Shown here: positions 1 to 64,000 of the stretch, one piece after another
Position numbering within the stretch: position 1 is the stretch's first letter
Layout: each line of letters opens with the position of its first letter
Assembly: GCA_050084515.1 (NCBI GenBank)
Contig: CM114271.1
Coordinates: 33,170,001-33,234,000 of the forward strand
Reading direction: 5' to 3'
Origin: Blasia pusilla
Lineage: Eukaryota
Length of the DNA stretch: 64,000 nt
Program-made: the position numbers and the translations under genes
The notes under the pieces: model-generated
What the model was told of the DNA's origin: nothing
The model's database searches: none
Seen by the model: only the letters and a program-made list of their open reading frames with translations

Positions 1-3000
1 GAAATTAGATGTCTGCACTTGTAAGTGATTGGAGGTGTTCGTAATGCGTTGAGTTGGAGAGATTACTGTACCCTTCAACATGTCAGTCCAATTTTAGGTT
101 CAGATTGAAGTCGGCAGATGGATGCGTTCTGTCATGTTTATTTTCAGGTGTTAAGGCTTTCAACTAAAGCAGCTTCTCTTTGCTTTGAGATCTTGCTGCA
201 GAGAAGACTGGAGCATAGGACCGTCTTTTAAAAGTATGAGAATCATATGCGCCTGACAAAGGGATACAAAATTTGGCCGTTTGCATAGATGAGTCGATTA
301 CGAGCAAGGCTCTGTGGTTCTCTGCTTGGCTAAGTGAGAGAATCGATCCGTAGGATGGACGTGCGCTTGCCATCTTGTGGGTTGGACTTTCAACTCACAG
401 TACCAAATTCTCGTTTGAATCTCCAAGTCCGATGTCAAGATCTCCAGCCTGCAAACCAAAGACTTGGCAAATGATTGTTGTTCTACATTCACAAGGTTCC
501 TTGTGAGACAGTATGTGTGTCCCGTGGCAGGAGCTCTTCACCGATGCTTCATCGAGTGATGCGAATCGTTGCACGCGTTTTGCGTACATCTGAGTAGTGT
601 GTCAAATTTGAGGGACCAGTTGCCGTGTCCGGCATAGGTTGTTGATTCACTGCCCAGAATCGGGCGAGGATGAATGGAACAACTTTCCTCGAGAACTGTT
701 CCACGTTCTAGGCAGCCACTTCATACCGGATATCACAAGAATAATATCATGAGGGGGTAGCTATGACTACTCCAAGGCAAGTCTTTTGCTCCCAAGGGCA
801 ATAAGAAATGGTGGTCGGAGATGAACGAAAGGTGCTAGAGGAGGAACTGTTCAGCGTCTCTGCATAATTTAAGTGGTGATGAAAGTAGTCACACATTGGC
901 AAAAAGTTGCTTGTGTTTGCAGATTGGCAGACAATTGCTTATGTCTGTACACTGACTAATGCTTCTGTTCGTATCCTAAACGAAAGATCGAGGAAGGTGC
1001 CGAGAAGGGAGTTTCGAGCTAGCAGAGCTTTGATATGTGCTCTATGGAAGAAGAGGGCAGTGGCAATTCGTGTAACGAGACATTGCTGAGATCAAACCAG
1101 GTGACCAGTGTCCCACAATAGTAATCTTGCAGAATCAAGACATGCCTCATGTAACATCAACAGGAGAACCAAAAGACGAATATTCATGGTCATAATGTCA
1201 TGGTTCCCTCACGTTTTATGCATATCCCTGCACAGATTAGGGTTTTACATTCGTCAACACTCGTGAGAAAGTTCCATTCCTTCTGCGGAATTTTTGTTCA
1301 CCTCGAGAATCAAACTGATCTTCGTACCATTTTCGTAGCATTCAATTAACCTCCGAACAGCCAGATCCGTAAAGGTAAGACTTCAGCTTAAGAAAGACGG
1401 GTAGTAGTTGAGCAAGAGAGACTAGGCTAGGCTTCATCAACAAATCCTGAGACCATGCACAACGAAAGTCTTTCCCAGTGGATTGAAGGAGGTGGTGGAA
1501 ACGTATAGTTGAGGCAGTTAATGGTTCTCAAGATTGCAACCATTGGAGTCTTTCCTCTCAGTAGACGCCAGACAGCTTTGATGGGTGGGATAACCGCGTT
1601 GAGGGTGTCATCTTGGTTTCCACAGCAGAGACTTCCGAAATCCAGCGTCAGCTTTGAATTTACACGCTTCTCAAGTCAACGACCTATAAAATCCACCGCA
1701 ATCCGTCCTTTTCCGTCCGGAAAGACACCTCCTCGCCATCCTTGTCTGCAACGTCTCTGATCTTTCTTTCGATGAAAAGAACATTTTCCTAGCATATGTT
1801 TCGTGGATACCCGGTTGAACGGCCTGGAAAGCGGAAAGTTTATAGGTATTACCACCGAGGAAGGGTCTCGTGGACGAGAGCTAGTACACAAAGAAGAGAC
1901 ATGCCATCTGAAGTGTATACTCCTCCATATGAGAAAAAAATATGGAAAGTAGGGAAGGAAGTGCTCCATAGCAAACACACGCAAAGAAGAGAATGCAGCT
2001 CCCTATGAAATTCCTGCTGTCGATTTTAGATGAGCGGAGGTTTCCCTCTTTGACCACACGCCGAGTGGCGCTAGCTTTCCAAGGATAGAAACCATCGAGT
2101 CTTTCAGTGTTGAACAGACGTTGTTCTCTTAATGTCTGCGGTTGAAGAGGGGACTGACATAGATATGTCAACTTTTATGAAGCATGACTCGTTTTACTTC
2201 ACGATTCAAACAATTTGATTTAAAATTAGTATGTTCAATTCCTATACGGAGCTTGCTTAGCCGTGTCGCATTTTGATGCAGCAGAGAAACAGCTATCGGC
2301 ATTCCTACCCAATCCCATATTGACCTCGGTCGTGTAGATGAAAGGAAAAGAGGAAAGAATTTTGGGCAAACTTGGTATATGCCAGTAAAATTGTTTTTTC
2401 AGTTGCCCAAAGTTATTTAAAATCTCAAACCATGTGCATGATTGGATCCAACCGGCAAGCTCCTTCTGTACCTGGTTGGAACCCGAGATTAGAGTCCTGA
2501 CAATCTGTTTCAGTAGATTTAGACTCTGAAATCTTAGGAGCAAAGCGATCAGACCACGGACGAAAAGAAGAGGAAAACCTTCCGTAGCACTTGTGATCAA
2601 CTGAGAGCTTGAATTTTCTCGATCATGTTCAGCGGAAAGGAACTCAACTTTTTCACTCGATCGGCAAGTGTGCGTCATGTCAGTGCGAGCGCCAGGAGCC
2701 GTAGAAAGAAAAAGCATGACTTCAGTTTATCGATCCGCTTCTCGGTTGTCTACACTCATCTACAGCCTTCCAGCTTTAGAGCTTCAAATAGTCGCAAGAA
2801 TCGGAAGATCTTGATCCTCATCAGTGCAAGGGATTGAGCGGATCCTGATCGGTCTAGGGGACCGAGCGATCGCGCGCAAGACATCGAACCTCGAGTTGCA
2901 AACGGTGACAAGTACAATCCAATTTCAACACGGTTACTCCAGTCAATCGGATCTACAGCACGAGTCTGCTGATAGTGGGAAATAAACCTCGTAAGCAAGT

Positions 3001-6000
3001 AGAATCTTCGGTCAAGCGCAATCGAACACCGATCATCCTCAAAGCAAACCTCGACCGACAGATCGTTCCATTCCTGCGGAATGGCGCAGGAAAGGAACCG
3101 CAATCCTGGACAACACGGAAACAGTCCATACAGTGAACCACGAAGGCTAACTAGTACGCCCCATAACCACCGAGAATTCGACCGAATGCTGCATTACAAC
3201 CATCCCCACAACTAATCTCAACCAACAGATCGTTCCTTTCCGGAGCAAAACTCTTTCAACCGGTCAACCGTGAAACAAGCCTAATAATAAATCCGCCTCC
3301 ATGAACACCAGGGAGTCGACCGTCTCCGACATCACAAGAGTCCCCTTCCATCGTGCCACAGCCCACATGATGGGTTGATCTCACGGCACTTTCCTCTCTT
3401 TCTAAGAAGTCCCCACGATGTTCCCTGCTCTCAGAGATCTCATGTATCTCAAGGCCTCTCCCACAAATCCGCGCTTTTGAAACATCACTAGACGGTGTGC
3501 ACGGGTGAAAAACATCAAGTCATGTTAATTTAATCGTGCCATAAAGGAAGAGGCTAAAATGTATACCTGTCATCACGAGAGAAACCCGTCCTCATATAAA
3601 TTCCATAACTTGATATATCCGTAAAAATGTAAAATTTCGAGAAACAAAAGTGGATGATTTTCTTATGATTTTTTTGCAGATCGCATATTTTGGGTTGAAT
3701 ATTTCTTTCTAACAAGAAAAGTTTTGCCAGTACCGTGTGAAGCCCTTTCAACACACGTAACAATTTGGACTTTAATATGCATTGAATGGAGCATTAATTT
3801 TAAATCGAGGACCCTACAAATTAGCAGAAAGTATTCCCATTTCACCGAATCACTTTGGTGACACTATGGAGACCTTTGTCTTCCCACAAATCTACCTCTT
3901 AGTGACATGTGTCCTATTTCCCACCCTATTGCGGCCCTCTGCCCTCCCACTTTGTTAATAAACCACTTCTAGGGTTTTTTCAACTCTTCATCAACTAGAT
4001 TATTCTCGTGTCTTCCACACGTGTTTATTAATTTCTGTCTCTCATCCCTCTCTAAGGGTCCCGGGGCCACACATTGGTTACGTTCAAGCGTGTGGATTCT
4101 TATAATGATTAGTGTTGCGAAACTTTAAGATGTACCCGAAGTAATTTGAGATGCCATGTTGCATGCAACTTTGAAATATAAGGAAAATGGAAAAAAAATT
4201 GCCATAAAAATTGAAAAAAAATGCAAATATCATGCCCAAATATTTTTGGATAGAAGCTTGACATGAAATATTTTTGCAACGAGATGGTGATAGGAAATTT
4301 CACTGAAAACTACACATAAAATTTTTTGGGAGGAATGTTTCCAAAAATGAGAAAAAGAAAATGAGAAAAAAATTACCAACTATTGGAAATAAGCATGAAA
4401 AATCCAACATAAAAATAAAAATAAATCTTATAGATTCTTAAAAAATTAAATTTTGGGATTTTTTGAGGGAAAATAAATACAAAATTTATTTACTATTTTG
4501 GTAATTAGCCTTTTTAAAAAAAAAGGATCTCATTTTTGACACAAGGTAAGAAGGACTTAAAGATGGCTTCTTTGGATGAGCCCAATCATAATTAGATGTT
4601 TCTTAATTTGTGTTCATTTCAACAATGTGGCAAGCATGAAAAAAGAAGAAAAGAAAAAGTGCAAGTGATAAATCTATATTATTATTGGAGAGTGCCCCTT
4701 CATTTTCCAAACGCCTCTCCTATTGACACTTGGACATTTTAGCCAAGAGATCGGTCACCCTCTCAACCAATAGGATTTCTTCAAATTGAATAAAGATATT
4801 AAATCATTTAATTACATAATAAGGAAAGCTAATTCAAAATTACCTATCATTTTTAATATAGTGCACCAACTGGTTGTCTATGAGGAATGGCTTCCTTATG
4901 AGTGTTTTTTTCTAGGATTTCATTTTCAATGGGAGAGGGGAGGAGACTTGAGGAATGAATTTCCAATAGGAGATGGGAAGAGAGAAGGGTATAAATTTTC
5001 TAACAAGAAGGGTTCCACCATAAAAAAATTAAATGTTTAATTTTAAGTAGGCGAGGAGAAGAAAGAAATCACATCCTTTTAACAAGGAGGGATTTCATAA
5101 AGAAATCTTGTAGTGTGTAAAATTTCCAGTAGGTTGTGGGAGGTGAGATAAGAGAGTAGGAATACGTTGGATAGGAGGAATGGACCAACCTTCCACCGAC
5201 CCTCTCAATCTCTCTATGGAGGGACTGAAAAGAGAGAGGGGGAGAGTTCATCTCTATTATCCCATATCTATTTCTATCCTTTGCGAAGGGATGGAGATAA
5301 AAAAAAAAGGGGAGTGATGGAGGGGAACTCTATCTCCATCTCTCATCTAGATGAGGATGGAGACGTGAAGGATATGGACTTGAAGGGAGTCGTCCCTCTC
5401 TACATAGGGAGATAAAGGATACCTCCAACCTAATCAATGATACATGTGCAATATCATTAGTGTTCTGTTATAGAAGGGAAAAATGGATCAAACTTTCATT
5501 TTTCATGCACCATTTATTCCATTTGTATCCATTATATCTTGGTTTACGTATGAGATAATTGGAAAAATTGGAAAAATTAAAAATTGGGGTGTATCGGAAA
5601 TTTTGGAATAAAATAAAGGTATTTTGGAAGATTGGCTCAAAGAAGAAGAAGGGAAAAGACAAGGGAATATTAGATTAAGGGCAGTCCAATAAAGATGTTT
5701 CCTTTTAGAATGAGTAATTACTTCTCCCAAAATGAGGATGGAGGGATTTCATAGGAGAAGATTTAGGGTCTTGGAAGATACGGGCATGGTTTTTATTTTT
5801 TTTCGAAAGAAGAGAAGTGATTTTTTTGGGGGATTAATTTTCCCTCCCTAAGGAAGAGGAGGCGGGGCTTGGATGAGGGAAGGGGGGATTTCCATTGTTT
5901 TCCAAAGAAGGAATGAAAAAGAAAAGGGAAGGTTATAGTAAGGGGAGTCACAATGAGAAGTTTCTTTTCAAGACCACAAATAAGGAAATTTTCTTTTATT

Positions 6001-6839
6001 TCCCCCAAAATAACAGAAAATGGGGGATTTAAAATTAGGAGGGTGCTTATGGTCTAGGGTTTTGAAAGAAAAGAAAAAATTAGGTCTAAGATGAGGAGAG
6101 TGATACTAGACTTGTGGGAGGGGTTTGATTTCAAAAGTAGAGCAGTAATTTTTTGGTATTGATATATTTCTTTTTTGAGGAGGTGGGGATTGGACGATGG
6201 AAGTGTAATCTCATTTTTCCCCCAATGATGAATGGAAAAATAGGGTGGGATTTTTTTCTAGATTCTTCTTGTTAATTTGATCACATTTCTGCAGAATTTC
6301 ATCATAATCTATTAGTTTGCATAGCTGTGTGATGCACAAGTAATAAGAGCCCTTCTCAAGTAGTTTCGAATAAAGCCACAAGCTTCTTTTGTGACCTCAT
6401 TCTCTCCACCTTCTTAAATCTCTCTACACCACCATTTTGAAAGAAAAGTGTTTCCTTATTATTTTAATCGGCATATCCCTTGATCATCTGTGGGAAAGAA
6501 TAATTATGGATGGTGTGAATGCGAATTAGCGATTTCATAGCGAATGAATCCTTGGGCATAAAGAAGGTAAAAAACCATGGAAAAATTCATGGGAACATAT
6601 AAAACCTTGATTCTTGAGAGATTCCACCCTTTAAAGGTCTAAAATATTAAGAAAAAAATATCTTCCAAGACTTGGGATGCCGAACGAGGAAAACAAAAGA
6701 AAAGATCACTCACTTAAAGCAAACCAACATCATATAAAAACCACTTAACATGCCCCAAAGAAAAGAGACGATGACGCTTTGGTTGTCATGGACTTCCTGC
6801 GAAGTGAAATGTCCCTCTCTCCTAAAATCAGGCCTTTAA

Positions 6840-7074
6840 GGGCCGGGTCCCATGGACCTCCGTAGAGGTCGCGGCGACCTCATTTCCGCGACCAACTTGT
6901 ATTTCCGTAGGACAAGCCAAGAAAACACGCAGGAGTTTAGCAAAAAGCGTTAGATATAAAGTGAGAAGCGTTGCCAAGACGCTGGACAATTCCTGCGCCC
7001 AAAAGATATGGGTGCAAAAAAAAAGTGGCGACCCCTTAAGGTCGCCGCGACGTCCCGCCCATGGGACCCGACCC
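6840..7074. mobile_element. Tourist/PIF-Harbinger-like MITE
   Basis: Terminal inverted repeats GGGCCGGGTCCCATGG / CCATGGGACCCGACCC, plus a subterminal inverted GTCGCGGCGACCT. Flanked by TAA and TTA (TWA target). Confidence 0.65.
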
Positions 7075-9076
7075 TTAGTGATGTGTCGGTTCAACATATG
7101 AATCAACATAGAACTCTTATCCCTCTAGAGCATTGAGCCCCTTAAAATCGGACAAGTGGCAGTGCATGACTATTGTTTCATCGCTCATTTCCGCCGTCTG
7201 TCAACCCTTAAACGCGATCCGTTACGTGCTCTTGTGTGTTCAAGTTCTTTTTCCTTTTGGAGTCTCTTTTAATAATAATAATAATATTATTATTATTATT
7301 AATTCTTTGGGGATAGAACGTAGTAGTGAGTTCTAGGTTAGTTAAAATCAATTGATGATACTTGCTTTAAGAATTTTTTCGGTTTTCCTTCTTATAACAT
7401 TTTTTTTCAATAGTATTTTTATTTTTATATTTCATTGGAGGAGTTCCATCTGCACTTTTTCATTTAAAAATAAGACAAAAGAGTTTTGTCCTCAATATCA
7501 TAATTGTTTGATAGGTAAAGTTCTATCATGTAGACAATGTGAGAAGTCAACGAGTTGTTCGGGCATAATTTTTGTCATGAGTGGTCAGATGAGGTTGGCG
7601 ATTGTTCACTTAAATCACGATTCTTGTTTATGATAAATTGGCAATCCTTATGTTTTGCTAATTTGGGTCAGATGACATGTTGACCGAGTCGAAGATCACT
7701 TGGTAACTTGTGTGCATAAACTTTTTTTTTTCGGGTATTTTTGTTCTCTTTCTAAGCGTAGAAAAGATGCGGAGAACGCTCTCACTAGCTATCCTTCTCA
7801 TGTTGAGCATTTTGACTATTCATCGTTTTAGGATTTTGATAAGAACTTGAGTGTTGGAGTCTAGAATCTGGATTCCCTTATGGCTGCATATGGATGTGGC
7901 TTGTTGATTATTTGTAGATTCGATATTGGAGTCTTACTATGGTTTGGTTGTGTGGTCTTGATAAACATGTGTGCGTGTATTTTTGCATATGTATGGATAT
8001 ACCCACATGTTGGGAAAGTTGATAGTGTTTGTCTTGTGGATATAAACATTGATACATTGTGTAACGATGTATGTGCGCATGACAAATACAATGCTGAGCC
8101 TCCTTCAAGAATCTACCTTTATGTAGGTGTTTCACTCATAAAAGACGTAAAGCAAGAGACTGAAGAGAAATTATTGAGATCGAGCTCGGCCGCCATAATC
8201 CCTCTTCATTCTCCTTTCCATCTTGAGGTGGAGGTGTGAAAATCACTTTGATGCAACTGAGATGAATTCTTCTTTGGGAGTTGCAAAGAGATGAAAACAA
8301 GTCAAATGTGCTCCCAAAGAAGAATTCATTTCTTTCATGCATGGCTCAAATTTTCACATTCCACGTTTACAATATGATCACTTGGTATTTTGGATGCGAC
8401 TTTATGGAAGTGGAATGTCTCACTTGGCCATTCTTTTTTTCGTAAACGCAAAGTGAGAATGCATGTCTCTCTTTTCTATAATTGATCAAGGGGGACAAGA
8501 GTAGATAAGGATATGTGGCATGAGGTGGTGAGTTTATCATAAGAAAGAGTATTATATATGGTGTATGCAAACAAATTTTGAAATCATAGTAAGGGAGAGA
8601 AATCATAAATTTTTTTTGGCAAGATCACACATATGGCATAGTGAACATGGATTCTTGCACAAGGGCTAATTTAAAGCTCCTTTTTTTTTTTTTAAAAATA
8701 GTGTACCTAACTAAGACACAATACATGAAAGAATGTAACCATTGCTGGCACGTCCATACTCAACATGCTTGTATGTATGTATGCATGGAAAAATCTATTT
8801 TATTAACAAAAGGCACCTCCTCATGAGCTCATTGAATGACATTAGTCATGATCTCAAAATAAATACTCAAGAATAAAATTATTTTATGTTGTTACAAGAA
8901 AATTCATGCATATTAATAAGAAATATAAGTCGTTAGGAGAAGATTTAAAAAGAAAGAACAGAGGATTTGTCTTCTTTAAAAATAAGAAGATTTAGGGATT
9001 TAGTATAGAGGATAGTGAAGATTTTTGTTTCTTTTTCCAACACAAGAAAGGGGAGCGTGGAAGGGAAAGATTTGGG

Positions 9077-9667
9077 CATGGTTGCACGGAAATAGCCATG
9101 CCCAACTTACCCCTTGACCGGGTTTTCAATACCCCAGTGGCTTACTCGAACTTGGGAAGTGGGAACCGGTGCAGGCTTGGATGAAGGGAGGCAAGCAAGG
9201 ATCGAATGGATGTGCGGGCTATGAGCTCTTGCTTGCCCCGCATCAAGCCCACACGTGACCCACCATAAGCCCGCATTGGCCAGAAGCTAGGCCTCCATAA
9301 GGCCCGCACTAGGCAAGCTCAGGGCCCGATGCTAGCCCGCGTAAGTTTCTTGGGCATTTAGGGTAATAGGGTCCTTGAGCTTGCCTATTGTAGGCCGTGT
9401 GGGCCTGCCGCGGGCCCTATGAAAGACGATGCAACCCCTACAGACAAGGTGCAGGCTCAGTGCGGGCTACAAAATGGGTTGCAAGAATGGCGACGGGTTG
9501 CTCGACTGGGTCAAGCCCAAGTCTACGTTATGGTCAGGGCCGACTCACGTGTGGGCCATGAGAACCCGTGCGTGTATAGACATGTCCGTCCTAGGCTGTA
9601 CATAAATTTGCGGGCATGGACATGTCCACGGTGGCATGAACATGGACTTTGTCCGTGTGCAACCTTG
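9077..9667. mobile_element. hAT-like non-autonomous element (MITE)
   Basis: Ends CATGGTTGCACGGA ... TCCGTGTGCAACCTTG. The 8-bp flanks GATTTGGG / GTTTTGGA match at 6/8 (degenerate TSD). GC-rich interior with many GCCC/GGGC motifs. A relative lies at 17310. Confidence 0.65.
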
Positions 9668-10057
9668 GTTTTGGAGAAATTTTTGGGTAAAATTAAAAAA
9701 TATTTACACATTAGAGATTAAGAAAGGGACTAAAGATGGAAAACTAATTTTTTTAGGATGAAATCAAGAAGGTGAATGGGTGAAAGTTTATTTTTTTCTA
9801 CAATTAGGGGTGAAAGATTGAAAGTTATTTATTGATTGAAATGAATAGATGAGAATGGGATAATCAAATGAGGTGGTGCTTTTTCTTAAAACACCTGTAC
9901 TAATAACAAAGGAGCGGCTTCCTTGGTGATACCTCTATGGTTGATGCATGGCTTTAGCCATACCCTCCCTTTATGGCGTGTGTCTCTAAAAACTACTTTT
10001 GCAACTCCTTTAGGATAAAAAAAATTGAAAGTAAAAGAAGGGTGCCTATACATAAGA

Positions 10058-10388
10058 GGCCCCATAAGTGTTGTGCCCATAGTAGGGCGTCCCAGAATTT
10101 GCCCATAAGGTCGGACGATCGATTCCAGAGGTGTTTTTCAGCCAAATTCTGTTTGCAGCGTGGGGTGCCGAAGGAGGTGGATAAGCATCGAGCTACGTCC
10201 TGTCCTCCGCTCGTGCCCTGAATCGCTATGCCCCACGGCTTATTTGAGAGTCGCATGCACGACCTCTGAGACCTTGTAAAGGCATTTTCCCAAGATGCAA
10301 AAAGAGGCCGTCCAGGCTGTATAGGCAATGGGTGGAGGACGTTGTGTGCTTATGAGACGCCTTACTATGCACTTGCACTTATGGGCAA
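10058..10388. repeat. Imperfect inverted-repeat element (possible MITE)
   Basis: CCCATAAGTG...CATAGTAGGGCGTC (10061-10091) is inversely matched by GACGCCTTACTATG...CACTTATGGG (about 10356-10385). No clear TSD. Confidence 0.35.
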
Positions 10389-10475
10389 CTTTTACCATTT
10401 AGATAAAGAAAGAAGGTTGAAATGTTTCAAAAGCATGCATCCGAATGGCAAACCAACTAGTAACATAAAAGTCCA

Positions 10476-10685
10476 CTAGTTAGGACCCGTGAGGGGACTG
10501 TGCATCGCATGGTCCACTCCATGATCCATAACCCTGAACGCCCCGTTACTTGAATGCCCTGCACGCCCTGTTACTCGAATACCCCCCTACCCATGCACGA
10601 TTTAAAAGACACACTATGAATGAATTCTAGTTGTAGTCATTTGAAAACCGCTCCTATGTAGCCATTTGAAAACCGCTCCTAAAAG
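10476..10685 (-). mobile_element. Non-autonomous Helitron copy (5' end degenerate)
   Basis: Reverse complement of the element at 53769-53952. The 3' end reads ...CACGGGTCCTAACTAG|T. TTTGAAAACCGCTCCT is duplicated internally. Confidence 0.65.
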
Positions 10686-13349
10686 TACAAATTCGAACAT
10701 ATTCCAATTTCCATGTTTAAATGATGCATGAGTAGATTAAGTGGGCCCAAATACGAAACCGGTAAATTACGGGAGCAAAACGAGAATATCGTGGATTCGA
10801 AGTATGATAGTAGTAGGTACTAACTGGAATTCGTTCTCGTATTAATTACAACATCTCTTACGATGAGCTCGAGCTCTCCTTTCCGGTGGGAACTATTTCG
10901 CAGTCCGGAGACGATCGAGACGGAGTACTCGAGCAACGGAGATCCACGGACGGGATTTCCATCCGATCTTCTACCGTCATAATCAGACACGTGGCGAGAA
11001 CGCGGATAGCCCAAACATCGGTTCGGGCCTACGAGAGGCCGACTTCTTTTATCCCCCATACAATACTTGTGACCGGTACGGCGATCGGAGGTTAAAGAGT
11101 ATGGGAGGACGGTCTAGCGAATATGTTGTGGTTGTTGCGGTTTCAGCTCTAGAGACTCCGGTCTAGTGTGTCTAACAATGAGGGAATAATAATATATTAT
11201 CCGTTCCACTATCATTGATTAAGTATAGTCTTATGATGGCCAACATTTTTGAACCTTTCGTATCCGGGAAAAGAAATCTGTGGTTGGTGGGGTTTTACCC
11301 AACTATGGTCTACTCTAATCACGAAGAAGTGATGATGTATTATTCACTTGAAGAATTTCAATTAGTTTCCGTGTAATCCGATTTTGGGTAATATGATCCG
11401 TACCACCAAACGGGAAAAAAGATTAAATAAAAAAGAGCGTTGGTAATTATTTAAGTAAAACTCGTCAAAGTTGAGTTGGGATAGACGTGAGAATAAGACT
11501 TGGGGACAAATGGGTTTAAACTTCCTTTTTAAAAGTGTACCTGCCACTCGGAGATTAGTTCCGAGTCGAGTTGAATTTATCCCCTTACCAAACGTACGAG
11601 AGCTTTGCATATTAACGGGAGTCTCTATACTAGTGGGAGAGGATTTTCTTAATTTTTTATGTTTCGTGTGGCTCTAGCGGCCCATTTTCGTGTGGAAAAA
11701 AAATGTCTTGGAATTATTGAGGAGGGGCGGTGCATCTAGGATGCACCATTGCTTACGGATTATGAGAGGTTGATTAAAATCATAAGAAGGTGTGCTAATA
11801 GGAAGCGCCCGCGAAAAACTCCAAACCAAAAGCAAATGACATGAAAACTGAACTCCGACCCTAACACTAAAACTTAGGAATTTTTTAAAGATCTAATGTT
11901 TTATTTTTCTCGGAATCTATTCTCTTCTATTGCAAAGTTCCCAATTGATAAATCTTTGAAAAAAACTTATGCGCATTTTTTAATGATTTTTTACCCTTTC
12001 TATAGCGAGACAATGAGTTTTTTTTTAATCTCCAAAATGTGTGCTTTTCCCATCGAACTATTACTAAGAATATGCTAAACTCTCAAACTTCTGCTCTAGC
12101 AGGTTAACCCGATGCCCTGTTATTAACCTCGTAAGGTAACCCGATGGTTCCTAAACCCCCTCGGTAACTCACGTAGTGGAGACCAGTTAGGGAGGCATTA
12201 AAGGTAAGCGAGACTAATATGCGGCCTAATAGGAAATGAACATCCATCCACCAACTCATTATTTCCTAGTATCTCAAACTAACTTTAACTTAACGCGCAG
12301 TAGCACTTAACCGGCGAGGTAGTGAGAATACCTACTCCGACGTGTGTCATGTCAATATTAATCCTCCGTTTCCAGCATGTGCACAACACATCAGACAAAA
12401 GGGGTTTACGGTGGGACCCTTGAGTGTCCACGTCAATACTAGAACGGGCTTTCAACGGAGAGGAACATGAGAATGCATAGCCCAATCACATATACTAGTC
12501 TTATCCCATGACATGGAAATAAATAAATAAAATAGAAAAGTTTTCCATTGAGAAAATGTATTTCCATGAAACAATCAGTTTCATGAGAAGAGAGTTGGGA
12601 GCTAGGCCACCACTTCTAACTATCCAAGTCGGGACATATGGTATGTATTTATATGAAAATTTTCATGTAAGTTCCCTAATTTTTCATGAGGATATTCTTG
12701 TTGACCGAGATCCTTATTTCAACAAATATTTTCAAAATATTACCCAAAGTCCTTCTTATGAAATAGAAAATGTCGAGAATTTGGTTTTGCAAGCAAGGAG
12801 TAAGAGGCGAACAAAATTACCTCATATGAACATTGAACATATGAATTATAGAGAGAAATATCATAGTTATAGCCTACTTAAAACTCCAACTTAGGATGGA
12901 TAATCATTTTCTCAAAAGATATTGGGACAAACCATTTAGTCCCATAAGTATTCAAACATTCATGGAAGTATTATACCTTGAGATACCTTGAGATGTATGC
13001 CTCTTATACCTTGTGTCTCAAGGTATAAGAGGCCTACTTATGAGAGGCCTACATCCTTGTAACCTTGAGGGAAATTTTAAGGTGTAACCTTATACCTTGA
13101 GATGCACCCCGTCCCTTCCTACCCTCTCCATGTCTTGTTAAGGCTCATTTGGATCCCATCTTCAAATATGAAGTCTCCTCTCTAATATTTGACCATGAAT
13201 TCATAGATTCAGTTAAGTTCAAATTTGTGAAGGAGAGCAACTTCCGATATTCTAGCACTATATATACACGATGTTCTTTCAACAAAGAGATGAGAGTAAA
13301 AAACATAACAAATACATGTAAATGTAGAATATGTGTATCAAGCCTAATC

Positions 13350-14650
13350 CACTCCTAACTCAAAATATTCCTTGCTCAATACACCAACATAACCTTGTTG
13401 CAATATACCACAAATCTAACTCATGGGGTCTAATATTTGACGATGGCCTCGAATGATCCTCCTTAAGGATATACTTGCCTTAAGCAAATCCATGGTAAAC
13501 TACGTGCACAAGTTACCACTCCAAAAATATGTCATTATTAACCTAGAGTACAATATGCATCCACCTTCAACTACCTCTACACCTAATCCTCTAATAAGAG
13601 AGGAAATACATAATAAACAAGAAAACACATTTGGCAAAGGTGTAGCTCTCTAATGCCACACTTCTTGAGCCTTATAGGCTCAAGTAAAACCACTTCATAT
13701 ATACATGATAGACAATAATTTTCCACCTAGTACAAAATCCAAAGATGACTTAAACATAGAGATCACCTCTAAGACATTACTTAGGTAATAATGAACTTCT
13801 AAAATGAGCACTATAAAGAACCCTTTGAAGCCTTGATGTAATCACATCTAAAATTATTGATTGAACCTTTTTTTGTGACTATCATGCGGGTGCCTTACGG
13901 ATCTCAATAACTACATGATTTTGGAAAACCCTCAAAAATTTTCCATTATCTAAAGATGTTGGTATATGAGAATATCATCATGGACTTTCTAACCTAATAT
14001 ATATCTTGAATCTATGTAATCTAGCTTTAAAGCCGATAATAGAGTCTTTTTAGTGGCTAACTTGTACTAATGGTATTGACCATTCATCCTAAAATGGAGT
14101 ATGCCCCATCTTGATGCAGCTAATGTTGTGGACAAGTTGATCTTGCTTGTGACCTAATGGGCTTATGGAGAGGTATCCTCTCACATCACAAGATGACATT
14201 GCTCAAGGGATGACTTGAACTTGCCATTTGAATTTTGTTATAAGGAGTTAGAAGATGAGTTGGCTTACAAGGACAAGGATGAGGACTACGACATGTTGGT
14301 CCAAGGGATCGAATATTGAGACCCACCTTGAAATAGGAGGACCTTAGTAGAGCAGTGTTAAAGTAACCCATCAATACAAACACATTGACATTAGTGGAAT
14401 CAATCTCCAACAACTTGTCGACGTAATGGTATATTAGATCACACATGATTGCAACCATAGTTGAAAACCACATCTCTTGGCCAACATAGGGGCCAATAAA
14501 TTCCCATAATATGGCAAAGAAAAGAGCATGAAAAGGGGGCCATTTGGTGGCTTGGAGATGAGTGTGGCCTCATATGACCATATCCTACAAAATCGAGCTC
14601 TAGTCGTAAACAACCATTGATTTATCCTTGTGATGCCCCTAATCTTTGAT
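13350..14650 (-). mobile_element. Highly decayed retroelement relic, possibly LINE RT region
   Basis: Only weak minus-strand fragments (LIMTYFWSG, YFKVG) resembling LINE post-RT motifs. CpG-depleted with many stops. Confidence 0.25.
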
Positions 14651-17309
14651 GGGAAGAAGCAACATCGAGAGATAAAGCTAGCTAAATATCTAGTTAACCC
14701 AGATGTAGTACATACAAACATAGTTGATAATAGACAAATGCATAAAAAAATATGTATATATGTGTGCTCGTATGTGTGTGATGGTCCTCGACTCGACATT
14801 ATGAAAAATCTTCCATTTTTATAAATATATTTTATCGGTTACATTATCCTAAGACAAAGCATGAATTTTCATGGTGCACGTTGTTTTATTTAGCTCCAAA
14901 AAAAATGAATTTTGTGGGGGTATTTTTAAAATTTAACTTTTTCTAAAAATATCATTGGAAAATGTCATGCATATATTGAAAAATGGGTGTTCATAACCAA
15001 ACAACAATGAAACTTTGTGGTTTTCATGTATTATCAGATGTTCCCTTAACTTGGAATTATGGAGAGCCACTAGTTTACAAGTTTGTGTGCATATCTTATG
15101 GCTCGGAAGAGTTGAAATCAACATGTTATTTGTAGGAGTGGGCATATATGTCTTATGTTTTTGATCCACATTGGGAGTAAATGTAGTGCTAGAAAATTTG
15201 GAGGTGTTTTTGCTTCGTAGAATTCATAGTAAGATATTGAAGAGCAAATTTCTATCTCTCAAGGAATAGACTTCATTTTCCTTGATATTTACGTTGCAAT
15301 TATCAAAATAAGGGATTGTCTTCCATCTATAATTAAGATCTATATGATGTATCTTGTTTTTGTAATGTTCATTTGTGACATATCCACTCACCTCAATTTG
15401 AAGCCACTTATGGATGGAGTGATGAGTTTGAGAATGATTATGTGTTATCATTAATAAGACCCAATGAGGATGAGATTTACATTCTTCTATCTCCAAGTTG
15501 TGGAAAAAAGTGAGAATATATGTCCTAGAAAACGTAGGGGCTAGAAAAAAATTTTATGCTTGAAAATCTACATAAAAAAATTCTACACTTGTCATGTTTG
15601 AGAGAAAACCTTGACTCTTTTATGAAGAATACTAGATTTTTTCCCAATTTTGAAATAAGAGATCTATTGTCCAGATCCACATCTCATAGGCTTCATTCTT
15701 GAAGGTTTGATTATTGTTAACGTGATCCTTGTTCTTGATATGCCTACACTTTTTATAGATTTATGATATGAATTTGAAATAAGTCTCTTCTCTTTACATC
15801 GGATTTTACATTATGCTTATCATCTTCAAAGTTCATCTTGGGCTAGTGCTACTTATTCATAAGTTTTACTGTTGGAAGGCCACTCATCATCCACAAGATC
15901 CTTGTTTTAAACAAATATATTTTTCAAAATTAAAAATTTCAAATTTTTATCATGATATGTATGATTTTGAGATGCCATTGGACAAGATTAAAAATATCTC
16001 ACAATTCTTAAAAAGACGACATGCCTAATAATGTTGGTATTTGCGTGTTTGTATGAAATTATACCTACAACAATGAAAAAAAACTTGATTACTCAATTCT
16101 TGATAACAATATCCTACAATTCTATGGCCCCTTAGTCCATATTGTTACTCCAAGTGGGCCCTATATATCTCTTATGTTGAGTCCAAGATCTCAAGTCATC
16201 CAATTCCTTGTGATGAAAGTAACAACCATCGTGTTTGAGTTGGATGTAGAAGTGCTCTTGATCTATTTAATAATTTTATTATAAAAAAAGGGAGAGAATA
16301 TAGGTTTGTCATAGAGTGGGTCCTCTTCACCTCTTTGCTAGGTCTACAAAATGACTCCCACCTTGAATCTTGCAAACGGAAGACTTACTTTAGGTCCCAA
16401 GATCCAACTCGTCATACGTCTCAATTGCTAAGTCACACAAAGAACATATTGTTCCCCTAAGGAGTCTTGTCCTTGAGCCTTAACCAATGATATTCTATCT
16501 CTCATCCAAGCAAGATCTCGATGGATATCCCCAATGTGCAGTGTGTAATGTATACTAGCTCATAATTAGGCCAAACATAAAATATGCTTAAATCCCTATT
16601 CCACGTAATGAACGAGTAGGGAGGGAGAGTCTTCCTCATCTAATTATGGGGTTCTTTCGATCCGTGCCCCATCCTAAGTATACATGTGCATACTAGGTTG
16701 TTACTTGTGGCCTTTAATCCAAAACTAAATCAAAACTCCCAACTAAAGGTTTGGCTACTTGGATCCCAAGATAACTTGGTAATTCTTAAATTTTTTCTCA
16801 CTCCATCTTGCCTCAATAAGCTCACCTTGGCCTCATATTCTGTATGTCTCATGGCTAATCACCTATCTCAACTCATGCCTTTTCATTTCTCAATTATTCT
16901 TATGGCTCTAGCTTCAACTTGTGTTTCATAATTGCTCTGATGGAACAACCACACATCTTGATTAATAATGGTTTCTAAGACCTCAACTTACAACTAACCT
17001 AATGTCTAACTCACCCATCTTCGCTCACCTCTTGTTCCTATGAGTGGTTCCGCACATTTCCTCCTAAGACTTGTTTCAAGGTGTGCATTTGTCTTAACTA
17101 GTCTTAGCCCACGGCTTGGTTGGCTAAACATCCTTTGGTCTCAAGATTCCTTAGGTGGATCTCTCTGTCCTTTCTCTTGAAGATGAGACTCATCTCTTGA
17201 CTTTCAGCATCCCTAGATAGCCTTGGTTCTATTTTAGTGATTTCAATAAGGTAAATCCTCCCTTGACCACATTCATGACTCACTTCTTGAATACGCGACC
17301 AGTAGCATG

Positions 17310-17795
17310 CAAGGTTGCATAAAAATGAACATGTCCACGGATATGTCGCTCGGGTTTCCGTAGCCCATATCCGAGCTCGCCCCTAAGCTTGCTAAGCATG
17401 TAGTATAGACCCAAAGGTTATACATGGAAAAAGTCCGTGTCCGCATACATCCGTGCAAGCCTGGGCCTCTGCGGCCCACTAAAAGCCCGCCGCATAGACC
17501 CGAGATGATAGAGCCCATGGCAGGCCCTCAACCAAGCCTGTAGGGCCGACTTGGCCTCCATCGGGTGGACTAAGGGCGCGGAGCCCCCATGGCGGGCTAG
17601 GAGTGGGTTAGGGGCAGGCTCCGCGCCCTGCGCGGGCCTAAGCCTGCCCAATGGGGGCCAAGCCCAGCTTGGTTGGAATCCTACCGTGGGCCCTACAATA
17701 AGTGCGGGCTCTGTCAGACCAGGTCTACATGGCAGGTGTGGACTTGGGTGCAGGCCGGGCATGCCCGAGGACATGTCCGTTTCTGTGCAACCTTG
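17310..17795. mobile_element. hAT-like MITE, same family as 9077-9667
   Basis: TIR CAAGGTTGCATAAAAATGAACATGTCC / GGACATGTCCGTTTCTGTGCAACCTTG. Flanks GTAGCATG / GTAGACCC (partial 8-bp TSD). Further related sequence runs to about 18210, with another TIR-like end TTTGTCCGTATGCAACCCTTG near 18010-18029. Confidence 0.7.
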
Positions 17796-20700
17796 GTAGA
17801 CCCGGGCTAGTCAAGCCCACACCCATTTTGTGGCACGTGCGCAACTCGCACTAGCCCGCGACAGGTGTGTGGGGCAGGTTGGGCCCTCCATTGGGTAGGC
17901 TCAGGCCAATGCAAGGCGGCCAACTTAGGTCTATGCGATGGGCTCAGCCGGCTCCGGGTGCAATCCGTGGGTATTCGCAGAGACATGGATATGTGTGCCG
18001 ACACGGGCTTTGTCCGTATGCAACCCTTGTCCACGAACATATTCATTTTCGTTATCCACAGATTTGGCCAACGGATCCCCTACTCGGGTTTTTTTTTGGT
18101 AGTCAGGTGGCCCGCACGTAGCCCGTACCAGCCTGCCCTAGGCCCGCACTGGCCCACGGGAGTCTTGCACATGACCCGCAGCTAGCTTGCACAAGGCTGG
18201 CAGGGTGGGCTCAAGGGCCGTGGAAGATTTGTGCGCATCATTATTGGATTTGTGGTTCATTATATTGACTATATGTGATTGAGATAACTTGATTTAGTCT
18301 AGTTTCATTATTATTGATATCTACACTCCATATGGACATCCCTCCTCCTAAGCCATACTATCCATAATCCCCAGTATTTGCCGAAGGTGAGTCAAATGCA
18401 CAAATGACTTATGAGCCATGTGCATCAAGATCCAATACAATCACTAGAATATATGAATATCCTATAAATGTTTGTTACATGGAAATTTCCACATTAAAAT
18501 AAGCATTTAGTGACATACTTTTTTTGATAAACTCATCATCTCTTAGAAATGTTATTTTGAGTTTTATTTGGAAATCTTAATTTCTTACTAGCTTTTTTAT
18601 CGATTCTCACATTTTTCTTGAAAGAAATATCTACCAAGAGACATATAACGTATTAATTAAGGAAAATAATCCATAGTCATCACCTATCCTCAGAATTCGA
18701 AATCCATAATTTTTGTTTTCATGCGAGAAAATGAGATATTTTAAGTATTTGAGTACGATTCTTCTTTAAGAACATAACCTATGAAATTTGCAGTATGATA
18801 TTACCATTTCATATTAATCCAAATAATGATGTTAGCTACATGGTTGGTTGGTTATTATAGCTTGCCACCTCCATCTTGCAATTAGATCTATTAATTTGAT
18901 TAGAAAATTTCCTATTTAGCTAGTAGTAGATCATAAAAACTGCTTAACAATCAAAGCATTGTATGTAAATGCTATCTCTTCCAATAACTTTTAACAAGTA
19001 TATTAAAATTTGAGATAAATATAATAATATAAAATTCCATTTCCAATCGAACAAGATCTCCTATTATCAATAATTCTATATCCTCCACATAGTAATATAG
19101 AGATAAAACTACACTGGATGTAGGAGAAAGCACCATACTATATATCCCATGAAATATTTCAACATAGAATTTAGAAGATATCCTTTCAAAAGAGTGCCAG
19201 ATGTATTAAAGTAGCCCTTACTTTCCCATGTCATGTTCCCATATAGATGACTATGTAAAGTAATAATAGAAAGCTGAAATTGAATAGAACCAATATTTAA
19301 TTCAATGCACTGCATATAACATATCTTGACATACTTTGATATTTCTTTTCATTCCCCAAATAGATGCTAGTAGATAGTCTTATGCTATCTTTCATGCTAA
19401 TCATAAGTCTATGTAGCAATATAGAGTATGGAACATCCAAGGTATGATAGTTATTTCCATGTCTCATATAGAAAAGTCTATATTATGATTTGACCATTGA
19501 AGCCTAAATTTCAATACTTCATGCATAGGATACTATACAATCCCTTGTACTATTATTATTTTTATGTATATACTATTGGATGGATGTTTATTATTGGCTA
19601 TGCTAAAAATACTATACGACATAGATAGTGTCTCCTATGCCCAAGGGAATTCTCCTTTCCAAGATAGATAACTGCGTGAGGAAACAAATTTGCCATTATC
19701 ATAGGATACTTTATGACTTTTGGATACATGAACTCAATGCAGTTTGACCATTACATTATGATCTTATACATAGGACAGCATCTTCATAACTTTATAATTA
19801 TTTTTATTTTCTATTTGAATTTTTGGATATTCCCAACTATTTTTCTATGTTGGATATGTCTTGCTAGCTATTAGTAAGATATGAGATATAATCCTATTAT
19901 TTGGATTGGATTATTAAAATAATAATATCATATCTTATGTTTAGCAACTATTTACTAATGTGATGCAAATGCAATTATTTTATGTGCACACTTATTTCTT
20001 CCATCTAGATTATTTTTTGTATTATTCATATTCAATCATCTACTATACGAACGAAAGAAAGATGTGAGTGCTTGTTGAATGACTCGTGCAAATGGTTCCA
20101 AAATAAATCTTCACAAATGAAAGCAACAAAAGTGTATGCTTCTACACACAAATCGAGGCATAATTTAAAAAAATAGAAATCATGAGGAGAAGATTTAAGA
20201 AGGAAGAGGAAAGGAAAACAAGAAGAGTAGGGTATTTTAAATAGGATATTGTTGGAATAATCTTTATCTATACTATTATGGGAGAGTGTTTTTTTGATTT
20301 GCAAACACCTTTATGTTTGACCCTGGCAACCGGACCATTCATATGTTAAGTTCTTAAGGGCAACATAAAAAAGTTTGAGTCTGTGTGCAACCCTAAACCC
20401 TTCCCTTCACGGATTATACACTGACAAAATGTTTTCAAACAGTTTTTTAAAAATTCCCAAGCTAATTTTTAAAACACTAAAGGAGAAAATGGAAAGAGGT
20501 TGTGAGGATTTTCTTAAATGAATTGAAAAGGACATTAAAGGAGGGAAGCTAATAATTTAATTTCCATATACTAATATTTCGTCCGTCCAAATAGGACAGA
20601 AAAACCCGTAAATTCGAAGATATGTCCATAGAACTGTAGGATACGGAAATCCTGTGCCTGTGACACGTTCTAATTGTTTGTTCTCATTCGTGTGAAAAGC

Positions 20701-21768
20701 TACGCACGGCAGTTCGTGAGCCTACAAACACGTCCACGCTGGCGAAGTTAACCCGAGTGAAAGACTGACCTAACTTCAAGGCGCGAATAGCGGGTCAACC
20801 GGCTACCCCATCCATTCACAGCATGCCCCAACGGACTGACGGAGGTGCAGACGTAGACACGTTGTGGATCCGCCGGGTTACACAGGCCACAAGTCCGCCG
20901 TCCTCCGGCTCGAGACGGCCGGTGGACGGACGTGCGGAGCGACACAAGCGGGTTGTTACGTAAGTGGGCCCAGCGTCGTCGCGAGCTACGGAATAGAAGT
21001 CGGGAGGCTTGCGAATGGAGGTGGATTTTGCTGTCCTTGCGTTCCCAGCGCGATCGTATGTTTTGCAAGCCTGTCCGATGTATGTATAATTGTGGAGTGG
21101 GGTGCAAGATCTTTGTCATCGTTGTACGTAGTTGTCGATCGCATCAGCTAGTGTGAGTGCTTATTATTAGCCCAGCTCGCATGTGCCGCAGGTTGCTTGG
21201 AGTCTCAACTGAGGTAAGAAAAGGAGAGCTTGCTTGCTTGCTACTACCGAAAGAAAGCGGAAGAAGAGAGGAATTGACCCGCCTTCGATCGGCTTACGGC
21301 CGTCTGCGTCGCATCCGATCTTTCGTAGCGGTCTTTCGATACTTATATTCCGGAGTCCTGGACACCTGTTCCTTCATTTCTGCTGCCGGCACTATTGAGG
21401 AGGTCCGTTTGCGAGTGAATCCATTCCTCCCTGGACTAGTATAGTAGTGCCGCTGCGAGAATCGAAGTCGAGCTTGGATCCGTCCTGCAATTGGCGAGAG
21501 GAAGACCGAAATTTACGACCAGTGTTGTTGGTAGCTGAAGATTTGGACAGCTCTAGGAAGGGTGGAGCGATGCAAGGACCATTCAGGCACCATGAATTGC
21601 GCACGCAGGTTTCGCTCCGTCGACGGTCGTGACGGGAGGTACCCGGGCGGAGAAGTTGCTGTGAATTGATCTACCCAGGTTCTCGAGTCGATCGGTATCG
21701 CCGCAATCGTGTTAGGAGCGGGTGCCAGAGTACAATTTCGCGTTTGTCCGTCGGGGCAGAGGTCGGGA

Positions 21769-22470
21769 ATGGGGAACACAATGTTGAAATGCTGCAGTCC
21801 CCCACCGCAGAGCGTGATAGTGTACCAAGAAAAGGGGAAGATTATGGAGTTCTACTATCCAGTGCTGGCCTCTAAGCTCATGCTGGAGCACCCCAACCAT
21901 CTGATTGTCTACCGCTCCGCAAGCGCCAAAGGAGGTGCGACGAAGCAATCTCAAACGCTGAGCAGCAAGGCGCTCAGCCAGGGCGGGGACATTCGAGTCG
22001 TGCGATCCTGTAACAAGTTGGAGCTCGGCCATGCCTACTTTCTCGTCCACATCCCCGACCAATACATCAGTCGCTTCTCCAAATACTTCGCTCTCTCTAG
22101 TCCCAAGTCCAGTTCCCGAATCGAGCTCCCTGTGAGAGGATCCGCTGCTGCACCGCAAGCGGTGGCAGCATTAGTGGGAACTTCCAGAACTTCCAGGCAG
22201 AAGAAGAGGCCTATGAGGTCCAAGGCCATGAAGCCGAGGCAAAGGCGATGTCCCACGAGATCTCCGGGTTACAAGAAATCTCCGGGAAGGAGTCTATGGG
22301 GAGATAGCAATCACCTTCAGTCATATCGCAGACTGGATTCTTCTCATCAAACAACCTCCTCCCAGTCTCGGAGGAAGTACTACCATCGCTCATCGTGGAA
22401 GCCAACGCTGGAGAGTATTCCGGAATCAAGTACCGTTCTGCACCAGCGCAATTCTTCTCATCACTCCTAG
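21769..22470 (+). CDS. DUF4228 / PADRE-domain protein (233 aa), likely N-myristoylated
   Basis: Starts MGNTMLKCC. Contains the family-typical G-x-x-x-EF-x-x-PV-x-A-x-x-LM-x-x-HP-x-H, LELGHAYFLV and the C-terminal WKPTLESIPE motif. Single exon in a CpG-rich island. Confidence 0.88.
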   Translation: MGNTMLKCCSPPPQSVIVYQEKGKIMEFYYPVLASKLMLEHPNHLIVYRSASAKGGATKQSQTLSSKALSQGGDIRVVRSCNKLELGHAYFLVHIPDQYISRFSKYFALSSPKSSSRIELPVRGSAAAPQAVAALVGTSRTSRQKKRPMRSKAMKPRQRRCPTRSPGYKKSPGRSLWGDSNHLQSYRRLDSSHQTTSSQSRRKYYHRSSWKPTLESIPESSTVLHQRNSSHHS

Positions 22471-25400
22471 CATCTAGCCAGCAAGCCGCCGGTCCCCTAG
22501 TGTAGGTTGTACAGTCTTTTTCCCGAAAGCAATCGGAGCGCACGGTTTGCATCGATCAGTTTGAAAACGTTTTCTAGGACTTGCACATAGTACATCGTCG
22601 CCTTCATTCATTAATTTTGTTCGATCGATCGAGAGTCTTTTTAGTCTTATTAGTCTTTTTTCGGATACGAGTGTTGGCGCGCTCCAGGACGAGGTCCGTG
22701 GTTTCACACATGCGGATCTTCAGTCCTGATGATGTTAAGAAATCCAGAAACTACAAGCGTTAGCAATTGTCGACCTGGGAGTCCGATAGTGATGAAATCG
22801 AGATGCTTGCAATTGCCGATTTACGTTCAGATTGATCGGTGGTGTGACTTCTTGGAGTTGATCTTTTCTTCTCTTGTGGCGAGGATTTGGACCCGTAGAC
22901 TTCGCAGAATTCCGTCTTCTTCTTTCCTGAGTCTTAAGAGCAAGGGATTTCCACCACGGCGTGAACTTTGGTATATAACATTGTAACTGTATATAATATT
23001 TCTGAACATGATGATGGACTTTGAGGCTCTCTAGCTATATTTCATTTTAAATTAGATACGTTGAGCCGCTGGATGCTGTTCGAGTGATGTGCTCTTCTTT
23101 GTAGAGCTTGAATGAATCATATGTGCTTCATTCTATCACACGTTCCGAGAGATGTCTTTTGCGATCGTGTAACACTCCGGATGTGCAGAACTGCATGCAC
23201 AAATCCTTCCGTCAGCAGTATCCAAGTTAGCTCACAGGCAGTTACGCATGTGACCGACACTCGAGCCGCACGGACTCGGCGTCTCGTCTGATCACGGCTG
23301 ATAGTGTTTCCATCCGGAAATTTAATCAGATTGATGCCCTGGTTCTTTTGACCTCTTATGCTCAGAGCTAGCAAATCGCAGGTCTCTTGTACTTACCGAC
23401 GCTTGATGAGTGAGACCTGCGATAATCACAGGCTCAGGAAATCGTATGCGCACTGCCTCAGTTCAAATGGATGGTACTTGCCAATGAGGACTGTCGTTGG
23501 AATCGGATGCGGCGGCGGGCATGCGTATGTGGGCCAGATCTATAGATGTCGTTCTGAGGTAGCTGTGGGGGTGGTGAAGAATCCGAGGTCCCACCTACCC
23601 AATCCTACAACAGCGGACAGATAACGCCACTAGTCAAGCCCACAAACCTTCTGCGCAGATTCGCAGAACTAGTACTACCGCTCTTCGGTTTCATCCGATC
23701 CGAGGTTACGGTCCTCGATCAACCCGGTCCCACTCAGTGATCTCGGGTTCCTTAGCTCGCACACTGGCAGATTCAAATCTGCCTGTGTGACATGCTGAAA
23801 TCTCCGCCTGTGGAAGGGAGATCGTTGCTACACATCGCAGTAGCTGGAGACATTCAAGCCCGACAGGCGCAGCCCAGACGCGCCAATTTTTGAGGAATCG
23901 TTTGTGAGTGGCGTGTAATCGGCAAGAGGCACAGGCAGATCTGTACACGGAGATGTTTCAACCAATTAACGCAGTGGGCGCTTCGCTCGGACGCACTGTC
24001 CGCCTACCCCGTCATGAGTTCTCCTGTTATCATGTAGTAGAAGGTATGTCAACAAAATCGTGCGTGGCCAGAGCACTTGTTGGTGGCTGTGCTAGTGAAT
24101 CCCAAGGAAAGGAAACTATCCGGTCCATGCCCCGAGACGAAGGGGCAGTCCTTGAAAGTACACTTTCGATCCGCCGCTCTCAGATGGACGATGACTTTAT
24201 GAGAACTGGCTCCGCAATTGAGCTCGTATGACTCCGGCAGATGGATGGGAAAAATGTTACAATCTGATAGAGCCACTCGGAAACGACCTCATCTTAAAGT
24301 TCGAGTCGTTGGATTCATCTGCACTCGTCGGAGCGCCTGGCGAACTTTAGGGGAGTTGTCCCTCGATTCTCGAAACTCTCTAGGGCTTTAGAGATCGAGA
24401 TCTTGAAACTCCATGCGGTGGTTCGAAATCAGCATCAAATCCTTGAGCTTAATTTCCCTCGGATACCGTGAATTTTCGCTTACGGATCTCATGGGGGATC
24501 CGGTGGAGAACATCGAGGCAGCTTTGTCGAGCTTGAGCTCGAAGGCAGATCGATGATTCAATGAACTCACTCGGTCATGGAAAATTGAATTGTTGGACCT
24601 GTCCAGAACTCGATTGTTCTCAATAGCTGAGGTCTGTGAAGGATCATCCGAATCGAATTTGATGCTCCAAAGGGCGACCGTCGTGAACTGGCATTTATGA
24701 AGAATCTGATGCAAAATGTCTACGGTTGCCATGCGGATAGAGCTATTGCTCAGGACTACTCTCTTGGTGGGGATCTCGGACGGGCTTTTGGTGTTTTGGT
24801 CGATTATAAGGACTGCCCTCCGCCTTCTCTCGTCTCTCCTCCAACCTTTCCAGTAGTTAGTCTGGGCTGCAGATGTTGCTTTTGCATCCTCTTGGAATCA
24901 GGAACGGTATTTCTGACGACATTCAGGGTATGGCGCAGAGATGCCCTTTCGAATTTTCTTGGGCTGCACGTTCGTGATTTTGACAACTATGAGGATGTGG
25001 CGTCGCGTTGCCCTTTCCTCTAGAAATTTCCACTCTTGGACACCAAGATTAGGGTTTCTTTATAGCAATCAGGGTGAGGTCCAGGTCTACACCACCTTGC
25101 ACTTGGGCAGCAGATCGGTGTTTTCAACAAAGCATAGCGTGTGGCTTAGGGCTGCCCTCACCCTTTCCAATGTGCTTTCGCCTGCCAACAATCGGGAAGG
25201 AGAAAAGTTGACTGGTGTCGTTCCTCTGATGTTTGCTGACGGTGGCCCAGAGAAAATCGGGGACACAAGCTGCAGCCATTACATCCGTGTCTCCCTAATG
25301 TGGTGTGAGATGTTGGAAGTGCAGGCGCATGTTCCCAATTGTGGGGTGTTGATCTTCAATGCCCATGAGGACCCGGGACCAATACCAGATCCCTGAGGTG

Positions 25401-26404
25401 CTTGAATAGCTTACTGGCTCTACCTGGAAACAGAACTATCAGAGGAACGCAGGCGCGATGGTCGCATCAACAAGTCCATTAAAATAGACCGGATGTCAGT
25501 GCAATGTATCAGCATCCTCACGCACATTTCTGGTTGGACTGGGTCTTCAGAAATTCCTTTTTACATCGTTGCGCTCCAGCGATCTGATGGAGACTAAATG
25601 GACTCACTCATCAAGCATCGGTAAAGCAGGCAAAATCAAGGACGGAGATTGTCAGGGTTGCAGGTCAATGCTTTTACATAGCCTCATCTGTCTGAATGCT
25701 ATTCCTGGACTGCGGGCTGGAGATTTCAATTCACTAATGGTCACATTCAAGAAATTCAGTGGAAAGAGTGACACTCACTCCCAAAGTGCTTAGCTGGTGC
25801 ACCAGAGTTGTTCTCCGAGTTCAGCGGCCTAGCTAGATTCATCTTCCCATGGCTACCCTAGCTAGAGCTCTGATGGAAACCACACGAACTGATCAGACAT
25901 CGGTGAAGCGGTCGAATCATGTATCGATATTGTTAAATAGTGCCTGTCATAGCCTTGCGACCATAGACCCTGATATTGTTAGAGAGAGCGAGAAAGAGAG
26001 CTTCTTACATAGCCGCAATTATCTGAACGCTCTTCCTGAACTGTGGCGTTTACTACTTCGCTACTGGTAATTTGCAAGAAACTCACTCTTCTATTTCTCA
26101 TCTGGTGCAACAGATGTGTGCACTCCAACTTCAGTGGCCCATCTAGATTCAAAACCCAAGGCTGCTGTAGTCATACCTGATGTTCTTTGGACTCCTCGAG
26201 GATTCAGGTGAAAGCTCGGCAACGTCGTTAAGAGCTTTATGGTCAAAACCCATGAGCTGAGCACCGACACTCTCTTTGGTTCCAATTCACCTATGGACCT
26301 TCTTCATCTCTCTGCAGCCGGCCCCACTGCTACTACAGCGGCCCAGCTAGAGCACAAAGCCTAGCTGTGGTTGGAAAGCTGGGAGAACAAGTGCCCTCTC
26401 TCTC

Positions 26405-26568
26405 TCTCTCAACCTTGTCGCAAGGCTACGACAGGCACTACTTAATGAGTACCGTCTCTCAACCTTGTCGCAAGGCTACGACAGGCACTACTTAATGAGT
26501 ACGATCTCTCAACCTTGTCGCAAGGCTACGACAGGCACTACTTAATGAGTACCGTCTCTCAACCTTGT
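26405..26568 (+). repeat. 50-bp tandem repeat, 3 full copies plus a partial copy
   Basis: Unit AACCTTGTCGCAAGGCTACGACAGGCACTACTTAATGAGTACCGTCTCTC starts at 26411, 26461 and 26511. Degenerate copies at about 26651 and 26806. Confidence 0.95.
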
Positions 26569-27314
26569 AAGGGCCATACAAATTATGTCCATGAAGTCAG
26601 TCTCTCTCTCTATCTCCCTCCCAAGAGTTGGGTGACTTGGGTCTATGGTGGCAAGGCGACGACAGGCAATACTTAATGAGTACAGTCTCTCCCTTCCAAG
26701 GCAGTAAAGGTGTGACAACCCGGTAGTGATCATATTTACCCCCTCTCAAGGTCATCCTCGAGAGACCTGCTAGCGCCGTCCAAGCAGAGTGCAAGGTTGA
26801 TGGTTGCAAGGGTTCGATAGGGACAACTTAATGAGTGCGGTCGTTCTCAGGGCGGCTGGCTACGTTCTTGAGAATGATGGGAAAATTTCCATGATGGTCG
26901 GGAGGAAAATTCTTGTCACTAACTGAAACCGGTGCGGCTTTTGCGAAAGAAGCAGGAACAACTCTAGAATCGCCAAAGATAGAATCGCCGGAGCTCTTCT
27001 GTTACCTGAAGTAACCTAGATCACCTTCAAAATGCCACACCTTTAACTCGTGTTTGCAGGGATGCTGCATTGTTAAGCGACTAGCGTTTCGGGGAGTCAC
27101 AAGGCATAAGGCAGTTAATGGTCTCGTCGTGACGAGCTTACCTGTGCTCGCCACCTTTAGCATCTCCACACCCTTACAGAGAGTGATTCCTGTGGCATGC
27201 CTCCATTCACGCTGAGCGAATGAGACGTTCATGTAGTCATGTCGTGGTGGCCACCTAGTCCAGCCCAGATGCAGATCCTACTTGTGTTCCCATTGGTTCC
27301 CTTGGGAGGGAGGA

Positions 27315-27509
27315 GGGCTGCGCCGGCCTAGGATATAGTGCGATACCAAGGCGACGCTGGCGGGATCCGGACAGCAAGCTGACCACTTGATCCCGCACCC
27401 GGAAATAAATAAGATTAATATCGTGAGGGTCGATGACCCTCGTATCAGATATTAAACTGATAAGAACAGATACTACACTTGATCTTAGCCAAAAGGCCGA
27501 GAAAGGTAT
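27315..27509 (-). ncRNA. U2: U2 spliceosomal snRNA
   Basis: Minus strand begins ATACCTTTCTCGGCCTTTTGGCTAAGATCAAGTGTAGTATCTGTTCTTATCAGTTTAATATCTGATA, the canonical U2 5' half including the branch-point pairing GTAGTA. Stems IIb (GAGGGTC/GACCCTC), III (GCGGGATC/GATCCCGC) and IV can form. About 195 nt; the 3' end is approximate. Confidence 0.97.
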
Positions 27510-27534
27510 ACATCTGAGGCCAAGATCGTGGGAC

Positions 27535-27580
27535 TATGTACCTCTAGTTTCACCATTTGAAACTCAGTGCTTATGGGTTT
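27535..27580 (-). promoter_or_regulatory. Putative snRNA promoter (USE-like AAACCCATAA at about -71 to -62; TATA-like TACATA at about -31 to -26)
   Basis: Positions relative to U2 +1 fit the plant USE+TATA layout, but the motif differs from the angiosperm RTCCCACATCG. Confidence 0.45.
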
Positions 27581-28429
27581 AATATTAGAGAGAACTCTAC
27601 TCGGTTCGGCGTTCAGCTCAAGCCTCTTTTAGGTGTGTGCGGTTCGCTCGCTCATAGCCGAATCCCCGTGAAGGTCTAGCGATCGGAGCGAGTTGCGGTG
27701 TGTTCTCCTGGACTTTTAAGAACACTGTGAAGGAGCTCCCAGACGGTGAGAAGATCGAAGCGGGTGCGATTGACTGAAGGGAGTGAGTGAAAAACCTTGA
27801 GCCATAGGCGATACAAATTGCGTGACTGGGTGCACGCCCTTGGGGAATCCAAACAACCGTGTGGATGTGTGCATTTGTGTATGTGGATGGCATTCTGCTG
27901 TTCAAATCCGTGGGATCGACGGAACTCGTTTCAATCCAGCCTTCCACGAACAGAAGCTGGTCCATCCTAGAACCGTCAAGCCTTGAGGCACGTACTGTGC
28001 ACAGGAATGTCGCAGTTCGAGTAGATGTCAGCTTTGCACGAAATCTCTGGACTAGACTACCACCTCCTCCGTGCGATTGGAACCGGAGGGCTTCGTGCTC
28101 ACTTGTGATGGGCAGGATAAGTTCGGACTGATCATATGATAGTCAGTTCGATTTCGACACTCTGGAAAAGACCGTCGAAAAACAAGAAAAGAGCATTCAA
28201 CCGCTAACTTGTCGAAAACAGCAGTACGGAGCACCACCTTCATCAAGGGAATCGATGAAAGGAAAGAAATTCTCGACGACGGGAAGAGGGCTCCTCAAAG
28301 TAAGCTATTCAAAGGTAGTGGGATTCCCGTTTGGAGAAACGGGAAACGGGAAAGCCAATTAGGACATTAAGAATTCAGTCCTTTTTTCATTATAGTAAAA
28401 TATTTTTATAATGCAATATTATTTAAAGC

Positions 28430-30065
28430 TCATATGAGTGAAGGGGAGTTCTGAATACAAGGTGGTTCATAGAGAGGTAGAGGTCCACCAGAGATGGTTG
28501 TCAAATGGAGATACTAGTTTGCAGGATTGTAACAATGGCATTGAGACTTGCTATTGACAAACAAATATGATATGAAGCAAATAGGAATATGGATGATCTC
28601 GGATGGATATGTGGGGTTGCATAGATGCAAGCATCTGCCGTAGTTACACAAGGATGTGCAATAGTGTTGGATCCACAAGGAGAGGAAGTCGGTGGACACA
28701 ACATGCTTGCTCAAAAAATGTTGTCCAAGGCGATGAGGATTCCATCAATGAGTCCTAATCAGACCACTCGAAGCTTGGATGTTGGGGATGTACATATATG
28801 GCAAATGATGTGGGTGGTAGGCAACTTGACACCCATTACTAATCTTCACGAGGAGCCCATGCCGAGTACATTGTTGGAGGCCACTCGCAACAAGCATATA
28901 CTGTGCCCTGAGGTTTTCTGCCTTAGATGTCATTACATGGGGAGGTACACCCGTTGAGCTTTCCCGTTTGTTCACTACGCTATGTGGACGTGTAGATGTT
29001 GTGTCTGCCTCACTTTCAAAGGTAGTCATGTAGGAGGTGGTAGATCTGTCCTTGGAGCATGTGCTTGAGATGTCTACCAATGGTCCATGGCAAGTCGCAA
29101 CTATGAGATTGGCAAAGATGCATGCTAGACCCTCTATAGAGCATACCATGCTTGTACTTGGCATGGTGTTATTGGATAACCAAACAGAGATATGTGGCTG
29201 TGTAGATGTTGTGTTTGCCTTACTTTCAAAGGTAGTCATGGAGGAGGTGGTAGATCTGCCCTTGGAGCATGTGCTTGAGATGTCTACCGATGGTTTATGG
29301 AAAGTCGCGACTATGACATTGGCAGAGATGCATGCTAGACCCACTATAGAGCATACTATGGTTGTACTTGGCGTGGTGTTATTGGATAACCAAAAAGAAA
29401 TTTCACATTTGGTTAGTCTAGGAGGTCAAGTTTATTGTCTGCAACTTGTTTTGTTGGATTTAAGAATATAATCCTTGATTTTAGGGATTGCAACTTTTAT
29501 AGGTTTGGGCCTAAGTCAAACCAAAGTTGAGTGATGTTTGTTTTGCATTCAGATTTCACTAGATCGGTCAATATGATGTAGTTGATCACCGGAGATGAGA
29601 TAGTTGTGAGGCTTAGAAAAAAGCACCGATGAATAAGTCAAGGATCTAGGCCAAGGCGATAGTGACACATATTGAGCCCTATGGCGTCTAGGTGGGTTGT
29701 TTATTTCCATGTTGGTTCATTGGTGGTATGTTCTAACCATCACCAAGAGAGCTAGCAACATTTCAACTTTCAACAAGACCATGACATGGCTAGGAGATTT
29801 GATTTAGAACTGCATATCCATGGTCAATTTTCCTATGGAGAGGAATGTCATAAGGGTTGAATATTTTGATGATCGAGGAGATGTTCCTTTATAGGGATCC
29901 ATTGAGAATCTTTGACGAAGTACAAACACGGACGTGAAAAAATCTTGGAGTGAGGAGCTTATGGCTAATCGAGATGGGGCTAGATATTTTTGGGAGGAAC
30001 ACCATTGGTTTGGATGTCGTGTTACAAGCATGTCTATGAATACAACAATAATTGTATGTGGACCG
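28430..30065 (+). mobile_element. Old decayed fragment (gag C-terminus, protease, linker) of the same Gypsy family as 36612-46987
   Basis: EVVDLPLEHVLEMSTDGLWKVATMTLAEMHARPTIEHTM aligns with EVMDLPLERMLGPSTSDTWQAAAARMAEMPARPAIERAM. LVSLGGQVYCLQLVLLD aligns with the protease entry. Similarity continues to the TTPIVW region just before MTase motif I. Confidence 0.8.
28981..29400 (+). repeat. 210-bp tandem duplication (70 codons) inside the Gypsy relic
   Basis: 28981-29190 and 29191-29400 both run TATGTGG..GTGTAGATGTTGTG ... GGTGTTATTGGATAACCAAA. Confidence 0.9.
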
Positions 30066-30349
30066 AGATGAGACTACAAGGAGAGTCTCACTTCAATGTA
30101 TAGCTTAGTTGTAGTTATATTTCCTAGATACAAATGACAACAATACATTAAGGATTAGTAGAGTTCCTTGCTAAAGTACATCTTACTATCAAGGTCATCG
30201 AATTCGAATTGGATTGGTACCATCTATTTCCATTGATGATTATAGATTAGATATCTTAGGGTCATTCTAGTGCCAAATGAGGGGCTAGCTTAAGAGACCC
30301 CATATTAAGGTTATTTTGAGAGATGGTGCAGATCATACAACATCTATAT

Positions 30350-30778
30350 GAGTATGAGTCTTGTTCCCCAACATAAATTATTTTTGCGCCTCTTGAACGT
30401 TAGTCTAATGTATTGCAAAAGCATACATTCATTAGGTTACGCTCTCCTTACTAATCTGCACCCAAAATCACCCACGTTAGCCATTTTGTGGGTCAATCAA
30501 TCTCACATCTCCCAAGTCTTGACCTTGGGCTATCCTTCAAGATCAAAAAATCTAAGTGGGGTCACATACCAACCTAACCCCTCACTCCCCGATACAAGCA
30601 AGTTCTTCAAGACTTGGGACAGACTTTCTTGATAGTCGGAGAACCTAAAATGGCGTTAGTGCGCCTGGTGGTCCCAACTGCCCAATGGACCTCAAACAAG
30701 TCTCTAGTCATACTTAATATTTGGATACAAGTCAAGGTCTAAGGTTGATAATCTAGACTTGTTTGAGTGTTCATGACA
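30350..30778 (-). repeat. Degenerate, internally shortened LTR related to the chromovirus LTR at 55862
   Basis: The reverse complement starts TGTCATGA and contains CAGTTGGGACCACCAGGCG...AAGTCTGTCCCAAGTCTTGAAGAACTTGC and ...ACGTTCAAG, matching 56575-56850. Confidence 0.6.
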
Positions 30779-33700
30779 TGGTGAACAAGAAGCAAACTAC
30801 CATCCAATATGATCTATAGGAATTCCACCTTCCATTGTTACCATTCTAGAGATACATGTCATTATAGTATAGACATAATCAACATATGATTATCTAGAGT
30901 TAGAAGGATCTAACCACAACTTAAGAGGTTTATAGCATAGCCTTTTATGCGTATGACTATGTGTGTCTTCGTTGCGATATATGATCATGTTTCAGATTTG
31001 AAGTTATGTAGATGCTGAAGATGATGAGTGTTATGTTGTAGTAATAGTAATCTCTTTATCTAGAGACTCTAAAGATCTGGAAGAAAAAAACATTCCATCC
31101 TCCAAATTTTTTGTTGCTAATAATCGTATTGTGTTTGCTCGACAATCACACTTTTACCACTTTGTATGATTATGGTACGACTCAAACCCCTGGTTTTTAG
31201 CCTTTCCAAAATACTTGAAAATTTACATGTTTAATAACCAAAAATTACATCGATAGTTATAAAGCATCATCATATGTTTCAAAGGGTTTTGATATTTCTA
31301 GATCTTATGCTTGATCCAAGATTTTAGCATGTAATGCCAATTTTTTTTCATTGATCTCAAACATCCCAATACATGTACTCCAAATAATTTATCACATGCA
31401 ATGTTTTGAAATTTATGCAGAAAAAATAAGAAAAAATACAAAAATATATATGTACGAAGATAATTCTTATAATCACGGCATCATTGTGGTTTTCACATAA
31501 CTTTTATATGAAATTACGTACTACTGGCCTTTACGTCAATGGTTGTCATGATCTCACTTAATTATTCCCTAAAGTAGTGGGAATATAACATGGAGCATTC
31601 TCTAGAAGAGATGGGTGCAATACTTGCCACCCATACATGAGTCAAGCCAATGCTCATATCACAAGTATCCCCTAGACCATAGCTTCCATGAGAAGAACAA
31701 CCCAAGGGCCCCTTGAGCATGTTTCTCAAAGGTGTTTTCAATATCTATCACTTCCTTGGTAGTATTATAGTCAACCCACATCAAAGTGACGGTAATCGGT
31801 GATTTTGTATGATCTCTACAATAGTATAGTGGTAATGGAACTTACCCATATCCATCTCATGGCCTCGAGCTTCTAGATTGACATTACTTCCGCTCATCCA
31901 TATTTACTTATCTCCAAAACTAATATGTTTTCATATAGAATGTTGATTAAACATGTACATTACATTTCAATGAGTGTTTGAGTGAAATTTTATATGTATG
32001 TTGAATTATTAGCTAACAAAATAAAATTAAGTATTTAGACATTTTATCGGTAGCTTGTTTGTATGGTATGGTCTAGGAGAAGAGATTTTGGTCGAAGAGG
32101 AAATAAAGCAAAAATATTCTTTGTTGGAACCATGATGAAAAAAAGTCTAAAGTAATCATGGTTGGTGGTGAAGTTAAAATTGAGGTAATTGGGATAGTTT
32201 GGAGTATAAAGAATGCTTTTTATGATGTTTGGGATGAGATAAAAGATAAGCTACTAATATCCAAAGTATAATGGTAGAAGCTATGAGAGAAACCCATGTG
32301 GCACAAGATATAAGAGGTCTTATTTTATACTCTTGTAACTTCCTTGTGCATTTAGAAAACATTAGTAAGAATGCTCGTGCGATGCACTGGCATCTCACGG
32401 GCATTGAGAATAATATGAAGATAATTATTGAAAATTGATTTTAGACAATAGATTTGATTGACAATAGACACAAAGTTATTCATCTTCCTTTCTATTGAAA
32501 ATTTATTTTTTTAATTATACCCCACTTTTATAGGGAAATTTTTTTCCTAAAATCATTAAATTTGAATAATGGTGAAAGGCAATAATACAATATACGTGTC
32601 TAGCTGTGAAGCGGTAGTGTGGAGAGTATTTCCGAGCTCAATTTGAGTGTCAGTGGAAGAGGTGGAAGAGATGGGGCGTGCGATTCTGGTGGGGAAAGGG
32701 AGATGAAAGGGATATGGAGGTGCGTCGGGTTTGGGTGCTTGATGTGAGAATATTTGTGGATCGTGCGGTTTATTATAGTGAATTTCGTGGTGGCGGACGA
32801 AGGCAAAATTTTGTGGGTTGAGGCTTCTTTGGAGTGTGGGAGTGCGGAAGGCTCGAGAGATGATTGATTTGGTTGTAAGAAATTTGGGATGTGTGCGGGT
32901 GGGAATGGGAGGAGCCGCGCATGGCGGTCCCTTGCCTGGGATTGGGTGCTGGGAGTTATGTCAGTGAGAATAGGGTGCGGACCTACATCAGCGGGTCTTT
33001 AGGGATTGCATTTTCTCTACTTCTGAGATTCAGGTTTGTTTGTATGGGACCTCCATCAATAGTTTTGGTGTTTGATAGAGTTTCCCAATCCCAAGATTTA
33101 TGTGTGGCGCCTCTATTAGTATTTTTGGTGTGTTATAGATTGCGGTTTTTTTGTGGCATCTCGATCATCAACTGTGGGGTCTGGTGGATTTCTCTTTCTC
33201 TTCTTCATGATTTAGGCTTCTTCGCTAGAGGTCAATTACTTGATTGAGCTCACAATTCGACCTAGGGGTTCCAATCAGATGTTCTAATGAGCCCTCGTTG
33301 ACAAGTCTAATGGTCACCGAACGGTCATCTGTGTAGATATGAGGAAGGTTTTGAGATGAGAGGAACTTATGGCGAGGAGTATCAAGACTTGAAATCCAGA
33401 CAGTGAATCATGGAGCAGAGCAAAGGGCTTAGTAATTGGGGGTGAAGTGATTTCAGCTCATGACAATTGGACCTTCGTGTGTGCTTGAGGGCTTGGGAGT
33501 GCAGAAGCACAACTATGGGGTTGGACTTTAAAGCGAGAAACAAAATAGTGTTGCAGGGTGCAGCTGATGGAGGCCCGGTTCCCGCTGGAAACCTAGATCT
33601 CCAGAATGAGCTCCCCGCATTCTATGGCGGTGCCTACTAGGCTCTACCTCCCTCGTCCACAAACTATGTTGGGCCTATGGAGATATGCCGAGCTCCTTAG

Positions 33701-35499
33701 AAGGGCCACGGGTTATTCTTGACCAAAGATGTTGGACTCTTAGTGTGCAATCCCCTAGCATTGATTTTCCCAAAGAAACATGATCTAAATCAGACTGGAG
33801 CATTGAACAATAGGTTGACATCGCAATGGCGTAGGAGCCATTCGGTGGGTCTAGAGGATTTCGTCTTCTCATGCAAATTTGAGAGAGGCATCTTCTTACC
33901 AGCTTGTCATCAGCAAAAATTACCTTTGCACAGATTCTCCTTCCGCTTTTGGCATGCGATTTATAGATTTCTGGCCACTCCCTTCTCCGCTGCCACACCC
34001 TCCTCCGATGGTAGGTGCTACACTTTCGCTGCGATCCTAGCATTCCCACTCGCTCCACCGTCAGAATATAGCAGCTGGTTCACTTCTGCCTCTCCCTTCT
34101 CCAAAGTAGAGAAGAGAAGTACATTTATTTGCTCTCAAAAAGGCTCAAAACCTAACAAGTGTGAGCCTCGAACACGTCGAGCAAGGATTGCCTTTCCATG
34201 AACGCACAAAATTCCCCTCCATGAACGCACAAAATCAAATCAAATAATCAACCAACCAAACCTTGGCACAAGTCGGGAAGTGAAAATAGGATTCCTTAGG
34301 ATAATAGCAGCGATTATTTTTTAAGGTATGAGGCTTCACTTCTTATAGCCATCATGCCCTTTTTTTTCTTTTTTCCTTTCCTCAATTAGTAACCCCCATG
34401 CTCCGTAAATAGTATAGATGAGGGACTTTAAAGGGTTTATTATCTTGGATTTTCATCTCTTCAGTTGTCTAATATGCTCCTCTTCAAAAATATGTGGGAA
34501 CTTTTTCAATGATAGTAGACTACTCCTCTTGGGAGAGTAATTTGAACATGATCTATTGTTGAGGAGTTTGGGAGATTGAGTGGAGATCCTTCTAAAGTAA
34601 GTCATCATATTAGAGAATGATAGTTAATCAATGAGTATTAAAGGGTATATATAGATGTCGTACATGACCATAGAAGTACATATATAGAGGGAAGGGAAGG
34701 GGCATGTTTGTTGGTCATGAATAAGATGGAGTGAGAGTGGTACGTGATTTTGAATTTCTTAGGCCCTACAATACAAGAAATATTTTCATAGATAGATATT
34801 GGTTGTGTGCTATGTACTTAACCACTATTGAAAAATATTCATAAATCAAGTTATGTAATCTCTAACTCCAATGATACATTGATTCTTTAAATCATCACCT
34901 ACGAAAGGACTTGGGATTGGACACTTCATGTGCTTATTTAACAACTCATGGATTTAAACAAACTTCCTCAAGTTGGTTTCAATATTAGTTGTAGAATTTC
35001 CTAAATATGAAAAAGTAAATAATTTATAGAAAATTTTTGGTAGGCATTGGGATTAGATACTACAAGGAAATTCTTACCTCAACACAAAAAAGAAGATAGA
35101 GAATTAGATGGAAGGGACGGGAAAGACAAGGATATGGAGAGGTCCTCCTTTCTCAATATAGAAGAGGGATGAAACCTCCATCCATTATAGAGGAGCATAA
35201 ATGAAAGATATGGAATTAATCAATATCCTTCCTTTTCTTTAGAGGGATAAGTTTGGATGGATACTATCGAAGCATATAAATGTTCATATCTCATACGTGT
35301 GCATACATTTCTTTTATGAACTATAAATAAATCTTCATGGATATGAAAGAAATTCTAACTTTAGAACATTTTCAATGTATTATATCCCAAGTCAAAAGTT
35401 ATTTCCTTGTTTTTAACATGTCATACTAAATTTGAAAAGTAACTTCTTCCATTTTAAATCCACTTCAGTAGAAAAAAAACTCAAAATAGGATAAAGAAA

Positions 35500-36611
35500 A
35501 GAAACAACATCCTAATAATGGAAGGAGGCAAGAAACAAAAAAAGGAATGTATAAAGAAAATGGCAATAATCCAACATATATTAATTCCTTGAAACAAATT
35601 TGGCATGAATACTAGTGGTTGATCAAACGTGAATAGACAATGAAGTGAGGAGGCGCCAACCACTTCCACTTCATGTATCAATGCCAATGTTTCGATACGT
35701 TGTAATTCCATTGAGATATATTGTTGGAAATAAGTAGTAACAATGGAGAGAGGACTTTGAGAAGGGGCGAATTGATGATACTCAAGGGAATGGTAAGCAC
35801 ATGCTTTTAGGAAAGTATAAAAAGACATATATAAGTGCTAAAAAATTTCCACTACAAAAAGAATAAATCCATCGGTTGAATGTCGTATTGCATAACTTAA
35901 TTCCTTGATTCTTATTGATGCATTGGCCACTAAACCTTAGTGTGTGCAACCCGACATATGAAGTTAGAACATGTTGGATCAACAACCAATAGAAAAAAGT
36001 CAACTCAAGCCTTAACATGATCAACTCTTTGATGAGAGATTACTTCTACATTAGAAGGTAAGACATATAGCTACTCTTATCTAACGGTGTATTTAGTATT
36101 ATTAGCCACGAATGTTATTTCTTCTCTTATCATATCATGCATCTCTATTTTTCCTCCACCATCTACATATTGGAGAATGAAGATACCCTTGGATCAATGG
36201 GCTCCCCATACACACAATTAGACACACCTAAAAGCAAAGGATGAGGAAGTCCAAGGTGTAATTCCACAACTTTCAAGAATATACTTTATGGATAACAAAA
36301 TGTAAAAATAAGAGGATTTGTAGTAAGTCATGCCCCTTCCCCTCCCTCTTACACCCACACATGAATGTAGACAAGATCAATGAGTATCAAAGGGCGCCTC
36401 AAAGAGATATAAGAAAATTCAATTTTGTGCAAATTCTCAAAGATAAACTCTTAAGGTCAATCAAACCCTTCTATAATCAATTGAGTGAAAAGAGGTAGAA
36501 TAGCTTGTGTAGCAAGTGGAAGAAGAGTATGGATAGATCTCTGATATTTTTGGAATAATACATCCCCCTTCTCTACATATGCCACATAATCCATTAAAAT
36601 AGATGCATCTC
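35500..36611 (-). mobile_element. 3' part of a decayed CRE-like non-LTR retrotransposon (Zn finger / restriction-like endonuclease region)
   Basis: Minus strand gives LHLGLPHPLLLGVSNCVYGEPIDP (cf. RLGLPHP..C.CG..ID) and TYFQQYISMELQR (cf. terminal RQRVSIALQR). It continues on the far side of the Gypsy insertion. Confidence 0.65.
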
Positions 36612-36739
36612 TATGGTGCGCATACACATCGCTACACAACATACATCGTTGTCACCAAACACGCACACAAACACGCACGATCCCATGCTAACTCATGACA
36701 TCCAAACAACGAGACAAGAAATACCAAAATATCTCCAAT
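36612..36739 (-). repeat. Split repeat B2 (128 bp), 3' terminus of the element
   Basis: Direct copy of 37250-37377. Its left end TATGGTGCGC is a two-mismatch version of TGTCGTGCGC. Confidence 0.92.
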
Positions 36740-37247
36740 AAAGTAAGATCCAATCTCTCTCTACACAATCTCACACCATAGCTCTCAAAGGTGTGCACTC
36801 TCTCTCATGTCAAACCAAACCGACTCTGCTAATGAAAGGCTTGGGTTACACTCACAAGGCAAGGGACCATAGCTCCGCCGCCTCATGCCAAGAGGTTCAA
36901 CAAAAAGAGAATGAGCTCTCAAGCTCTTTCTCTCCTTGGGATATATACCCCCCCCTCTCCCAAGCTCTCTCCATGGTAACCTATTCTCCCAAGTCACCTC
37001 CTTGGCTCTTGACCTGATGTAGGAGGTCAAGGGCCACTTACCAAAATAGAAAGTTGATCATATACTCAAAATGGTAGTTATCTAAAATAGTAAGTTTCTC
37101 AATATGGCTCCAAATGAGCCAAAATGAACCTGCTCTCTCAGGTTTCCCGGGGCCTCAACAGGTCTTCCTCGACCTCCTAGGCCTGTCCTACACTACTCTT
37201 GAAGACGTTCTACTAGATCTCACCGATCTATCCTAAAGGACGTGACA
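36739..37247 (-). repeat. Split repeat A2 (about 509 bp)
   Basis: Direct copy of 46481-46987, roughly 96% identical by eye. Begins TGTCACG on the minus strand. Confidence 0.95.
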
Positions 37248-37249
37248 GT

Positions 37250-37377
37250 TGTCGTGCGCATACACATCGCTACACAACATACATCGCTGTCACCGAACAC
37301 ACTCACAAACACGCACGATCCCATGCTAACTTATGGCATCCAAACAACGAGACAAGAAGTACCAAAATATCTCCAAT
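37250..37377 (-). repeat. Split repeat B1 (128 bp)
   Basis: Lies directly downstream of the purine tract. Ends ...GCGCACGACA and is joined to A2 by a 2-bp spacer (CA-ac-TG on the minus strand). Confidence 0.92.
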
Positions 37378-37390
37378 CGCCCCCCTAGCT
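37377..37390 (-). promoter_or_regulatory. Polypurine tract candidate (AGCTAGGGGGGCGA)
   Basis: G-run immediately upstream of B1. No purine tract precedes A2. Confidence 0.6.
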
Positions 37391-37569
37391 GGTGGTTAGG
37401 TCCCTCTAACTCTAAATAGCCATCTATCCCTACCTACCATGACATACATCTCTCAGACGCTAAGAGCAAGAAGGTCGGGTGCTCATGTGGCCCCATCGTT
37501 AGTCGCCTTCTTGTCATCCATGTCAGAGAAAAAGTCGGGATCAAAACCTACCTAGTATCTCCTCTATAT

Positions 37570-37710
37570 ACATTTGGGACACATCCATCATCCTCGAGGA
37601 ACCCTAGTGAGAGGTGGCGTCAGACATGCCATATGCCAACCTCTCAAACAACCATCACAGACTAGCATTGTGGCCGCACCACGGGTAGAACCATACAACA
37701 TACAACGCAA
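37570..37710 (-). pseudogene. PHD finger at the integrase C-terminus
   Basis: RCMLYGS...[30 protein letters not shown] follows the C4HC3 pattern with the LxCDxCxxxWHxxCLxPPLxxVPxGxWxC signature. The second Cys is mutated to Tyr and there is one stop. Confidence 0.9.
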
Positions 37711-37719
37711 GCCTGCAAG

Positions 37720-38900
37720 AACTACTACTAAGCTCGGATCCATTGTACCATCAATGTTAGGAAGGTGACATGGTGCACAATCACGCACATGGTCCTTCCA
37801 TACCATACCATCGCGTCCCTCCAGCAAGAGAACATCGGATGGCAAAACGTAACGCACTCTCAAGATAGTGCGCCCTGCAGTCACATCCAACGTCGTAGGT
37901 GCCATTTGCTGCAAGTAGACATGATCTCCCTAATGAAACCTCCGGATAGTTGGTCGATAACCACCACCCCGAATAGTCGCATACCTCAACGTATCCCGAT
38001 GTTGCGCAATCGCCAAGTTCTTGAACGTCATGGGCATCACTCTCCAAAACAACTCAGCCCTCTGAGAACATGCTCGCATCCATACATCTGGGTCATCAAG
38101 TTCCAGCATCTCGATGAATGGCCGTAGGTAAGTCTAGCTCTCGCCATAAAGTGGCAAGTACAGTGAAAAAGACGCTAAGGATGCCTGCCTGTTGAATCTG
38201 TATCCCATCGCCAACCAGGGCAACTGGAGGTCCCAATCTCCTAGGTGACCTCTTTGCAAGCCATACTTGCGTAAACCCCTCTTTACCGTCTGCACAACTC
38301 TCTCCCCTAATCCATCCGCCTCGGGATGATCTCGCGAAGTCGTACGATGGTCGATGAGCGCCTGATCACACAAGGCCTAGAACTCACCGTGAAACTTGGA
38401 ACCCTGGTCTGTCAACACCTCAGCCGGTGCGCCATAATGACTCAACACTCTGTCAAGGAAGGCATAATCTACTCCCTCACTCGCTTTGTCAGGCAATGCA
38501 ACCAACTCGATCCACTTCAAGAAGTGCTCGACCATCACCAACACATAACGAATGTGACGCTTCGTCAAAGGCAAAGGTCCTGCAAAATCCAAACTCCATC
38601 TATACCCTAAGCCCATGATCGGTAATGCATGCAACTGTGGAGTCGGAGCATTGAATGATGCTCGGACCCGATCACATACCATGCACTTGGCAACAAACTG
38701 CTGAACGTCAATCTGCATGCCTTGCCACCAATACTCAATCTAGAGCAAGCTGTACGTCCGCTTCACCCCAAAGTGATCCAACTCCTCATGGGCATGCTGC
38801 ACTAGTCGTGCTCTCAGCGAAGGATGTGGCACTACGCGTACTCTACCATCCTCCCACACCCTCAAGATATGTGTCTCCTCCCAACGGAACCGTCTGGCCC
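37720..38900 (-). pseudogene. Retroviral-type DDE integrase (HHCC plus core)
   Basis: HAHEELDHFG...KCMVC zinc-binding motif; WSLDFAGP...VLTDQG...HPEADGLGERVVQTVK core. Broken by stops. Confidence 0.93.
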
Positions 38901-39190
38901 ATTGTAGGATCTGATCTCGCTCTCTAGCACCCACAGTGCTCGCAATACTGCCAATACGAAGGTACTCCAAGACTATTCCATCATCATGAATATCTCGGCC
39001 ACTTGTCGTCTCCTCACCGGCCTCGGGATCCAAGGACTCTCCACTAGACCTCGCCATCGAAGTCTCCACACTCTAGCTCTCCATAGCCAACATGCCTAAA
39101 TAAGCTGCCGCGTGCCATCCTGGCACTGACTCCTCATCACTCTCTCCATGCCACCGAGCTCCAGTCGCATCTCGCTGACTCGGGCATGGA

Positions 39191-39757
39191 TTAATAACTC
39201 AATCCATCTGCATCTTGGTTGAGCGTCCTAGGTCTATGTACCACCAGAAAATCATATTCCTGCAACAACAGAGCCCATCTCGCAAGCTTCCTTGTAAGCT
39301 TGTCGGACTCCATCAACCACTTCAATGGTTGATGATCAATGATGATGGTAAAGGGGTTGCCGAATAAGTAACACCTGAAATGCGCGATAGCCCACACTGC
39401 AGCCAAGCACTCATCCTCATACGAGCTGTACTTCGCCTCTGAAGCGTTGTTTGAGCGGCTAGCATAAGCCACCATGAACTCTCTACCCTCATCATCATGT
39501 TGGGTGAGCACCGCTCCAAGCCCAAACATGCTCCAATCTGCGTGCAACTGGAAAGGACGCCCCTGGATCGGTCTCCTCAAGATGGGCAACGTCAACCTGT
39601 CCTTGAGCAACTGAAATGCTTGCTCTTGCTCATCCCCCCAGTGCCACTCATGATCCACCTTTTTCAGCAAGGTCAAGGGCTTTGCAATCGAACTGAATCC
39701 CTTGACGTATCGCCGATAGAATTTCGCCAATCCCATGAATGCGCGAACACGGCTCAC
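39191..39757 (-). pseudogene. RT connection / RNase H
   Basis: VRAFMGLAKFYRRYV; PFQLHADWS..GLGAVL; YASRS; ECLAAVWAIAHFR; DHQPLKWL; LARWALLLQEYDF. Confidence 0.93.
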
Positions 39758-39759
39758 AT

Positions 39760-40500
39760 CTGTAGGGCACGTGGAATGCGTGAGATAGCCTCTACCTTTA
39801 TATGTTGAACACCAAGGCCCCCTGGGTATATCGTATGACCCAAGTACTCAATCTGGTCGTAGAAGAACTTGCACTTGCCTCGATGTAGCTTCAGCCCATG
39901 TAATTGCAATCGTCGAAACACCTCCTCTAGTTATCGCTCATGCTCCTCAACCGTGGCGCTAAAGACTATGATATCATCAATATAACACGTAGCAAAATCC
40001 AGACCAGCCAAGATCCTATCCATGACCCTTTGAAACTCAGCCGGGGCGTTCTTTAACCCAAATGGTAAGAACCGCCACTAGTACAAACAATCCTTCCCGT
40101 GAGGATCAATGCCCCAAAATGCCGTCTTCTGCATGTCCTCCAATCTGATAGGCAATTGATGGTATTCGGCTTGCAAATCCAATGAACTGAAGACCTTTGC
40201 GTGACCAATCACATCAAAGATCTCCTCAGGGGTGGGCATGGCATACCTATCGGACTTCGTCTGTCGATTGATAGGTCGGTAATCCCCACACATCCGCCTA
40301 TCCGTCCAGTTGCCATGCACATCCTTCTTGGCGGGCATGACAGTGGCAGATGCATACTCCCCATGGGACATCTCCACTAGTCCTGCTCCGACCAAGTTCT
40401 GGCTCCTACTCTGAATCAGAGCCCTCTCCATATCATTGTACCTGTAGGGTCATCGGAAGATCGGCGTATCACTCGAAAAATCAATGCGGATCCCTGGTCC
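39760..40500 (-). pseudogene. Reverse transcriptase (Ty3/Gypsy type)
   Basis: [43 protein letters not shown] and catalytic YIDD (about 39970-39985). Confidence 0.95.
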
Positions 40501-40955
40501 CTTGAGCGTACCCAAATCCTCCATGCTAAACGCAAATCCTCCTATAACTCCCGAGGAACTGATGTATCCGGCGCCGCTCTCCTCCTGTCAACTTAGGGCC
40601 CATATCTGGCTCCCAAGTCTCCATCGTGACTATGGTAGGACTCTCTGGCGCGGGTATCGGTGGTTGCTATGGTGCAACCCCGTCTCGAACAATAACACTC
40701 GGATGCTCTTCTACAGCCAACTGCAAACTCTGATCTCCTCCACGTGCAGTGCTTGGAACCACGCTCGATGTTGTGGCTATCATCTCCTCGCGTACTTGCA
40801 AAACATCCCAAGAAGACCAAGGGTGTCTCTCCTGATCTCCCCTCGTGTGTCGATCTCTTTGGGTCTCGCCCCCAACCATTGCCTCCACCGTCTCGGTAGG
40901 CATGGGGCTCACCAACGCAACCGCTGTGATCTGTCGCGATCTCATCCGACAGCTG

Positions 40956-41920
40956 CTAAGCCACTCCCAAGCTAAAGATCCATGTCAAGCAGTTTAGGTC
41001 CATCGCCTCACCCAAGACATGGCGTCGTGATGCCTCTGATACTGACGGGACTTCCGTCACTCCTGTGGGAAATCCCATCGCTCGCTTGCTCTCGTCGGCA
41101 TTGGGCTCCACCAACCGCTGAACTTGGTCATCCCAAACCAAGCCAGGACCGGCCTCCTTGTATGCATAGGAAGCGAAGAAACTCACAAACGTGGGCAAGG
41201 CTGCCCGCGGCCTGCCTACTCTGTTGACCATAGTCAACGGTGGTCGATCATCGTGCGTCATTGCTTATGATTGACGACCTGGATCCAGAATGGAATCCAC
41301 TAACAAATGGGAGCGGCGCTCCACTCTCGCATACGCCCTCCATAACACCGCATGGGGCACCAAGTTGGTCCACCATAGACGCGGGCGATGGGCTCTAGAA
41401 CCTACACTCGCCGCATCTAAGAACACTGTTGGGCTGATCCAGGCACGCACCTGATGAGCACTCGTTACCACCCGTGATATGGAGTCTCCTAAGATCGGCA
41501 CATTCTCGAGAATGTAGGCTGGAGAACAAGATTGGTGCTCCTGCAACTGCCGTAAGACCCTCAAAATCTCCCAAAACAATCTGGACCGAGTGTCAGCCAA
41601 CCCGCTACCTCGTCCAACACTCAATTGGCCCTCACATGGCCAATCGGAAATGACCAAATCAATGGTCCCTACCCGCTCTAAGTCCTGCGCCCCCAACAAG
41701 GAAATATCCTCGGTGAGGGAAACTGGTACCTCAGATCGCTGGACGCAAATAATAAGTCGGGAAAACAGAGGCGTAACTGCGCCACATGTCGTAGTGAGAC
41801 GCGCCTCGCAACATCATCACTCTCCACATATAGGTACCGTTGTACTTGCACTCCTGCTTGCAAAACAGCAGCTAACCCGGTGTTAATCCCTCCAAAGAGA
41901 TCTAACACTCGAATACCCTC
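40956..41920 (-). pseudogene. C5 cytosine DNA methyltransferase domain, DNMT3-like, embedded in pol
   Basis: Motif I IRVLDLFGGI; motif II YVESD; motif IV DLVISDWPC; motif VI YILENV; motif VIII AHRPRLWWTNL (cf. DNMT3 AHRARYFWGNL); motifs IX/X ESKRAMGFPTGVT...RRHVLGEAM (cf. ERxFGFPxHYT...RQRLLGRSW). One frameshift near 41700 and a stop near 41265. Confidence 0.92.
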
Positions 41921-42326
41921 CTCCGGGATACACCACACAATGGGTGTGGTATCCAAGGGTGTCATCGTAGCACTCCCTGCTACCTCCGGCTTCTCAGACC
42001 CATCCCGCTCCGGTGCAAACGCTTCGCTCCACGCGGTCTGCACGTTCTCATCTGCCAATCGTCGAAGTTTCTCAATCGAGCCCCACGACGACACCTCTCC
42101 TCCACGGAATGATGTAGCTACCATAATACTCCTCTCCATAGAAATGTCAGGAACAAGAGTATCCTCTGCATGGACATGTCCCTCAATCAAATCACTAGGC
42201 CAAGTGATGGCATTGCTAAATGCTGCTAAGGTCGCCATCTCTTCTGGACGTTGCTCGATCACTGCACCTGTGAATCGAACGGGAAATGAGCTAAGGCGCC
42301 CATCACCTGACTGCCTCTAAATGCTG

Positions 42327-42660
42327 CTAAGGTCGCCATCTATAGGATGCTAACTCCTCCCGGTAATCCAGCAAAAACCCCATCCGGTATAACATTGCTC
42401 CACCAACCAAGACGTCGTAGGACTCTGCATCAATCACTATTGCCTTGACGCGCACCACGGACTCATCTCTAGGATGTCCCGGGCGAATCCTGACCACGAC
42501 CTCATGTCGGGTGATATACTGTGTGGTACTCGCTCCACCCAAGGATGTCTGTATCCGGAATGGAAAACACTCCACGTCGGCTCTCGTCAAGCCCAATCCT
42601 CTGAATGACGCCTTCCCCAACATCAGGGGTTGTGCTCCTGAATCCAACAAGACGTGCTAC
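42327..42660 (-). pseudogene. Retroelement aspartic protease
   Basis: VLLDSGAQPLMLG active site; YDVLVGG at the C-terminal (ILG-like) position. Confidence 0.85.
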
Positions 42661-43559
42661 GGACTAAAAGCTCTACCTCCGAGACTCACCAACTGGAATA
42701 CCTCTCCTCGGTTATCCAGCTACACAACACTAGGAGAAGCCATGGCACGCTCTATCGCGGGTCTAGCGGGCATCTCCGCCATCCTAGCAGCCGCAGCCTG
42801 CCATGTATCTGACGTGGACGGCCCGAGCATTCGCTCCAAGGGCAGGTCCATCACCTCCTCTGCAATCACCTCTAAACGTGATGCAAGAACTCCAACTCTG
42901 CGCTCACATAGTGAAGCGGCCAGCCAAAAAGCCTCGGCGGGCGTGCCCCCCAACGTCATAACATCGGAAGCAGAAAATAAAGGAGTGTGGTACACAACAG
43001 TGGCCGCCCCCAACAACGTGCTCGACACATGCCCCTCCTGAGCATCAGCAATAGGAGTCGTCATACTTGCTTCTCCCATTTCCCTTCGTGCCTGCACACC
43101 AACAACATCACCAGCTCTCCAAGGACTCTGATCAGGACCCATCGATGGGGTCCTCATCGCCTCAGACAACGTTAAAGACTGAGGAAACCTAGTCTGTTTC
43201 ATGGCTTCCCCTCGCTGTGGATCCAACTCTACGGCTGCTCCACGCATCACAACTGCGGCGGCCTCCATCTGGGCAATCCTGCACATCCAACTAGGATCCT
43301 CTAGATCTCTGGCTGCTCCATATGATGTCGATGCCACGGATCCGACATCTGATAACCTCAATGCCATAGCGGCAATCTGCTCCTGTAGTTGCTATATCTG
43401 AGCAACCATCCCTGCCTCACGTCCGGCGTCCCCCTTGGTGTGTCTAGGTGGTAGTACTCTACCTCCTCCACGGGCAGCTCCACCAACTTGTCGGGCAACT
43501 CCAGCTCCTCATCCCCCAACGGGACCACTTGGTGCACGATCTCTAGGCTCACCTAGACC

Positions 43560-44830
43560 GGCTACTTGCCCTGGTGCCCTCTCTAGCTCTTGGTCTAGAC
43601 TTTACTCAGGATGTAAACTGAAACACCTAGCGCGTATATGACCATACCTCTGACAATAGTCACACTGATAACCTCCTGGTGCAGCACCATCTCCTCCTCC
43701 CGGTTGAGGCGCACGTCCATTATTCTGACGAGTGCAATGGCGCTAATAATAGGCTCCACCACATGACCAACAAGTAATAGTAGGCGGCTGTTGTTGAGCC
43801 ACATATGAAGGCGGAGGTCTCTGTGCCAAGGGCTCCCGTTGTCCTCCCTGAGCTCGTGGTGCCACAGTTGACCTATCTCGGAGTCCACGTTGTTGCACAG
43901 GTGGTGCAGCCAATCGTGATAGCTCTCACCCAGAACCCATGGTGGCTACGCTCTCCTCCGCCATGTTGCTCTCAATGTTCTCGGTGGTCCTAAAAACATC
44001 TCTCAACGTAGGGGAGGTGGTCATAAGAAGCACCCCCTCCCGCACCCGTGGCTGTAGGGTCTAGTCCAACATCGTGTACCATGACTAGATAGCCTGAGCC
44101 TCTGTCACCCCCTGAGTGACGTTGATCAACCAGCGCAAGCGGGTGTAAGCCTCACGTAAACTCTCACCCGAGCGCCTCTGGAAGTTGTGGATGCTCCGCA
44201 ACTTTTCCGTCCGTACCCCTTGGTAGCTCGCCCTCAACTCAGCAAAGAACTCAACCACGGGGTTGAACCTGGGACAAACCCAACTAGATGGTGCAACTGC
44301 TCCAGTGTGAGTGACCCCTCCTAAAACATCACTAGTGGAAGAGGAAGTAGCCTCTCCTGACTCCTCCTCCTCATCTGGGAAGGGCTCCGTCCATGACACA
44401 TAGTGGGGGTCGTAGTAGAGTCGCCATGCCTCAATCTCCTGGGCATATCTGTGGGAGAACTCATGGTAATCGTCCATGGGTGCCCCCTCTAAATGCTGAA
44501 ACATACCGTTCCATGCTGTAAACGGGTTGAACTCTCTAGAGTTCCTGGCCCGTTGGGAGTTGCACCAACTCCTAAACTCTGCTATGAAATCCTGCAACTC
44601 AATCGTACCTACTGCACCTGAAAACCTACACGGTCCTCTACCCTGGTCGCCCATCTCGTACGCCCAATTGGTAGGACCACTCACAATGTGTGGCAATGTG
44701 CTCACAAAATCCTCTACACCCTCCCCCTTGTCTGACGATGACACAGAAGGAGGTCGAGGTGGTCCCTGAAGTGAAGACCCTCGGAACCTCACGCCACTCC
44801 GCGTAAAACCTGTAGAGCTACTCTCGGGTT
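43560..44830 (-). pseudogene. Gag-like region with two Zn knuckles
   Basis: Retrotrans-gag-like FSGAVG..LQDFI..F ... FQRRSGESLREAYTRL. Zn knuckles CWSCGG...RHC (degenerate, about 43735-43775) and CDYCQRYGHIRARC (about 43620-43665). Confidence 0.8.
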
Positions 44831-46465
44831 CACCACCTCGCCTCTCAAAGTCCCGACTGAACGCGGTGATGACCCTTGTGCCCTTCTCACCCGATCACTC
44901 TTGCCTCGCGAGTAATCCCTCAATCACTCATCCCAAACATGCGGCACTCGATCTACACTCTTCCTTCCCGAGACATGTAACGTGCGGAAATTAGCGGCGT
45001 GGTGGGGCAAATCGACCAGGCTATCATTTCATCGATAACCTACCCTCAACTCCGGATATCCCACACATGTCTATGTCCCCTAAATCACTACATAAATGAT
45101 GCTCTCAGCATCCACACACCCAATATCCCCAAATAAACTATCCAAATCCCAGAATCCCTCACACGTGCAGGGTAAAGGACCGGAATGGGTAACATGAACA
45201 CATGTCAATGTCGCTCCTCAACAACTGCAAATCTCGACCCCAACTCGGTCGTGGAGATAACTCCTCCAATCAGCAAGTCATACTCCTCCCGGACTGACGT
45301 TGCTCAAAACTCCTCGATAGACGGTGTGGTTCCAACGGAACGGTGTTGCGTTGCAGGTGGCACGGAACGGCTACTAACGGCATGCCCTCGATGATGGGAT
45401 GCGGCACTCAGCGGCTTACCCTCCTCAATCAACAATAAACCCCCACTCTGCTCCACAATGCCGGAGTGGCTCCGTGATCGAGACGGTGTGGTGCGGCCAC
45501 GAGCGACACGGCACGGCAAACGGCGGCGCGTTGCGACTACGGGCGTCACAGTACGGTACCTGATCGTCGTTGAGCGGCTACCAATCACAACATAGCAGTA
45601 TGAAATCAAAACTCAAACACTATAACAGGAGGTCATATGCCATCACAAGTTGATGACGGTGGCGGCCAAAACAAAGTACGTGATGGCAACGCAAGTCCGA
45701 GAATCAACGAACGTTGTGGCAGACCCTCCACTCCGTAAGGGCAGAAATGGCAACCAAGGGTGGACAACGGACGATGGACCATTGACGGTGACGGTTGACC
45801 GTTGCTGGTGACGGCTGAAGAGTGATGATGATGGTTTACCATTGATGGTTGACGGTGACTACGACGGCGACGGCCGCCGCCGGTGTGGCGGCTGGTTGAG
45901 GGTTTGCACAATTTAACCCTAAAAATCGCCTAGGAATGGCAGTTTTGCAAGATTATTCATAAATTTTTGCTCGCAACTCCAAGTTGCACACTGTTTATTG
46001 CACAACGTGAAATAAATAGCGTGCACAGCTTCACAATCTACGCCAAAATCAAAAAATATTTAGAATCAAACATTCCAGTAAAAACTGACGGGGACTGTGG
46101 TAAAGCCCAATGTCTCTTTATCCTACACAAAATTCGGCAGCGATTCCGCGATAATTCCTCCCAAAAAAATACAACCTGTAAAAATGCAAATCAGCAAGCA
46201 ACATGGTGCTCCCAAAAGTACCGGCACGGGGCATCCCGCCCCCATACTCAATCCCTATCAGAAATTGGATAGTGCTTCCGTGCGCCACTCTTCCACACGA
46301 AAAATCGGCAAATGCAAAGAACAATCCGAGCAACCCTTGCTCCGATGAGCACTCCCATGAGCCGTTGAACGGGGAACACGGTCCCTAACCTGAAAAAACA
46401 GCGAGTGACCAGCGAGCTCCCCCATGAAGCTCTCTCACTCTCTCATTTTCTCATTCTCTCTTTCT

Positions 46466-46481
46466 CTCATTCTCTCTTTGT
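46466..46481 (-). promoter_or_regulatory. Self-priming primer-binding site (ACAAAGAGAGAATGAG)
   Basis: Occupies the PBS position at the end of A1 and is the exact reverse complement of 46642-46657 inside A1. Confidence 0.7.
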
Positions 46482-46987
46482 AAAGTAAGATCCAATGTCT
46501 CTCTACACAATCTCACACCATAGCTCTCAAAGGTGTGCACTCTCTCTCATGTCAAACCAAACCCATTCTCCTAATGAAAGGTTTGGGTTACACTCACAAG
46601 GCAAGGGACCATAACTCCGCCGCCTCATGCCAAGAGGTTCAACAAAGAGAGAATGAGCTCTCAAGCTCTCTCTCCTTGGGATATATACCCCTCCCCTCTC
46701 CCAAGCTCTCTCCATGGTAACCTATTCTCCCAAGTCACCTCCTTGGCTCTTGACCTGATGTAGGAGGTCAAGGGTCACTTACCAAAAATAGAAAGTTGAT
46801 CATATACTCAAAATGGTAGTTATCTAAAATAGTAAGTTCCTCAATATGGCTCCAAATGAGCCAAAATGAACCTGCTCTCTCAAGTTTCGGGGCCTCAACA
46901 GGTCTTCCTCGACCTCCTAGGCCTATCCTCCACTACTCTTGAAGACGCTCTACTAGATCTCACCGATCTATCCTAAAGGACGTAACA
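46481..46987 (-). repeat. Split repeat A1 (507 bp), 5' terminus, with TATA box TATATAT at 46681-46687
   Basis: Starts TGTTACG on the minus strand. Direct copy of 36739-37247. Confidence 0.95.
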
Positions 46988-48500
46988 TCTCCTTGGAGAA
47001 AACTTGATATAATAATCAAGGCAACCAAAGCTCAACTTCTCTAAAAAGTTTTTGGTATAAATGTTACTTTTGAAAAACAGCCCTATATCTCCAAAATAAA
47101 TAGGCAATATTGCTTGTTATGAAACCAAAACACTATCATCTCCCTCAAATACATTCAAACTAGAAGTTAACCCAAGTCCTCATAATAAATTTATCGAAAA
47201 AAAGCCAACCAATCTAAGAAATTTGAAGTGGGAGGACAAGTACAAAGAAGGTAAGCCAATCATTGTAGAAGACATTAGAAGAGAATCCCATAAGCCAATT
47301 GGGTATCCCTAAGACGAGGTAACAATTGAAGTTATTCTATGTCTTTTAAAAGGGCCTCGTCCAAGAACTTAGATACATAGTCTATGAAGCCAATTATGAC
47401 AGTAGGAACTCAAATCTCTCCGATATAAGTGATAAAATCTGGATTAGATGGGATGAATGTTGAGGGAAAACATGAAGGAAACCATACCTAACATCTTCTA
47501 GGTTGGAATTTAAATCTAACATCGAGAGTTGCTCCATAAAATAGGTATAAGGAGGAACTTCACAAGAAAGACCTTCAATAAAAGTAATATCAACAATAGA
47601 AAGGAAGAGACAAGATGAAAATGCTTGGGTTGATACTTGGATGACAGTAAAATATGCAAAAGCAAAAATTGGACCACCCATGAATCACCATAATATGTGC
47701 CATATATTAATTATCTATTTCTCAAATATGACCACACAAAAAATGAAATTGGATACGTCAAGCACATTGACTTGAATCAATACCTAATCTAGATGAACAT
47801 AAATAGTAGAGCATATCCCATAAACGACTACCTCGCAACCACTAAGGATGGCCACTCCAAATTAATGAGGAAATATATAGACACTAAATTGAGGATGAAA
47901 TAGCAAGTAGAGGGATTACTCAACTAACAAGTATTAAACCTCTCCAATAGCCAAGGGGAAAACATCAAAAGGAAGCTTGGACATAGCTAATAAACAACAA
48001 GCCTCCAAGAGCCTAGAGATAGAGAACAGTAGACAATATGTCATAATATGTGCATACTTATTATATAGAGAGCTAAACCCACCTCTCAAATCTATGGGGG
48101 TAGAAAAAAGCATGAAGAAGCTCAAAAACCATGCATAGTAGTTAATCCATTGCTAAGCAAGAAATATGAAGAAACACCATCGTGAAAATCTCCAAGACAA
48201 GTTCTAAGTCAAGATCTCTTGCACAGTCTTCCATGAAAGATAGTACATTATCACTTACAAGAGGATGAAGAACTTCTAAGAGTGTCAATATATTTGCACT
48301 TGGAACCACCTGAGATATATGTCTCAATACTCAAGTCGCATGTGAAAACTCACCAACTTCCCCCCAAAGGAGGCTATGTTAGAGAGGTTGTATTGAAGGC
48401 CTTCTATGATTGGCACGTTGAGTGGAGTGAGCCATTGCTAACAGCTCTGTTTGAAAGTAGATGTATTTTCTAAAGACTCTCCCAATCCCCAAACATAAAA
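46988..48500 (-). mobile_element. RT part of a decayed CRE-like non-LTR retrotransposon
   Basis: LLAMSKLPFDVFPLAIGEV (cf. LLAxxKxxGGIRPIAVGE); H*FGVAILSGCEVVVYG (cf. QFGVxxxGGCExxVH); GGPIFAFAY...SCLFLSIVDITFI (cf. PLFAL...ADDTHI). Confidence 0.75.
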
Positions 48501-49501
48501 TGTTGAATATGGAACCAGGTTTCATAATGACTTTTCATATTTTCCCATGGACGTAGAATTGAACTTCATAGGGACGAGTAATAAGAGCTACCGAGCATTG
48601 ACATTTGTGGGATCATATGCTAACCTTTTTAATAGGAACAATAATACTTGTGAGGTGATGGGATGAGAAGTAATAAAATGTGTGAGAGTCTAATGCGAGG
48701 GAGAGAGGAATCAAAAGAGTGAAGAAAATTCATTTGGCATGAACATGTCCGAATGATTGTTGTAGGGATTGTAGTAGGAGTTGGTGTCGGGTTAGAGATT
48801 GAAGATCCATGGGGTCAACATCACCCCTACTATCTTTTGATCCCCATATGAGCTAACTCTTTACCACAAATTAATTTTACACAAGGAACACGCACCATAA
48901 AAAAAGTAGAGAAAATAGAAAACCCACTTGGTATGAAAAGCCAACTTACCAAGACAATTGAAAAAAGACCAAACTCTCTAAGCAATTGGAAAAAGACCAA
49001 ACTCCCCCAATCGATACTCTAGAAGAAAAAAACAATGGAAATTGGAAATAAAGTAAAAGAGGATGAAAAGAGAAAATGGAAGACGCTCATCTATAACTCA
49101 TGTAAAACTCAAGATCATAATATTAGGCTCAACACGTAACAACCTATTGAAAAAAACAAGGAGAACCTTTTCGTCCAACTCCAACCACCAATTAATACAT
49201 AAAATTACAAGCAAATTTATATATGAAATTATGAAAAAAATCTATAAACATATTCATGAAAGGAAGATGTCTGAAAAATCCCAAGAACACTAGAAAAGAG
49301 AAAGGTCCAAAATTCAAACTTCAGAAGTTCTACTAGTTAAATCTAAGACTGAAGAAGACTATTAACGATCCTCCATGTCTTGTTCTCGTCCTCATGCAAC
49401 CCCCCCAACCCTGCGTCCTCTTCAAATTCATTGTTTAACTCATTGTTTCCCCATGATCACCTTTATGACTCCGTGCAAGACTGACCTGCCGACTGTAAGT
49501 A

Positions 49502-49900
49502 CTAGTAAGGTGCCCGTACGATGCACGCGAAAGAAAAAATTGTTTGAAGAGCTAGTGTATAACCCGTGAAGGGAAGAGATTGATGATGTTACACGAATTC
49601 AAATTTGTTCTTGCTGCCCATAACATATGGCACAAATTCTTGTTGCCCAATGATCACGTGTCAAGCGTAGAGGTGTTTGCAAATCAAAAAGACACTCTCC
49701 CATAAGAATATAGATGAAATCATCGTGCGATGCACATGAAATAAAAAAATGTGTGAAGAGCAAATATTTAGGACATTAAAGGAAGAGATGAATAATATTG
49801 CACATACATTTAAATTGTTTCTTAATGCCCATAACATATGAAACGTTTTCTTGTCACCCAATTACCATTTGTCAAGCATTCCGGTGTTTGCAAATCCAAA
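49502..49900 (-). mobile_element. Helitron-like 3' end with internal direct repeats
   Basis: Minus strand ...CGTGCATCGTACGGGCACCTTACTAG|T (hairpin then CTAG). Internal repeats at about 49615-49690 and 49827-49900; a related inverted piece lies near 20275-20320. The 5' end was not located. Confidence 0.5.
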
Positions 49901-50872
49901 GTCCAATGCTTCATTTTCTCGAATAGTTTTCATCCTAAACTAATCCCGGTGGTGAGCGTTCCATGGATCTGCTTATCGGCCGCAACCACTAAAAGAGCTG
50001 CCTGCATATCTATTCCACCTTCTGGACAGAAGAGGGATTATGTATCTGCAACCCGCAAGTCTCACTCGTTTTCTAACCACGTTACAGCTGCAGAGGAAGA
50101 TCTTCTCTCACCGAAAGCAATGAACCTGCAGTTCACGCAATGACGATCAGGAAAATGTGGATGATCCCTGCAGCCACATTACAACCGGCTAATTGATCGT
50201 CTTGAGCTCCCGTGGAGCAGGGACTCGTTGATTTCATGTCGAGGAACGGGTGGAAAAACTGCAGAAGCCTCCGACCTCTCTCCAAAACTAAAGAATGACG
50301 AACTCCTTCGAATTCGTCAAACTTCTGTGGCCCATTGCTGTACTTTGCCTTTGATTGCTGTGGACCAGTGACTCGTCTCTAGCTGTCTAGAATCATCCGC
50401 TCCTGCACAAATCACGTGCAGTTGCGCCCATGTACACACGTGTTCTCATCCGCCTAACCCGTCAAGAGAGTGCGGACGAGCACAAAGGACATTCGAAGGT
50501 GAGGAATTCACTCCAAACGCTGAGCTCCGGTCTGAATCTCAGGCAGACAGGTCGGTGGCCGTACAGTTAATTTTGCCCGGGTCGGTTTTTTGGACGGGTG
50601 TCATCTTCTTATTTAAAGATTTTTTATTTCACAAATCCCACGGGTGCTTTAGAAATTTAAGAACGAAAACTCGGAAATATGCAAAATTGGTTGCGGTGCT
50701 AGCCGGAGGCTTCGGAGTGGCAGTGAAGCACCGGAAGGTTGTGCGGATGTCGAGAGCCACCGGAGATCGATGCATTGGTTTCTCGAGGGTGGCAGCTGAC
50801 ATCCTTCCTTCCCGCTCCTGATGCTTGAAAATCGAGCACTTTCACAATCTTGTTCTCGGTTCCCGCTCGAAC

Positions 50873-51856
50873 TTAGGCGGAATTGGTCTGCAGGAATTCT
50901 TCAATCGCAGCACGCCCATCGCTCACCAACGTGCTGAGCACCTTCTCCCCACCGTAATCGATATCATAGCGCGTGCTCTGCACCAGCGTATTGTTGACAA
51001 ACACGTCCGAGAACTTGAACAGATGGTTGGGATGGTAGACCTGCGTGATCCAATCATCCGAGAACCAGTTGCGGAAGAGAGGCGGGTAGAAATGCTTGAA
51101 TATGTCCAAATGCACCCGAGACACGAAGCTCTGCGTTAGCAACAGCTTCTGCAGATTCCCGCGGTCGCAAGGCCCTGCCACTCCCAACCCTGGGAACCGC
51201 CGATTAGACCCGAGCGCCTCCACAAACCTCATCGTCCAATTCTTCGTCACAAACCTCACATCGTCATTCACTTGATACAAATAATCCGCGTCGTCGCGGT
51301 ACGCCGCTCTCGCCAGCCGATTCCACGCCCACACGGGCTTCCCTCGCGTGCCATTGTACCTGAACACCTTCAACGAAAGATTGTAACCGCGCACCCGTTT
51401 GTCGAAGGCATTACGGAGGTGACGCATGTTTATCGAATTGTCATAAATGGGATCATCCACATCGTAACCGAAGTAGATGGAATACACAAACTTGGAGTCG
51501 CGCTTGCGTGGTTCGATGGTCTCCAACAGCGAGGGCAAACACTCTTTCAAAAACGGCACCTGATGGACGCTCTTCTCAAAGCCCGCGCGAGCTGCAACCA
51601 GGAGCCCGATGCTCATCAAGTCTTGCTTCATGCGCACTTCCGAAGTAGAGCCGTTGTTCGCGACTCCGCCAATCAGCCGCAGTGCGCGGCGAGACGTCAC
51701 TGCTGTACGATGCCCGCCGAACAAGGCCAGACCCTCGCTGCGGAACTGTACCAACAGCATCTGCGCGAGGACTACGAGTGACAGCAGAATGCACACGAAC
51801 AGCACAACTCTCCGCCATCGCCCCAGCGCCACGCTCTGCCTCCTCAGCTCCACCAT
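50873..51856 (-). CDS. Type II membrane glycosyltransferase-like protein (GT-A fold, 327 aa)
   Basis: Uninterrupted CpG-rich ORF from the ATG at 51856. Basic N-terminal tail, single TM (VVLFVCILLSLVVLAQMLLV), stem, then YFGYDVDD, AWNRLA..AY..ADYLYQVNDD (DxD-like) and NWFSDDWI motifs. Confidence 0.8.
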   Translation of the reverse strand: MVELRRQSVALGRWRRVVLFVCILLSLVVLAQMLLVQFRSEGLALFGGHRTAVTSRRALRLIGGVANNGSTSEVRMKQDLMSIGLLVAARAGFEKSVHQVPFLKECLPSLLETIEPRKRDSKFVYSIYFGYDVDDPIYDNSINMRHLRNAFDKRVRGYNLSLKVFRYNGTRGKPVWAWNRLARAAYRDDADYLYQVNDDVRFVTKNWTMRFVEALGSNRRFPGLGVAGPCDRGNLQKLLLTQSFVSRVHLDIFKHFYPPLFRNWFSDDWITQVYHPNHLFKFSDVFVNNTLVQSTRYDIDYGGEKVLSTLVSDGRAAIEEFLQTNSA

Positions 51857-53768
51857 CGGCCCCGCGAACCCCACCTCAACTCTTGATTTCGCGGCGGTTC
51901 TTGGACTGCACTGGCGTTTCTAGTGAACAGAAACCAACTTCTGTCGCCTCAGCTCCTCCATCTCATCACCTCTCGACGTTGCGGTGAACCTTGGACCACC
52001 ACTCTCGCCGTCTCACAACCCAGAACTGAGGCACGGATTGCTCGGCCCGAGCGATGAAGCTGAGCTATCCCGAGCTGCGCCGGGAGGAGCGACTTCACGA
52101 AGAAGGACAGAACTTCACAGCCTTTCCAAGCACGGACAGTTGTCACCACTCTCGTGCACCCCCGACCGCAGCAACGTCAGTAGCTGGTGCTGGTAGGATG
52201 GACGTCTTCCAGAACCCATTGCTCGTTAAGGCGCGAACCCATTGCTTGTTATGTCCCGCGCTGTAGCTCAGCGGTTCACCGTGAATTACTTCCAGTCGAG
52301 CTGACGCATGCTCTTACATCCGATTCCCCGGCAGGCCCGGCCACGGATATTTGCGAAATTCCTGATTCAAAACCGATTTCCCGAGTGCCCACCGCAAAGT
52401 TGCTTGCCTAGGGCAGGCTGTTCCACACTGATCTGACAAAGTCGTACAATTCATATCCGGCGACTCCACTTAAACACCATCCGGATGGGTTTCCAATCTC
52501 CCGCTTTTTAGTGAGGTTTTCTTTATCTGAAACGCCTTCGGCTCATCCTCGCAAGTCTAGTGAATGAATGAGAATAGGACTCTCAGCAGGTAGACAGACA
52601 GTCAGTCATCGCCGAAAGGTGGAGGCCACTCACCTCTCCGAATGTAACCGCTCAGCGGTGAGTCTGCTCCTTCCTTCGACGCGCAACACTACTCCCTGAA
52701 AGTATTTGGGTCTGGTAAAGGAAGGAGAGCCACATACATTTTCACCCGAATTATTTAATGAATTTATGTTTCCATGAGAGAGTTCCTATTTTTATTTGCA
52801 AACACTTTTATGTTCAACAGGTGGCAATAAAATATTTCGTATGATATAAGCAACATATTTTGGCTGCCAGGTGCTAGTTTACCCCTAGTGAATCAGTAGC
52901 GATGGAGTAAGTAGTGGGAAGCCGGGATTGGCGACCGGCGAGAATCCGAGATTATCCGATCCACAGCACGCACCGTACGGATCTCCTGTCGGGACCCGAC
53001 CGCATTTCGGGAAGAGTTTGGCTTTTGGCGTTTCTCTAGTTACTCAAAGACGTGATTTTCCTACCCTATTCTAAGTAAGGATTAGGGGAAAATCCAGCAG
53101 GCACGATTTGACAGGCTCCGATGCCATTTCCATACAAAACTAGACTAGCGGCTTGGCTGCAGTGAAAGTGGTCAGGGGTACTCTTATCTATTGTTTCATT
53201 CATGGTGTGTAATGTGAGTTAATGTACATATTACAATAATGTATTGTTATATGTTCTACTGACCATAGGAGTTCTTCATGTAGTGGTTAGTGGGTTGTTT
53301 CCTATTTTACCGGTGTAAAATCCGGATTTATGCAGGCGCTACTAAAAATATAGATGTTCATGGCACAAATATGCATTATAGAAATCATTAAATTCAATTA
53401 TTGTAGAGAATATCTCCTTCCACACTAAATTAAAATCCCACTCTTCTAATTTTTTCTATCAACGAAGACCTCTCTTGAAGTTTAGGTTATAAGAGGGCTA
53501 ATCAAAATATATCTATAATGAACAAAAAACTAATATGTTATTTGGGGTGACAGGTTTCTCCTTAATTTAATTATCTTCAATTGACCTCGTTAATAATAGA
53601 AGGGCCTTAAGAGGATATGTGTCGACGGCACAAGGACTATAAAAGGAAAGGTGTCAACAACTCATTAGGGTTTCTTCTAACCCTATCCTTTTTAATTGTA
53701 CATGTAATTATGATAATACTAATTCTTGTTTATATTTTGTTTTACTATGCATGTGGGATTACCAATAA

Positions 53769-53952
53769 TCTATACTATTAATAGAGGAGCGGTTTTCAAA
53801 TGGTGACACGGTAGAATTTACCACGTGTCTTTTGATAGTGTATGGGTAGGGCAATGCGTGACATGGGTAGGGGGGCATTCAAGTAACAGGGCAGGGTTAG
53901 GGACCATGGAGTGGATCGTGCATTGCACAGTCGCCTCACGGGTCCTAACTAG
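53769..53952 (+). mobile_element. Non-autonomous Helitron (184 bp)
   Basis: A|TCTATACTA 5' end, subterminal GTGCATTGCAC palindrome, CTAG|T 3' end, inserted in an AT dinucleotide. A second copy is at 10476. Confidence 0.8.
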
Positions 53953-54573
53953 TCAAATAGATTTGTAGATTCTATTTCTCATGATTTTGGACTTTTCTTA
54001 CTTCCAATAGCGTTGAGGTTGCCACACTTCTTTTAGTGAATACTAGTAAGAGTGTTTTTTCCATTTTGAGTTATTAGTGTGGCATATAATTTTCCAATTT
54101 TAGAGTCATTTCTACTTTATTACTTCAGAGAAAAAAATGTAATTATAAAATTCCTAACTCCATAAAAGGCAAGAGATTCCTCATACTCGAATCTAATTTT
54201 TCATTTATTTTACAATATTATTTCAGAGATAAGAAAAATAAGTGTATGCTCCCTTCTTGCTATTTTAAAATATGTGCGTCTACATAATCTTCCATTCATA
54301 CATAGTCACACGTAAGTTAGTAACTCACCTCATTTCCTTTTAATATAAGATAATATGACACCTCATATTTCTTTTGTGAAAAAATATTTGCTTCTTTTAG
54401 AGAGATTTTTTATAAAATCCTTGCATAATAATCCCCTAATTTGATTATTAGCATAGATGCTCATAGAATCCTAAAAACAATTACAACCATTGCACTCTAT
54501 GGATGGTTTGCTTAGCATCTACAACTAGGTCCCATGTTTTCTCTTTAATTTTTCAATCCTTTGATACATGTGA

Positions 54574-55565
54574 TGTCACGATCCTCATAACCAAATGACC
54601 GTCAAGTGGAACATCAAAACTCTAGTGGGCTCATGCTAGAATGGTTTGCGTGTTGGAGAGGTCTCTTGAAAAAAGCATTAGAGATGAGAGATTCACCATA
54701 TGATGCTTTTATGGTCGCGACTAAGAAATCTGAACTTGACGTGAACCACGACTTGAGAGGAGTCCAATACATGAAGAGAGGTTGTCAAAGAGGTGAGAAC
54801 CGGATTTGGAACGTGACCAACATTCGGGATTTTGAATGTATTTTGGACCATAACTTTTAGTCCCAAAATGTGTTTGGAATAAGTAAGGTGGCTTTGGAAA
54901 GCTTATGCAAAGCAAGTTCCAACGCACTATAGATCTCAGCAAATGCACAAGCAAAGGCTGAAAAACTTCAGAAAAACAATTGTTAGGAGAGTTGGGTTGA
55001 GGGCCAAAAAGAGGGCTCGAGAGTCTTTCTGAAAAGATAGGGGAAGGGTTGAGAACCCCATAAGTACTCGTAAAGGAGAAGGTCTCAAGAGTGTTTGGGA
55101 CTCGAACCCCACTTTGAGGCGTCCCGGATAAATGAAGGGTACGGAATGGATCGATAGTTTGGCGTTGGGATTCAAAACTTGAACCAAGTCCAATAGAGTG
55201 GATTTCGGAGGCCACTTTTAGATTCCAACCCACGACTCATTGAAGTGGATCTTGGATGGGGACCCATGGGAGTTCCATTTGATAGTTGGGATCGCTAGGC
55301 ATACAAACAACGTTTTAGGTGCTAGACTATCCAGAAAGTGTGTCCCAGATCTCGAAAGACTTGGCTGTGTTGGGAAGTGAGGAACTAGGCAGGTTGAGCT
55401 TGATGAAGTGTTGAGTTGAGAACTCGGTGGGTTGGAAGGCTGGTTGATCGAGACCAGACTAACATGAGTGTGTTTAGGTTTAGATCAACAATGAGAGTGT
55501 GTCCTACTGAACGTACATTTCCACAACACTATAGATTGGCGTTCTAGGGGAATAGGCGCACGACA
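54574..55565 (+). repeat. Diverged solo LTR of the chromovirus family
   Basis: TGTCACGA...GCACGACA, collinear along its length with the LTR at 55862-56863. Flanks TGTGA / TGTAG (degenerate TSD). No PBS or internal region. Confidence 0.85.
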
Positions 55566-55861
55566 TGTAGGGCTCTACATTACATCCTCATCCATTCATT
55601 TCAAACATTAGGTGATTACTTGAATTCTCTTCTCACATGTCTTTTTGTGTTTCTAACTTTCTTTATTATTGTCTCCATAAGTGTCAAGTTTAGGCATGCT
55701 TTGTCTTGTTTGATCTTCTTTGTAGGGTTATTCTTTTTATATCAAGGATATTGTTGTCATATTTCTTCTTTCTCCATTCGCATCTATTTTGGTGTACAAA
55801 TTTCTTGTATATTTCTTCCATTCCTCTACTTTACTAGAAATTTATCTCATGAGATCTTCCT

Positions 55862-56863
55862 TGTCGCGACCCTCATGACCAAACAAGTGCCAAGCGGAAC
55901 ATCGGAACATTAGCGGGCTCACGCTAAGATGGTTTGCGCGTTGGAGTTGTCTCAAAGAGGAGACAAGAGACGAGACGCGAGCGAGAAGTCGCGTTTCAGA
56001 TGTGATGGTTGCGACTCAGAAACCTAGAGCAAACGCGGAATGAGACTTGAAAGAAGTCGAGTCTAGGAAGTGGGTTGCCAAAGGAAAGATCCGGATTTGG
56101 AACGCCACTTGCGTTTGAGAGTTTCCGACTGTATTTATGGCCATAACTTTTAGCGCCGAGATGCGTTTGGAGCAAATAAGAGTGCGTTGGAAAGCTTATG
56201 AAGAGCCAGTTCAAACACACCAAAGATCGCTGCAAACACATAAGCAGCGGCCGAGATACGACCCGAAAACGATTGTAAGTGGAGTCGGGTTGAGGGCCAC
56301 AATGAAGGGCCCGAACCTCTTTTCCCAAAGGGGAGGGGTTATTGGAGAACCCCAGAAGTACTAGTAAGGGGGAAGGTCTCCGAGAGTGCTTGGAACCCAA
56401 ACCCCACTTTGGGCGCCGCGGGGCGGCTCAAGGGCATGGAACGGAACGCGAGTTTGGGCGTTGGGTTGGAAAACCTGCACCAAGTCCATTGAGGCAATTT
56501 TAGACATCCCTCTTGGATTTCACGCCGCGACTCAATTACTTGGGTCTCGGTTCGGAACTCACACGAGGACCGTTGAACAGTTGGGATCGCTAGGCGTGCA
56601 AGTGTCGTTTCAGATCCCTGGACTAACCAGGAAGTCTGTTCCAAGTCTTGAAGGACTTGCCATGTGTTGGGAGCTAGGAACTAAGGAAGGTTGAGCTTGA
56701 TGAGACGCCGAGTTTAGGACTCGGTGGGTTGGAACGCCGGTTGGCCAAACCCGACTAACGAGAGTGCGTGTTTGGGTGTAGATCGGCGATGAGTTCGTGA
56801 CCTACTGAACGCACGCTTCCGCAACACTAAAGATTGACGTTCAAGGAGAGTAGGGGCGCGACA
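55862..56863 (+). repeat. 5' LTR
   Basis: TGTCGCG...CGCGACA; matches 62212-63207. Confidence 0.97.
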
Positions 56864-56865
56864 AA

Positions 56866-56877
56866 TGGTATCAGAGC
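56866..56877 (+). promoter_or_regulatory. Primer-binding site, tRNA-iMet type
   Basis: TGGTATCAGAGC, 2 nt after the 5' LTR. Confidence 0.95.
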
Positions 56878-57079
56878 TTATCCTTGGAGAGCGAGAACTT
56901 GGGGTCGTGGGATCAGCCGGACGCTTGGGAAATTTCAAGGTAGCGGCTAGACTCGGACGCTCGAGGAGGGACGCAAGAAACGAGGAGGAGATCTGAGTGA
57001 GTTGGCTTGGAGATGGCGATCAAGGGAGAACAACCCAAGAAGCGCCGAATCAAGCGACGTGAACCGAGAGAGGAACCAA

Positions 57080-60000
57080 TGCCGGACCGTGAAGCTATAG
57101 AGAGTCGGAGACTCGAAGAGTGAACGCCGATCGTGAGGGCGTCAGTGGCGACTCCTTCCGCGGGGCGATGGGCAAACTTCGGGAAAGGACGGAGTCGAGC
57201 CAGACGTTGGACTTGTTGAAGGTGTTGGTGGAGCAGATGTCCCGGCAAAGCAAGCGGATTGCCGAGTTAGAGGCCACTCAAACCCGAGTGCGGGCAAAAA
57301 GCTCTGCAAGATTTAACCGCCTTACGCCATTTTCGGAGTGGGGCGCTCATGAAAGTGAAGGATTTCCTTACGGAATTGGAATTGTACGAGGCGCGAGAAA
57401 GGCTGCGAGCGGGACAAGGTGACGGTAGCCATTACTTTCTGAAGGATCATGCTCTACAATGGTGGACCGCTCAACGAGAGGAATATCTCGGGCGGTGAGT
57501 CACCCTCGAGTTGGGAGGAGTTCAAGGAGTTGATTGGGGATCGGTTCACTCCCGAGTACCAAGGATTGCGTGACACGGTGGAATGCGTCGCGGATGCTGG
57601 CAGAGTGGTTCCTTAAGCGCGTATGTGAGGAGTTTAGTGCGAAATGGCCCGACTTCTAGTCCGAAGATGGATGAGCACGCCGAAGAAGGCTATCTTCATT
57701 AGTGGACTCAAGCCGGCCGAGAAGGCCCTTTACCGAATGCCGGCGTTGCCAAAGAGACGCGGACCTTACGAAGCTAGCGGAGCGGATTGGGGACGATGAG
57801 GTCCAAACCCGAAACCCTTCAAGTCAAAAGTTTTTTGAAGAAGTCGAAAAATAAGGAGGCGTTCAAAAGAGGCGGAGTGGGGGGGCCAAGACGAACTAGG
57901 AGAGTAAATCGCCCGGCAAACAAAACGAGTGGAACTTCATGCGAAGCCGAAAGGAGGACAACACTCAAAGACAGGGAACGGCAAGGTCGTATGCTATAAC
58001 TGTGGCGAACCGGGGCACCTGTCGAAAGGGTGTTCGAAACCGAAGGTTAGTAATGGGAGTATGATTGCGTTTGCTGCTAAGCATCTGTTGGCGGGCGATA
58101 TGGAGACGTCCCTTCAAGTCACCAAGAGGATGCACAATTTGGTGTACCTAAGATCCAAGATTGCTGATCGCGATGTGTTGTTGCTCGTGGATACGGGTGC
58201 TTCACACTCCTTCCTAAGCCCAAGAATCGTGAAGGAACTGGGGTTGTCTACCTCTAAGGCGGACGAGCCCATTCGAGTGGGATTTGCGGGAGGCAAGTCT
58301 CATCGGACTTCTGATTTGGTCTTGGGTTTGACAGTAGGATGCGGGGTATTCGAGTTGAAGGAGAATTCCACTGTATGCGAAATGGACGGCATTGACGGAG
58401 TTTTGGGGAATACATTCCTAGATGCGTTTGAGGTGGAGTTAAGACGCCGACCATTGAGGTTGAGCGTCTTGCTAAAGGGCAAACGGTTACAGGTGCGGTT
58501 GGTCCGTGAGGTTCCAACGAAGATGGAGTTGGTGAACTCGATCACAAGGAGGAGCATGAATGAGTTGGAGGATGGATTTCTCTGCTTGATGAGACAAGTG
58601 GAGGAGGCTACAAGCAGTATACGCAGAGATCAGGACGCTGCCTCAAGGGGAATCCCAGAACCACTCCAGGAAGTGGTCCAGGAGTTTGAGGATGTCTTGA
58701 CAAATGAGCTTCCGACTGAATTGCCGCCGCATAGAGCCGTAGATCATAAGATAGAGATCATACCCGGTTCCCAACCGCCTTCAAAAGCACCATATAGGTT
58801 GAATCAGGAGGAACTTCTTGAGTTGAAAAAGCAGTTAAGTGAGCTCTTGGAAAAGGGTTACATTAGGACTAGCAAGTCACCTTATGGAGCACCTGTTCTC
58901 TTTGTAAAGAAGAAGGATGGAAAGATGAGGCTGTGTGTTGATTACCGTGCACTGAACAAAGTGACGGTTCGGAACAATTATCCTCTTCCAAGGATAGATG
59001 ATCTCTTTGATAGGCTGGCAGGCGCGAGATATTTCAGTAGGATTGACTTGAAGTCAAGATATTACCAGATTCGGATTGCCGAGGCAGATGTGGAGAAGAA
59101 GGCTGCGTGACGGGGAGATATCTGGTTCCTTTGAGTTTGTAGTGATGCCTTTCGGTCTATGTAACGCGCCTCCGGCGTTCATCACATTGATGAACTCCAT
59201 TTTTCACAAGGAAATGGATGAGTATGTTATCATCTATATCGATGATATACTTATCTATTCAAGTCACTAGAGGAGCACGTTCGACATGTGAGAGCGGTCT
59301 TGTCTAAGCTAAGGGCAAATCAGTTTGTGTATGCGAATGTAGAGAAGAGCGAATTTGGTTTGAGTAAGATCAAATTCTTGGGTCACGTGGTCGGTGTAGA
59401 TGGCGTCTGTCGGACATGGAAAAGGTAAAGGCGATTTCAGTGGGAACCCCCATCCTTTGTAAAGGGATGAGGAGGTTCATAGGTGCGGTGCAATTTTATC
59501 GTACTTATGTGAAAAACTTTTCGGAATTGTGAGACCTCTCACGGATTGGACGGCAAAGTTTGCCAACACGACTTGGACCCAAGAAGTTAATGAGGCATTC
59601 AACCGAGTGAAGCGATTCTATCGCAGAACCGGTGTTAAAGGCTGCCGGAGTTTGACAAACCGTTCAAGTGCATACCGATTCTAGTGATTTGCGGTTGCGG
59701 GAATGTTGGTGCAAGAAGGAGACCGGTGGCATATGAGAGCAAGAAGCTTAGCGCGACTTTGAAAGGAGATGGCCTACTCACGAGAAAGAGTTGTTCGCGG
59801 TGGTACATTGCTTGAGGAAGTGGCGGCATTATCTAGGACTCCACAGGACTCGAGTATTCACCGATAATATATCACTCAAGTATTTTGAGACCAGGATCGA
59901 GTGACACGAAACAAGCTGCGGTGGCATGATACCTTGGCGCTGATGGATGTAGAGTTGATCCACAAGCCAGGTAAAGATAATGTGATTCCGGATCGTTAAG

Positions 60001-61524
60001 TCGCAAGGGAGGAACACATGCCATCGGCGACATAGGTCTTGAGAGCAATGTTCCCTAAGGAAACAGATCTGAGAGAAGGATTAAGTGAAGGATATATGAA
60101 GGATGCTCAAGCAGGGGAATACGAGGAAGTTGAAGCAGGGGTGAGAAGGTGGCCAACATAAGTTTGAGGCACGGTTTACTAAGGTTCAAGCAGTAGGATC
60201 TATGTAGGGCAAGGCGAATGCGAACCAAGGTGTTAGTTTGAATGTCACGCGGACCCTTGGCGAGGACATAAAGGAGAGAAATCTCGCTAGTTGTTACATC
60301 AAAGCGGTTCTTTTGCCCAACATGAAGGAGGATGTTGCTCAATATGTGAAGACTGTGTGACACCTGCCAAGCGAATAGAGTCTCTTATGATAAGAAACAA
60401 GGCTTGCTTTGCATCCCTTGCCCGATCCCCAAAGGACCCTTGCAAAGTGTGAGTATGGATTTCATCACGAGTCTTCCGAATCTGGGGATACAACGCTATA
60501 CTTGTGATTGTTGATCGGTTTAGCAAGTTGGCGAGATTCATGCCGACGGTGGATTCACTGAACGGCGTATCTGACGGCGCAACTATTCCTCGATAGCGGT
60601 GGCGTGCTCATGGTTTGCCGAGGAGCATTGTTTCAGATCGGGATCAAAGTTTACGAGTGCTTTCGGAAGCACTTGTTGAAGGTTTAAGACCAAGCTGAGT
60701 TTGAGACGGCTTTCCACCCCGCAGACGGATGGGCCAGATGAAAAGGTAAACTCTATCATGAATCAAGTTTGAGGAATTATGTCAATCTTGATCAACGCGA
60801 TTGGATCAAGTGGTGAGCATGGCGGAATATCTTGCTACAACTCGACCAAGATTTTCGCAACAGGAGAATCTCCGTTTCTCCTGGAAATGGACAAGAGCCA
60901 AAAAGGGCCTCTTGATCTAGCCCTTTCGAAGGGTACTACATTGGCACGAACACGACAAGCAACGGCAGAAAGTTTGTTGGTAGAGATGCGAGAACGAGAA
61001 GAGAGCGCGAGGCGAAGTCTTGCACAAGCTCAAATGAGGTACGTTAAGCATGCTAACAAGAGTCGGCGCCAAGTACGATTCCAACTTGGAGAACAAGTGT
61101 GGTTGAGTATGAAGAATCTCACTCTTCCGAAAGAGTTGTCTGCGAAGGTGTCACGCCAAGTATCTTTGGACCGTATGTGATTGTGACAAACCCGTTTGAG
61201 GATGTGTATACGTTGAGGCTGCCGGACGAGTTCAAGATTCACCCGACCTTTCATGTGTCATTGTTGAAGAAATACCTTCAAGATAATGGACGTTTCGAGC
61301 GGAGACAGGTGGTGAGACCGCACCCGGTCATCGTAAATGAGGAGCCGGAGTTCGAGGTGGAGACCATCTTACGTTCGAGGCGTCGGGCCAACAAGTATGA
61401 ATACTTGGTAAAATGGAAGGGCTACCATGTGAAGGAGGCGACTTGGATTGCGGAGGCGGATTTGGAACACGCGCAAGAATTGTTGCGTGACTTCAAGCGA
61501 ACACAAGCAAAGCACATACGTTAG
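57080..61524 (+). pseudogene. gag-pol polyprotein (frameshifted as assembled)
   Basis: [14 protein letters not shown] knuckle, [10 protein letters not shown] protease, [10 protein letters not shown] / MPFGLCNAP / YIDD RT, RNase H and integrase fragments (SMDFIT, FHPQTDG), and chromodomain FEVETILRSR...YLVKWKGY...TW. The start is approximate. Confidence 0.92.
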
Positions 61525-62197
61525 TACGAGGAGAAGCTAGAGACATGACTTGTAATCAGTGGAATCTTGGGCCGAAGGCCGTTGTAACTAGAATATGCTA
61601 GTGTTGCAATAAAGGAGTGTATGGATTTGGAGGTTCGATACCAGTGTTGATTGCAATTTGTATGTGGTAGTGCATGGCTATGAGTCGTTCATCATAGACT
61701 TAGAATGTACGACAAAAGGACAGACAAGGAGTATTTGAGGTGAGAGCTCGTATGTGGATAAGCACCTAGAACATGACCTTGTGTTGGATTACACTCGGGC
61801 TCGCCCTAGCGTCGGCGGGGCAGATGAAGTCTGTCTTGGGGCTTGGGGTGATCTTACTTGTGGCCACATAAGTAAACTTAGTGACGCGCCTAAGTCGAAT
61901 ACGAGAGCGACCCAATAGTAGTACGATTTGTGGACCAGGTAAAGAGGTGTGATGTTCTGATTATGAGTCGAAAGAGTCTAAGGTTGCACACTTAGTTAGC
62001 TTATTTGATAGGTTAGTTCCTTGGAACTAGTCCAGGCTTATCGAAGATGAGAGGCTAATAATTCTAAGTGGGGCAAAGCGACAACTAGAGACTAAGAGGC
62101 ATTGCGGGTTAGCCACGTAAGCGCAATTCAATGTCAAGGGTAGGCTGCCAGGAGACTTGACATATTAAAGGTTTGCGTTGATGAGGCATCAACCTCT

Positions 62198-62211
62198 AAA
62201 AGAGGGGTGAG
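62198..62211 (+). promoter_or_regulatory. Polypurine tract
   Basis: AAAAGAGGGGTGAG directly before the 3' LTR. Confidence 0.9.
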
Positions 62212-63207
62212 TGTCGCGACCCTCATGACCAAACAAGTGCCAAGCGGAACATCGGAACATTAGCGGGCTCACGCTAAGATGGTTTGCGCGTTGGAGTTGT
62301 CTCAAAGAGGAGACAAGAGAGGCGAGACGCGAGCGAGAAGTCGCGTTTCAGATGTGATGGTGCGACTCAGAAACCTAGAGCAAGCGCGAATGAGACTTGA
62401 AAGAAGTCGAGTCTAGGAAGTGGGTTGCCAAAGGAAAGATCCGGATTTGGAACGCCACTTGCGTTTGAGAGTTTCCGACTGTATTTATGGCCATAACTTT
62501 TAGCGCCGAGATGCGTTTGGAGCAAATAAGAGTGCGTTGGAAAGCTTATGAAGAGCCAGTTCAAACACACCAAAGATCGCTGCAAACACATAAGCAGCGG
62601 CCGAGATACGACCCGAAAACGATTGTAAGTGGAGTCGGGTTGAGGGCCACAATGAAGGGCCGAACCTCTTTTCCCAAAGGGGAGGGTTATTGGAGAACCC
62701 CAGAAGTACTAGTAAGGGGAAGGTCTCCGAGAGTGCTTGGAACCCAAACCCCACTTTGGGCGCCCTTGGGGGCTCAAGGGCATGGAACGGAACGCGAGTT
62801 TGGGCGTTGGGTTGGAAAACTGCACCAAGTCCATTGAGGCAATTTTAGACATCCCTCTTGGATTTCAGGCCGCGACTCAATTACTTGGGTCTCGGTTCGA
62901 ACTCACACGAGGACCGTTGAGCAGTTGGGATCGCTAGGCGTGCAAGTGCCGTTTGAGATCCCCTGGACTAACCAGAAGTCTGTTCCAAGTCTTGAAGGAC
63001 TTGCCATGTGTTGGGAGCTAGGAACTAAGGAAGGTTGAGCTTGATGAGACGCCGAGTTTAGGACTCGGTGGGTTGGAACGCCGGTTGGCCAAACCCGACT
63101 AACGAGAGTGCGTGTTTGGGTGTAGATCGGCGATGAGTTCGTGACCTACTGAACGCACTCTTCCGCAACACTAAAGATTGACGTTCAAGGAGAGTAGGGG
63201 CGCGACA
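62212..63207 (+). repeat. 3' LTR
   Basis: TGTCGCG...CGCGACA followed by TTCCT. Confidence 0.97.
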
Positions 63208-64000
63208 TTCCTTGCCTAAATACTCTATCTTTTGTAAGGAATTTCTATATTCATACTCTCAAGGCAATTCTTTTGATATTATAGAAGCTACTTCTTTTTA
63301 TGATAAATGGTGATTGAATTGATTTCCAATCATACATTTTTTTTATCCAAGCAGAATTCTCTCCAACTACAAAAGTTTTTTATTGAACCGAGTATTTTCC
63401 TACTCAATCTTGTCATGGTTTTTCTTATTTGCATTATTATCTTAAATGATATGACTATGTATGATTCTATTGCAATGTCGTTGGACATTACTCTATCTCC
63501 TTGCTTATTTTGTTTTACACGCTCTTCTTTAGTCGTTTCTTTTTTTTGTTTGTGGTTCCCCTCTTCATCTTCAATCTCTCCACTATTGTCTTAATACTCA
63601 TATCTCCATCATATTTTCTACATTTCTCCCCATCTTCATCTTATATCCTCTCCAAAATCTCCTCCTAAATATAGCTTTGATCTACCACTCTCAAAATCCC
63701 ACTTGTTTGTCATCCTTACATACCTCATCCAAACCTTTGTTTCTTAATCCCATCTTTTCTACCCTTATCCCTTCTTCTCCTTCTTCATTACCTTACTTGC
63801 CACAATATCGTCATTTATCATCATCTCATTGATTTTCCATTGCTCACCCTTAAAATCCTTCTTCTTCTATTTATGTCCATGCATAAAGTTTGTTTCTTAC
63901 TTCATGATAAAGAGATTGCTTAAATAGGGATCAAATGACTTGATGTTATTGTTGATGGATGCATGGTCCTTCAATCCCTGCCCCATATCTCCTTATCACA

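Follow-up and report, generated by a model that had tools for sequence, protein, structure and literature searches.

Structure of the element

The window, i.e., the stretch of 64 kb from Blasia pusilla that was analyzed here, contains a retroelement at positions 36612–46987 of the minus strand, with no second copy of it elsewhere in the 64 kb. Along this strand the order is A1 (507 bp), gag, PR, DNMT, RT, RNase H, integrase, PHD, PPT, B1 (128 bp), AC, A2 and B2. The features are the following.

36608–36611, no strand: target-site duplication (TSD) TCTC on the 3' side of the element, identical to the 4 nt at 46988–46991
36612–36739, minus: B2, terminal 128-bp repeat, whose end is the right integrase end with CA mutated to TA
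36740–37247, minus: A2, A portion of the full 3' LTR (B1-AC-A2); begins TGTCACG, and its end joins the first base of B2
37248–37249, minus (gt on the plus strand): AC dinucleotide separating CA (B1) from TG (A2) in the internal head-to-tail att site CA-NN-TG
37250–37377, minus: B1, first 128 bp of U3, beginning immediately after the PPT
37378–37403, minus: polypurine-tract (PPT) block GGACCTAACCACCAGCTAGGGGGGCG with a G-run, directly 5' of B1
37588–37929, minus: C-terminal ORF with a PHD finger (PF00628, E 1.8e-05)
38134–39072, minus: integrase, HHCC zinc domain and DDE core (PF17921, PF00665), interrupted by stops and frameshifts
39191–39847, minus: RT-connection and RNase H (PF17917, E 1e-35; PF17919)
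40078–40449, minus: reverse transcriptase fragment (PF00078, weak at E 0.008, under the curated cut-off)
41265–42316, minus: C5 cytosine DNA methyltransferase domain within pol (PF00145, at 41265–41813), with a frameshift near 41678–41813
42327–42656, minus: ORF in the protease position, placed by position only, with a DSG motif seen by eye and no Pfam match
44085–44894, minus: ORF in the gag position, placed by position only, with no Pfam match
46466–46481, minus: putative self-priming PBS ACAAAGAGAGAATGAG, sharing one base with the end of A1, all 16 nt complementary to A positions 331–346
46481–46987, minus: A1, sole repeat at the 5' end; begins TGTTACG, with B absent upstream
46642–46657, minus: predicted start of the genomic RNA and of R (self-primer), about 176–177 nt from the end of A
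46681–46687, minus: TATA box, read from the sequence, lying 30 nt before the RNA start predicted above
46988–46991, no strand: TSD TCTC on the 5' side, matching 36608–36611

The element is a degenerate (dead) copy of a Ty3/Gypsy retrotransposon lineage with a DNMT3-type methyltransferase in pol. It has the Gypsy order PR-RT-RNase H-INT with an HHCC and DDE integrase, RT being a weak Pfam match and PR positional, and the DNMT domain sits between the PR and RT positions (that of PR again by position only). Of 20 element ORFs compared with Pfam, none matched a tyrosine recombinase, in agreement with an earlier reading made from the sequence only, which had described an HHCC/DDE integrase and no recombinase. 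Pfam found a PHD finger in the element ORFs and no chromodomain. Liverwort proteins with a DNMT domain are homologues (up to 66% identical), one of them also carrying RT and RNase H. In a Marchantia relative the domain order is the same (DNMT at 460–529, RT at 833–919, RNase H at 974–1098), and a clear RT is present in relatives in the same order as in the window element. The 27 homologue matches included no Klebsormidium protein, the closest named alga being Closterium with 38% identity. As judged from these protein similarities, the relatives of the lineage are in liverworts, and a liverwort is a more likely host than the alga suggested by the sequence-only reading's mention of algal Gypsy elements.

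The ends of the element do not carry two equal LTRs. Only A is present at the 5' end, against B-NN-A-B at the 3' end, i.e., the split direct repeats A1...B1-A2-B2 of the DIRS order. A1 and A2 are ~96–97% identical (490 matches, 14 mismatches and 7 gap columns over 511 aligned columns), and B1 and B2 share 119 of 128 positions (~93–94%; 94% over 124 nt), so that the two pairs have diverged alike (97% and 93%). Repeats this long (~500 and 128 bp) would not agree at 93–97% by chance. The element opens with TG in A1 and closes with TA in B2, a CA that has mutated, and on the minus strand the two ends meet again internally in the head-to-tail joint GCGCACGACA-AC-TGTCACG. TG...CA ends with a TSD in the Ty3/Gypsy range of 4–5 bp are present, the TSD being TCTC in the window and 4 bp long in the relatives. 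The arrangement of the ends had been noticed in the sequence-only reading (the A-only and B-ac-A-B ends, the TG...CA termini with their internal copy, and TCTC on both outer sides), and its coordinates are right once they are read on the minus strand.

Layout in the relatives

As relatives we used 80 DNMT-anchored metagenome loci, among which the 5' and 3' ends were classed; their contigs are short-read assemblies, in which some repeat collapse is possible. A complete B-NN-A-B 3' end was found in six independent loci (L005, L021, L030, L066, L074 and L077), and L004 has B-NN-A as far as the contig end. Perfect 4-bp TSDs flank 10 of the 12 complete elements (the window copy, L005, L030, L077, L073/74, L009, L027, L071, L019 and L014/17), the exceptions being L042, which matches at three of the four positions, and L066, which is ambiguous. 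Of the 23 3' ends in the relatives, 13 have a single B (A...B). Perfect TSDs occur with A...B ends as well. L046 (B only) is the same insertion as L074 (B-AT-A-B), with identical flanks and TSD, and is the only one of the 13 single-B ends demonstrated to be a secondary deletion. At the 5' side the picture was uniform. Among 24 unique 5' ends, window included, none had B upstream of A (the full B-NN-A LTR), none had B after A1 (A-B and then the PBS) and none had the mirror form A-B-NN-A...B. Two complete, equal LTRs in other copies, which the sequence-only reading had named as the finding that would speak against it, were therefore not encountered at any of these 24 ends.

The spacer between B1 and A2 measures exactly 2 nt in all eight elements having the joint. 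The A2|B2 junction, proposed before to be the end of U5 joined to the start of U3, is exactly that in six of eight elements, and the two variants contain extra bases, in L030 a 17-nt filler together with bases of the PPT end, and in L019 10 nt of the PBS plus 5 nt. Such PBS- and PPT-derived bases would be natural in an LTR-LTR junction that has just been formed. The 26-nt PPT block immediately before B1 is nearly identical in the window and the metagenome relatives; it is conserved between two families with an identity of only 79%, and 27 gap columns, in their B repeats. No column separates copy 1 from copy 2 in either A (342 columns) or B (116 columns), and therefore both copies would be remade from one template in each cycle.

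A putative self-priming PBS and the replicative LTR

The sequence-only reading had placed a PPT before B1 and a PBS after A1. Both are there, but the PBS appears to be of the Tf1-like self-priming kind rather than a tRNA site, with the 5' end of the RNA predicted accordingly. The sequence after A1 complements the element's own A repeat. The duplex between PBS and self-primer has a predicted energy of -24.8 kcal/mol, a value reached by 0 of 500 shuffles. In the relatives the predicted self-primer site lies at the homologous place, about 170–177 nt from the A end, and TATA-like motifs are found 27–34 nt upstream of the predicted RNA start in eight of them. The pairing is 16 nt long in the window copy, against 17 nt in L005 and L037, and the pairing sequences differ between the window and these two loci at the same place, i.e., they covary. 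At least 10 nt of pairing at the homologous place was found in 10 of 24 5' ends; 12 to 14 of these ends lack it or have a short one, which counts against this assignment. Self-priming has been described for Tf1/Sushi and predicted for most plant elements of the Tcn1 clade, with mosses among the hosts (PMC6317226). In these elements the PBS right after U5 pairs with what is predicted to be the start of their own RNA, as it may do here; permuted ends, present here, are not among the features that the cited part of PMC6317226 reports for Tf1/Sushi and Tcn1.

Because the conserved PPT abuts B1 and the putative self-priming PBS abuts A1, the replicative LTR (from PPT to PBS) is B-NN-A, as already suggested in the sequence-only reading, and the integrase ends lie side by side inside its U3 (CA-NN-TG). 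In the integrated copy the left end is this TG, in the 5' LTR; the right end is the CA of the extra B behind the complete 3' LTR.

A possible integration route and its alternatives

The family-wide layout suggests an unusual preparation of the DNA copy for insertion. Probably, although with considerable room for doubt, the normal integrated form in this Gypsy-DNMT lineage is A...B-NN-A-B, generated by U5|U3 joining and DDE opening at CA-NN-TG. Canonical reverse transcription would give B-NN-A...B-NN-A, and the end of U5 would then be joined to the start of U3, either because the molecule is ligated to a 2-LTR circle or because the plus strand, while being finished, switches template from end to end. 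At the CA-NN-TG of the PBS-proximal LTR the DDE integrase would then open the molecule, yielding TG-A...B-NN-A|B-CA, which it would insert with a 4-bp stagger. A...B-NN-A-B would be the only replication-competent form, because it alone combines a promoter and R-U5 on the left (5') with a full U3-R on the right (3'). The A...B copies would be, at least in part, later deletions between B1 and B2, and the remaining single-B ends could be direct products of another route. A closed-circle intermediate is plausible, and an end-to-end template switch of the reverse transcriptase would yield an identical U5|U3 joint. Integration from a circle, as had been proposed, would account for the U5|U3 joint. 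If a 2-LTR circle were cut at random, the mirror A-B-NN-A...B should be as frequent as A...B-NN-A-B, and it was observed at 0 of 24 5' ends. This absence could be reconciled only by a directional choice of att site, by extension of the plus strand only, or by fast collapse of the mirror through recombination between its A copies. The original observation is confirmed and its interpretation partly supported. Activity and mechanism are deduced from fossil copies, because every copy examined is old and broken (longest ORF at most 545 aa).

A direct linear route would do without the U5|U3 joint, A...B being the normal product and the A...B-NN-A-B copies rare by-products, the only ones that replicate. 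The integrase would cut either linear B-NN-A...B-NN-A cDNA at its two internal att sites or a 1-LTR circle at its only one, and we regard these two versions taken together as unlikely. They would account well for the majority of A...B among the relatives (13 of 23 3' ends), with perfect TSDs, and for the missing mirror form (0/24). However, an A...B copy could not support minus-strand transfer because the 3' R is absent, at least one such copy (L046) is the same insertion as an A...BAB copy (L074), and an extra B with the exact U5|U3 joint would still require an end-joining step. That the true LTR is A+B, the 5' LTR having lost B and an extra B-NN having been gained before the 3' LTR, is barely credible. 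The TG at the start of A and the CA at the end of B do resemble ordinary LTR ends, but the PBS abuts A rather than B, the PPT abuts B1 rather than A2, and B follows A1 in 0 of 24 5' ends. A local accident in an ordinary two-LTR Gypsy (for instance a B duplicated in tandem, a solo LTR nested within it or next to it, or repeats wrongly assembled) might be suspected from a single copy known from an assembled contig alone. Against it stand the same layout, 2-nt joint and TSDs outside A1 and B2 at six other independent loci of a diverged family, the similar divergence of A1/A2 (97%) and B1/B2 (93%), and a printed description of the layout in Klebsormidium (PMC5890265); rearrangement or misassembly is largely refuted and its probability very small.

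Comparison with known systems

PAT-like, Ngaro and TOC1 elements have terminal split repeats A1...B1-A2-B2, and the window element shares with them this order and an internal B-A joint that repeats both element ends head to tail. We know of no TSD in the DIRS order. In the replication proposed for such tyrosine-recombinase elements the split repeats template a closed circle; for the window element the recombinase inserting it would have to act in trans or be unrecognised. The A-coding-B-A-B layout is called typical of DIRS elements (PMC5890265). Here, in contrast, there is an HHCC and DDE integrase and no recombinase in the 20 ORFs tested, the TG...CA ends and 4-bp TSDs (10/12 complete elements) are a mark of DDE integration, and PPT and PBS are positioned as in LTR elements. 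We therefore consider such a replication most improbable.

The layout itself is not new. KnitGypsy-Dnmt3 of Klebsormidium nitens (de Mendoza et al., 2018) has DIRS-type repeats, A-coding-B-A-B, together with Gypsy domains (PMC5890265, Fig. 4c legend). By the description given there, it resembles the window element both in this layout and in the insertion of a DNMT3-type methyltransferase into a Gypsy-type pol polyprotein; it differs in coming from an alga, the element studied here being liverwort-related. The legend of that figure offers no mechanism for the layout, and the main text does not give PPT, PBS, TSD or mechanism (PMC5890265). An A...B-A-B layout on a Gypsy-DNMT element is thus already in print, and the sequence-only reading overstated its novelty.

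Among retroviruses, 2-LTR circles are mostly dead ends, unlike the U5|U3 joint of the present lineage, which would be a fixed part of every replicating copy. The retroviral circles also have a U5|U3 joint, sometimes with extra bases derived from the PBS or PPT, and an LTR-LTR junction with a CA...TG palindrome that integrase could cut into insertion-ready ends (PMC1905944, PMC1180852, PMC4372172). Integrase cleavage of palindromic LTR-LTR junctions has been described for HIV-1 and foamy virus (PMC1905944, PMC1180852). The retroviral palindrome coincides with the U5|U3 joint, whereas in the present lineage it lies 115–128 bp inside U3, separate from the joint.

Organization of the Gypsy-DNMT element

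The Gypsy-DNMT retrotransposon at window positions 36612-46987 carries all the recognisable coding capacity between its repeats on the minus strand. When this strand is read, repeat finding, self-BLAST and domain order bear out the layout A1-coding-B1-AC-A2-B2 claimed by the sequence-only reading, A1 and A2 being copies of a long repeat and B1 and B2 copies of a 128-bp repeat.

Features of the window element, in coding order
46481-46987, minus strand, A1 repeat (repeat finding and self-BLAST)
44085-44894, minus strand, ORF at the gag position, without family match, 5'-most of the coding order
42327-42656, minus strand, ORF at the protease position, without family match
41265-42316, minus strand, C5 cytosine methyltransferase domain (PF00145), frameshifted
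40078-40449, minus strand, RT fragment, weak match
39191-39847, minus strand, RNase H (E 1e-35)
38134-39072, minus strand, integrase HHCC and DDE core, domain matches
37588-37929, minus strand, PHD finger, 3'-most of the coding order
37250/54-37377, minus strand, B1 repeat (repeat finding and self-BLAST)
36739/40-37247, minus strand, A2 repeat (repeat finding and self-BLAST)
36612/16-36739, minus strand, B2 repeat (repeat finding and self-BLAST)

The two B copies share 94% identity over 124 nt, with 119 of 128 positions matching in a global alignment, and the two A copies share 96% over 511 columns. The element starts with TGTTACG... in A1 and ends with ...GCGCACCATA in B2, where the CA has mutated to TA, while the internal joint reads ...GCGCACGACA-AC-TGTCACG... 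on the minus strand; TCTC borders both ends, at 36608-36611 and 46988-46991. The claim of a DDE integrase without a recombinase also stands, both the HHCC and the DDE parts being present and none of the 20 element ORFs tested matching a tyrosine recombinase. With no open frame longer than 269 aa, this copy is dead, and no further copy was found in the 64-kb window by self-BLAST. A fragment at 28567-29510, in opposite orientation, resembles the element's gag-PR spacer (64-68% identity) and contains a 211-bp tandem duplication (28981-29401); it is probably the remnant of a related element.

The DNMT ORF matches liverwort proteins with the same DNMT domain (Calypogeia fissa, Marchantia polymorpha) at up to 66% identity, and the order DNMT-RT-RNase H is present in one Marchantia relative. 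At 21670-22470 of the plus strand there is an intronless 266-aa ORF with a PADRE domain (PF14009, E 3e-21), whose best named relative, at 45% identity, is from Marchantia paleacea. Since both lines of evidence lead to liverworts, the host is most likely a liverwort rather than an alga.

Primer sites and the replicative LTR

B1 is immediately preceded by a block of 26 nt with a G-run at its end (window 37378-37403; coding-strand sequence GGACCTAACCACCAGCTAGGGGGGCG). The window and all relatives in which the context of B1 is intact have this block, in spite of the divergence of B itself. This conserved polypurine tract (PPT) places the beginning of plus-strand DNA, and therefore of U3, at B. At the other end, a stretch of 16 nt beginning on the final base of A1 (window 46466-46481) is perfectly complementary to positions 331-346 of A, a segment located 177 nt before A ends. 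Two relatives, L005 and L037, have a different sequence here, 17 nt of which pair with positions 164-180 of A, again 176-177 nt from the A end. Ten of the 24 unique 5' ends show pairing of at least 10 nt at the corresponding site, the others having deletions or substitutions there. The duplex energies, -24.8 and -23.0 kcal/mol, were reached by none of 500 shuffles. A TATA box (TATATAT, window 46681-46687) is found 30 nt upstream of the paired segment and TATA-like motifs lie 27-34 nt upstream of it in eight relatives. Judged from these pairings, the architecture is one of self-priming, in which the RNA, from its predicted start, would fold its 5' end back on the primer binding site (PBS). Self-priming has been described for Tf1/Sushi and predicted for most plant Tcn1-clade elements (in the parts of PMC6317226 consulted), and the putative likeness to the element studied here consists in the complementarity of the PBS to the predicted RNA 5' end of the same element.

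A tRNA-type PBS was also considered, starting with TGG in a TGGGGG... motif 40-53 nt downstream of A1, and rejected because it is too distant from the repeat, the self-primer fitting exactly at offset 0. The motif (window ~46420-46432) recurs at this distance in the window and in relatives and may be part of a leader structure. In relatives (L005, A1 153-180, and the homologous site in L021, L030, L066 and L074) the self-primer is the second arm of a small hairpin, CTCAAAGAAC-NNN-GTTCTTTGAG; the first arm, situated between the TATA box and the predicted RNA start, has the sequence of the PBS in sense orientation.

Because the PPT adjoins B1 and the self-primer PBS adjoins A1, the LTR as set by replication is B-NN-A, where NN is the 2-nt spacer between B1 and A2. 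Comparison among copies thus agrees with the proposal that the stretch from PPT to PBS is B-ac-A in the window. U3 then consists of B, NN and the 5' part of A (330 nt in the window, ~163 nt in the relatives), R-U5 of the final ~176 nt of A, and the integrase ends, the CA of B and the TG of A, are adjacent to each other within U3. This structural reading, with B-NN-A as the LTR, the A2/B2 joint as U5/U3 and the att site (CA-NN-TG) within the LTR, is well supported by the sequences compared.

Recurrence of the layout among relatives

Relatives were collected by scanning metagenome contigs with a DNMT alignment, which gave 80 loci (designated L plus a number) with flanks of up to 10 kb. Self-BLAST was carried out on the 40 loci of at least 7 kb, together with targeted comparisons, and A and B of five elements were searched by BLAST against all loci. 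The relatives are short-read metagenome contigs, and near-identical duplicate loci were removed before ends were counted. All copies studied are fossils.

We found 24 unique 5' ends (23 loci and the window) with A upstream of the coding region; in none of the 24 was B-NN ahead of A, nor was the arrangement A-B-A seen. At the 3' end, six loci (L005, L021, L030, L066, L074, L077) show PPT-B-NN-A-B and then flank. In L004, B-NN-A runs to the contig end, and L019 has a partial A joined to B. In L043 (identical to L044) B is fused to a partial A; the fusion (15185-15611) drops the last ~12 nt of B, NN and the first 4 nt of A, so that the att site is deleted, and A stops after ~170 nt, being followed by unrelated GC-rich sequence. 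Thirteen loci (L009, L016, L017, L027, L029, L040, L042, L046, L047, L055, L057, L069, L071) have a single B at the 3' end. Copies with two equal LTRs, whose existence would have spoken against the layout, were looked for among the relatives and none was found. The A of the relatives is ~340 bp long and the B ~115 bp, both only 78-79% alike to those of the window and with many gaps; the A...B-NN-A-B layout recurs in a family diverged from the window element.

Target-site duplications of 4 bp, immediately flanking the TG of A1 on one side and the CA of the terminal B on the other, are perfect in 10 of 12 complete elements. The pattern is the signature of DDE integration, the ends of the molecule being the start of A and the end of B.

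Target-site duplications of complete elements
Window: TCTC
L005: AAGG
L030: TCTC
L077: AATC
L073/L074 (same insertion as L046): TGTG
L009: TACA
L027: TGTT
L071: TACA
L019: CACA
L014/L017: AACG
L042: 3 of 4 positions match
L066: A1 start degraded

The single-B copies also have perfect duplications. One might take them for young identical repeats collapsed by the metagenome assembler, an explanation that we do not favour because they are as degenerate as the A...BAB copies. In one case two contigs, L046 (single B; 13300-13620) and L074 (B-AT-A-B; 7540-8300), agree in both flanks and in the duplication, L073 being likewise concerned. At least this single-B copy is therefore the L074 insertion minus NN-A-B, a loss of the kind expected from recombination of B1 with B2, and it is possible that the difference between the two contigs arose in assembly. 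The two diverge by ~8% inside the element and by only 1-5% in the flanks, for which gene conversion with other copies and chimeric assembly are possibilities.

Joints between the repeats

The A2/B2 joint corresponds exactly to the end of U5 and the start of U3 in six of eight elements (window, L005 with one substitution, L021, L066, L074, L077). L030 has 17 extra nt and bases from the PPT end, and in L019 the extra bases are 10 nt from the start of the PBS and 5 nt more. The proposal that A2/B2 represents joined cDNA ends is therefore well matched by the joints, the exceptions holding PPT- or PBS-derived extras. Retroviral 2-LTR circle junctions likewise comprise both exact joints and joints with PBS or PPT remnants. 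The B1-NN-A2 joint, on the other hand, has exactly 2 nt (AC, GC or AT) in 8/8 elements.

When six B1/B2 pairs and five A1/A2 pairs were aligned, no column separated copy 1 from copy 2, and B1 and B2 stay alike inside each of the two diverged families. The two copies of A and of B thus evolve in concert, being remade from one template in each cycle, and the A2/B2 joint is made anew. Identity within and between elements of the L family is 85-94% in both cases, as in old, star-like copies, and does not discriminate co-origin.

A candidate route of integration

In the textbook scheme, LTR retrotransposons and retroviruses insert the linear reverse transcript through the LTRs at its two ends, circles being regarded as dead ends. 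A U5/U3 joint in a fixed proviral form is hard to make without first joining the two cDNA ends and, with the att sites together inside U3, every replicating provirus would have to arise from a molecule with U5 joined to U3. In the route that we propose, canonical reverse transcription would give B-NN-A...B-NN-A, and the U5 end would then be joined to the U3 start, either by 2-LTR circle ligation or by an end-to-end template switch of the finishing plus strand. The integrase would cut CA-NN-TG in the PBS-proximal LTR, leaving CA-3'OH with 2-nt 5' overhangs, i.e., the usual processed ends, and would insert TG-A...B-NN-A/B-CA. Internal cleavage of palindromic LTR-LTR junctions is recorded for HIV-1 and foamy-virus integrase in the parts of the reports consulted (PMC1905944, PMC1180852). 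Of the integration from a circle that had been suggested, the U5/U3 joint and the internal att site were borne out by comparison, the closed circle itself was not. Our tentative suggestion, to which we give slightly less than an even chance, is that in the Gypsy-DNMT lineage of liverworts and Klebsormidium the DDE integrase bypasses the ends of the linear transcript and a U5-U3-joined molecule (2-LTR circle or RT-made tandem), opened at the internal CA-NN-TG, is obligate.

The chief problem for this route is one of asymmetry. Random cutting of a 2-LTR circle predicts that the mirror form A-B-NN-A...B should be equally frequent, and it was seen in 0/24 5' ends. The asymmetry might be explained by extension of the plus strand only, by a directional choice of the att site, or by the longer A repeats of the mirror form (340-507 bp vs. 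115-128 bp for B), which would make it collapse more quickly.

B is GT-rich (G+T 0.69-0.71 vs. 0.57-0.63 in A) and dense in TGTA motifs (window 36612-36739 and 37250-37377; L005, L077). We speculate that B, which follows A only at the 3' end, could be a downstream polyadenylation element marking the 3' copy of A; if so, this could be how the poly(A) signal comes to be used at the 3' LTR but not at the 5' LTR.

Comparison with known systems

De Mendoza et al. (2018) described KnitGypsy-Dnmt3 of Klebsormidium nitens, with DNMT3 inside the pol of a Gypsy element, and a figure legend of that paper (PMC5890265) already records the split-repeat layout. PPT, PBS, target-site duplication, att site and mechanism are absent from the text sections of PMC5890265 consulted, and its supplements may hold more. 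A 2025 paper (PMC12344493), in the part consulted, merely restates that DNMT3s occur within retrotransposons. Our literature search for a mechanism, or for other Gypsy cases with split repeats, gave nothing beyond the 2018 legend. The question raised in the sequence-only reading, whether algal Gypsy elements already show the arrangement, is thus answered with yes as to the layout, in Klebsormidium; as to the mechanism, the literature searched gave no counterpart. The element described here is probably a liverwort member of a kind noted once in print before, and for this reason its novelty is moderate. By its lack of a recombinase and its target-site duplications it falls outside the definition of the DIRS order, and from an ordinary Gypsy element it differs only in its unequal ends.

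If the proposed route were confirmed, there would be a natural system, across a whole DDE-integrase lineage, in which a junction-bearing form is the obligate precursor of integration, convergent in layout with tyrosine-recombinase retroelements, and the origin of a DIRS-like split-repeat layout without a tyrosine recombinase would be explained. That a DDE integrase should need such a precursor is an implication of real interest that can be tested, since predictions at the level of sequence (an RNA start 30 nt downstream of the TATA box, self-priming, PPT, 2-nt att spacer and variable U5/U3 joints) are open to experiment in Marchantia or Klebsormidium. In practice, programs that detect LTRs on the assumption of two equal copies will annotate these elements wrongly in bryophyte and charophyte genomes, and likewise their single-B deletion derivatives.

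Other features of the window

The window also contains a second, ordinary LTR retrotransposon at 55862-63207, with LTRs of ~1 kb each (55862-56863 and 62212-63207) that are 97.9% identical and a CCHC-protease-RT ORF at 57908-59110. Directly upstream of it, at 54570-55566, lies a third LTR-like copy with 72% identity.

What the first reader, a model, noticed from the sequence alone, without database searches (positions are those of the whole stretch)
40956..41920. Gypsy retrotransposon carries its own DNMT3-like cytosine methyltransferase between protease and RT
Seen: C5-MTase motifs I, II, IV (PC), VI (ENV), VIII, IX and X occur in canonical order on the pol strand, between the LDSGA protease and the YIDD RT. 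Motifs VIII-X resemble DNMT3 rather than MET1/CMT, and the order is not the permuted DRM order. Known: retrotransposon-borne DNMTs have been reported in dinoflagellates and charophyte algae, but they are not a standard part of land-plant LTR elements. Inference: the flanking genes (DUF4228, plant U2) point to a land-plant host. The enzyme would be processed from Pol and packaged, so it could methylate new cDNA or the insertion site. This copy is disrupted.
Basis: partly seen in the sequence, partly recalled or inferred. Interest (0 to 1): 0.9.

Follow-up and report, generated by a model that had tools for sequence, protein, structure and literature searches.

The report
Dead DNMT3-carrying Gypsy retrotransposon, bryophyte-type
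This is a broken copy of a jumping gene that carries its own DNA-methylating enzyme, a kind first described in a freshwater alga and shown here to be common in liverworts and mosses, including the lab model Marchantia.

Summary
On the minus strand, 46987-36616, lies a 10.4 kb Ty3/Gypsy-type retrotransposon. Between its protease (LLDSGA) and RT (YIDD) sits a non-permuted C5-MTase domain with motifs I, II, IV (PC), VI (ENV), VIII, IX and X in order. It passes Pfam PF00145, and its best solved relatives by sequence and by fold are DNMT3A/B/C.

This copy is dead: a frameshift and two premature stops lie in or at the end of the domain.

It is not a one-off capture. The same gag-PR-DNMT order occurs in named proteins of Marchantia, Calypogeia, Sphagnum and Closterium, in 70 metagenome loci, and in a second relic in this window (28884-30382).

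Intact copies keep the catalytic motifs, and their DNMT has dN/dS 0.10-0.14.

Three further family traits appeared:
- A conserved in-frame UAG-CAR stop separates ORF1 (Gag-PR-DNMT) from ORF2 (RT-RH-IN-PHD).
- A PHD finger follows the integrase.
- The repeats are arranged A-coding-B-A-B.

The last trait matches what de Mendoza et al. 2018 wrote of KnitGypsy-Dnmt3 in Klebsormidium. So this is a new member of a known kind, in a likely liverwort host. I found no text reporting the family in land plants. The enzyme's role (most likely methylating the element's cDNA) is inferred, not shown.

The parts
46481..46987 (-). Repeat A1, the 5' terminal repeat of the element
   Evidence: 96.1% identical over 511 columns to 36739-37247. 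It starts with TGT, seen.
42339..44639 (-). Gag-like region running into the protease, with a CCHC-like knuckle remnant (CWSCGGAYY) at 43772-43746
   Evidence: tblastn of Marchantia P0090 residues 9-740 gives 43% identity. Pfam found no gag family.
42330..42656 (-). Aspartic protease, LLDSGA at 42650-42633
   Evidence: Frame seen; motif. Relatives hit Asp_protease_2 at the matching place. The window piece itself gave no Pfam hit.
41711..42316 (-). PR-DNMT linker plus the first part of the DNMT domain (motifs I and II), in a frame of its own
   Evidence: Aligns to relatives up to residue 202 of this piece. Motif I-II hits DNMT3A. Coordinates.
40959..41720 (-). Second part of the DNMT domain (motifs IV, VI, VIII, IX, X), with a premature TAA at 41267-41265
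   Evidence: PF00145 at 27.6 bits. DNMT3A at E 2.1e-8. 65-68% identity to relatives. The TAA aligns with Q in relatives.
40956..40958 (-). Premature TAG just after motif X, a mutation in this copy
   Evidence: Aligns with the E of the 'AEQRRL' stretch in relatives.
40667..40669 (-). The family's conserved in-frame TAG, followed by CAA CCA. It is the ORF1/ORF2 boundary and a likely readthrough site.
   Evidence: locates it after '...RDGVAP'. The same stop is present in 44 of 44 aligned metagenome loci and 4 of 4 rows of another subfamily. Marchantia and Calypogeia ORF1 proteins end there.
39769..40536 (-). Reverse transcriptase, YIDD at 39984-39973, broken by frame changes
   Evidence: tblastn of P0092 residues 723-939 gives 65% identity. 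The RVT_1 hit is weak. YIDD.
39194..39847 (-). RNase H
   Evidence: PF17917 at 122 bits and PF17919 at 106 bits.
38137..39072 (-). Integrase (H2C2 zinc finger plus DDE core), interrupted by in-frame stops
   Evidence: PF17921 and PF00665 hits on pieces 39072-38740 and 38739-38377. Frames.
37591..37929 (-). C-terminal PHD finger region after the integrase
   Evidence: PF00628 at 25.1 bits against a cut-off of 24. The same PHD sits at the end of ORF2 in L043, L042, P0109 and P0113.
37254..37377 (-). Repeat B1, preceded by a conserved purine-rich AGGGGGG motif
   Evidence: 94% identical to 36616-36739. Alignment. The upstream motif is shared with L046 and L029.
36739..37247 (-). Repeat A2
   Evidence: Pairs with A1.
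36616..36739 (-). Repeat B2, the 3' end of the element
   Evidence: Pairs with B1 and directly abuts A2.
28884..30382 (+). Second, much more decayed relic of the same family: protease-like stretch, linker, DNMT motif I and the post-motif-IV stretch, with many stops
   Evidence: tblastn with P0090, P0087 and P0092. CpG observed/expected is 0.41.

Best explanation
The region is the DNA methyltransferase module of a dead copy of a 'Gypsy-DNMT3' retrotransposon.

Shown:
- The element (minus strand, 46987-36616) has Ty3/Gypsy-type PR, RT, RNase H and DDE integrase.
- It carries a DNMT3-like, non-permuted C5-MTase domain between PR and RT, and a PHD finger after the integrase.
- Its terminal repeats are arranged A-coding-B-A-B.
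- It belongs to a multi-copy family found in liverworts, mosses and the charophyte Closterium.
- Intact family members keep the catalytic motifs, with the DNMT under purifying selection.
- Those members have two ORFs in one frame, split by a conserved UAG: ORF1 Gag-PR-DNMT and ORF2 RT-RH-IN-PHD.

Inferred:
- ORF2 is made by stop-codon readthrough. The context UAG-CAR-YYN resembles the tobamovirus-type leaky stop, which I recall rather than read here. The DNMT would then be made in Gag-like amounts, and RT-IN in smaller amounts.
- The protease releases the DNMT in the particle, where it most likely methylates the new cDNA. I put this at about 0.4. It is the idea de Mendoza et al. 2018 proposed for DIRS-Dnmt3.
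- The PHD finger guides integration to a chromatin state.

This particular copy makes no enzyme. The confidence figure is for the identity and architecture, not for the enzyme's role.
For: Domain identity:
- PF00145 scores 27.6 bits against a cut-off of 22.
- PDB phmmer gives DNMT3A at 2.1e-8. A family profile gives DNMT3A 2.6e-21, DNMT3B 1e-17 and DNMT3C 1.7e-17, while the next C5-MTase (a DRM, 4onj) reaches only 1.1e-9.
- Every row listed by Foldseek for a family model (to rank 50) is DNMT3A, B or C.

Family and order of domains:
- 85 near-length and 23 longer homologues were found. The named ones come from Marchantia, Calypogeia, Riccia, Sphagnum and Haematococcus.
- Closterium members were named.
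- The PR-then-DNMT-then-RT order is seen in P0092, P0103, P0231, L043 and L042.
- A second relic lies in this window.

Conservation:
- The motifs are kept across 31 aligned domains.
- Intact pairs give DNMT dN/dS of 0.14, 0.12 and 0.10, which is 3 of 3 pairs among L042, L043 and L045.
- By segment, L042 against L043: PR 0.17, DNMT 0.12, post-DNMT linker 0.44, RT 0.03, IN 0.04.

Stop codon:
- It is present in 44 of 44 aligned loci (34 TAG, 10 TAA), and 43 of 44 have CAA next.
- It is present in 4 of 4 rows of another subfamily.
- The window has TAG CAA CCA at 40669-40667.
- L043 has open frames of 1369 and 1047 codons on either side of it.

Repeats:
- The window and loci L046 and L029 show A..B-A-B.
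- The 2018 paper's Fig. 1e legend gives 'A-coding region-B-A-B' as the DIRS arrangement. Its Fig. [quoted passage not shown]
Against: - No K. nitens sequence could be fetched, so kinship with KnitGypsy-Dnmt3 rests on shared architecture and on the paper's wording, not on an alignment.
- No tree with named DNMT3, DRM, MET1, CMT and Dcm references could be built.
- Most copies are dead. Of 68 loci with a hit, only 3 passed my full-length no-stop rule, and 2 more were open from residue 37.
- Within the commonest subfamily, pairwise dN/dS is 0.56-0.84. That fits decay after insertion but shows no constraint by itself.
- The AlphaFold model is only moderate (pLDDT 64.4, pTM 0.70).
- The window's motif IV (SDWPCEG) departs from the family's AGWPCQG.
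- Algal relatives have EC in place of PC.
- Readthrough, processing, packaging and the substrate are all untested.
- No expression data were obtained.
Confidence: 0.88

Rival explanations
1. One-off capture. A host DNMT3 gene fragment, or another element carrying one, landed inside this single Gypsy copy, so the domain is not a family trait.
For: The copy is full of frame breaks, and a 24-nt duplication lies just upstream of the linker, which shows local rearrangement.
Against: The same gag-PR-DNMT-RT order is seen in Marchantia, Calypogeia, Closterium and metagenome copies, and in a second relic in this window. The PR-DNMT linker itself is homologous across copies.
Confidence: 0.02
2. The domain does not methylate DNA. 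It may modify the element's RNA, as DNMT2 does for tRNA, or serve as a non-catalytic structural or binding module.
For: De Mendoza et al. 2018 raised RNA methylation for SymbioLINE-Dnmt, which did not methylate DNA in yeast (Discussion read). Algal relatives replace the motif IV proline (WECQ). An earlier scan note describes a catalytically dead C5-MTase fold in a diatom Gypsy element.
Against: The bryophyte clade keeps PC, ENV, the RxR of motif VIII and motifs IX/X. Its nearest solved relatives are DNMT3A/B/C and not DNMT2, which scores E 0.08.
Confidence: 0.1
3. The enzyme is a real DNA methyltransferase, but its target is not the element's cDNA. It might methylate the integrated copies or the insertion site as self-limiting copy-number control, or methylate host DNA at large.
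For: The same Discussion lists self-limitation and insertion-site effects as open options. Most copies in the metagenome loci carry several in-frame stops without frameshifts. The relic has a CpG observed/expected ratio of 0.41. Both would fit heavy methylation and deamination of inserted copies.
Against: Nothing here separates this from cDNA methylation. Host MET1 and CMT pathways would give the same decay. As a Gag-PR fusion, the enzyme is placed in the particle rather than on chromatin.
Confidence: 0.3

Closest known systems
KnitGypsy-Dnmt3 of Klebsormidium nitens (de Mendoza et al. 2018, Nat Commun 9:1341, PMC5890265). I read sections 9 and 11 and passages by search. Figures and supplements were not seen.
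   Same: Gypsy-type pol domains, an intronless non-permuted DNMT3-like domain inside the polyprotein, and repeats arranged as in DIRS elements (A-coding-B-A-B). The DNMT is under purifying selection: the paper reports Ka/Ks below 0.2, and here it is 0.10-0.14 between intact copies.
   Different: The host is a land plant (bryophyte) rather than a charophyte alga. The paper writes of an acquisition 'in the K. nitens lineage', whereas this family spans Closterium, liverworts and mosses. The main text of the paper does not contain the words PHD or readthrough, so the ORF1/ORF2 stop and the IN-PHD may be new or may only be drawn in Fig. 4c. No sequence comparison was possible.
Mammalian DNMT3A/3B/3C catalytic domains (PDB 8te4, 2qrv, 6u8p, 8tci and others)
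   Same: They are the best sequence and fold matches. Motif order, a small target-recognition region, and motifs I-II and VIII-X are alike.
   Different: Identity is only about 20-22%. Pfam found no PWWP or ADD domain in ORF1. The domain is fused to Gag-PR. Motif X reads GQAMD.
SymbioDIRS-Dnmt3 of Symbiodinium (same paper)
   Same: A DNMT3-like domain in a retrotransposon polyprotein, and A-coding-B-A-B repeats.
   Different: Those elements use a tyrosine recombinase. Here the integrase is a DDE type (PF00665), and Pfam found no recombinase.
Green-algal elements with the order RT-RH-DNMT-IN-PHD: Haematococcus lacustris P0108 and P0112, Scenedesmus 'pol' P0123, and unnamed P0113, P0215 and P0225
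   Same: A related DNMT (34% identity to the window's) and the same C-terminal PHD finger after the integrase.
   Different: The DNMT sits between RNase H and integrase, not between protease and RT. Motif IV reads WECQ.

Membership tests
C5 cytosine DNA methyltransferase (Pfam PF00145) | Profile match above the curated cut-off | tested here: met
   27.6 bits against 22 on the piece 41813-41265. Relatives score 27-54 bits.
C5 cytosine DNA methyltransferase (Pfam PF00145) | Motifs I, IV (catalytic Cys), VI (ENV), VIII, IX and X present in the canonical order | tested here: met
   Coordinates. Alignment to 31 relatives. Alignment to DNMT3A.
C5 cytosine DNA methyltransferase (Pfam PF00145) | An open reading frame able to make the enzyme | tested here: not met
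   Frameshift between 41720 and 41711, TAA at 41267-41265 and TAG at 40958-40956. This copy is a pseudogene.
DNMT3 clade | Closer to DNMT3 than to DRM, DNMT1/MET1, CMT, DNMT2 or bacterial enzymes | tested here: inconclusive
   Ranking against solved structures clearly favours DNMT3A/B/C. No tree with named references could be built, because no such sequences could be fetched.
DNMT3 clade | N-terminal PWWP and ADD reader domains, as in animal DNMT3A/B | tested here: not met
   Pfam finds only the protease and DNA_methylase in ORF1 of L043, L042, P0090 and P0103. Only the catalytic domain is DNMT3-like.
Gypsy-DNMT3 retrotransposons (KnitGypsy-Dnmt3 type) | Gypsy-type PR, RT, RNase H and DDE integrase with a DNMT3-like domain in the polyprotein | tested here: met
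Gypsy-DNMT3 retrotransposons (KnitGypsy-Dnmt3 type) | Repeats arranged A-coding-B-A-B | tested here: met
   Window. L046 and L029. Paper legends.
Gypsy-DNMT3 retrotransposons (KnitGypsy-Dnmt3 type) | Purifying selection on the DNMT between copies | tested here: met
   dN/dS of 0.10-0.14 in 3 of 3 intact pairs and 0.12 by segment. Decayed copies give 0.56-0.84.
Gypsy-DNMT3 retrotransposons (KnitGypsy-Dnmt3 type) | Sequence kinship with the K. nitens copies | not testable with these tools
   No K. nitens protein appeared among the named hits, and none could be fetched.
Canonical Ty3/Gypsy LTR retrotransposon | Two identical LTRs flanked by a short target-site duplication | tested here: not met
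   Repeat A occurs at both ends, but repeat B occurs only at the 3' end, on both sides of A2. No matching flank duplication was seen.
DIRS/Ngaro/PAT order | Tyrosine recombinase in place of a DDE integrase | tested here: not met
   PF00665 and PF17921 are found, and no recombinase family, in the window pieces or in L043/L042 ORF2.

The most novel reading that the evidence does not exclude
Gypsy-DNMT3 is not a Klebsormidium oddity. It is an old green-lineage family that survived into land plants, and it carries a small epigenetic kit of a DNMT3-like writer and a PHD reader. In its streptophyte form, the methyltransferase is the C-terminal domain of the abundant Gag-PR protein. A conserved leaky UAG sets it apart from RT-IN, so each particle would hold many copies of the enzyme with which to methylate its own cDNA before integration. 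Because Marchantia polymorpha has many annotated copies, the function becomes testable in a genetic model.
Probability: 0.4. Interest if true: 0.7.

Novelty: new member of a known kind. Interest (0 to 1): 0.55.

Why it matters
Cytosine methylation is the main weapon plants use against transposons, so a transposon that brings its own de novo methyltransferase is a paradox. The known cases are in dinoflagellates and one charophyte, which are hard to manipulate.

This family is multi-copy in liverworts and mosses. Open two-ORF copies exist in metagenome DNA (L043, L042), and Marchantia has many annotated ORF1 proteins. That moves the question into organisms with good genetics and methylome data.

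The conserved stop between DNMT and RT, and the PHD finger on the integrase, give two concrete handles for testing: how much enzyme is made relative to RT-IN, and how integration is targeted.

The window's copy itself is an ordinary dead relic.

Tried and rejected
- **Own genome.** None is held, so copy number in the host could not be counted.
- **RNA evidence.** The look-up of sequencing runs listed no RNA holder. Expression is therefore untested.
- **Reference tree** (DNMT3, DRM, MET1, CMT, Dcm). Not possible. The tools return no named reference sequences, and the three word-index searches and the one exhaustive search were already spent.
- **Exhaustive search profile (A1).** It included integrase and PHD columns from two long rows. 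The best 150 hits are therefore family polyproteins rather than canonical DNMT3s.
- **Locus-tag literature search.** Six Marchantia gene ids gave 0 papers.
- **Earlier scan notes.** By place and by sequence there was nothing.
- **Target-site duplication.** None was evident at the window element's ends.
- **Repeat check on six loci**. Only L046 and L029 showed the full pattern. L033 showed one repeat pair. L019, L042 and L043 showed none; L042 and L043 are contigs shorter than a full element (8.4 and 9.3 kb).
- **Protein-atlas look-up of the PADRE gene.** It gave only 'Streptophyta'.
- **One-off capture and nested-insertion readings.** Rejected on the evidence of the other copies.

Full report
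**The observation**

Stop-to-stop frames on the minus strand between 47.1 and 36.6 kb show a retroelement in pieces. In order they are:
- a gag-like frame, 44894-44088;
- a protease frame, 42656-42330, with LLDSGA;
- three frames carrying methyltransferase motifs;
- RT with YIDD, RNase H, integrase, and a last frame with a PHD finger (Pfam; motif coordinates).

The methyltransferase motifs run I (41905-41876), II, IV with PC (41651-41628), VI ENV (41516-41499), VIII, IX, X (41015-40992). The order is canonical and not the DRM permutation.

The middle piece alone passes Pfam PF00145 (27.6 bits against a cut-off of 22). A read-through of 41813-40596 with X at stops finds DNMT3A first among solved structures (E 2.1e-8), then DNMT3C and 3B. 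HhaI scores 0.03, DNMT2 0.08 and DRM2 about 0.8. The upstream piece aligns its motifs I-II to DNMT3A.

**State of this copy**

Alignment to relatives shows the following damage:
- a frame change between protease and linker near 42330-42316, beside a 24-nt duplication;
- a frameshift between 41720 and 41711;
- a TAA at 41267-41265 where relatives have Q;
- a TAG at 40958-40956 where relatives have E;
- another frame change soon after, and more in RT and integrase.

The two A repeats are 96.1% identical over 511 columns. The copy is dead and not recent.

**Not a one-off**

A word-index search with the domain found 85 proteins of similar length and 23 longer ones. The best are 65-68% identical. 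Named hits come from Marchantia polymorpha (many gene models of 1150-1330 residues), Calypogeia fissa, Riccia sorocarpa, three Sphagnum species and, at 34% identity, Haematococcus lacustris.

Pfam on these gives DNMT before RT and RNase H in P0092, and protease before DNMT in P0103. An exhaustive profile search gave 959 representatives at E of 1e-30 or better. That profile also held integrase and PHD columns, so the count is not DNMT-only. Look-ups named Haematococcus, Scenedesmus and two Closterium strains. Closterium P0231 has DNMT, RT, RNase H and IN in that order, and P0249 has a CCHC knuckle before the DNMT.

Several unnamed and chlorophyte proteins instead have RT-RH-DNMT-IN-PHD. This second architecture uses a related DNMT.

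Inside this window, a second and far more decayed relic on the plus strand (28884-30382) keeps a protease-like stretch, the linker, motif I and the stretch after motif IV in the same order.

**Selection**

A metagenome scan returned 70 loci. By tblastn, 68 had a hit. Only 3 passed my rule of full length with no stop, and 2 more (L043, L045) were open from residue 37. Most carry 1-8 in-frame stops.

Nei-Gojobori estimates on 30 loci plus the window gave finite values for 375 of 465 pairs. Median dN/dS was 0.56 at dS 0.1-0.2 (n=153), 0.60 at 0.2-0.4 (n=124) and 0.20 at dS above 1.5 (n=72).

Between open copies the DNMT gives 0.14 (L043/L045, dS 0.25), 0.12 and 0.10. L003/L005, which differ by dS 0.06, give 0.83.

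By segment, L042 against L043 gives PR 0.17, PR-DNMT linker 0.22, DNMT 0.12, post-DNMT linker 0.44, RT 0.03, IN 0.04 and PHD 0.05. So the DNMT is constrained about as much as the protease and less than RT and IN.

Against its relatives the window shows pN about 0.23 and pS about 0.77, which is saturated. Catalytic motifs are kept across the 31 aligned domains. The two most distant rows, and Closterium, have EC for PC.

**DNMT3 likeness**

A family profile against the PDB gives DNMT3A 2.6e-21, DNMT3B 1e-17 and DNMT3C 1.7e-17. The next C5-MTase is a plant DRM at 1.1e-9.

An AlphaFold model of P0002 built with 12 sequences is moderate (pLDDT 64.4, pTM 0.70). All rows that Foldseek lists for it, down to rank 50, are DNMT3A, B or C, with the best at E 4.5e-14.

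**ORF structure**

In L043, an open frame of 1369 codons (protease, DNMT) is followed in the same frame, after one stop, by 1047 open codons (RT, RNase H, H2C2, rve, PHD). L042 and L005 have the same arrangement.

The stop is present in 44 of 44 aligned loci (34 TAG, 10 TAA), with CAA next in 43 of them. Many of these loci are close copies. Separate lineages read TAG CAA CCC, TAG CAA CCA, TAG CAA CTA, TAG CAG TTA and TAG CAA TCA.

In the window the same stop is TAG CAA CCA at 40669-40667. The Marchantia and Calypogeia proteins P0090, P0091, P0087 and P0089 end at this point, while the P0092 gene model jumps over it.

UAG-CAR-YYA is, from my recollection of the tobamovirus literature, a leaky-stop context. 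Readthrough here is an inference.

**Repeats**

In element orientation the order is:
- A1 (46987-46481);
- the coding region;
- B1 (37377-37254), then six bases;
- A2 (37247-36739);
- B2 (36739-36616).

Of six further loci examined, L046 and L029 show the same A..B-A-B pattern, L033 shows one repeat pair, and L019, L042 and L043 show none. A purine-rich motif ending in AGGGGGG precedes B1 in the window, L046 and L029.

The 2018 paper gives 'A-coding region-B-A-B' as the DIRS arrangement. It says the KnitGypsy-Dnmt3 repeats are the same as those of a DIRS element while the domains are Gypsy-like (legends). The integrase here is the DDE type, and no recombinase was found. How such ends serve a DDE integrase is unexplained.

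**Host**

No genome is held. The window has a U2 snRNA gene. It also has a single-exon PADRE (DUF4228) gene at 21670-22470, whose only named relative is in Marchantia paleacea at 45% identity.

In a 40-row DNMT tree the window sits on its own long branch (0.34). It falls inside a clade of 28 rows (support 100/99) that holds all the Marchantia, Calypogeia and Sphagnum rows. Marchantia (11 rows) and Sphagnum (3 rows) are each monophyletic. Two chosen rows were dropped before the tree for short matches.

A bryophyte host, probably a liverwort outside Marchantia, is the best inference.

**Literature**

- I read sections 9 and 11 of de Mendoza et al. 2018, plus passages by search. The paper reports Gypsy-Dnmt3 only in K. 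nitens. Its main text has no occurrence of Marchantia, liverwort, moss, PHD or readthrough.
- Passages of a 2025 MBE paper (PMC12344493) and of a 2026 preprint (10.64898/2026.05.21.726589) speak of DNMT3 in retrotransposons of 'streptophytes', citing the 2018 paper.
- Passages of Yaari et al. 2019, of a 2023 New Phytologist paper and of a second 2025 MBE paper (PMC11982613) say nothing on the matter.
- Four full-text searches found no report of the family in land plants. Supplements and figures were not visible.

**Verdict**

This is a real, correctly read feature. It is a dead member of the known Gypsy-DNMT3 kind in a new host group. The family-level traits (the ORF1 placement of the enzyme, the leaky-stop boundary, the IN-PHD and the wide green-lineage spread) are the parts worth following up.

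Noticed in passing
window 28884-30382 (+): A second, heavily decayed relic of the same DNMT-bearing family. It has a protease-like stretch, motif I and the post-motif-IV stretch, with many stops and a CpG observed/expected ratio of 0.41.
   Followed up: partly
window 36616-37377 and 46481-46987; L046; L029: The terminal repeats are arranged A-coding-B-A-B, as in DIRS/Ngaro elements, although the integrase is a DDE type. A conserved AGGGGGG motif lies just before B1. How these ends are made and used is unexplained.
   Followed up: partly
window 40667-40669; L043 5083-5085; L042 4661-4663; L005 11336-11338: A conserved in-frame UAG (or UAA), followed by CAR YYN, lies between the DNMT-bearing ORF1 and the RT-IN ORF2. 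This is a likely translational readthrough site.
   Followed up: partly
window 37591-37929 (-); L043 ORF2 residues 990-1034: A PHD finger sits at the C-terminal end of the integrase, where chromoviruses carry a chromodomain. It is conserved from chlorophyte to bryophyte members. A family profile's best solved PHD matches are BAZ2B, KDM5 and KMT2 fingers.
   Followed up: partly
window 42338-42315 and 42236-42213 (-): An exact 24-nt direct duplication, 102 nt apart, lies between the protease and the PR-DNMT linker, at the place where the frame breaks.
   Followed up: no
window 27313-27509 (-): U2 spliceosomal RNA gene, 166.6 bits, matching the full model length.
   Followed up: no
window 21670-22470 (+): A single-exon PADRE (DUF4228) gene of 266 codons. 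Its best named relative is in Marchantia paleacea at 45% identity.
   Followed up: partly
window 57908-59984 (+): An unrelated Gypsy-type element with a zinc knuckle, protease and RT in one 400-codon frame, and no DNMT between protease and RT.
   Followed up: no
proteins P0108, P0113, P0215, P0225: A sister architecture, RT-RH-DNMT-IN-PHD, in Haematococcus, Scenedesmus and unnamed contigs. Motif IV reads WECQ instead of WPCQ.
   Followed up: partly
loci L001-L041: Most metagenome copies carry several in-frame stops but no frameshift across 368 codons. This pattern would fit C-to-T decay of methylated copies. The mutation spectrum was not measured.
   Followed up: no

Follow-up and report, generated by a model that had tools for sequence, protein, structure and literature searches.

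The locus described here raises the question of how reverse transcription is initiated in a Ty3/gypsy-type retrotransposon that lacks, after its 5' repeat, the TGG-type primer-binding site (PBS) to which a tRNA would anneal. The original prediction, made from the DNA itself, was that the element primes itself, by folding the 5' end of its transcript back onto a site adjoining the repeat. Self-priming of this kind is established for the Tf1/sushi elements (Lin and Levin 1997, Butler 2001 and Atwood-Moore 2006, as cited in the available portion of PMC6317226), and the same portion of that survey reports it as predicted for 12% of the plant LTR retrotransposons surveyed, including the moss and club-moss Tcn1 clade. 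Self-priming as such is thus already known, and has been predicted before for moss Tcn1 elements, so that the proposed mechanism is less novel than was first implied; the self-priming reading itself is supported by the analysis given here. This analysis covers a 64-kb stretch of Blasia pusilla DNA (termed here the window) together with related elements from metagenome contigs.

An element with split direct repeats

The element is a degraded, 10.4-kb member of the Ty3/gypsy group, whose coding regions occur in the order gag-PR-DNMT-RT-RH-IN-PHD and whose direct repeats are arranged as A-internal-B-nn-A-B, where nn is a 2-nt spacer. (All features of the element given below lie on the minus strand, apart from the target-site duplications, which are unstranded.) The first repeat, A1 (46482..46987; 506 nt, beginning TGTTACG), carries the promoter and an R-U5-like part and is 96% identical to A2 (36740..37247); likewise B1 (37250..37377, ending in ...GCGCACGACA) is 94% identical to B2 (36612..36739), which follows the end of A2 without an intervening base. 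The spacer, AC (37248..37249), separates the CA with which B1 ends from the TG with which A2 starts, and reads GC, AT, GT and GC in relatives. Immediately upstream of B1 is a polypurine tract (PPT)-like sequence, agctaggggggcg (37378..37390).

The integrated element extends from the start of A to the end of B; its ends are TG...CA and are flanked by 4-bp target duplications, namely GAGA on the left (46988..46991) and a matching GAGA on the right (36608..36611), if the end of the element is placed at 36612. Such duplications are perfect in 8 of the 9 elements having both ends. Another reading, in which an ordinary LTR element has had its 5' LTR truncated and a stray copy of B lies beside it, was rejected because the target duplications are placed just outside the start of A and the end of B.

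The gag-like ORF (44085..44894; 269 aa) has no Pfam match; it has 20 homologues at 38-54% identity, of which those with an assigned name come from bryophytes. The protease-like region (42327..42656), which also has no Pfam match, is named by its position and is conserved in 51 of 80 related loci. Between it and the reverse transcriptase of this gypsy-type pol lies a C5 cytosine methyltransferase (DNMT) region (41265..42316; PF00145, E 2.5e-6), now split over two frames, with homologues in Marchantia and Calypogeia at 57-66% identity. The reverse transcriptase fragment (40078..40449) matches PF00078 weakly (E 0.0079, under the curated cut-off) and is 60-79% identical to its relatives. It is followed by an RT-connected RNase H (39191..39847; PF17917, E 1e-35) and by a broken integrase (38134..39072) that consists of an H2C2 zinc domain (PF17921) and an rve DDE core (PF00665); a PDB search with the RNase H and integrase regions finds Ty3 as the closest solved relative of both. 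At the C-terminal end of pol there is a PHD finger (37588..37929; PF00628, E 1.8e-5), which is found in 20 of the 80 loci.

A 16-nt complement at the repeat border

Within A1, a TATATAT box (46681..46687) is followed, 30 nt past its first T, by CTCATTCTCTCTTTGT (46657-46642), termed here the 5' partner. This 16-mer is an exact, 16/16 reverse complement of ACAAAGAGAGAATGAG (46481-46466), the candidate PBS, which starts at the first base past the end of A1, that is, at an offset of 0. The perfect 16-nt complement and the spacing of about 30 nt that were originally described are thereby confirmed. So is the lack of a TGG-type PBS: no TGG occurs within 56 nt after A1, the earliest being at 46424-46422. 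The sequences of A1 and A2 part exactly where ACAAAGAGAGAATGAG begins, give or take one shared 'a', and this point of divergence therefore matches the definition of a U5/PBS border. The copy of the 5' partner within A2 (36915-36900) differs from that in A1 by a single C-to-T change; pairing at this position would still be possible as G.U.

The candidate PBS is GA-rich and is adjoined by a 15/16 tandem copy of itself (46450..46465), so that the caution about low complexity attached to the original prediction was a fair one. Nevertheless, chance does not explain the 16-nt complement; no longer exact match of this kind links A1 with the 50 nt that follow it. Among 2000 dinucleotide shuffles of A1, none attains 16 against this 50-nt target (maximum 13), and with a 25-nt target 0/2000 shuffles do so (maximum 11); when instead the GA-rich 50-mer is shuffled, 16 is attained once in 2000. 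Likewise, among 2538 equally built test windows over the 64 kb, complements of at least 14 nt are present at only 3 loci, one of which is the A1/PBS site.

The question of whether a tRNA might match the site can be answered in part: in neither the window nor the relatives is there a TGG after A in any lineage. Within the 64-kb window and 38 of the loci, 0 tRNA genes were found. A chromovirus that neighbors the element in the window (55862-63207), and in which a Chromo domain is detected, has a normal TGG-type PBS, TGGTATCAGAGC, 2 nt past its LTR.

Predicted folding of the 5' leader

When the 198-nt RNA spanning R, U5 and the candidate PBS is folded, both 16-mers are paired with each other in the minimum free energy (MFE) fold and in the centroid fold (-69.5 kcal/mol, z -4.36, equaled by 0/200 shuffles). 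The same long-range helix is predicted by RNAalifold from 28 copies, and the corresponding RNA of locus L077, which represents a second lineage (see below), is predicted to form the same long-range pairing (z -4.25). A search of 46300-47000 against Rfam returned nothing relevant, its two matches being far below their gathering scores.

A second, local hairpin (46643..46678) spans the predicted transcription start (-19.4 kcal/mol, z -3.0, with 1/200 shuffles as good). The 5' partner forms the 3' arm of this hairpin, whose 5' arm is similar to the PBS; equivalent start-site hairpins are predicted in L004 and L077 (z -4.2 and -4.7, respectively). The 5' partner thus has an alternative, local pairing with the upstream arm, and the long-range helix is not its sole option.

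The same design in relatives with other sequences

A search of metagenome contigs yielded 418 gag relatives, of which 80 loci were kept; among viral contigs no relative was found when either gag alone or the gag alignment served as the query. The relatives share the order gag-PR-DNMT-RT-RH-IN-PHD, are collinear in all three lineages recognized here--that is, the lineage in the window and those typified by L039 and L077--and show the split-repeat layout A-coding-B-A-B in L031, L039 and L077 as well. These lineages were compared by a script in which positions are counted from the end of A; a MAFFT alignment of the three lost the register of the helix ends and was not used for this purpose.

Each lineage has its own version of the duplex. 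The L039-type version, 17 bp long in L004 and L006, joins AACATAGTTCTTTGAGT to ACTCAAAGAACTATGTT; the L077-type version joins ACTTTTGGTGATT to AATCACCAAAAGT over 13 bp (12 bp in L073). For both types the offset of the PBS from the end of A is 0, the partner starts 26 or 29 nt past a TATA box, and the complement is equaled by 0/2000 shuffles. (The distance of 26 nt, seen in the L039 type, is at the short end of the usual range.) Looking for compensatory changes among family members, as the original prediction proposed, thus gives a positive result: duplexes of 13-17 bp, differing in sequence among three lineages, persist at the A boundary and 26-30 nt past the TATA box.

Individual copies of the L039 type provide a finer comparison. 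The partner is complete in 31 of the 38 aligned copies, and among these 31 at least 10 contiguous pairs are retained in 21 and all 17 in 8, with a median of 15/17; overall, 83.3% of cells pair, versus 40-50% once the partner has been shifted by 1-3 columns. One sub-variant has undergone a compensatory A:T to G:C change, inasmuch as CATAG/CTATG in L004 and L006 corresponds to CGTAG/CTACG in L064 and L066, both of which pair perfectly. Covariation within the L039 type is not significant (score 0.086, with 53/500 shuffles as high), and support for the helix therefore comes from the three lineages and this one sub-variant. A lack of significant covariation is expected for copies that decay neutrally.

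The AT-rich relatives contain many exact inverted repeats of 11-14 nt (about 3 kb of L077 has 5 of them); there it is consequently the position of the match, rather than its length, that carries the argument. The 5' partner is deleted in L031, L014 and L038. A TATA-filtered scan for inverted repeats in 15 loci, comprising the unclassified ones and some with little sequence upstream of gag, found nothing, and the 12 loci that were compared with references are all truncated, insertion-bearing or divergent copies of the L039 or L077 type. The long ORFs of L017 and L039 match no Pfam family. Every copy among the 80 loci is degraded, the longest ORF being 670 aa, so that nothing here shows the elements to be active. 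A fragment in L029, in which homology to A begins near the 5' partner, was considered as a marker of the RNA 5' end and was rejected as a single, ambiguous rearrangement.

A self-priming model and its alternatives

These observations are best read as follows: the 16-mer at 46481-46466 is probably the PBS of an LTR-type retrotransposon that primes itself in the manner of Tf1. The 5' partner is predicted, solely from its TATA+30 spacing, to be the first bases of R; transcription would accordingly start about 30 nt past the TATA box inside A1, close to or exactly at 46657. The RNA would then fold back over its 176-nt R-U5 part so that its first 13-16 nt anneal to the site adjoining the end of A1, whereupon the RNase H of the element could cut the RNA where the duplex has its inner end, as in Tf1. 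The 3'-OH thus freed would prime minus-strand DNA, the first templated base being the last base of A. The start site, the cleavage and the priming itself are proposed here from the arrangement of the sequences.

It is unlikely that the helix, though real and selected, serves some other role--such as closure of the 5' leader for packaging, dimerisation or translation control--while the minus strand is primed in another way, as in DIRS-like elements with the same repeat layout. The conservation of the helix fits such a role, as does the likeness of the repeats to the DIRS type (PMC5890265, available in part), for which the mode of priming is not settled; the accessible part of a DIRS-1 replication paper contains no wording about self-priming or fold-back. 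Yet in three lineages the helix has the first base of its 3' side right at the A boundary, which is predicted of a primer site and is not required of a structural stem. Moreover, no other primer site is apparent, TGG being absent, and instead of a tyrosine recombinase the element carries a DDE integrase, together with target-site duplications.

That a host RNA (for example, a small RNA such as a tRNA half or a fragment from within a tRNA) is the primer, with the match to the 5' end of the element's own RNA being secondary, is considered very improbable. Half-tRNA primers are known in Ty1/copia lineages of plants, but, in the available portion of the plant survey, half-tRNA binding sites are confined to copia lineages (PMC6317226). 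Nor would a host primer readily account for three lineages having three different PBS sequences that agree, in every case, with the lineage's own 5' end, or for the sub-variant in which both sides changed together; the missing TGG likewise speaks against it. There is an equally small likelihood that the inverted repeat is a feature or relic at the DNA level--arising, for instance, through slippage or duplication around the GA-rich tract, or constituting a protein-binding palindrome--with no role in RNA. Such an origin would be in keeping with the tandem duplication of the PBS in the window, with an 11-nt duplication at the same place in L019 and with the local palindrome at the predicted start; it is opposed by the same arrangement in two lineages that have no GA-rich tract, and by the fact that the PBS is the reverse complement of its partner even at the loop bases (CTATG versus CATAG) and not a direct copy of the upstream arm. 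Finally, a fortuitous match between two low-complexity GA/CT stretches is scarcely credible, for while both 16-mers are purine- or pyrimidine-rich and one 50-mer shuffle did equal their match, no A1 shuffle did, the match is placed exactly at the A boundary and at TATA+30, and relatives with unrelated sequences share the design.

A possibly permuted LTR

Under the self-priming model, the position of the PBS also bears on the unusual termini, which the original prediction had linked to priming; this link holds and can be made sharper. A PPT-like TAGGGGGG(C)G adjoins B1 in L002, L021, L025, L031, L037, L038, L039, L047, L049, L050, L073, L077 and L078, and a variant, TAAAGGGGCG, does so in L065. 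A conserved PPT-like tract before B1, together with a PBS after A1, suggests that the LTR generated by reverse transcription is B-nn-A, and that this replicative LTR is permuted with respect to the ends of the integrated element.

How a permuted unit might become integrated can be addressed only tentatively. One possibility, which we regard as somewhat less probable than even, is that the A2/B2 joint represents two cDNA ends joined head to tail, in a circle or concatemer, and that the DDE integrase cuts the internal CA-nn-TG within one LTR and inserts the permuted unit with a 4-bp duplication. In this scheme, as already under the self-priming model, one arm of the start-site hairpin would mask the 3' copy of the self-primer: because the upstream arm of this conserved hairpin sits in U3, only the 3' copy of the primer sequence would be masked, and the copy at the 5' terminus would stay available for pairing with the PBS. 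In favor of joined ends, the boundaries agree at single-base resolution in the window as well as in L031, L039 and L077, and the A2/B2 joint varies in L065 and L029, the L029 joint keeping 10 nt of the PBS. On the other side, a symmetric circle predicts a mirror isomer, A-B-nn-A-int-B; this isomer is not seen, as none of the 80 loci has a plus-strand B upstream of gag.

Comparison with known systems

If the self-priming model is correct, then Tf1-type priming extends to a second bryophyte gypsy lineage, one that is not a chromovirus and that has its own DNA methyltransferase and PHD finger. As in Tf1, Tf2 and the wider Tf1/sushi group, the PBS adjoins the 5' repeat, is complementary to the (here predicted) start of the transcript, and is not of the tRNA type; the subsequent steps of fold-back, RNase H nicking and priming would, by inference, be shared as well. 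The self-priming duplex of Tf1 is 11 nt, whereas those seen here are 13-17 bp. Unlike the Tf1/sushi chromoviruses, the element has, as judged by Pfam, no chromodomain at the C-terminus of its integrase and carries the PHD finger (PF00628) instead; it also has a DNMT inside pol and its repeats are arranged as A-int-B-nn-A-B rather than as two equal LTRs. The likeness lies in the predicted mechanism.

Also comparable are the Tcn1-clade chromoviruses and the TAR group of Ty1/copia elements, which are likewise found in plants (in part bryophytes), lack a tRNA PBS and, in the available portion of the plant survey, are predicted to be self-priming (PMC6317226). Tcn1 elements are, however, chromoviruses with ordinary LTRs, unlike the element described here, and for SM-Tcn1 the accessible part of another report gives evidence for neither kind of priming (PMC2864245).

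A further parallel is KnitGypsy-Dnmt3 of Klebsormidium nitens (de Mendoza et al. 2018, PMC5890265, available in part), which likewise combines a gypsy-type pol and a DNMT inside the polyprotein with the layout A-coding-B-A-B. In its case the host differs, the host here being a land plant and the closest homologues being in liverworts and Sphagnum; a word-limited search for DNMT homologues listed 27 matches, including liverworts and one from Closterium (38%), and no K. nitens protein is among those listed. The main text of the KnitGypsy-Dnmt3 paper, so far as it is available, calls this layout 'the same as that of a DIRS retrotransposon' and notes it without explaining it; no PBS, PPT, target-site duplications or mode of priming are given there, nor do the terms 'PHD' or 'primer binding' appear (PMC5890265). 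The placement of a PBS and a PPT proposed here would thus provide a first handle on DIRS-like split repeats in a gypsy element with a DDE integrase.

Split direct repeats of the form A1-internal-B1-A2-B2 characterize the DIRS order itself, such as the Ngaro and PAT-like elements (PMC7192593, available in part). The element resembles these in layout; unlike them, it has an rve DDE integrase in place of a tyrosine recombinase, along with TG...CA ends and 4-bp target duplications.

With respect to joined ends, B1-nn-A2 sets a CA end beside a TG start with a 2-nt spacer between them, as in the joined-ends substrates of DDE enzymes, and the A2/B2 joint looks like two cDNA ends joined; both are known here from integrated sequence and not from circles. 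In IS3 and IS30, the junctions of joined-ends minicircles are DDE substrates, and the junctions of retroviral 2-LTR circles are reportedly cut by integrase. If the joined-ends reading proved true, the element would be a retrotransposon integrating by way of a joined-ends intermediate, similarly to IS3 and IS30. The integration of retroelements would then be connected with the chemistry of circle junctions known from bacterial DDE transposons, and the repeat layout characteristic of the DIRS order would be given an origin open to testing. Of the parts of a canonical LTR retrotransposon, the element has a putative PBS, a PPT-like tract, TG...CA ends and a target duplication; the repeat bounded by its PPT-like tract and candidate PBS is, however, B-nn-A, whereas its integrated ends are the start of A and the end of B.

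Organization of the element and its relatives

The 10.4-kb DNMT-bearing Ty3/gypsy element on the minus strand consists of a first repeat A (A1; 46987-46482), an internal region, a first repeat B (B1; 37377-37250), a 2-nt spacer (AC, between 37250 and 37247) and second copies of both repeats, A2 (37247-36740) and B2 (36739-36612); the two copies of A are 96% and those of B 94% identical. The domains that Pfam identifies within the internal region lie in broken frames: a C5 DNA methylase (41265-41813, minus), an RT (weak match), an RNase H linked to the RT, an integrase with H2C2 zinc domain and rve core, and a C-terminal PHD finger (37588-37929, minus). The gag-like ORF at 44085-44894 matches no Pfam family, and Pfam finds no chromodomain in the element; the PHD finger holds the C-terminal place that the chromodomain occupies in chromoviruses. 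This copy is dead. The nearest solved structure to its RH/IN in a PDB search is that of Ty3, gag homologues with a named source, 38-54% identical, belong to Marchantia, Sphagnum and Calypogeia, and DNMT homologues with a named source to Calypogeia and Marchantia (57-66%) and, in one case, to Closterium (38%).

Relatives were obtained by aligning gag homologues and then scanning metagenome contigs, which yielded 418 relatives, of which 80 loci (designated by L-numbers) were kept. Every copy is decayed, the longest ORF among the 80 loci being 670 aa. Searches by tblastn with the window's ORFs recover the order gag, spacer, PR-like, DNMT, RT, RH, IN, PHD in all long loci examined, with matches to the N-terminal DNMT piece in 44 and to the PHD piece in 20 of the 80. 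The 5' regions split the loci into two lineages, both distinct from that of the window: the L039 type, which accounts for 41 of the 59 loci in which 600 nt or more precede gag, and the L077 type, which comprises L077, its duplicate L079, L073 and truncated copies.

Elsewhere in the window, a plus-strand fragment (28567-29510) that contains a 211-nt tandem duplication (28981-29401) shows 64-68% similarity to the gag-PR spacer of the element (42591-43326). The window also harbors a full-length U2 spliceosomal RNA gene (27313-27509, minus; Rfam RF00004, 166.6 bits) and an ORF (21670-22467, plus) encoding a PADRE domain (PF14009, E = 2.8e-21), which is not known from outside the land plants. This ORF and the sources of the gag and DNMT homologues mark the host as a land plant.

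A perfect duplex at the end of repeat A

The original prediction held that the element lacks a tRNA primer and is primed instead by the 5' end of its own transcript, to which the primer binding site (PBS) is complementary. The underlying features are located as it described them: the 5' partner CTCATTCTCTCTTTGT (46657-46642, minus) and the PBS ACAAAGAGAGAATGAG (46481-46466, minus) are exact reverse complements of each other, and a TATATAT box lies at 46687-46681 (minus). The likeness between A1 and A2 ends precisely at the first base of the second 16-mer (46481), and thus this site occupies the PBS position after the 5' LTR. A 15/16 tandem copy of the 16-nt unit follows directly (46465-46450); L019 has a tandem duplication at its PBS as well, there of an 11-nt unit (about 1554-1575).

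Chance complementarity between low-complexity segments, of which the prediction had itself warned, is a concern that stands in part: the PBS is GA-rich and tandemly copied, and A1 is exactly complementary to the 50 nt 3' of it over at most 16 nt, a length that one of 2000 shuffled versions of this GA-rich 50-mer attains; but none of 2000 dinucleotide shuffles of A1 does so (maximum 13), nor do any of 2000 shuffles match 16 nt when the target is cut to the 25 nt after A1 (maximum 11). Test windows of equal size, 2538 in all and drawn from both strands of the 64 kb, contain complements of at least 14 nt at only three loci, the PBS site included. When the 198-nt RNA 46657-46460 is folded computationally (-69.5 kcal/mol; z = -4.36; 0/200 shuffles), the MFE and centroid structures alike pair the 16-mers with each other, and this pairing is kept within a 301-nt context (z = -2.44; 3/100 shuffles).

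As for priming by a tRNA, no TGG follows A in any lineage, the first TGG in the window being 57 nt downstream of A1. This comparison covers the sequence next to A rather than host tRNAs, since an ARAGORN scan of the window and of 38 loci yielded no tRNA gene to set against it. A (C)RTGGGGG motif located 35-57 nt downstream of the PBS, both in the window (46421-46425) and in L039-type loci (about 35 nt), is ruled out as a tRNA PBS, since it is too far from A. A chromovirus in the same window (55862-63207, plus) serves as a control: two bases past its LTR it has TGGTATCAGAGC, which we take to be an initiator-Met type of PBS, and a purine tract precedes its 3' LTR. Its 1-kb LTRs are 98% identical, it matches zf-CCHC, protease, RT and chromodomain models, and a related solo LTR (54570-55566; 72% identical) lies just upstream.

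Conservation of the duplex across lineages

In all three lineages the PBS starts at the first base past A and its partner follows a TATA box at a similar distance. In the window, where the duplex is 16 bp, the distance from the TATA box to the partner is 30 nt and that from partner start to A end 176 nt; in L004 and L006, which are of the L039 type, AACATAGTTCTTTGAGT pairs with ACTCAAAGAACTATGTT over 17 bp (26 and 176 nt, respectively); and in L077 ACTTTTGGTGATT pairs with AATCACCAAAAGT over 13 bp (29 and 125 nt). For each lineage 0/2000 shuffles of A match this, and the three duplexes have little sequence in common, yet each is exact. The 176-nt distance is shared by the window and the L039 type despite their sequence divergence. 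L073 retains 12 bp of the L077-type duplex, and the 5' partner is deleted in L031, L014 and L038. The AT-rich relatives contain exact inverted repeats of 11-14 nt fairly often, L077 having five in about 3 kb, so that for these it is position, not length, that counts.

Within the L039 type, 38 of the 41 copies were aligned (L015 offers too little sequence; L034 and L035 do not differ from L033 in this region). The alignment contains a 15-pair helix in which 83.3% of cells are paired, versus 40-50% when its 3' side is shifted by 1-3 columns. The 5' partner is complete in 31 of the 38 rows, with at least 10 contiguous pairs in 21 of these, at least 12 in 14, at least 15 in 9 and all 17 in 8. Perfect Watson-Crick pairing over 17 bp is seen both in L004 and L006 (CATAG/CTATG) and in L064 and L066 (CGTAG/CTACG), a difference that, judged from the aligned copies, is a compensatory change. 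The covariation score within the L039 type is not significant (53/500 shuffles score equally high), a result that counts against self-priming and that we attribute to the neutral decay of dead copies. RNAalifold, applied to 28 of the 38 rows (ten with gaps or truncations there were left out), predicts the same long-range helix, as does folding of the L077 RNA (z = -4.25; 0/200 shuffles). The conservation that self-priming would entail is thus found, both as exact but differing duplexes abutting A in three lineages and as the compensatory pair, and in this comparative sense the original prediction is supported.

Proposed mechanism of priming

The mechanism that this comparative evidence makes most likely is Tf1-type self-priming of the window's element from a predicted start. 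The transcript would begin about 30 nt past the TATA box; its first 13-17 nt would fold back on the PBS; RNase H would nick the RNA at the duplex's inner end; and minus-strand DNA would begin with the last base of A. In 3/3 lineages the 5' partner also forms the 3' side of a local hairpin that spans the predicted start (window 46643-46678; L004 8787-8813; L077 7217-7241; z values of -3.0, -4.2 and -4.7), the 5' arm of which is a near copy of the PBS and lies downstream of the TATA box, ahead of that start. If transcription does start inside this hairpin, then only the 3' copy of the partner, in A2, would carry the masking arm, which could keep that copy from competing for the PBS.

A probable permuted LTR

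A PPT-like tract, TAGGGGGG(C)G, adjoins the first base of B1, not A2, in the window (37378-37390) and likewise abuts B1 in L002, L021, L025, L031, L037, L038, L039, L047, L049, L050, L073, L077 and L078, with a variant tract, TAAAGGGGCG, at B1 of L065. The A-PBS and A2-B2 borders break at the same base, and B1, which ends in CA, is separated from A2, which starts with TG, by 2 nt (AC, GC, AT, GT, GC; window 37248-37249). The placement of the tract and the common break together indicate that the reverse-transcribed LTR is B-nn-A, reaching from the first base of B to the last base of A, an arrangement that, on these borders, is permuted relative to the integrated ends. The integrated unit opens with TG, where A begins, closes with CA or TA, where B ends, and carries 4-bp target duplications, which are perfect in 8/9 elements: GAGA in the window (provided that the element ends at 36612), AATC in L039, AGAA in L077, TTCA in L025, ATTA in L037, TACA in L038, TGTT in L047 and ACTA in L049, with one mismatch (AACA/AATA) in L031.

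From its sequence, the A2-B2 joint looks like two cDNA ends joined to each other. It is exact in the window, L031, L039 and L077; in L065 (about 9310-9330) there is a 7-nt filler and the first 7 nt of B are missing, and in L029 (16040-16060) A and B are separated by 10 nt from the beginning of the PBS and 5 further nt, variants that are expected if the joint forms anew with each insertion. Eight loci (L021, L025, L037, L038, L047, L049, L050 and L078) stop directly past PPT-B, without A2-B2, and the five with both ends (L025, L037, L038, L047 and L049) have perfect 4-bp target duplications; these loci may have lost A2-B2 through B1xB2 recombination, or a single-LTR form may have inserted. We propose, at less than even probability, that integrase cuts an internal site of abutted ends in a putative joined-ends cDNA. 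Cleavage of retroviral 2-LTR junctions by integrase is reported (PMC1180852, PMC1905944). The mirror isomer expected from a symmetric circle, with a plus-strand B upstream of gag, occurs in 0/80 loci, which counts against joined ends.

Relation to known elements

Self-priming is established for Tf1/sushi elements, and a survey of plant LTR retrotransposons (PMC6317226) predicts it for 12% of those covered, chiefly Tcn1 chromoviruses of mosses and club mosses and TAR copia elements. The mode of priming itself is therefore already known, and the permuted LTR that the PBS exposes is the more unusual result. Tcn1 chromoviruses possess, by class, a chromodomain, whereas the window's element does not. 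Our literature search found no description of the PBS, PPT or priming of DNMT-bearing gypsy elements and no report of such elements in bryophytes; a 2026 preprint refers to 'streptophytes (Gypsy-DNMT3)' by name only, and the main text of PMC5890265 makes no mention of primer binding. The latter study describes KnitGypsy-Dnmt3 of Klebsormidium nitens, in which a gypsy-type pol includes a Dnmt3-like domain and the repeats are arranged, in a DIRS-like manner, as 'A-coding region-B-A-B' (de Mendoza et al. 2018, PMC5890265). The window's element has the same design, both in the DNMT within a gypsy pol and in the order of its repeats, but its host is a land plant rather than Klebsormidium nitens.
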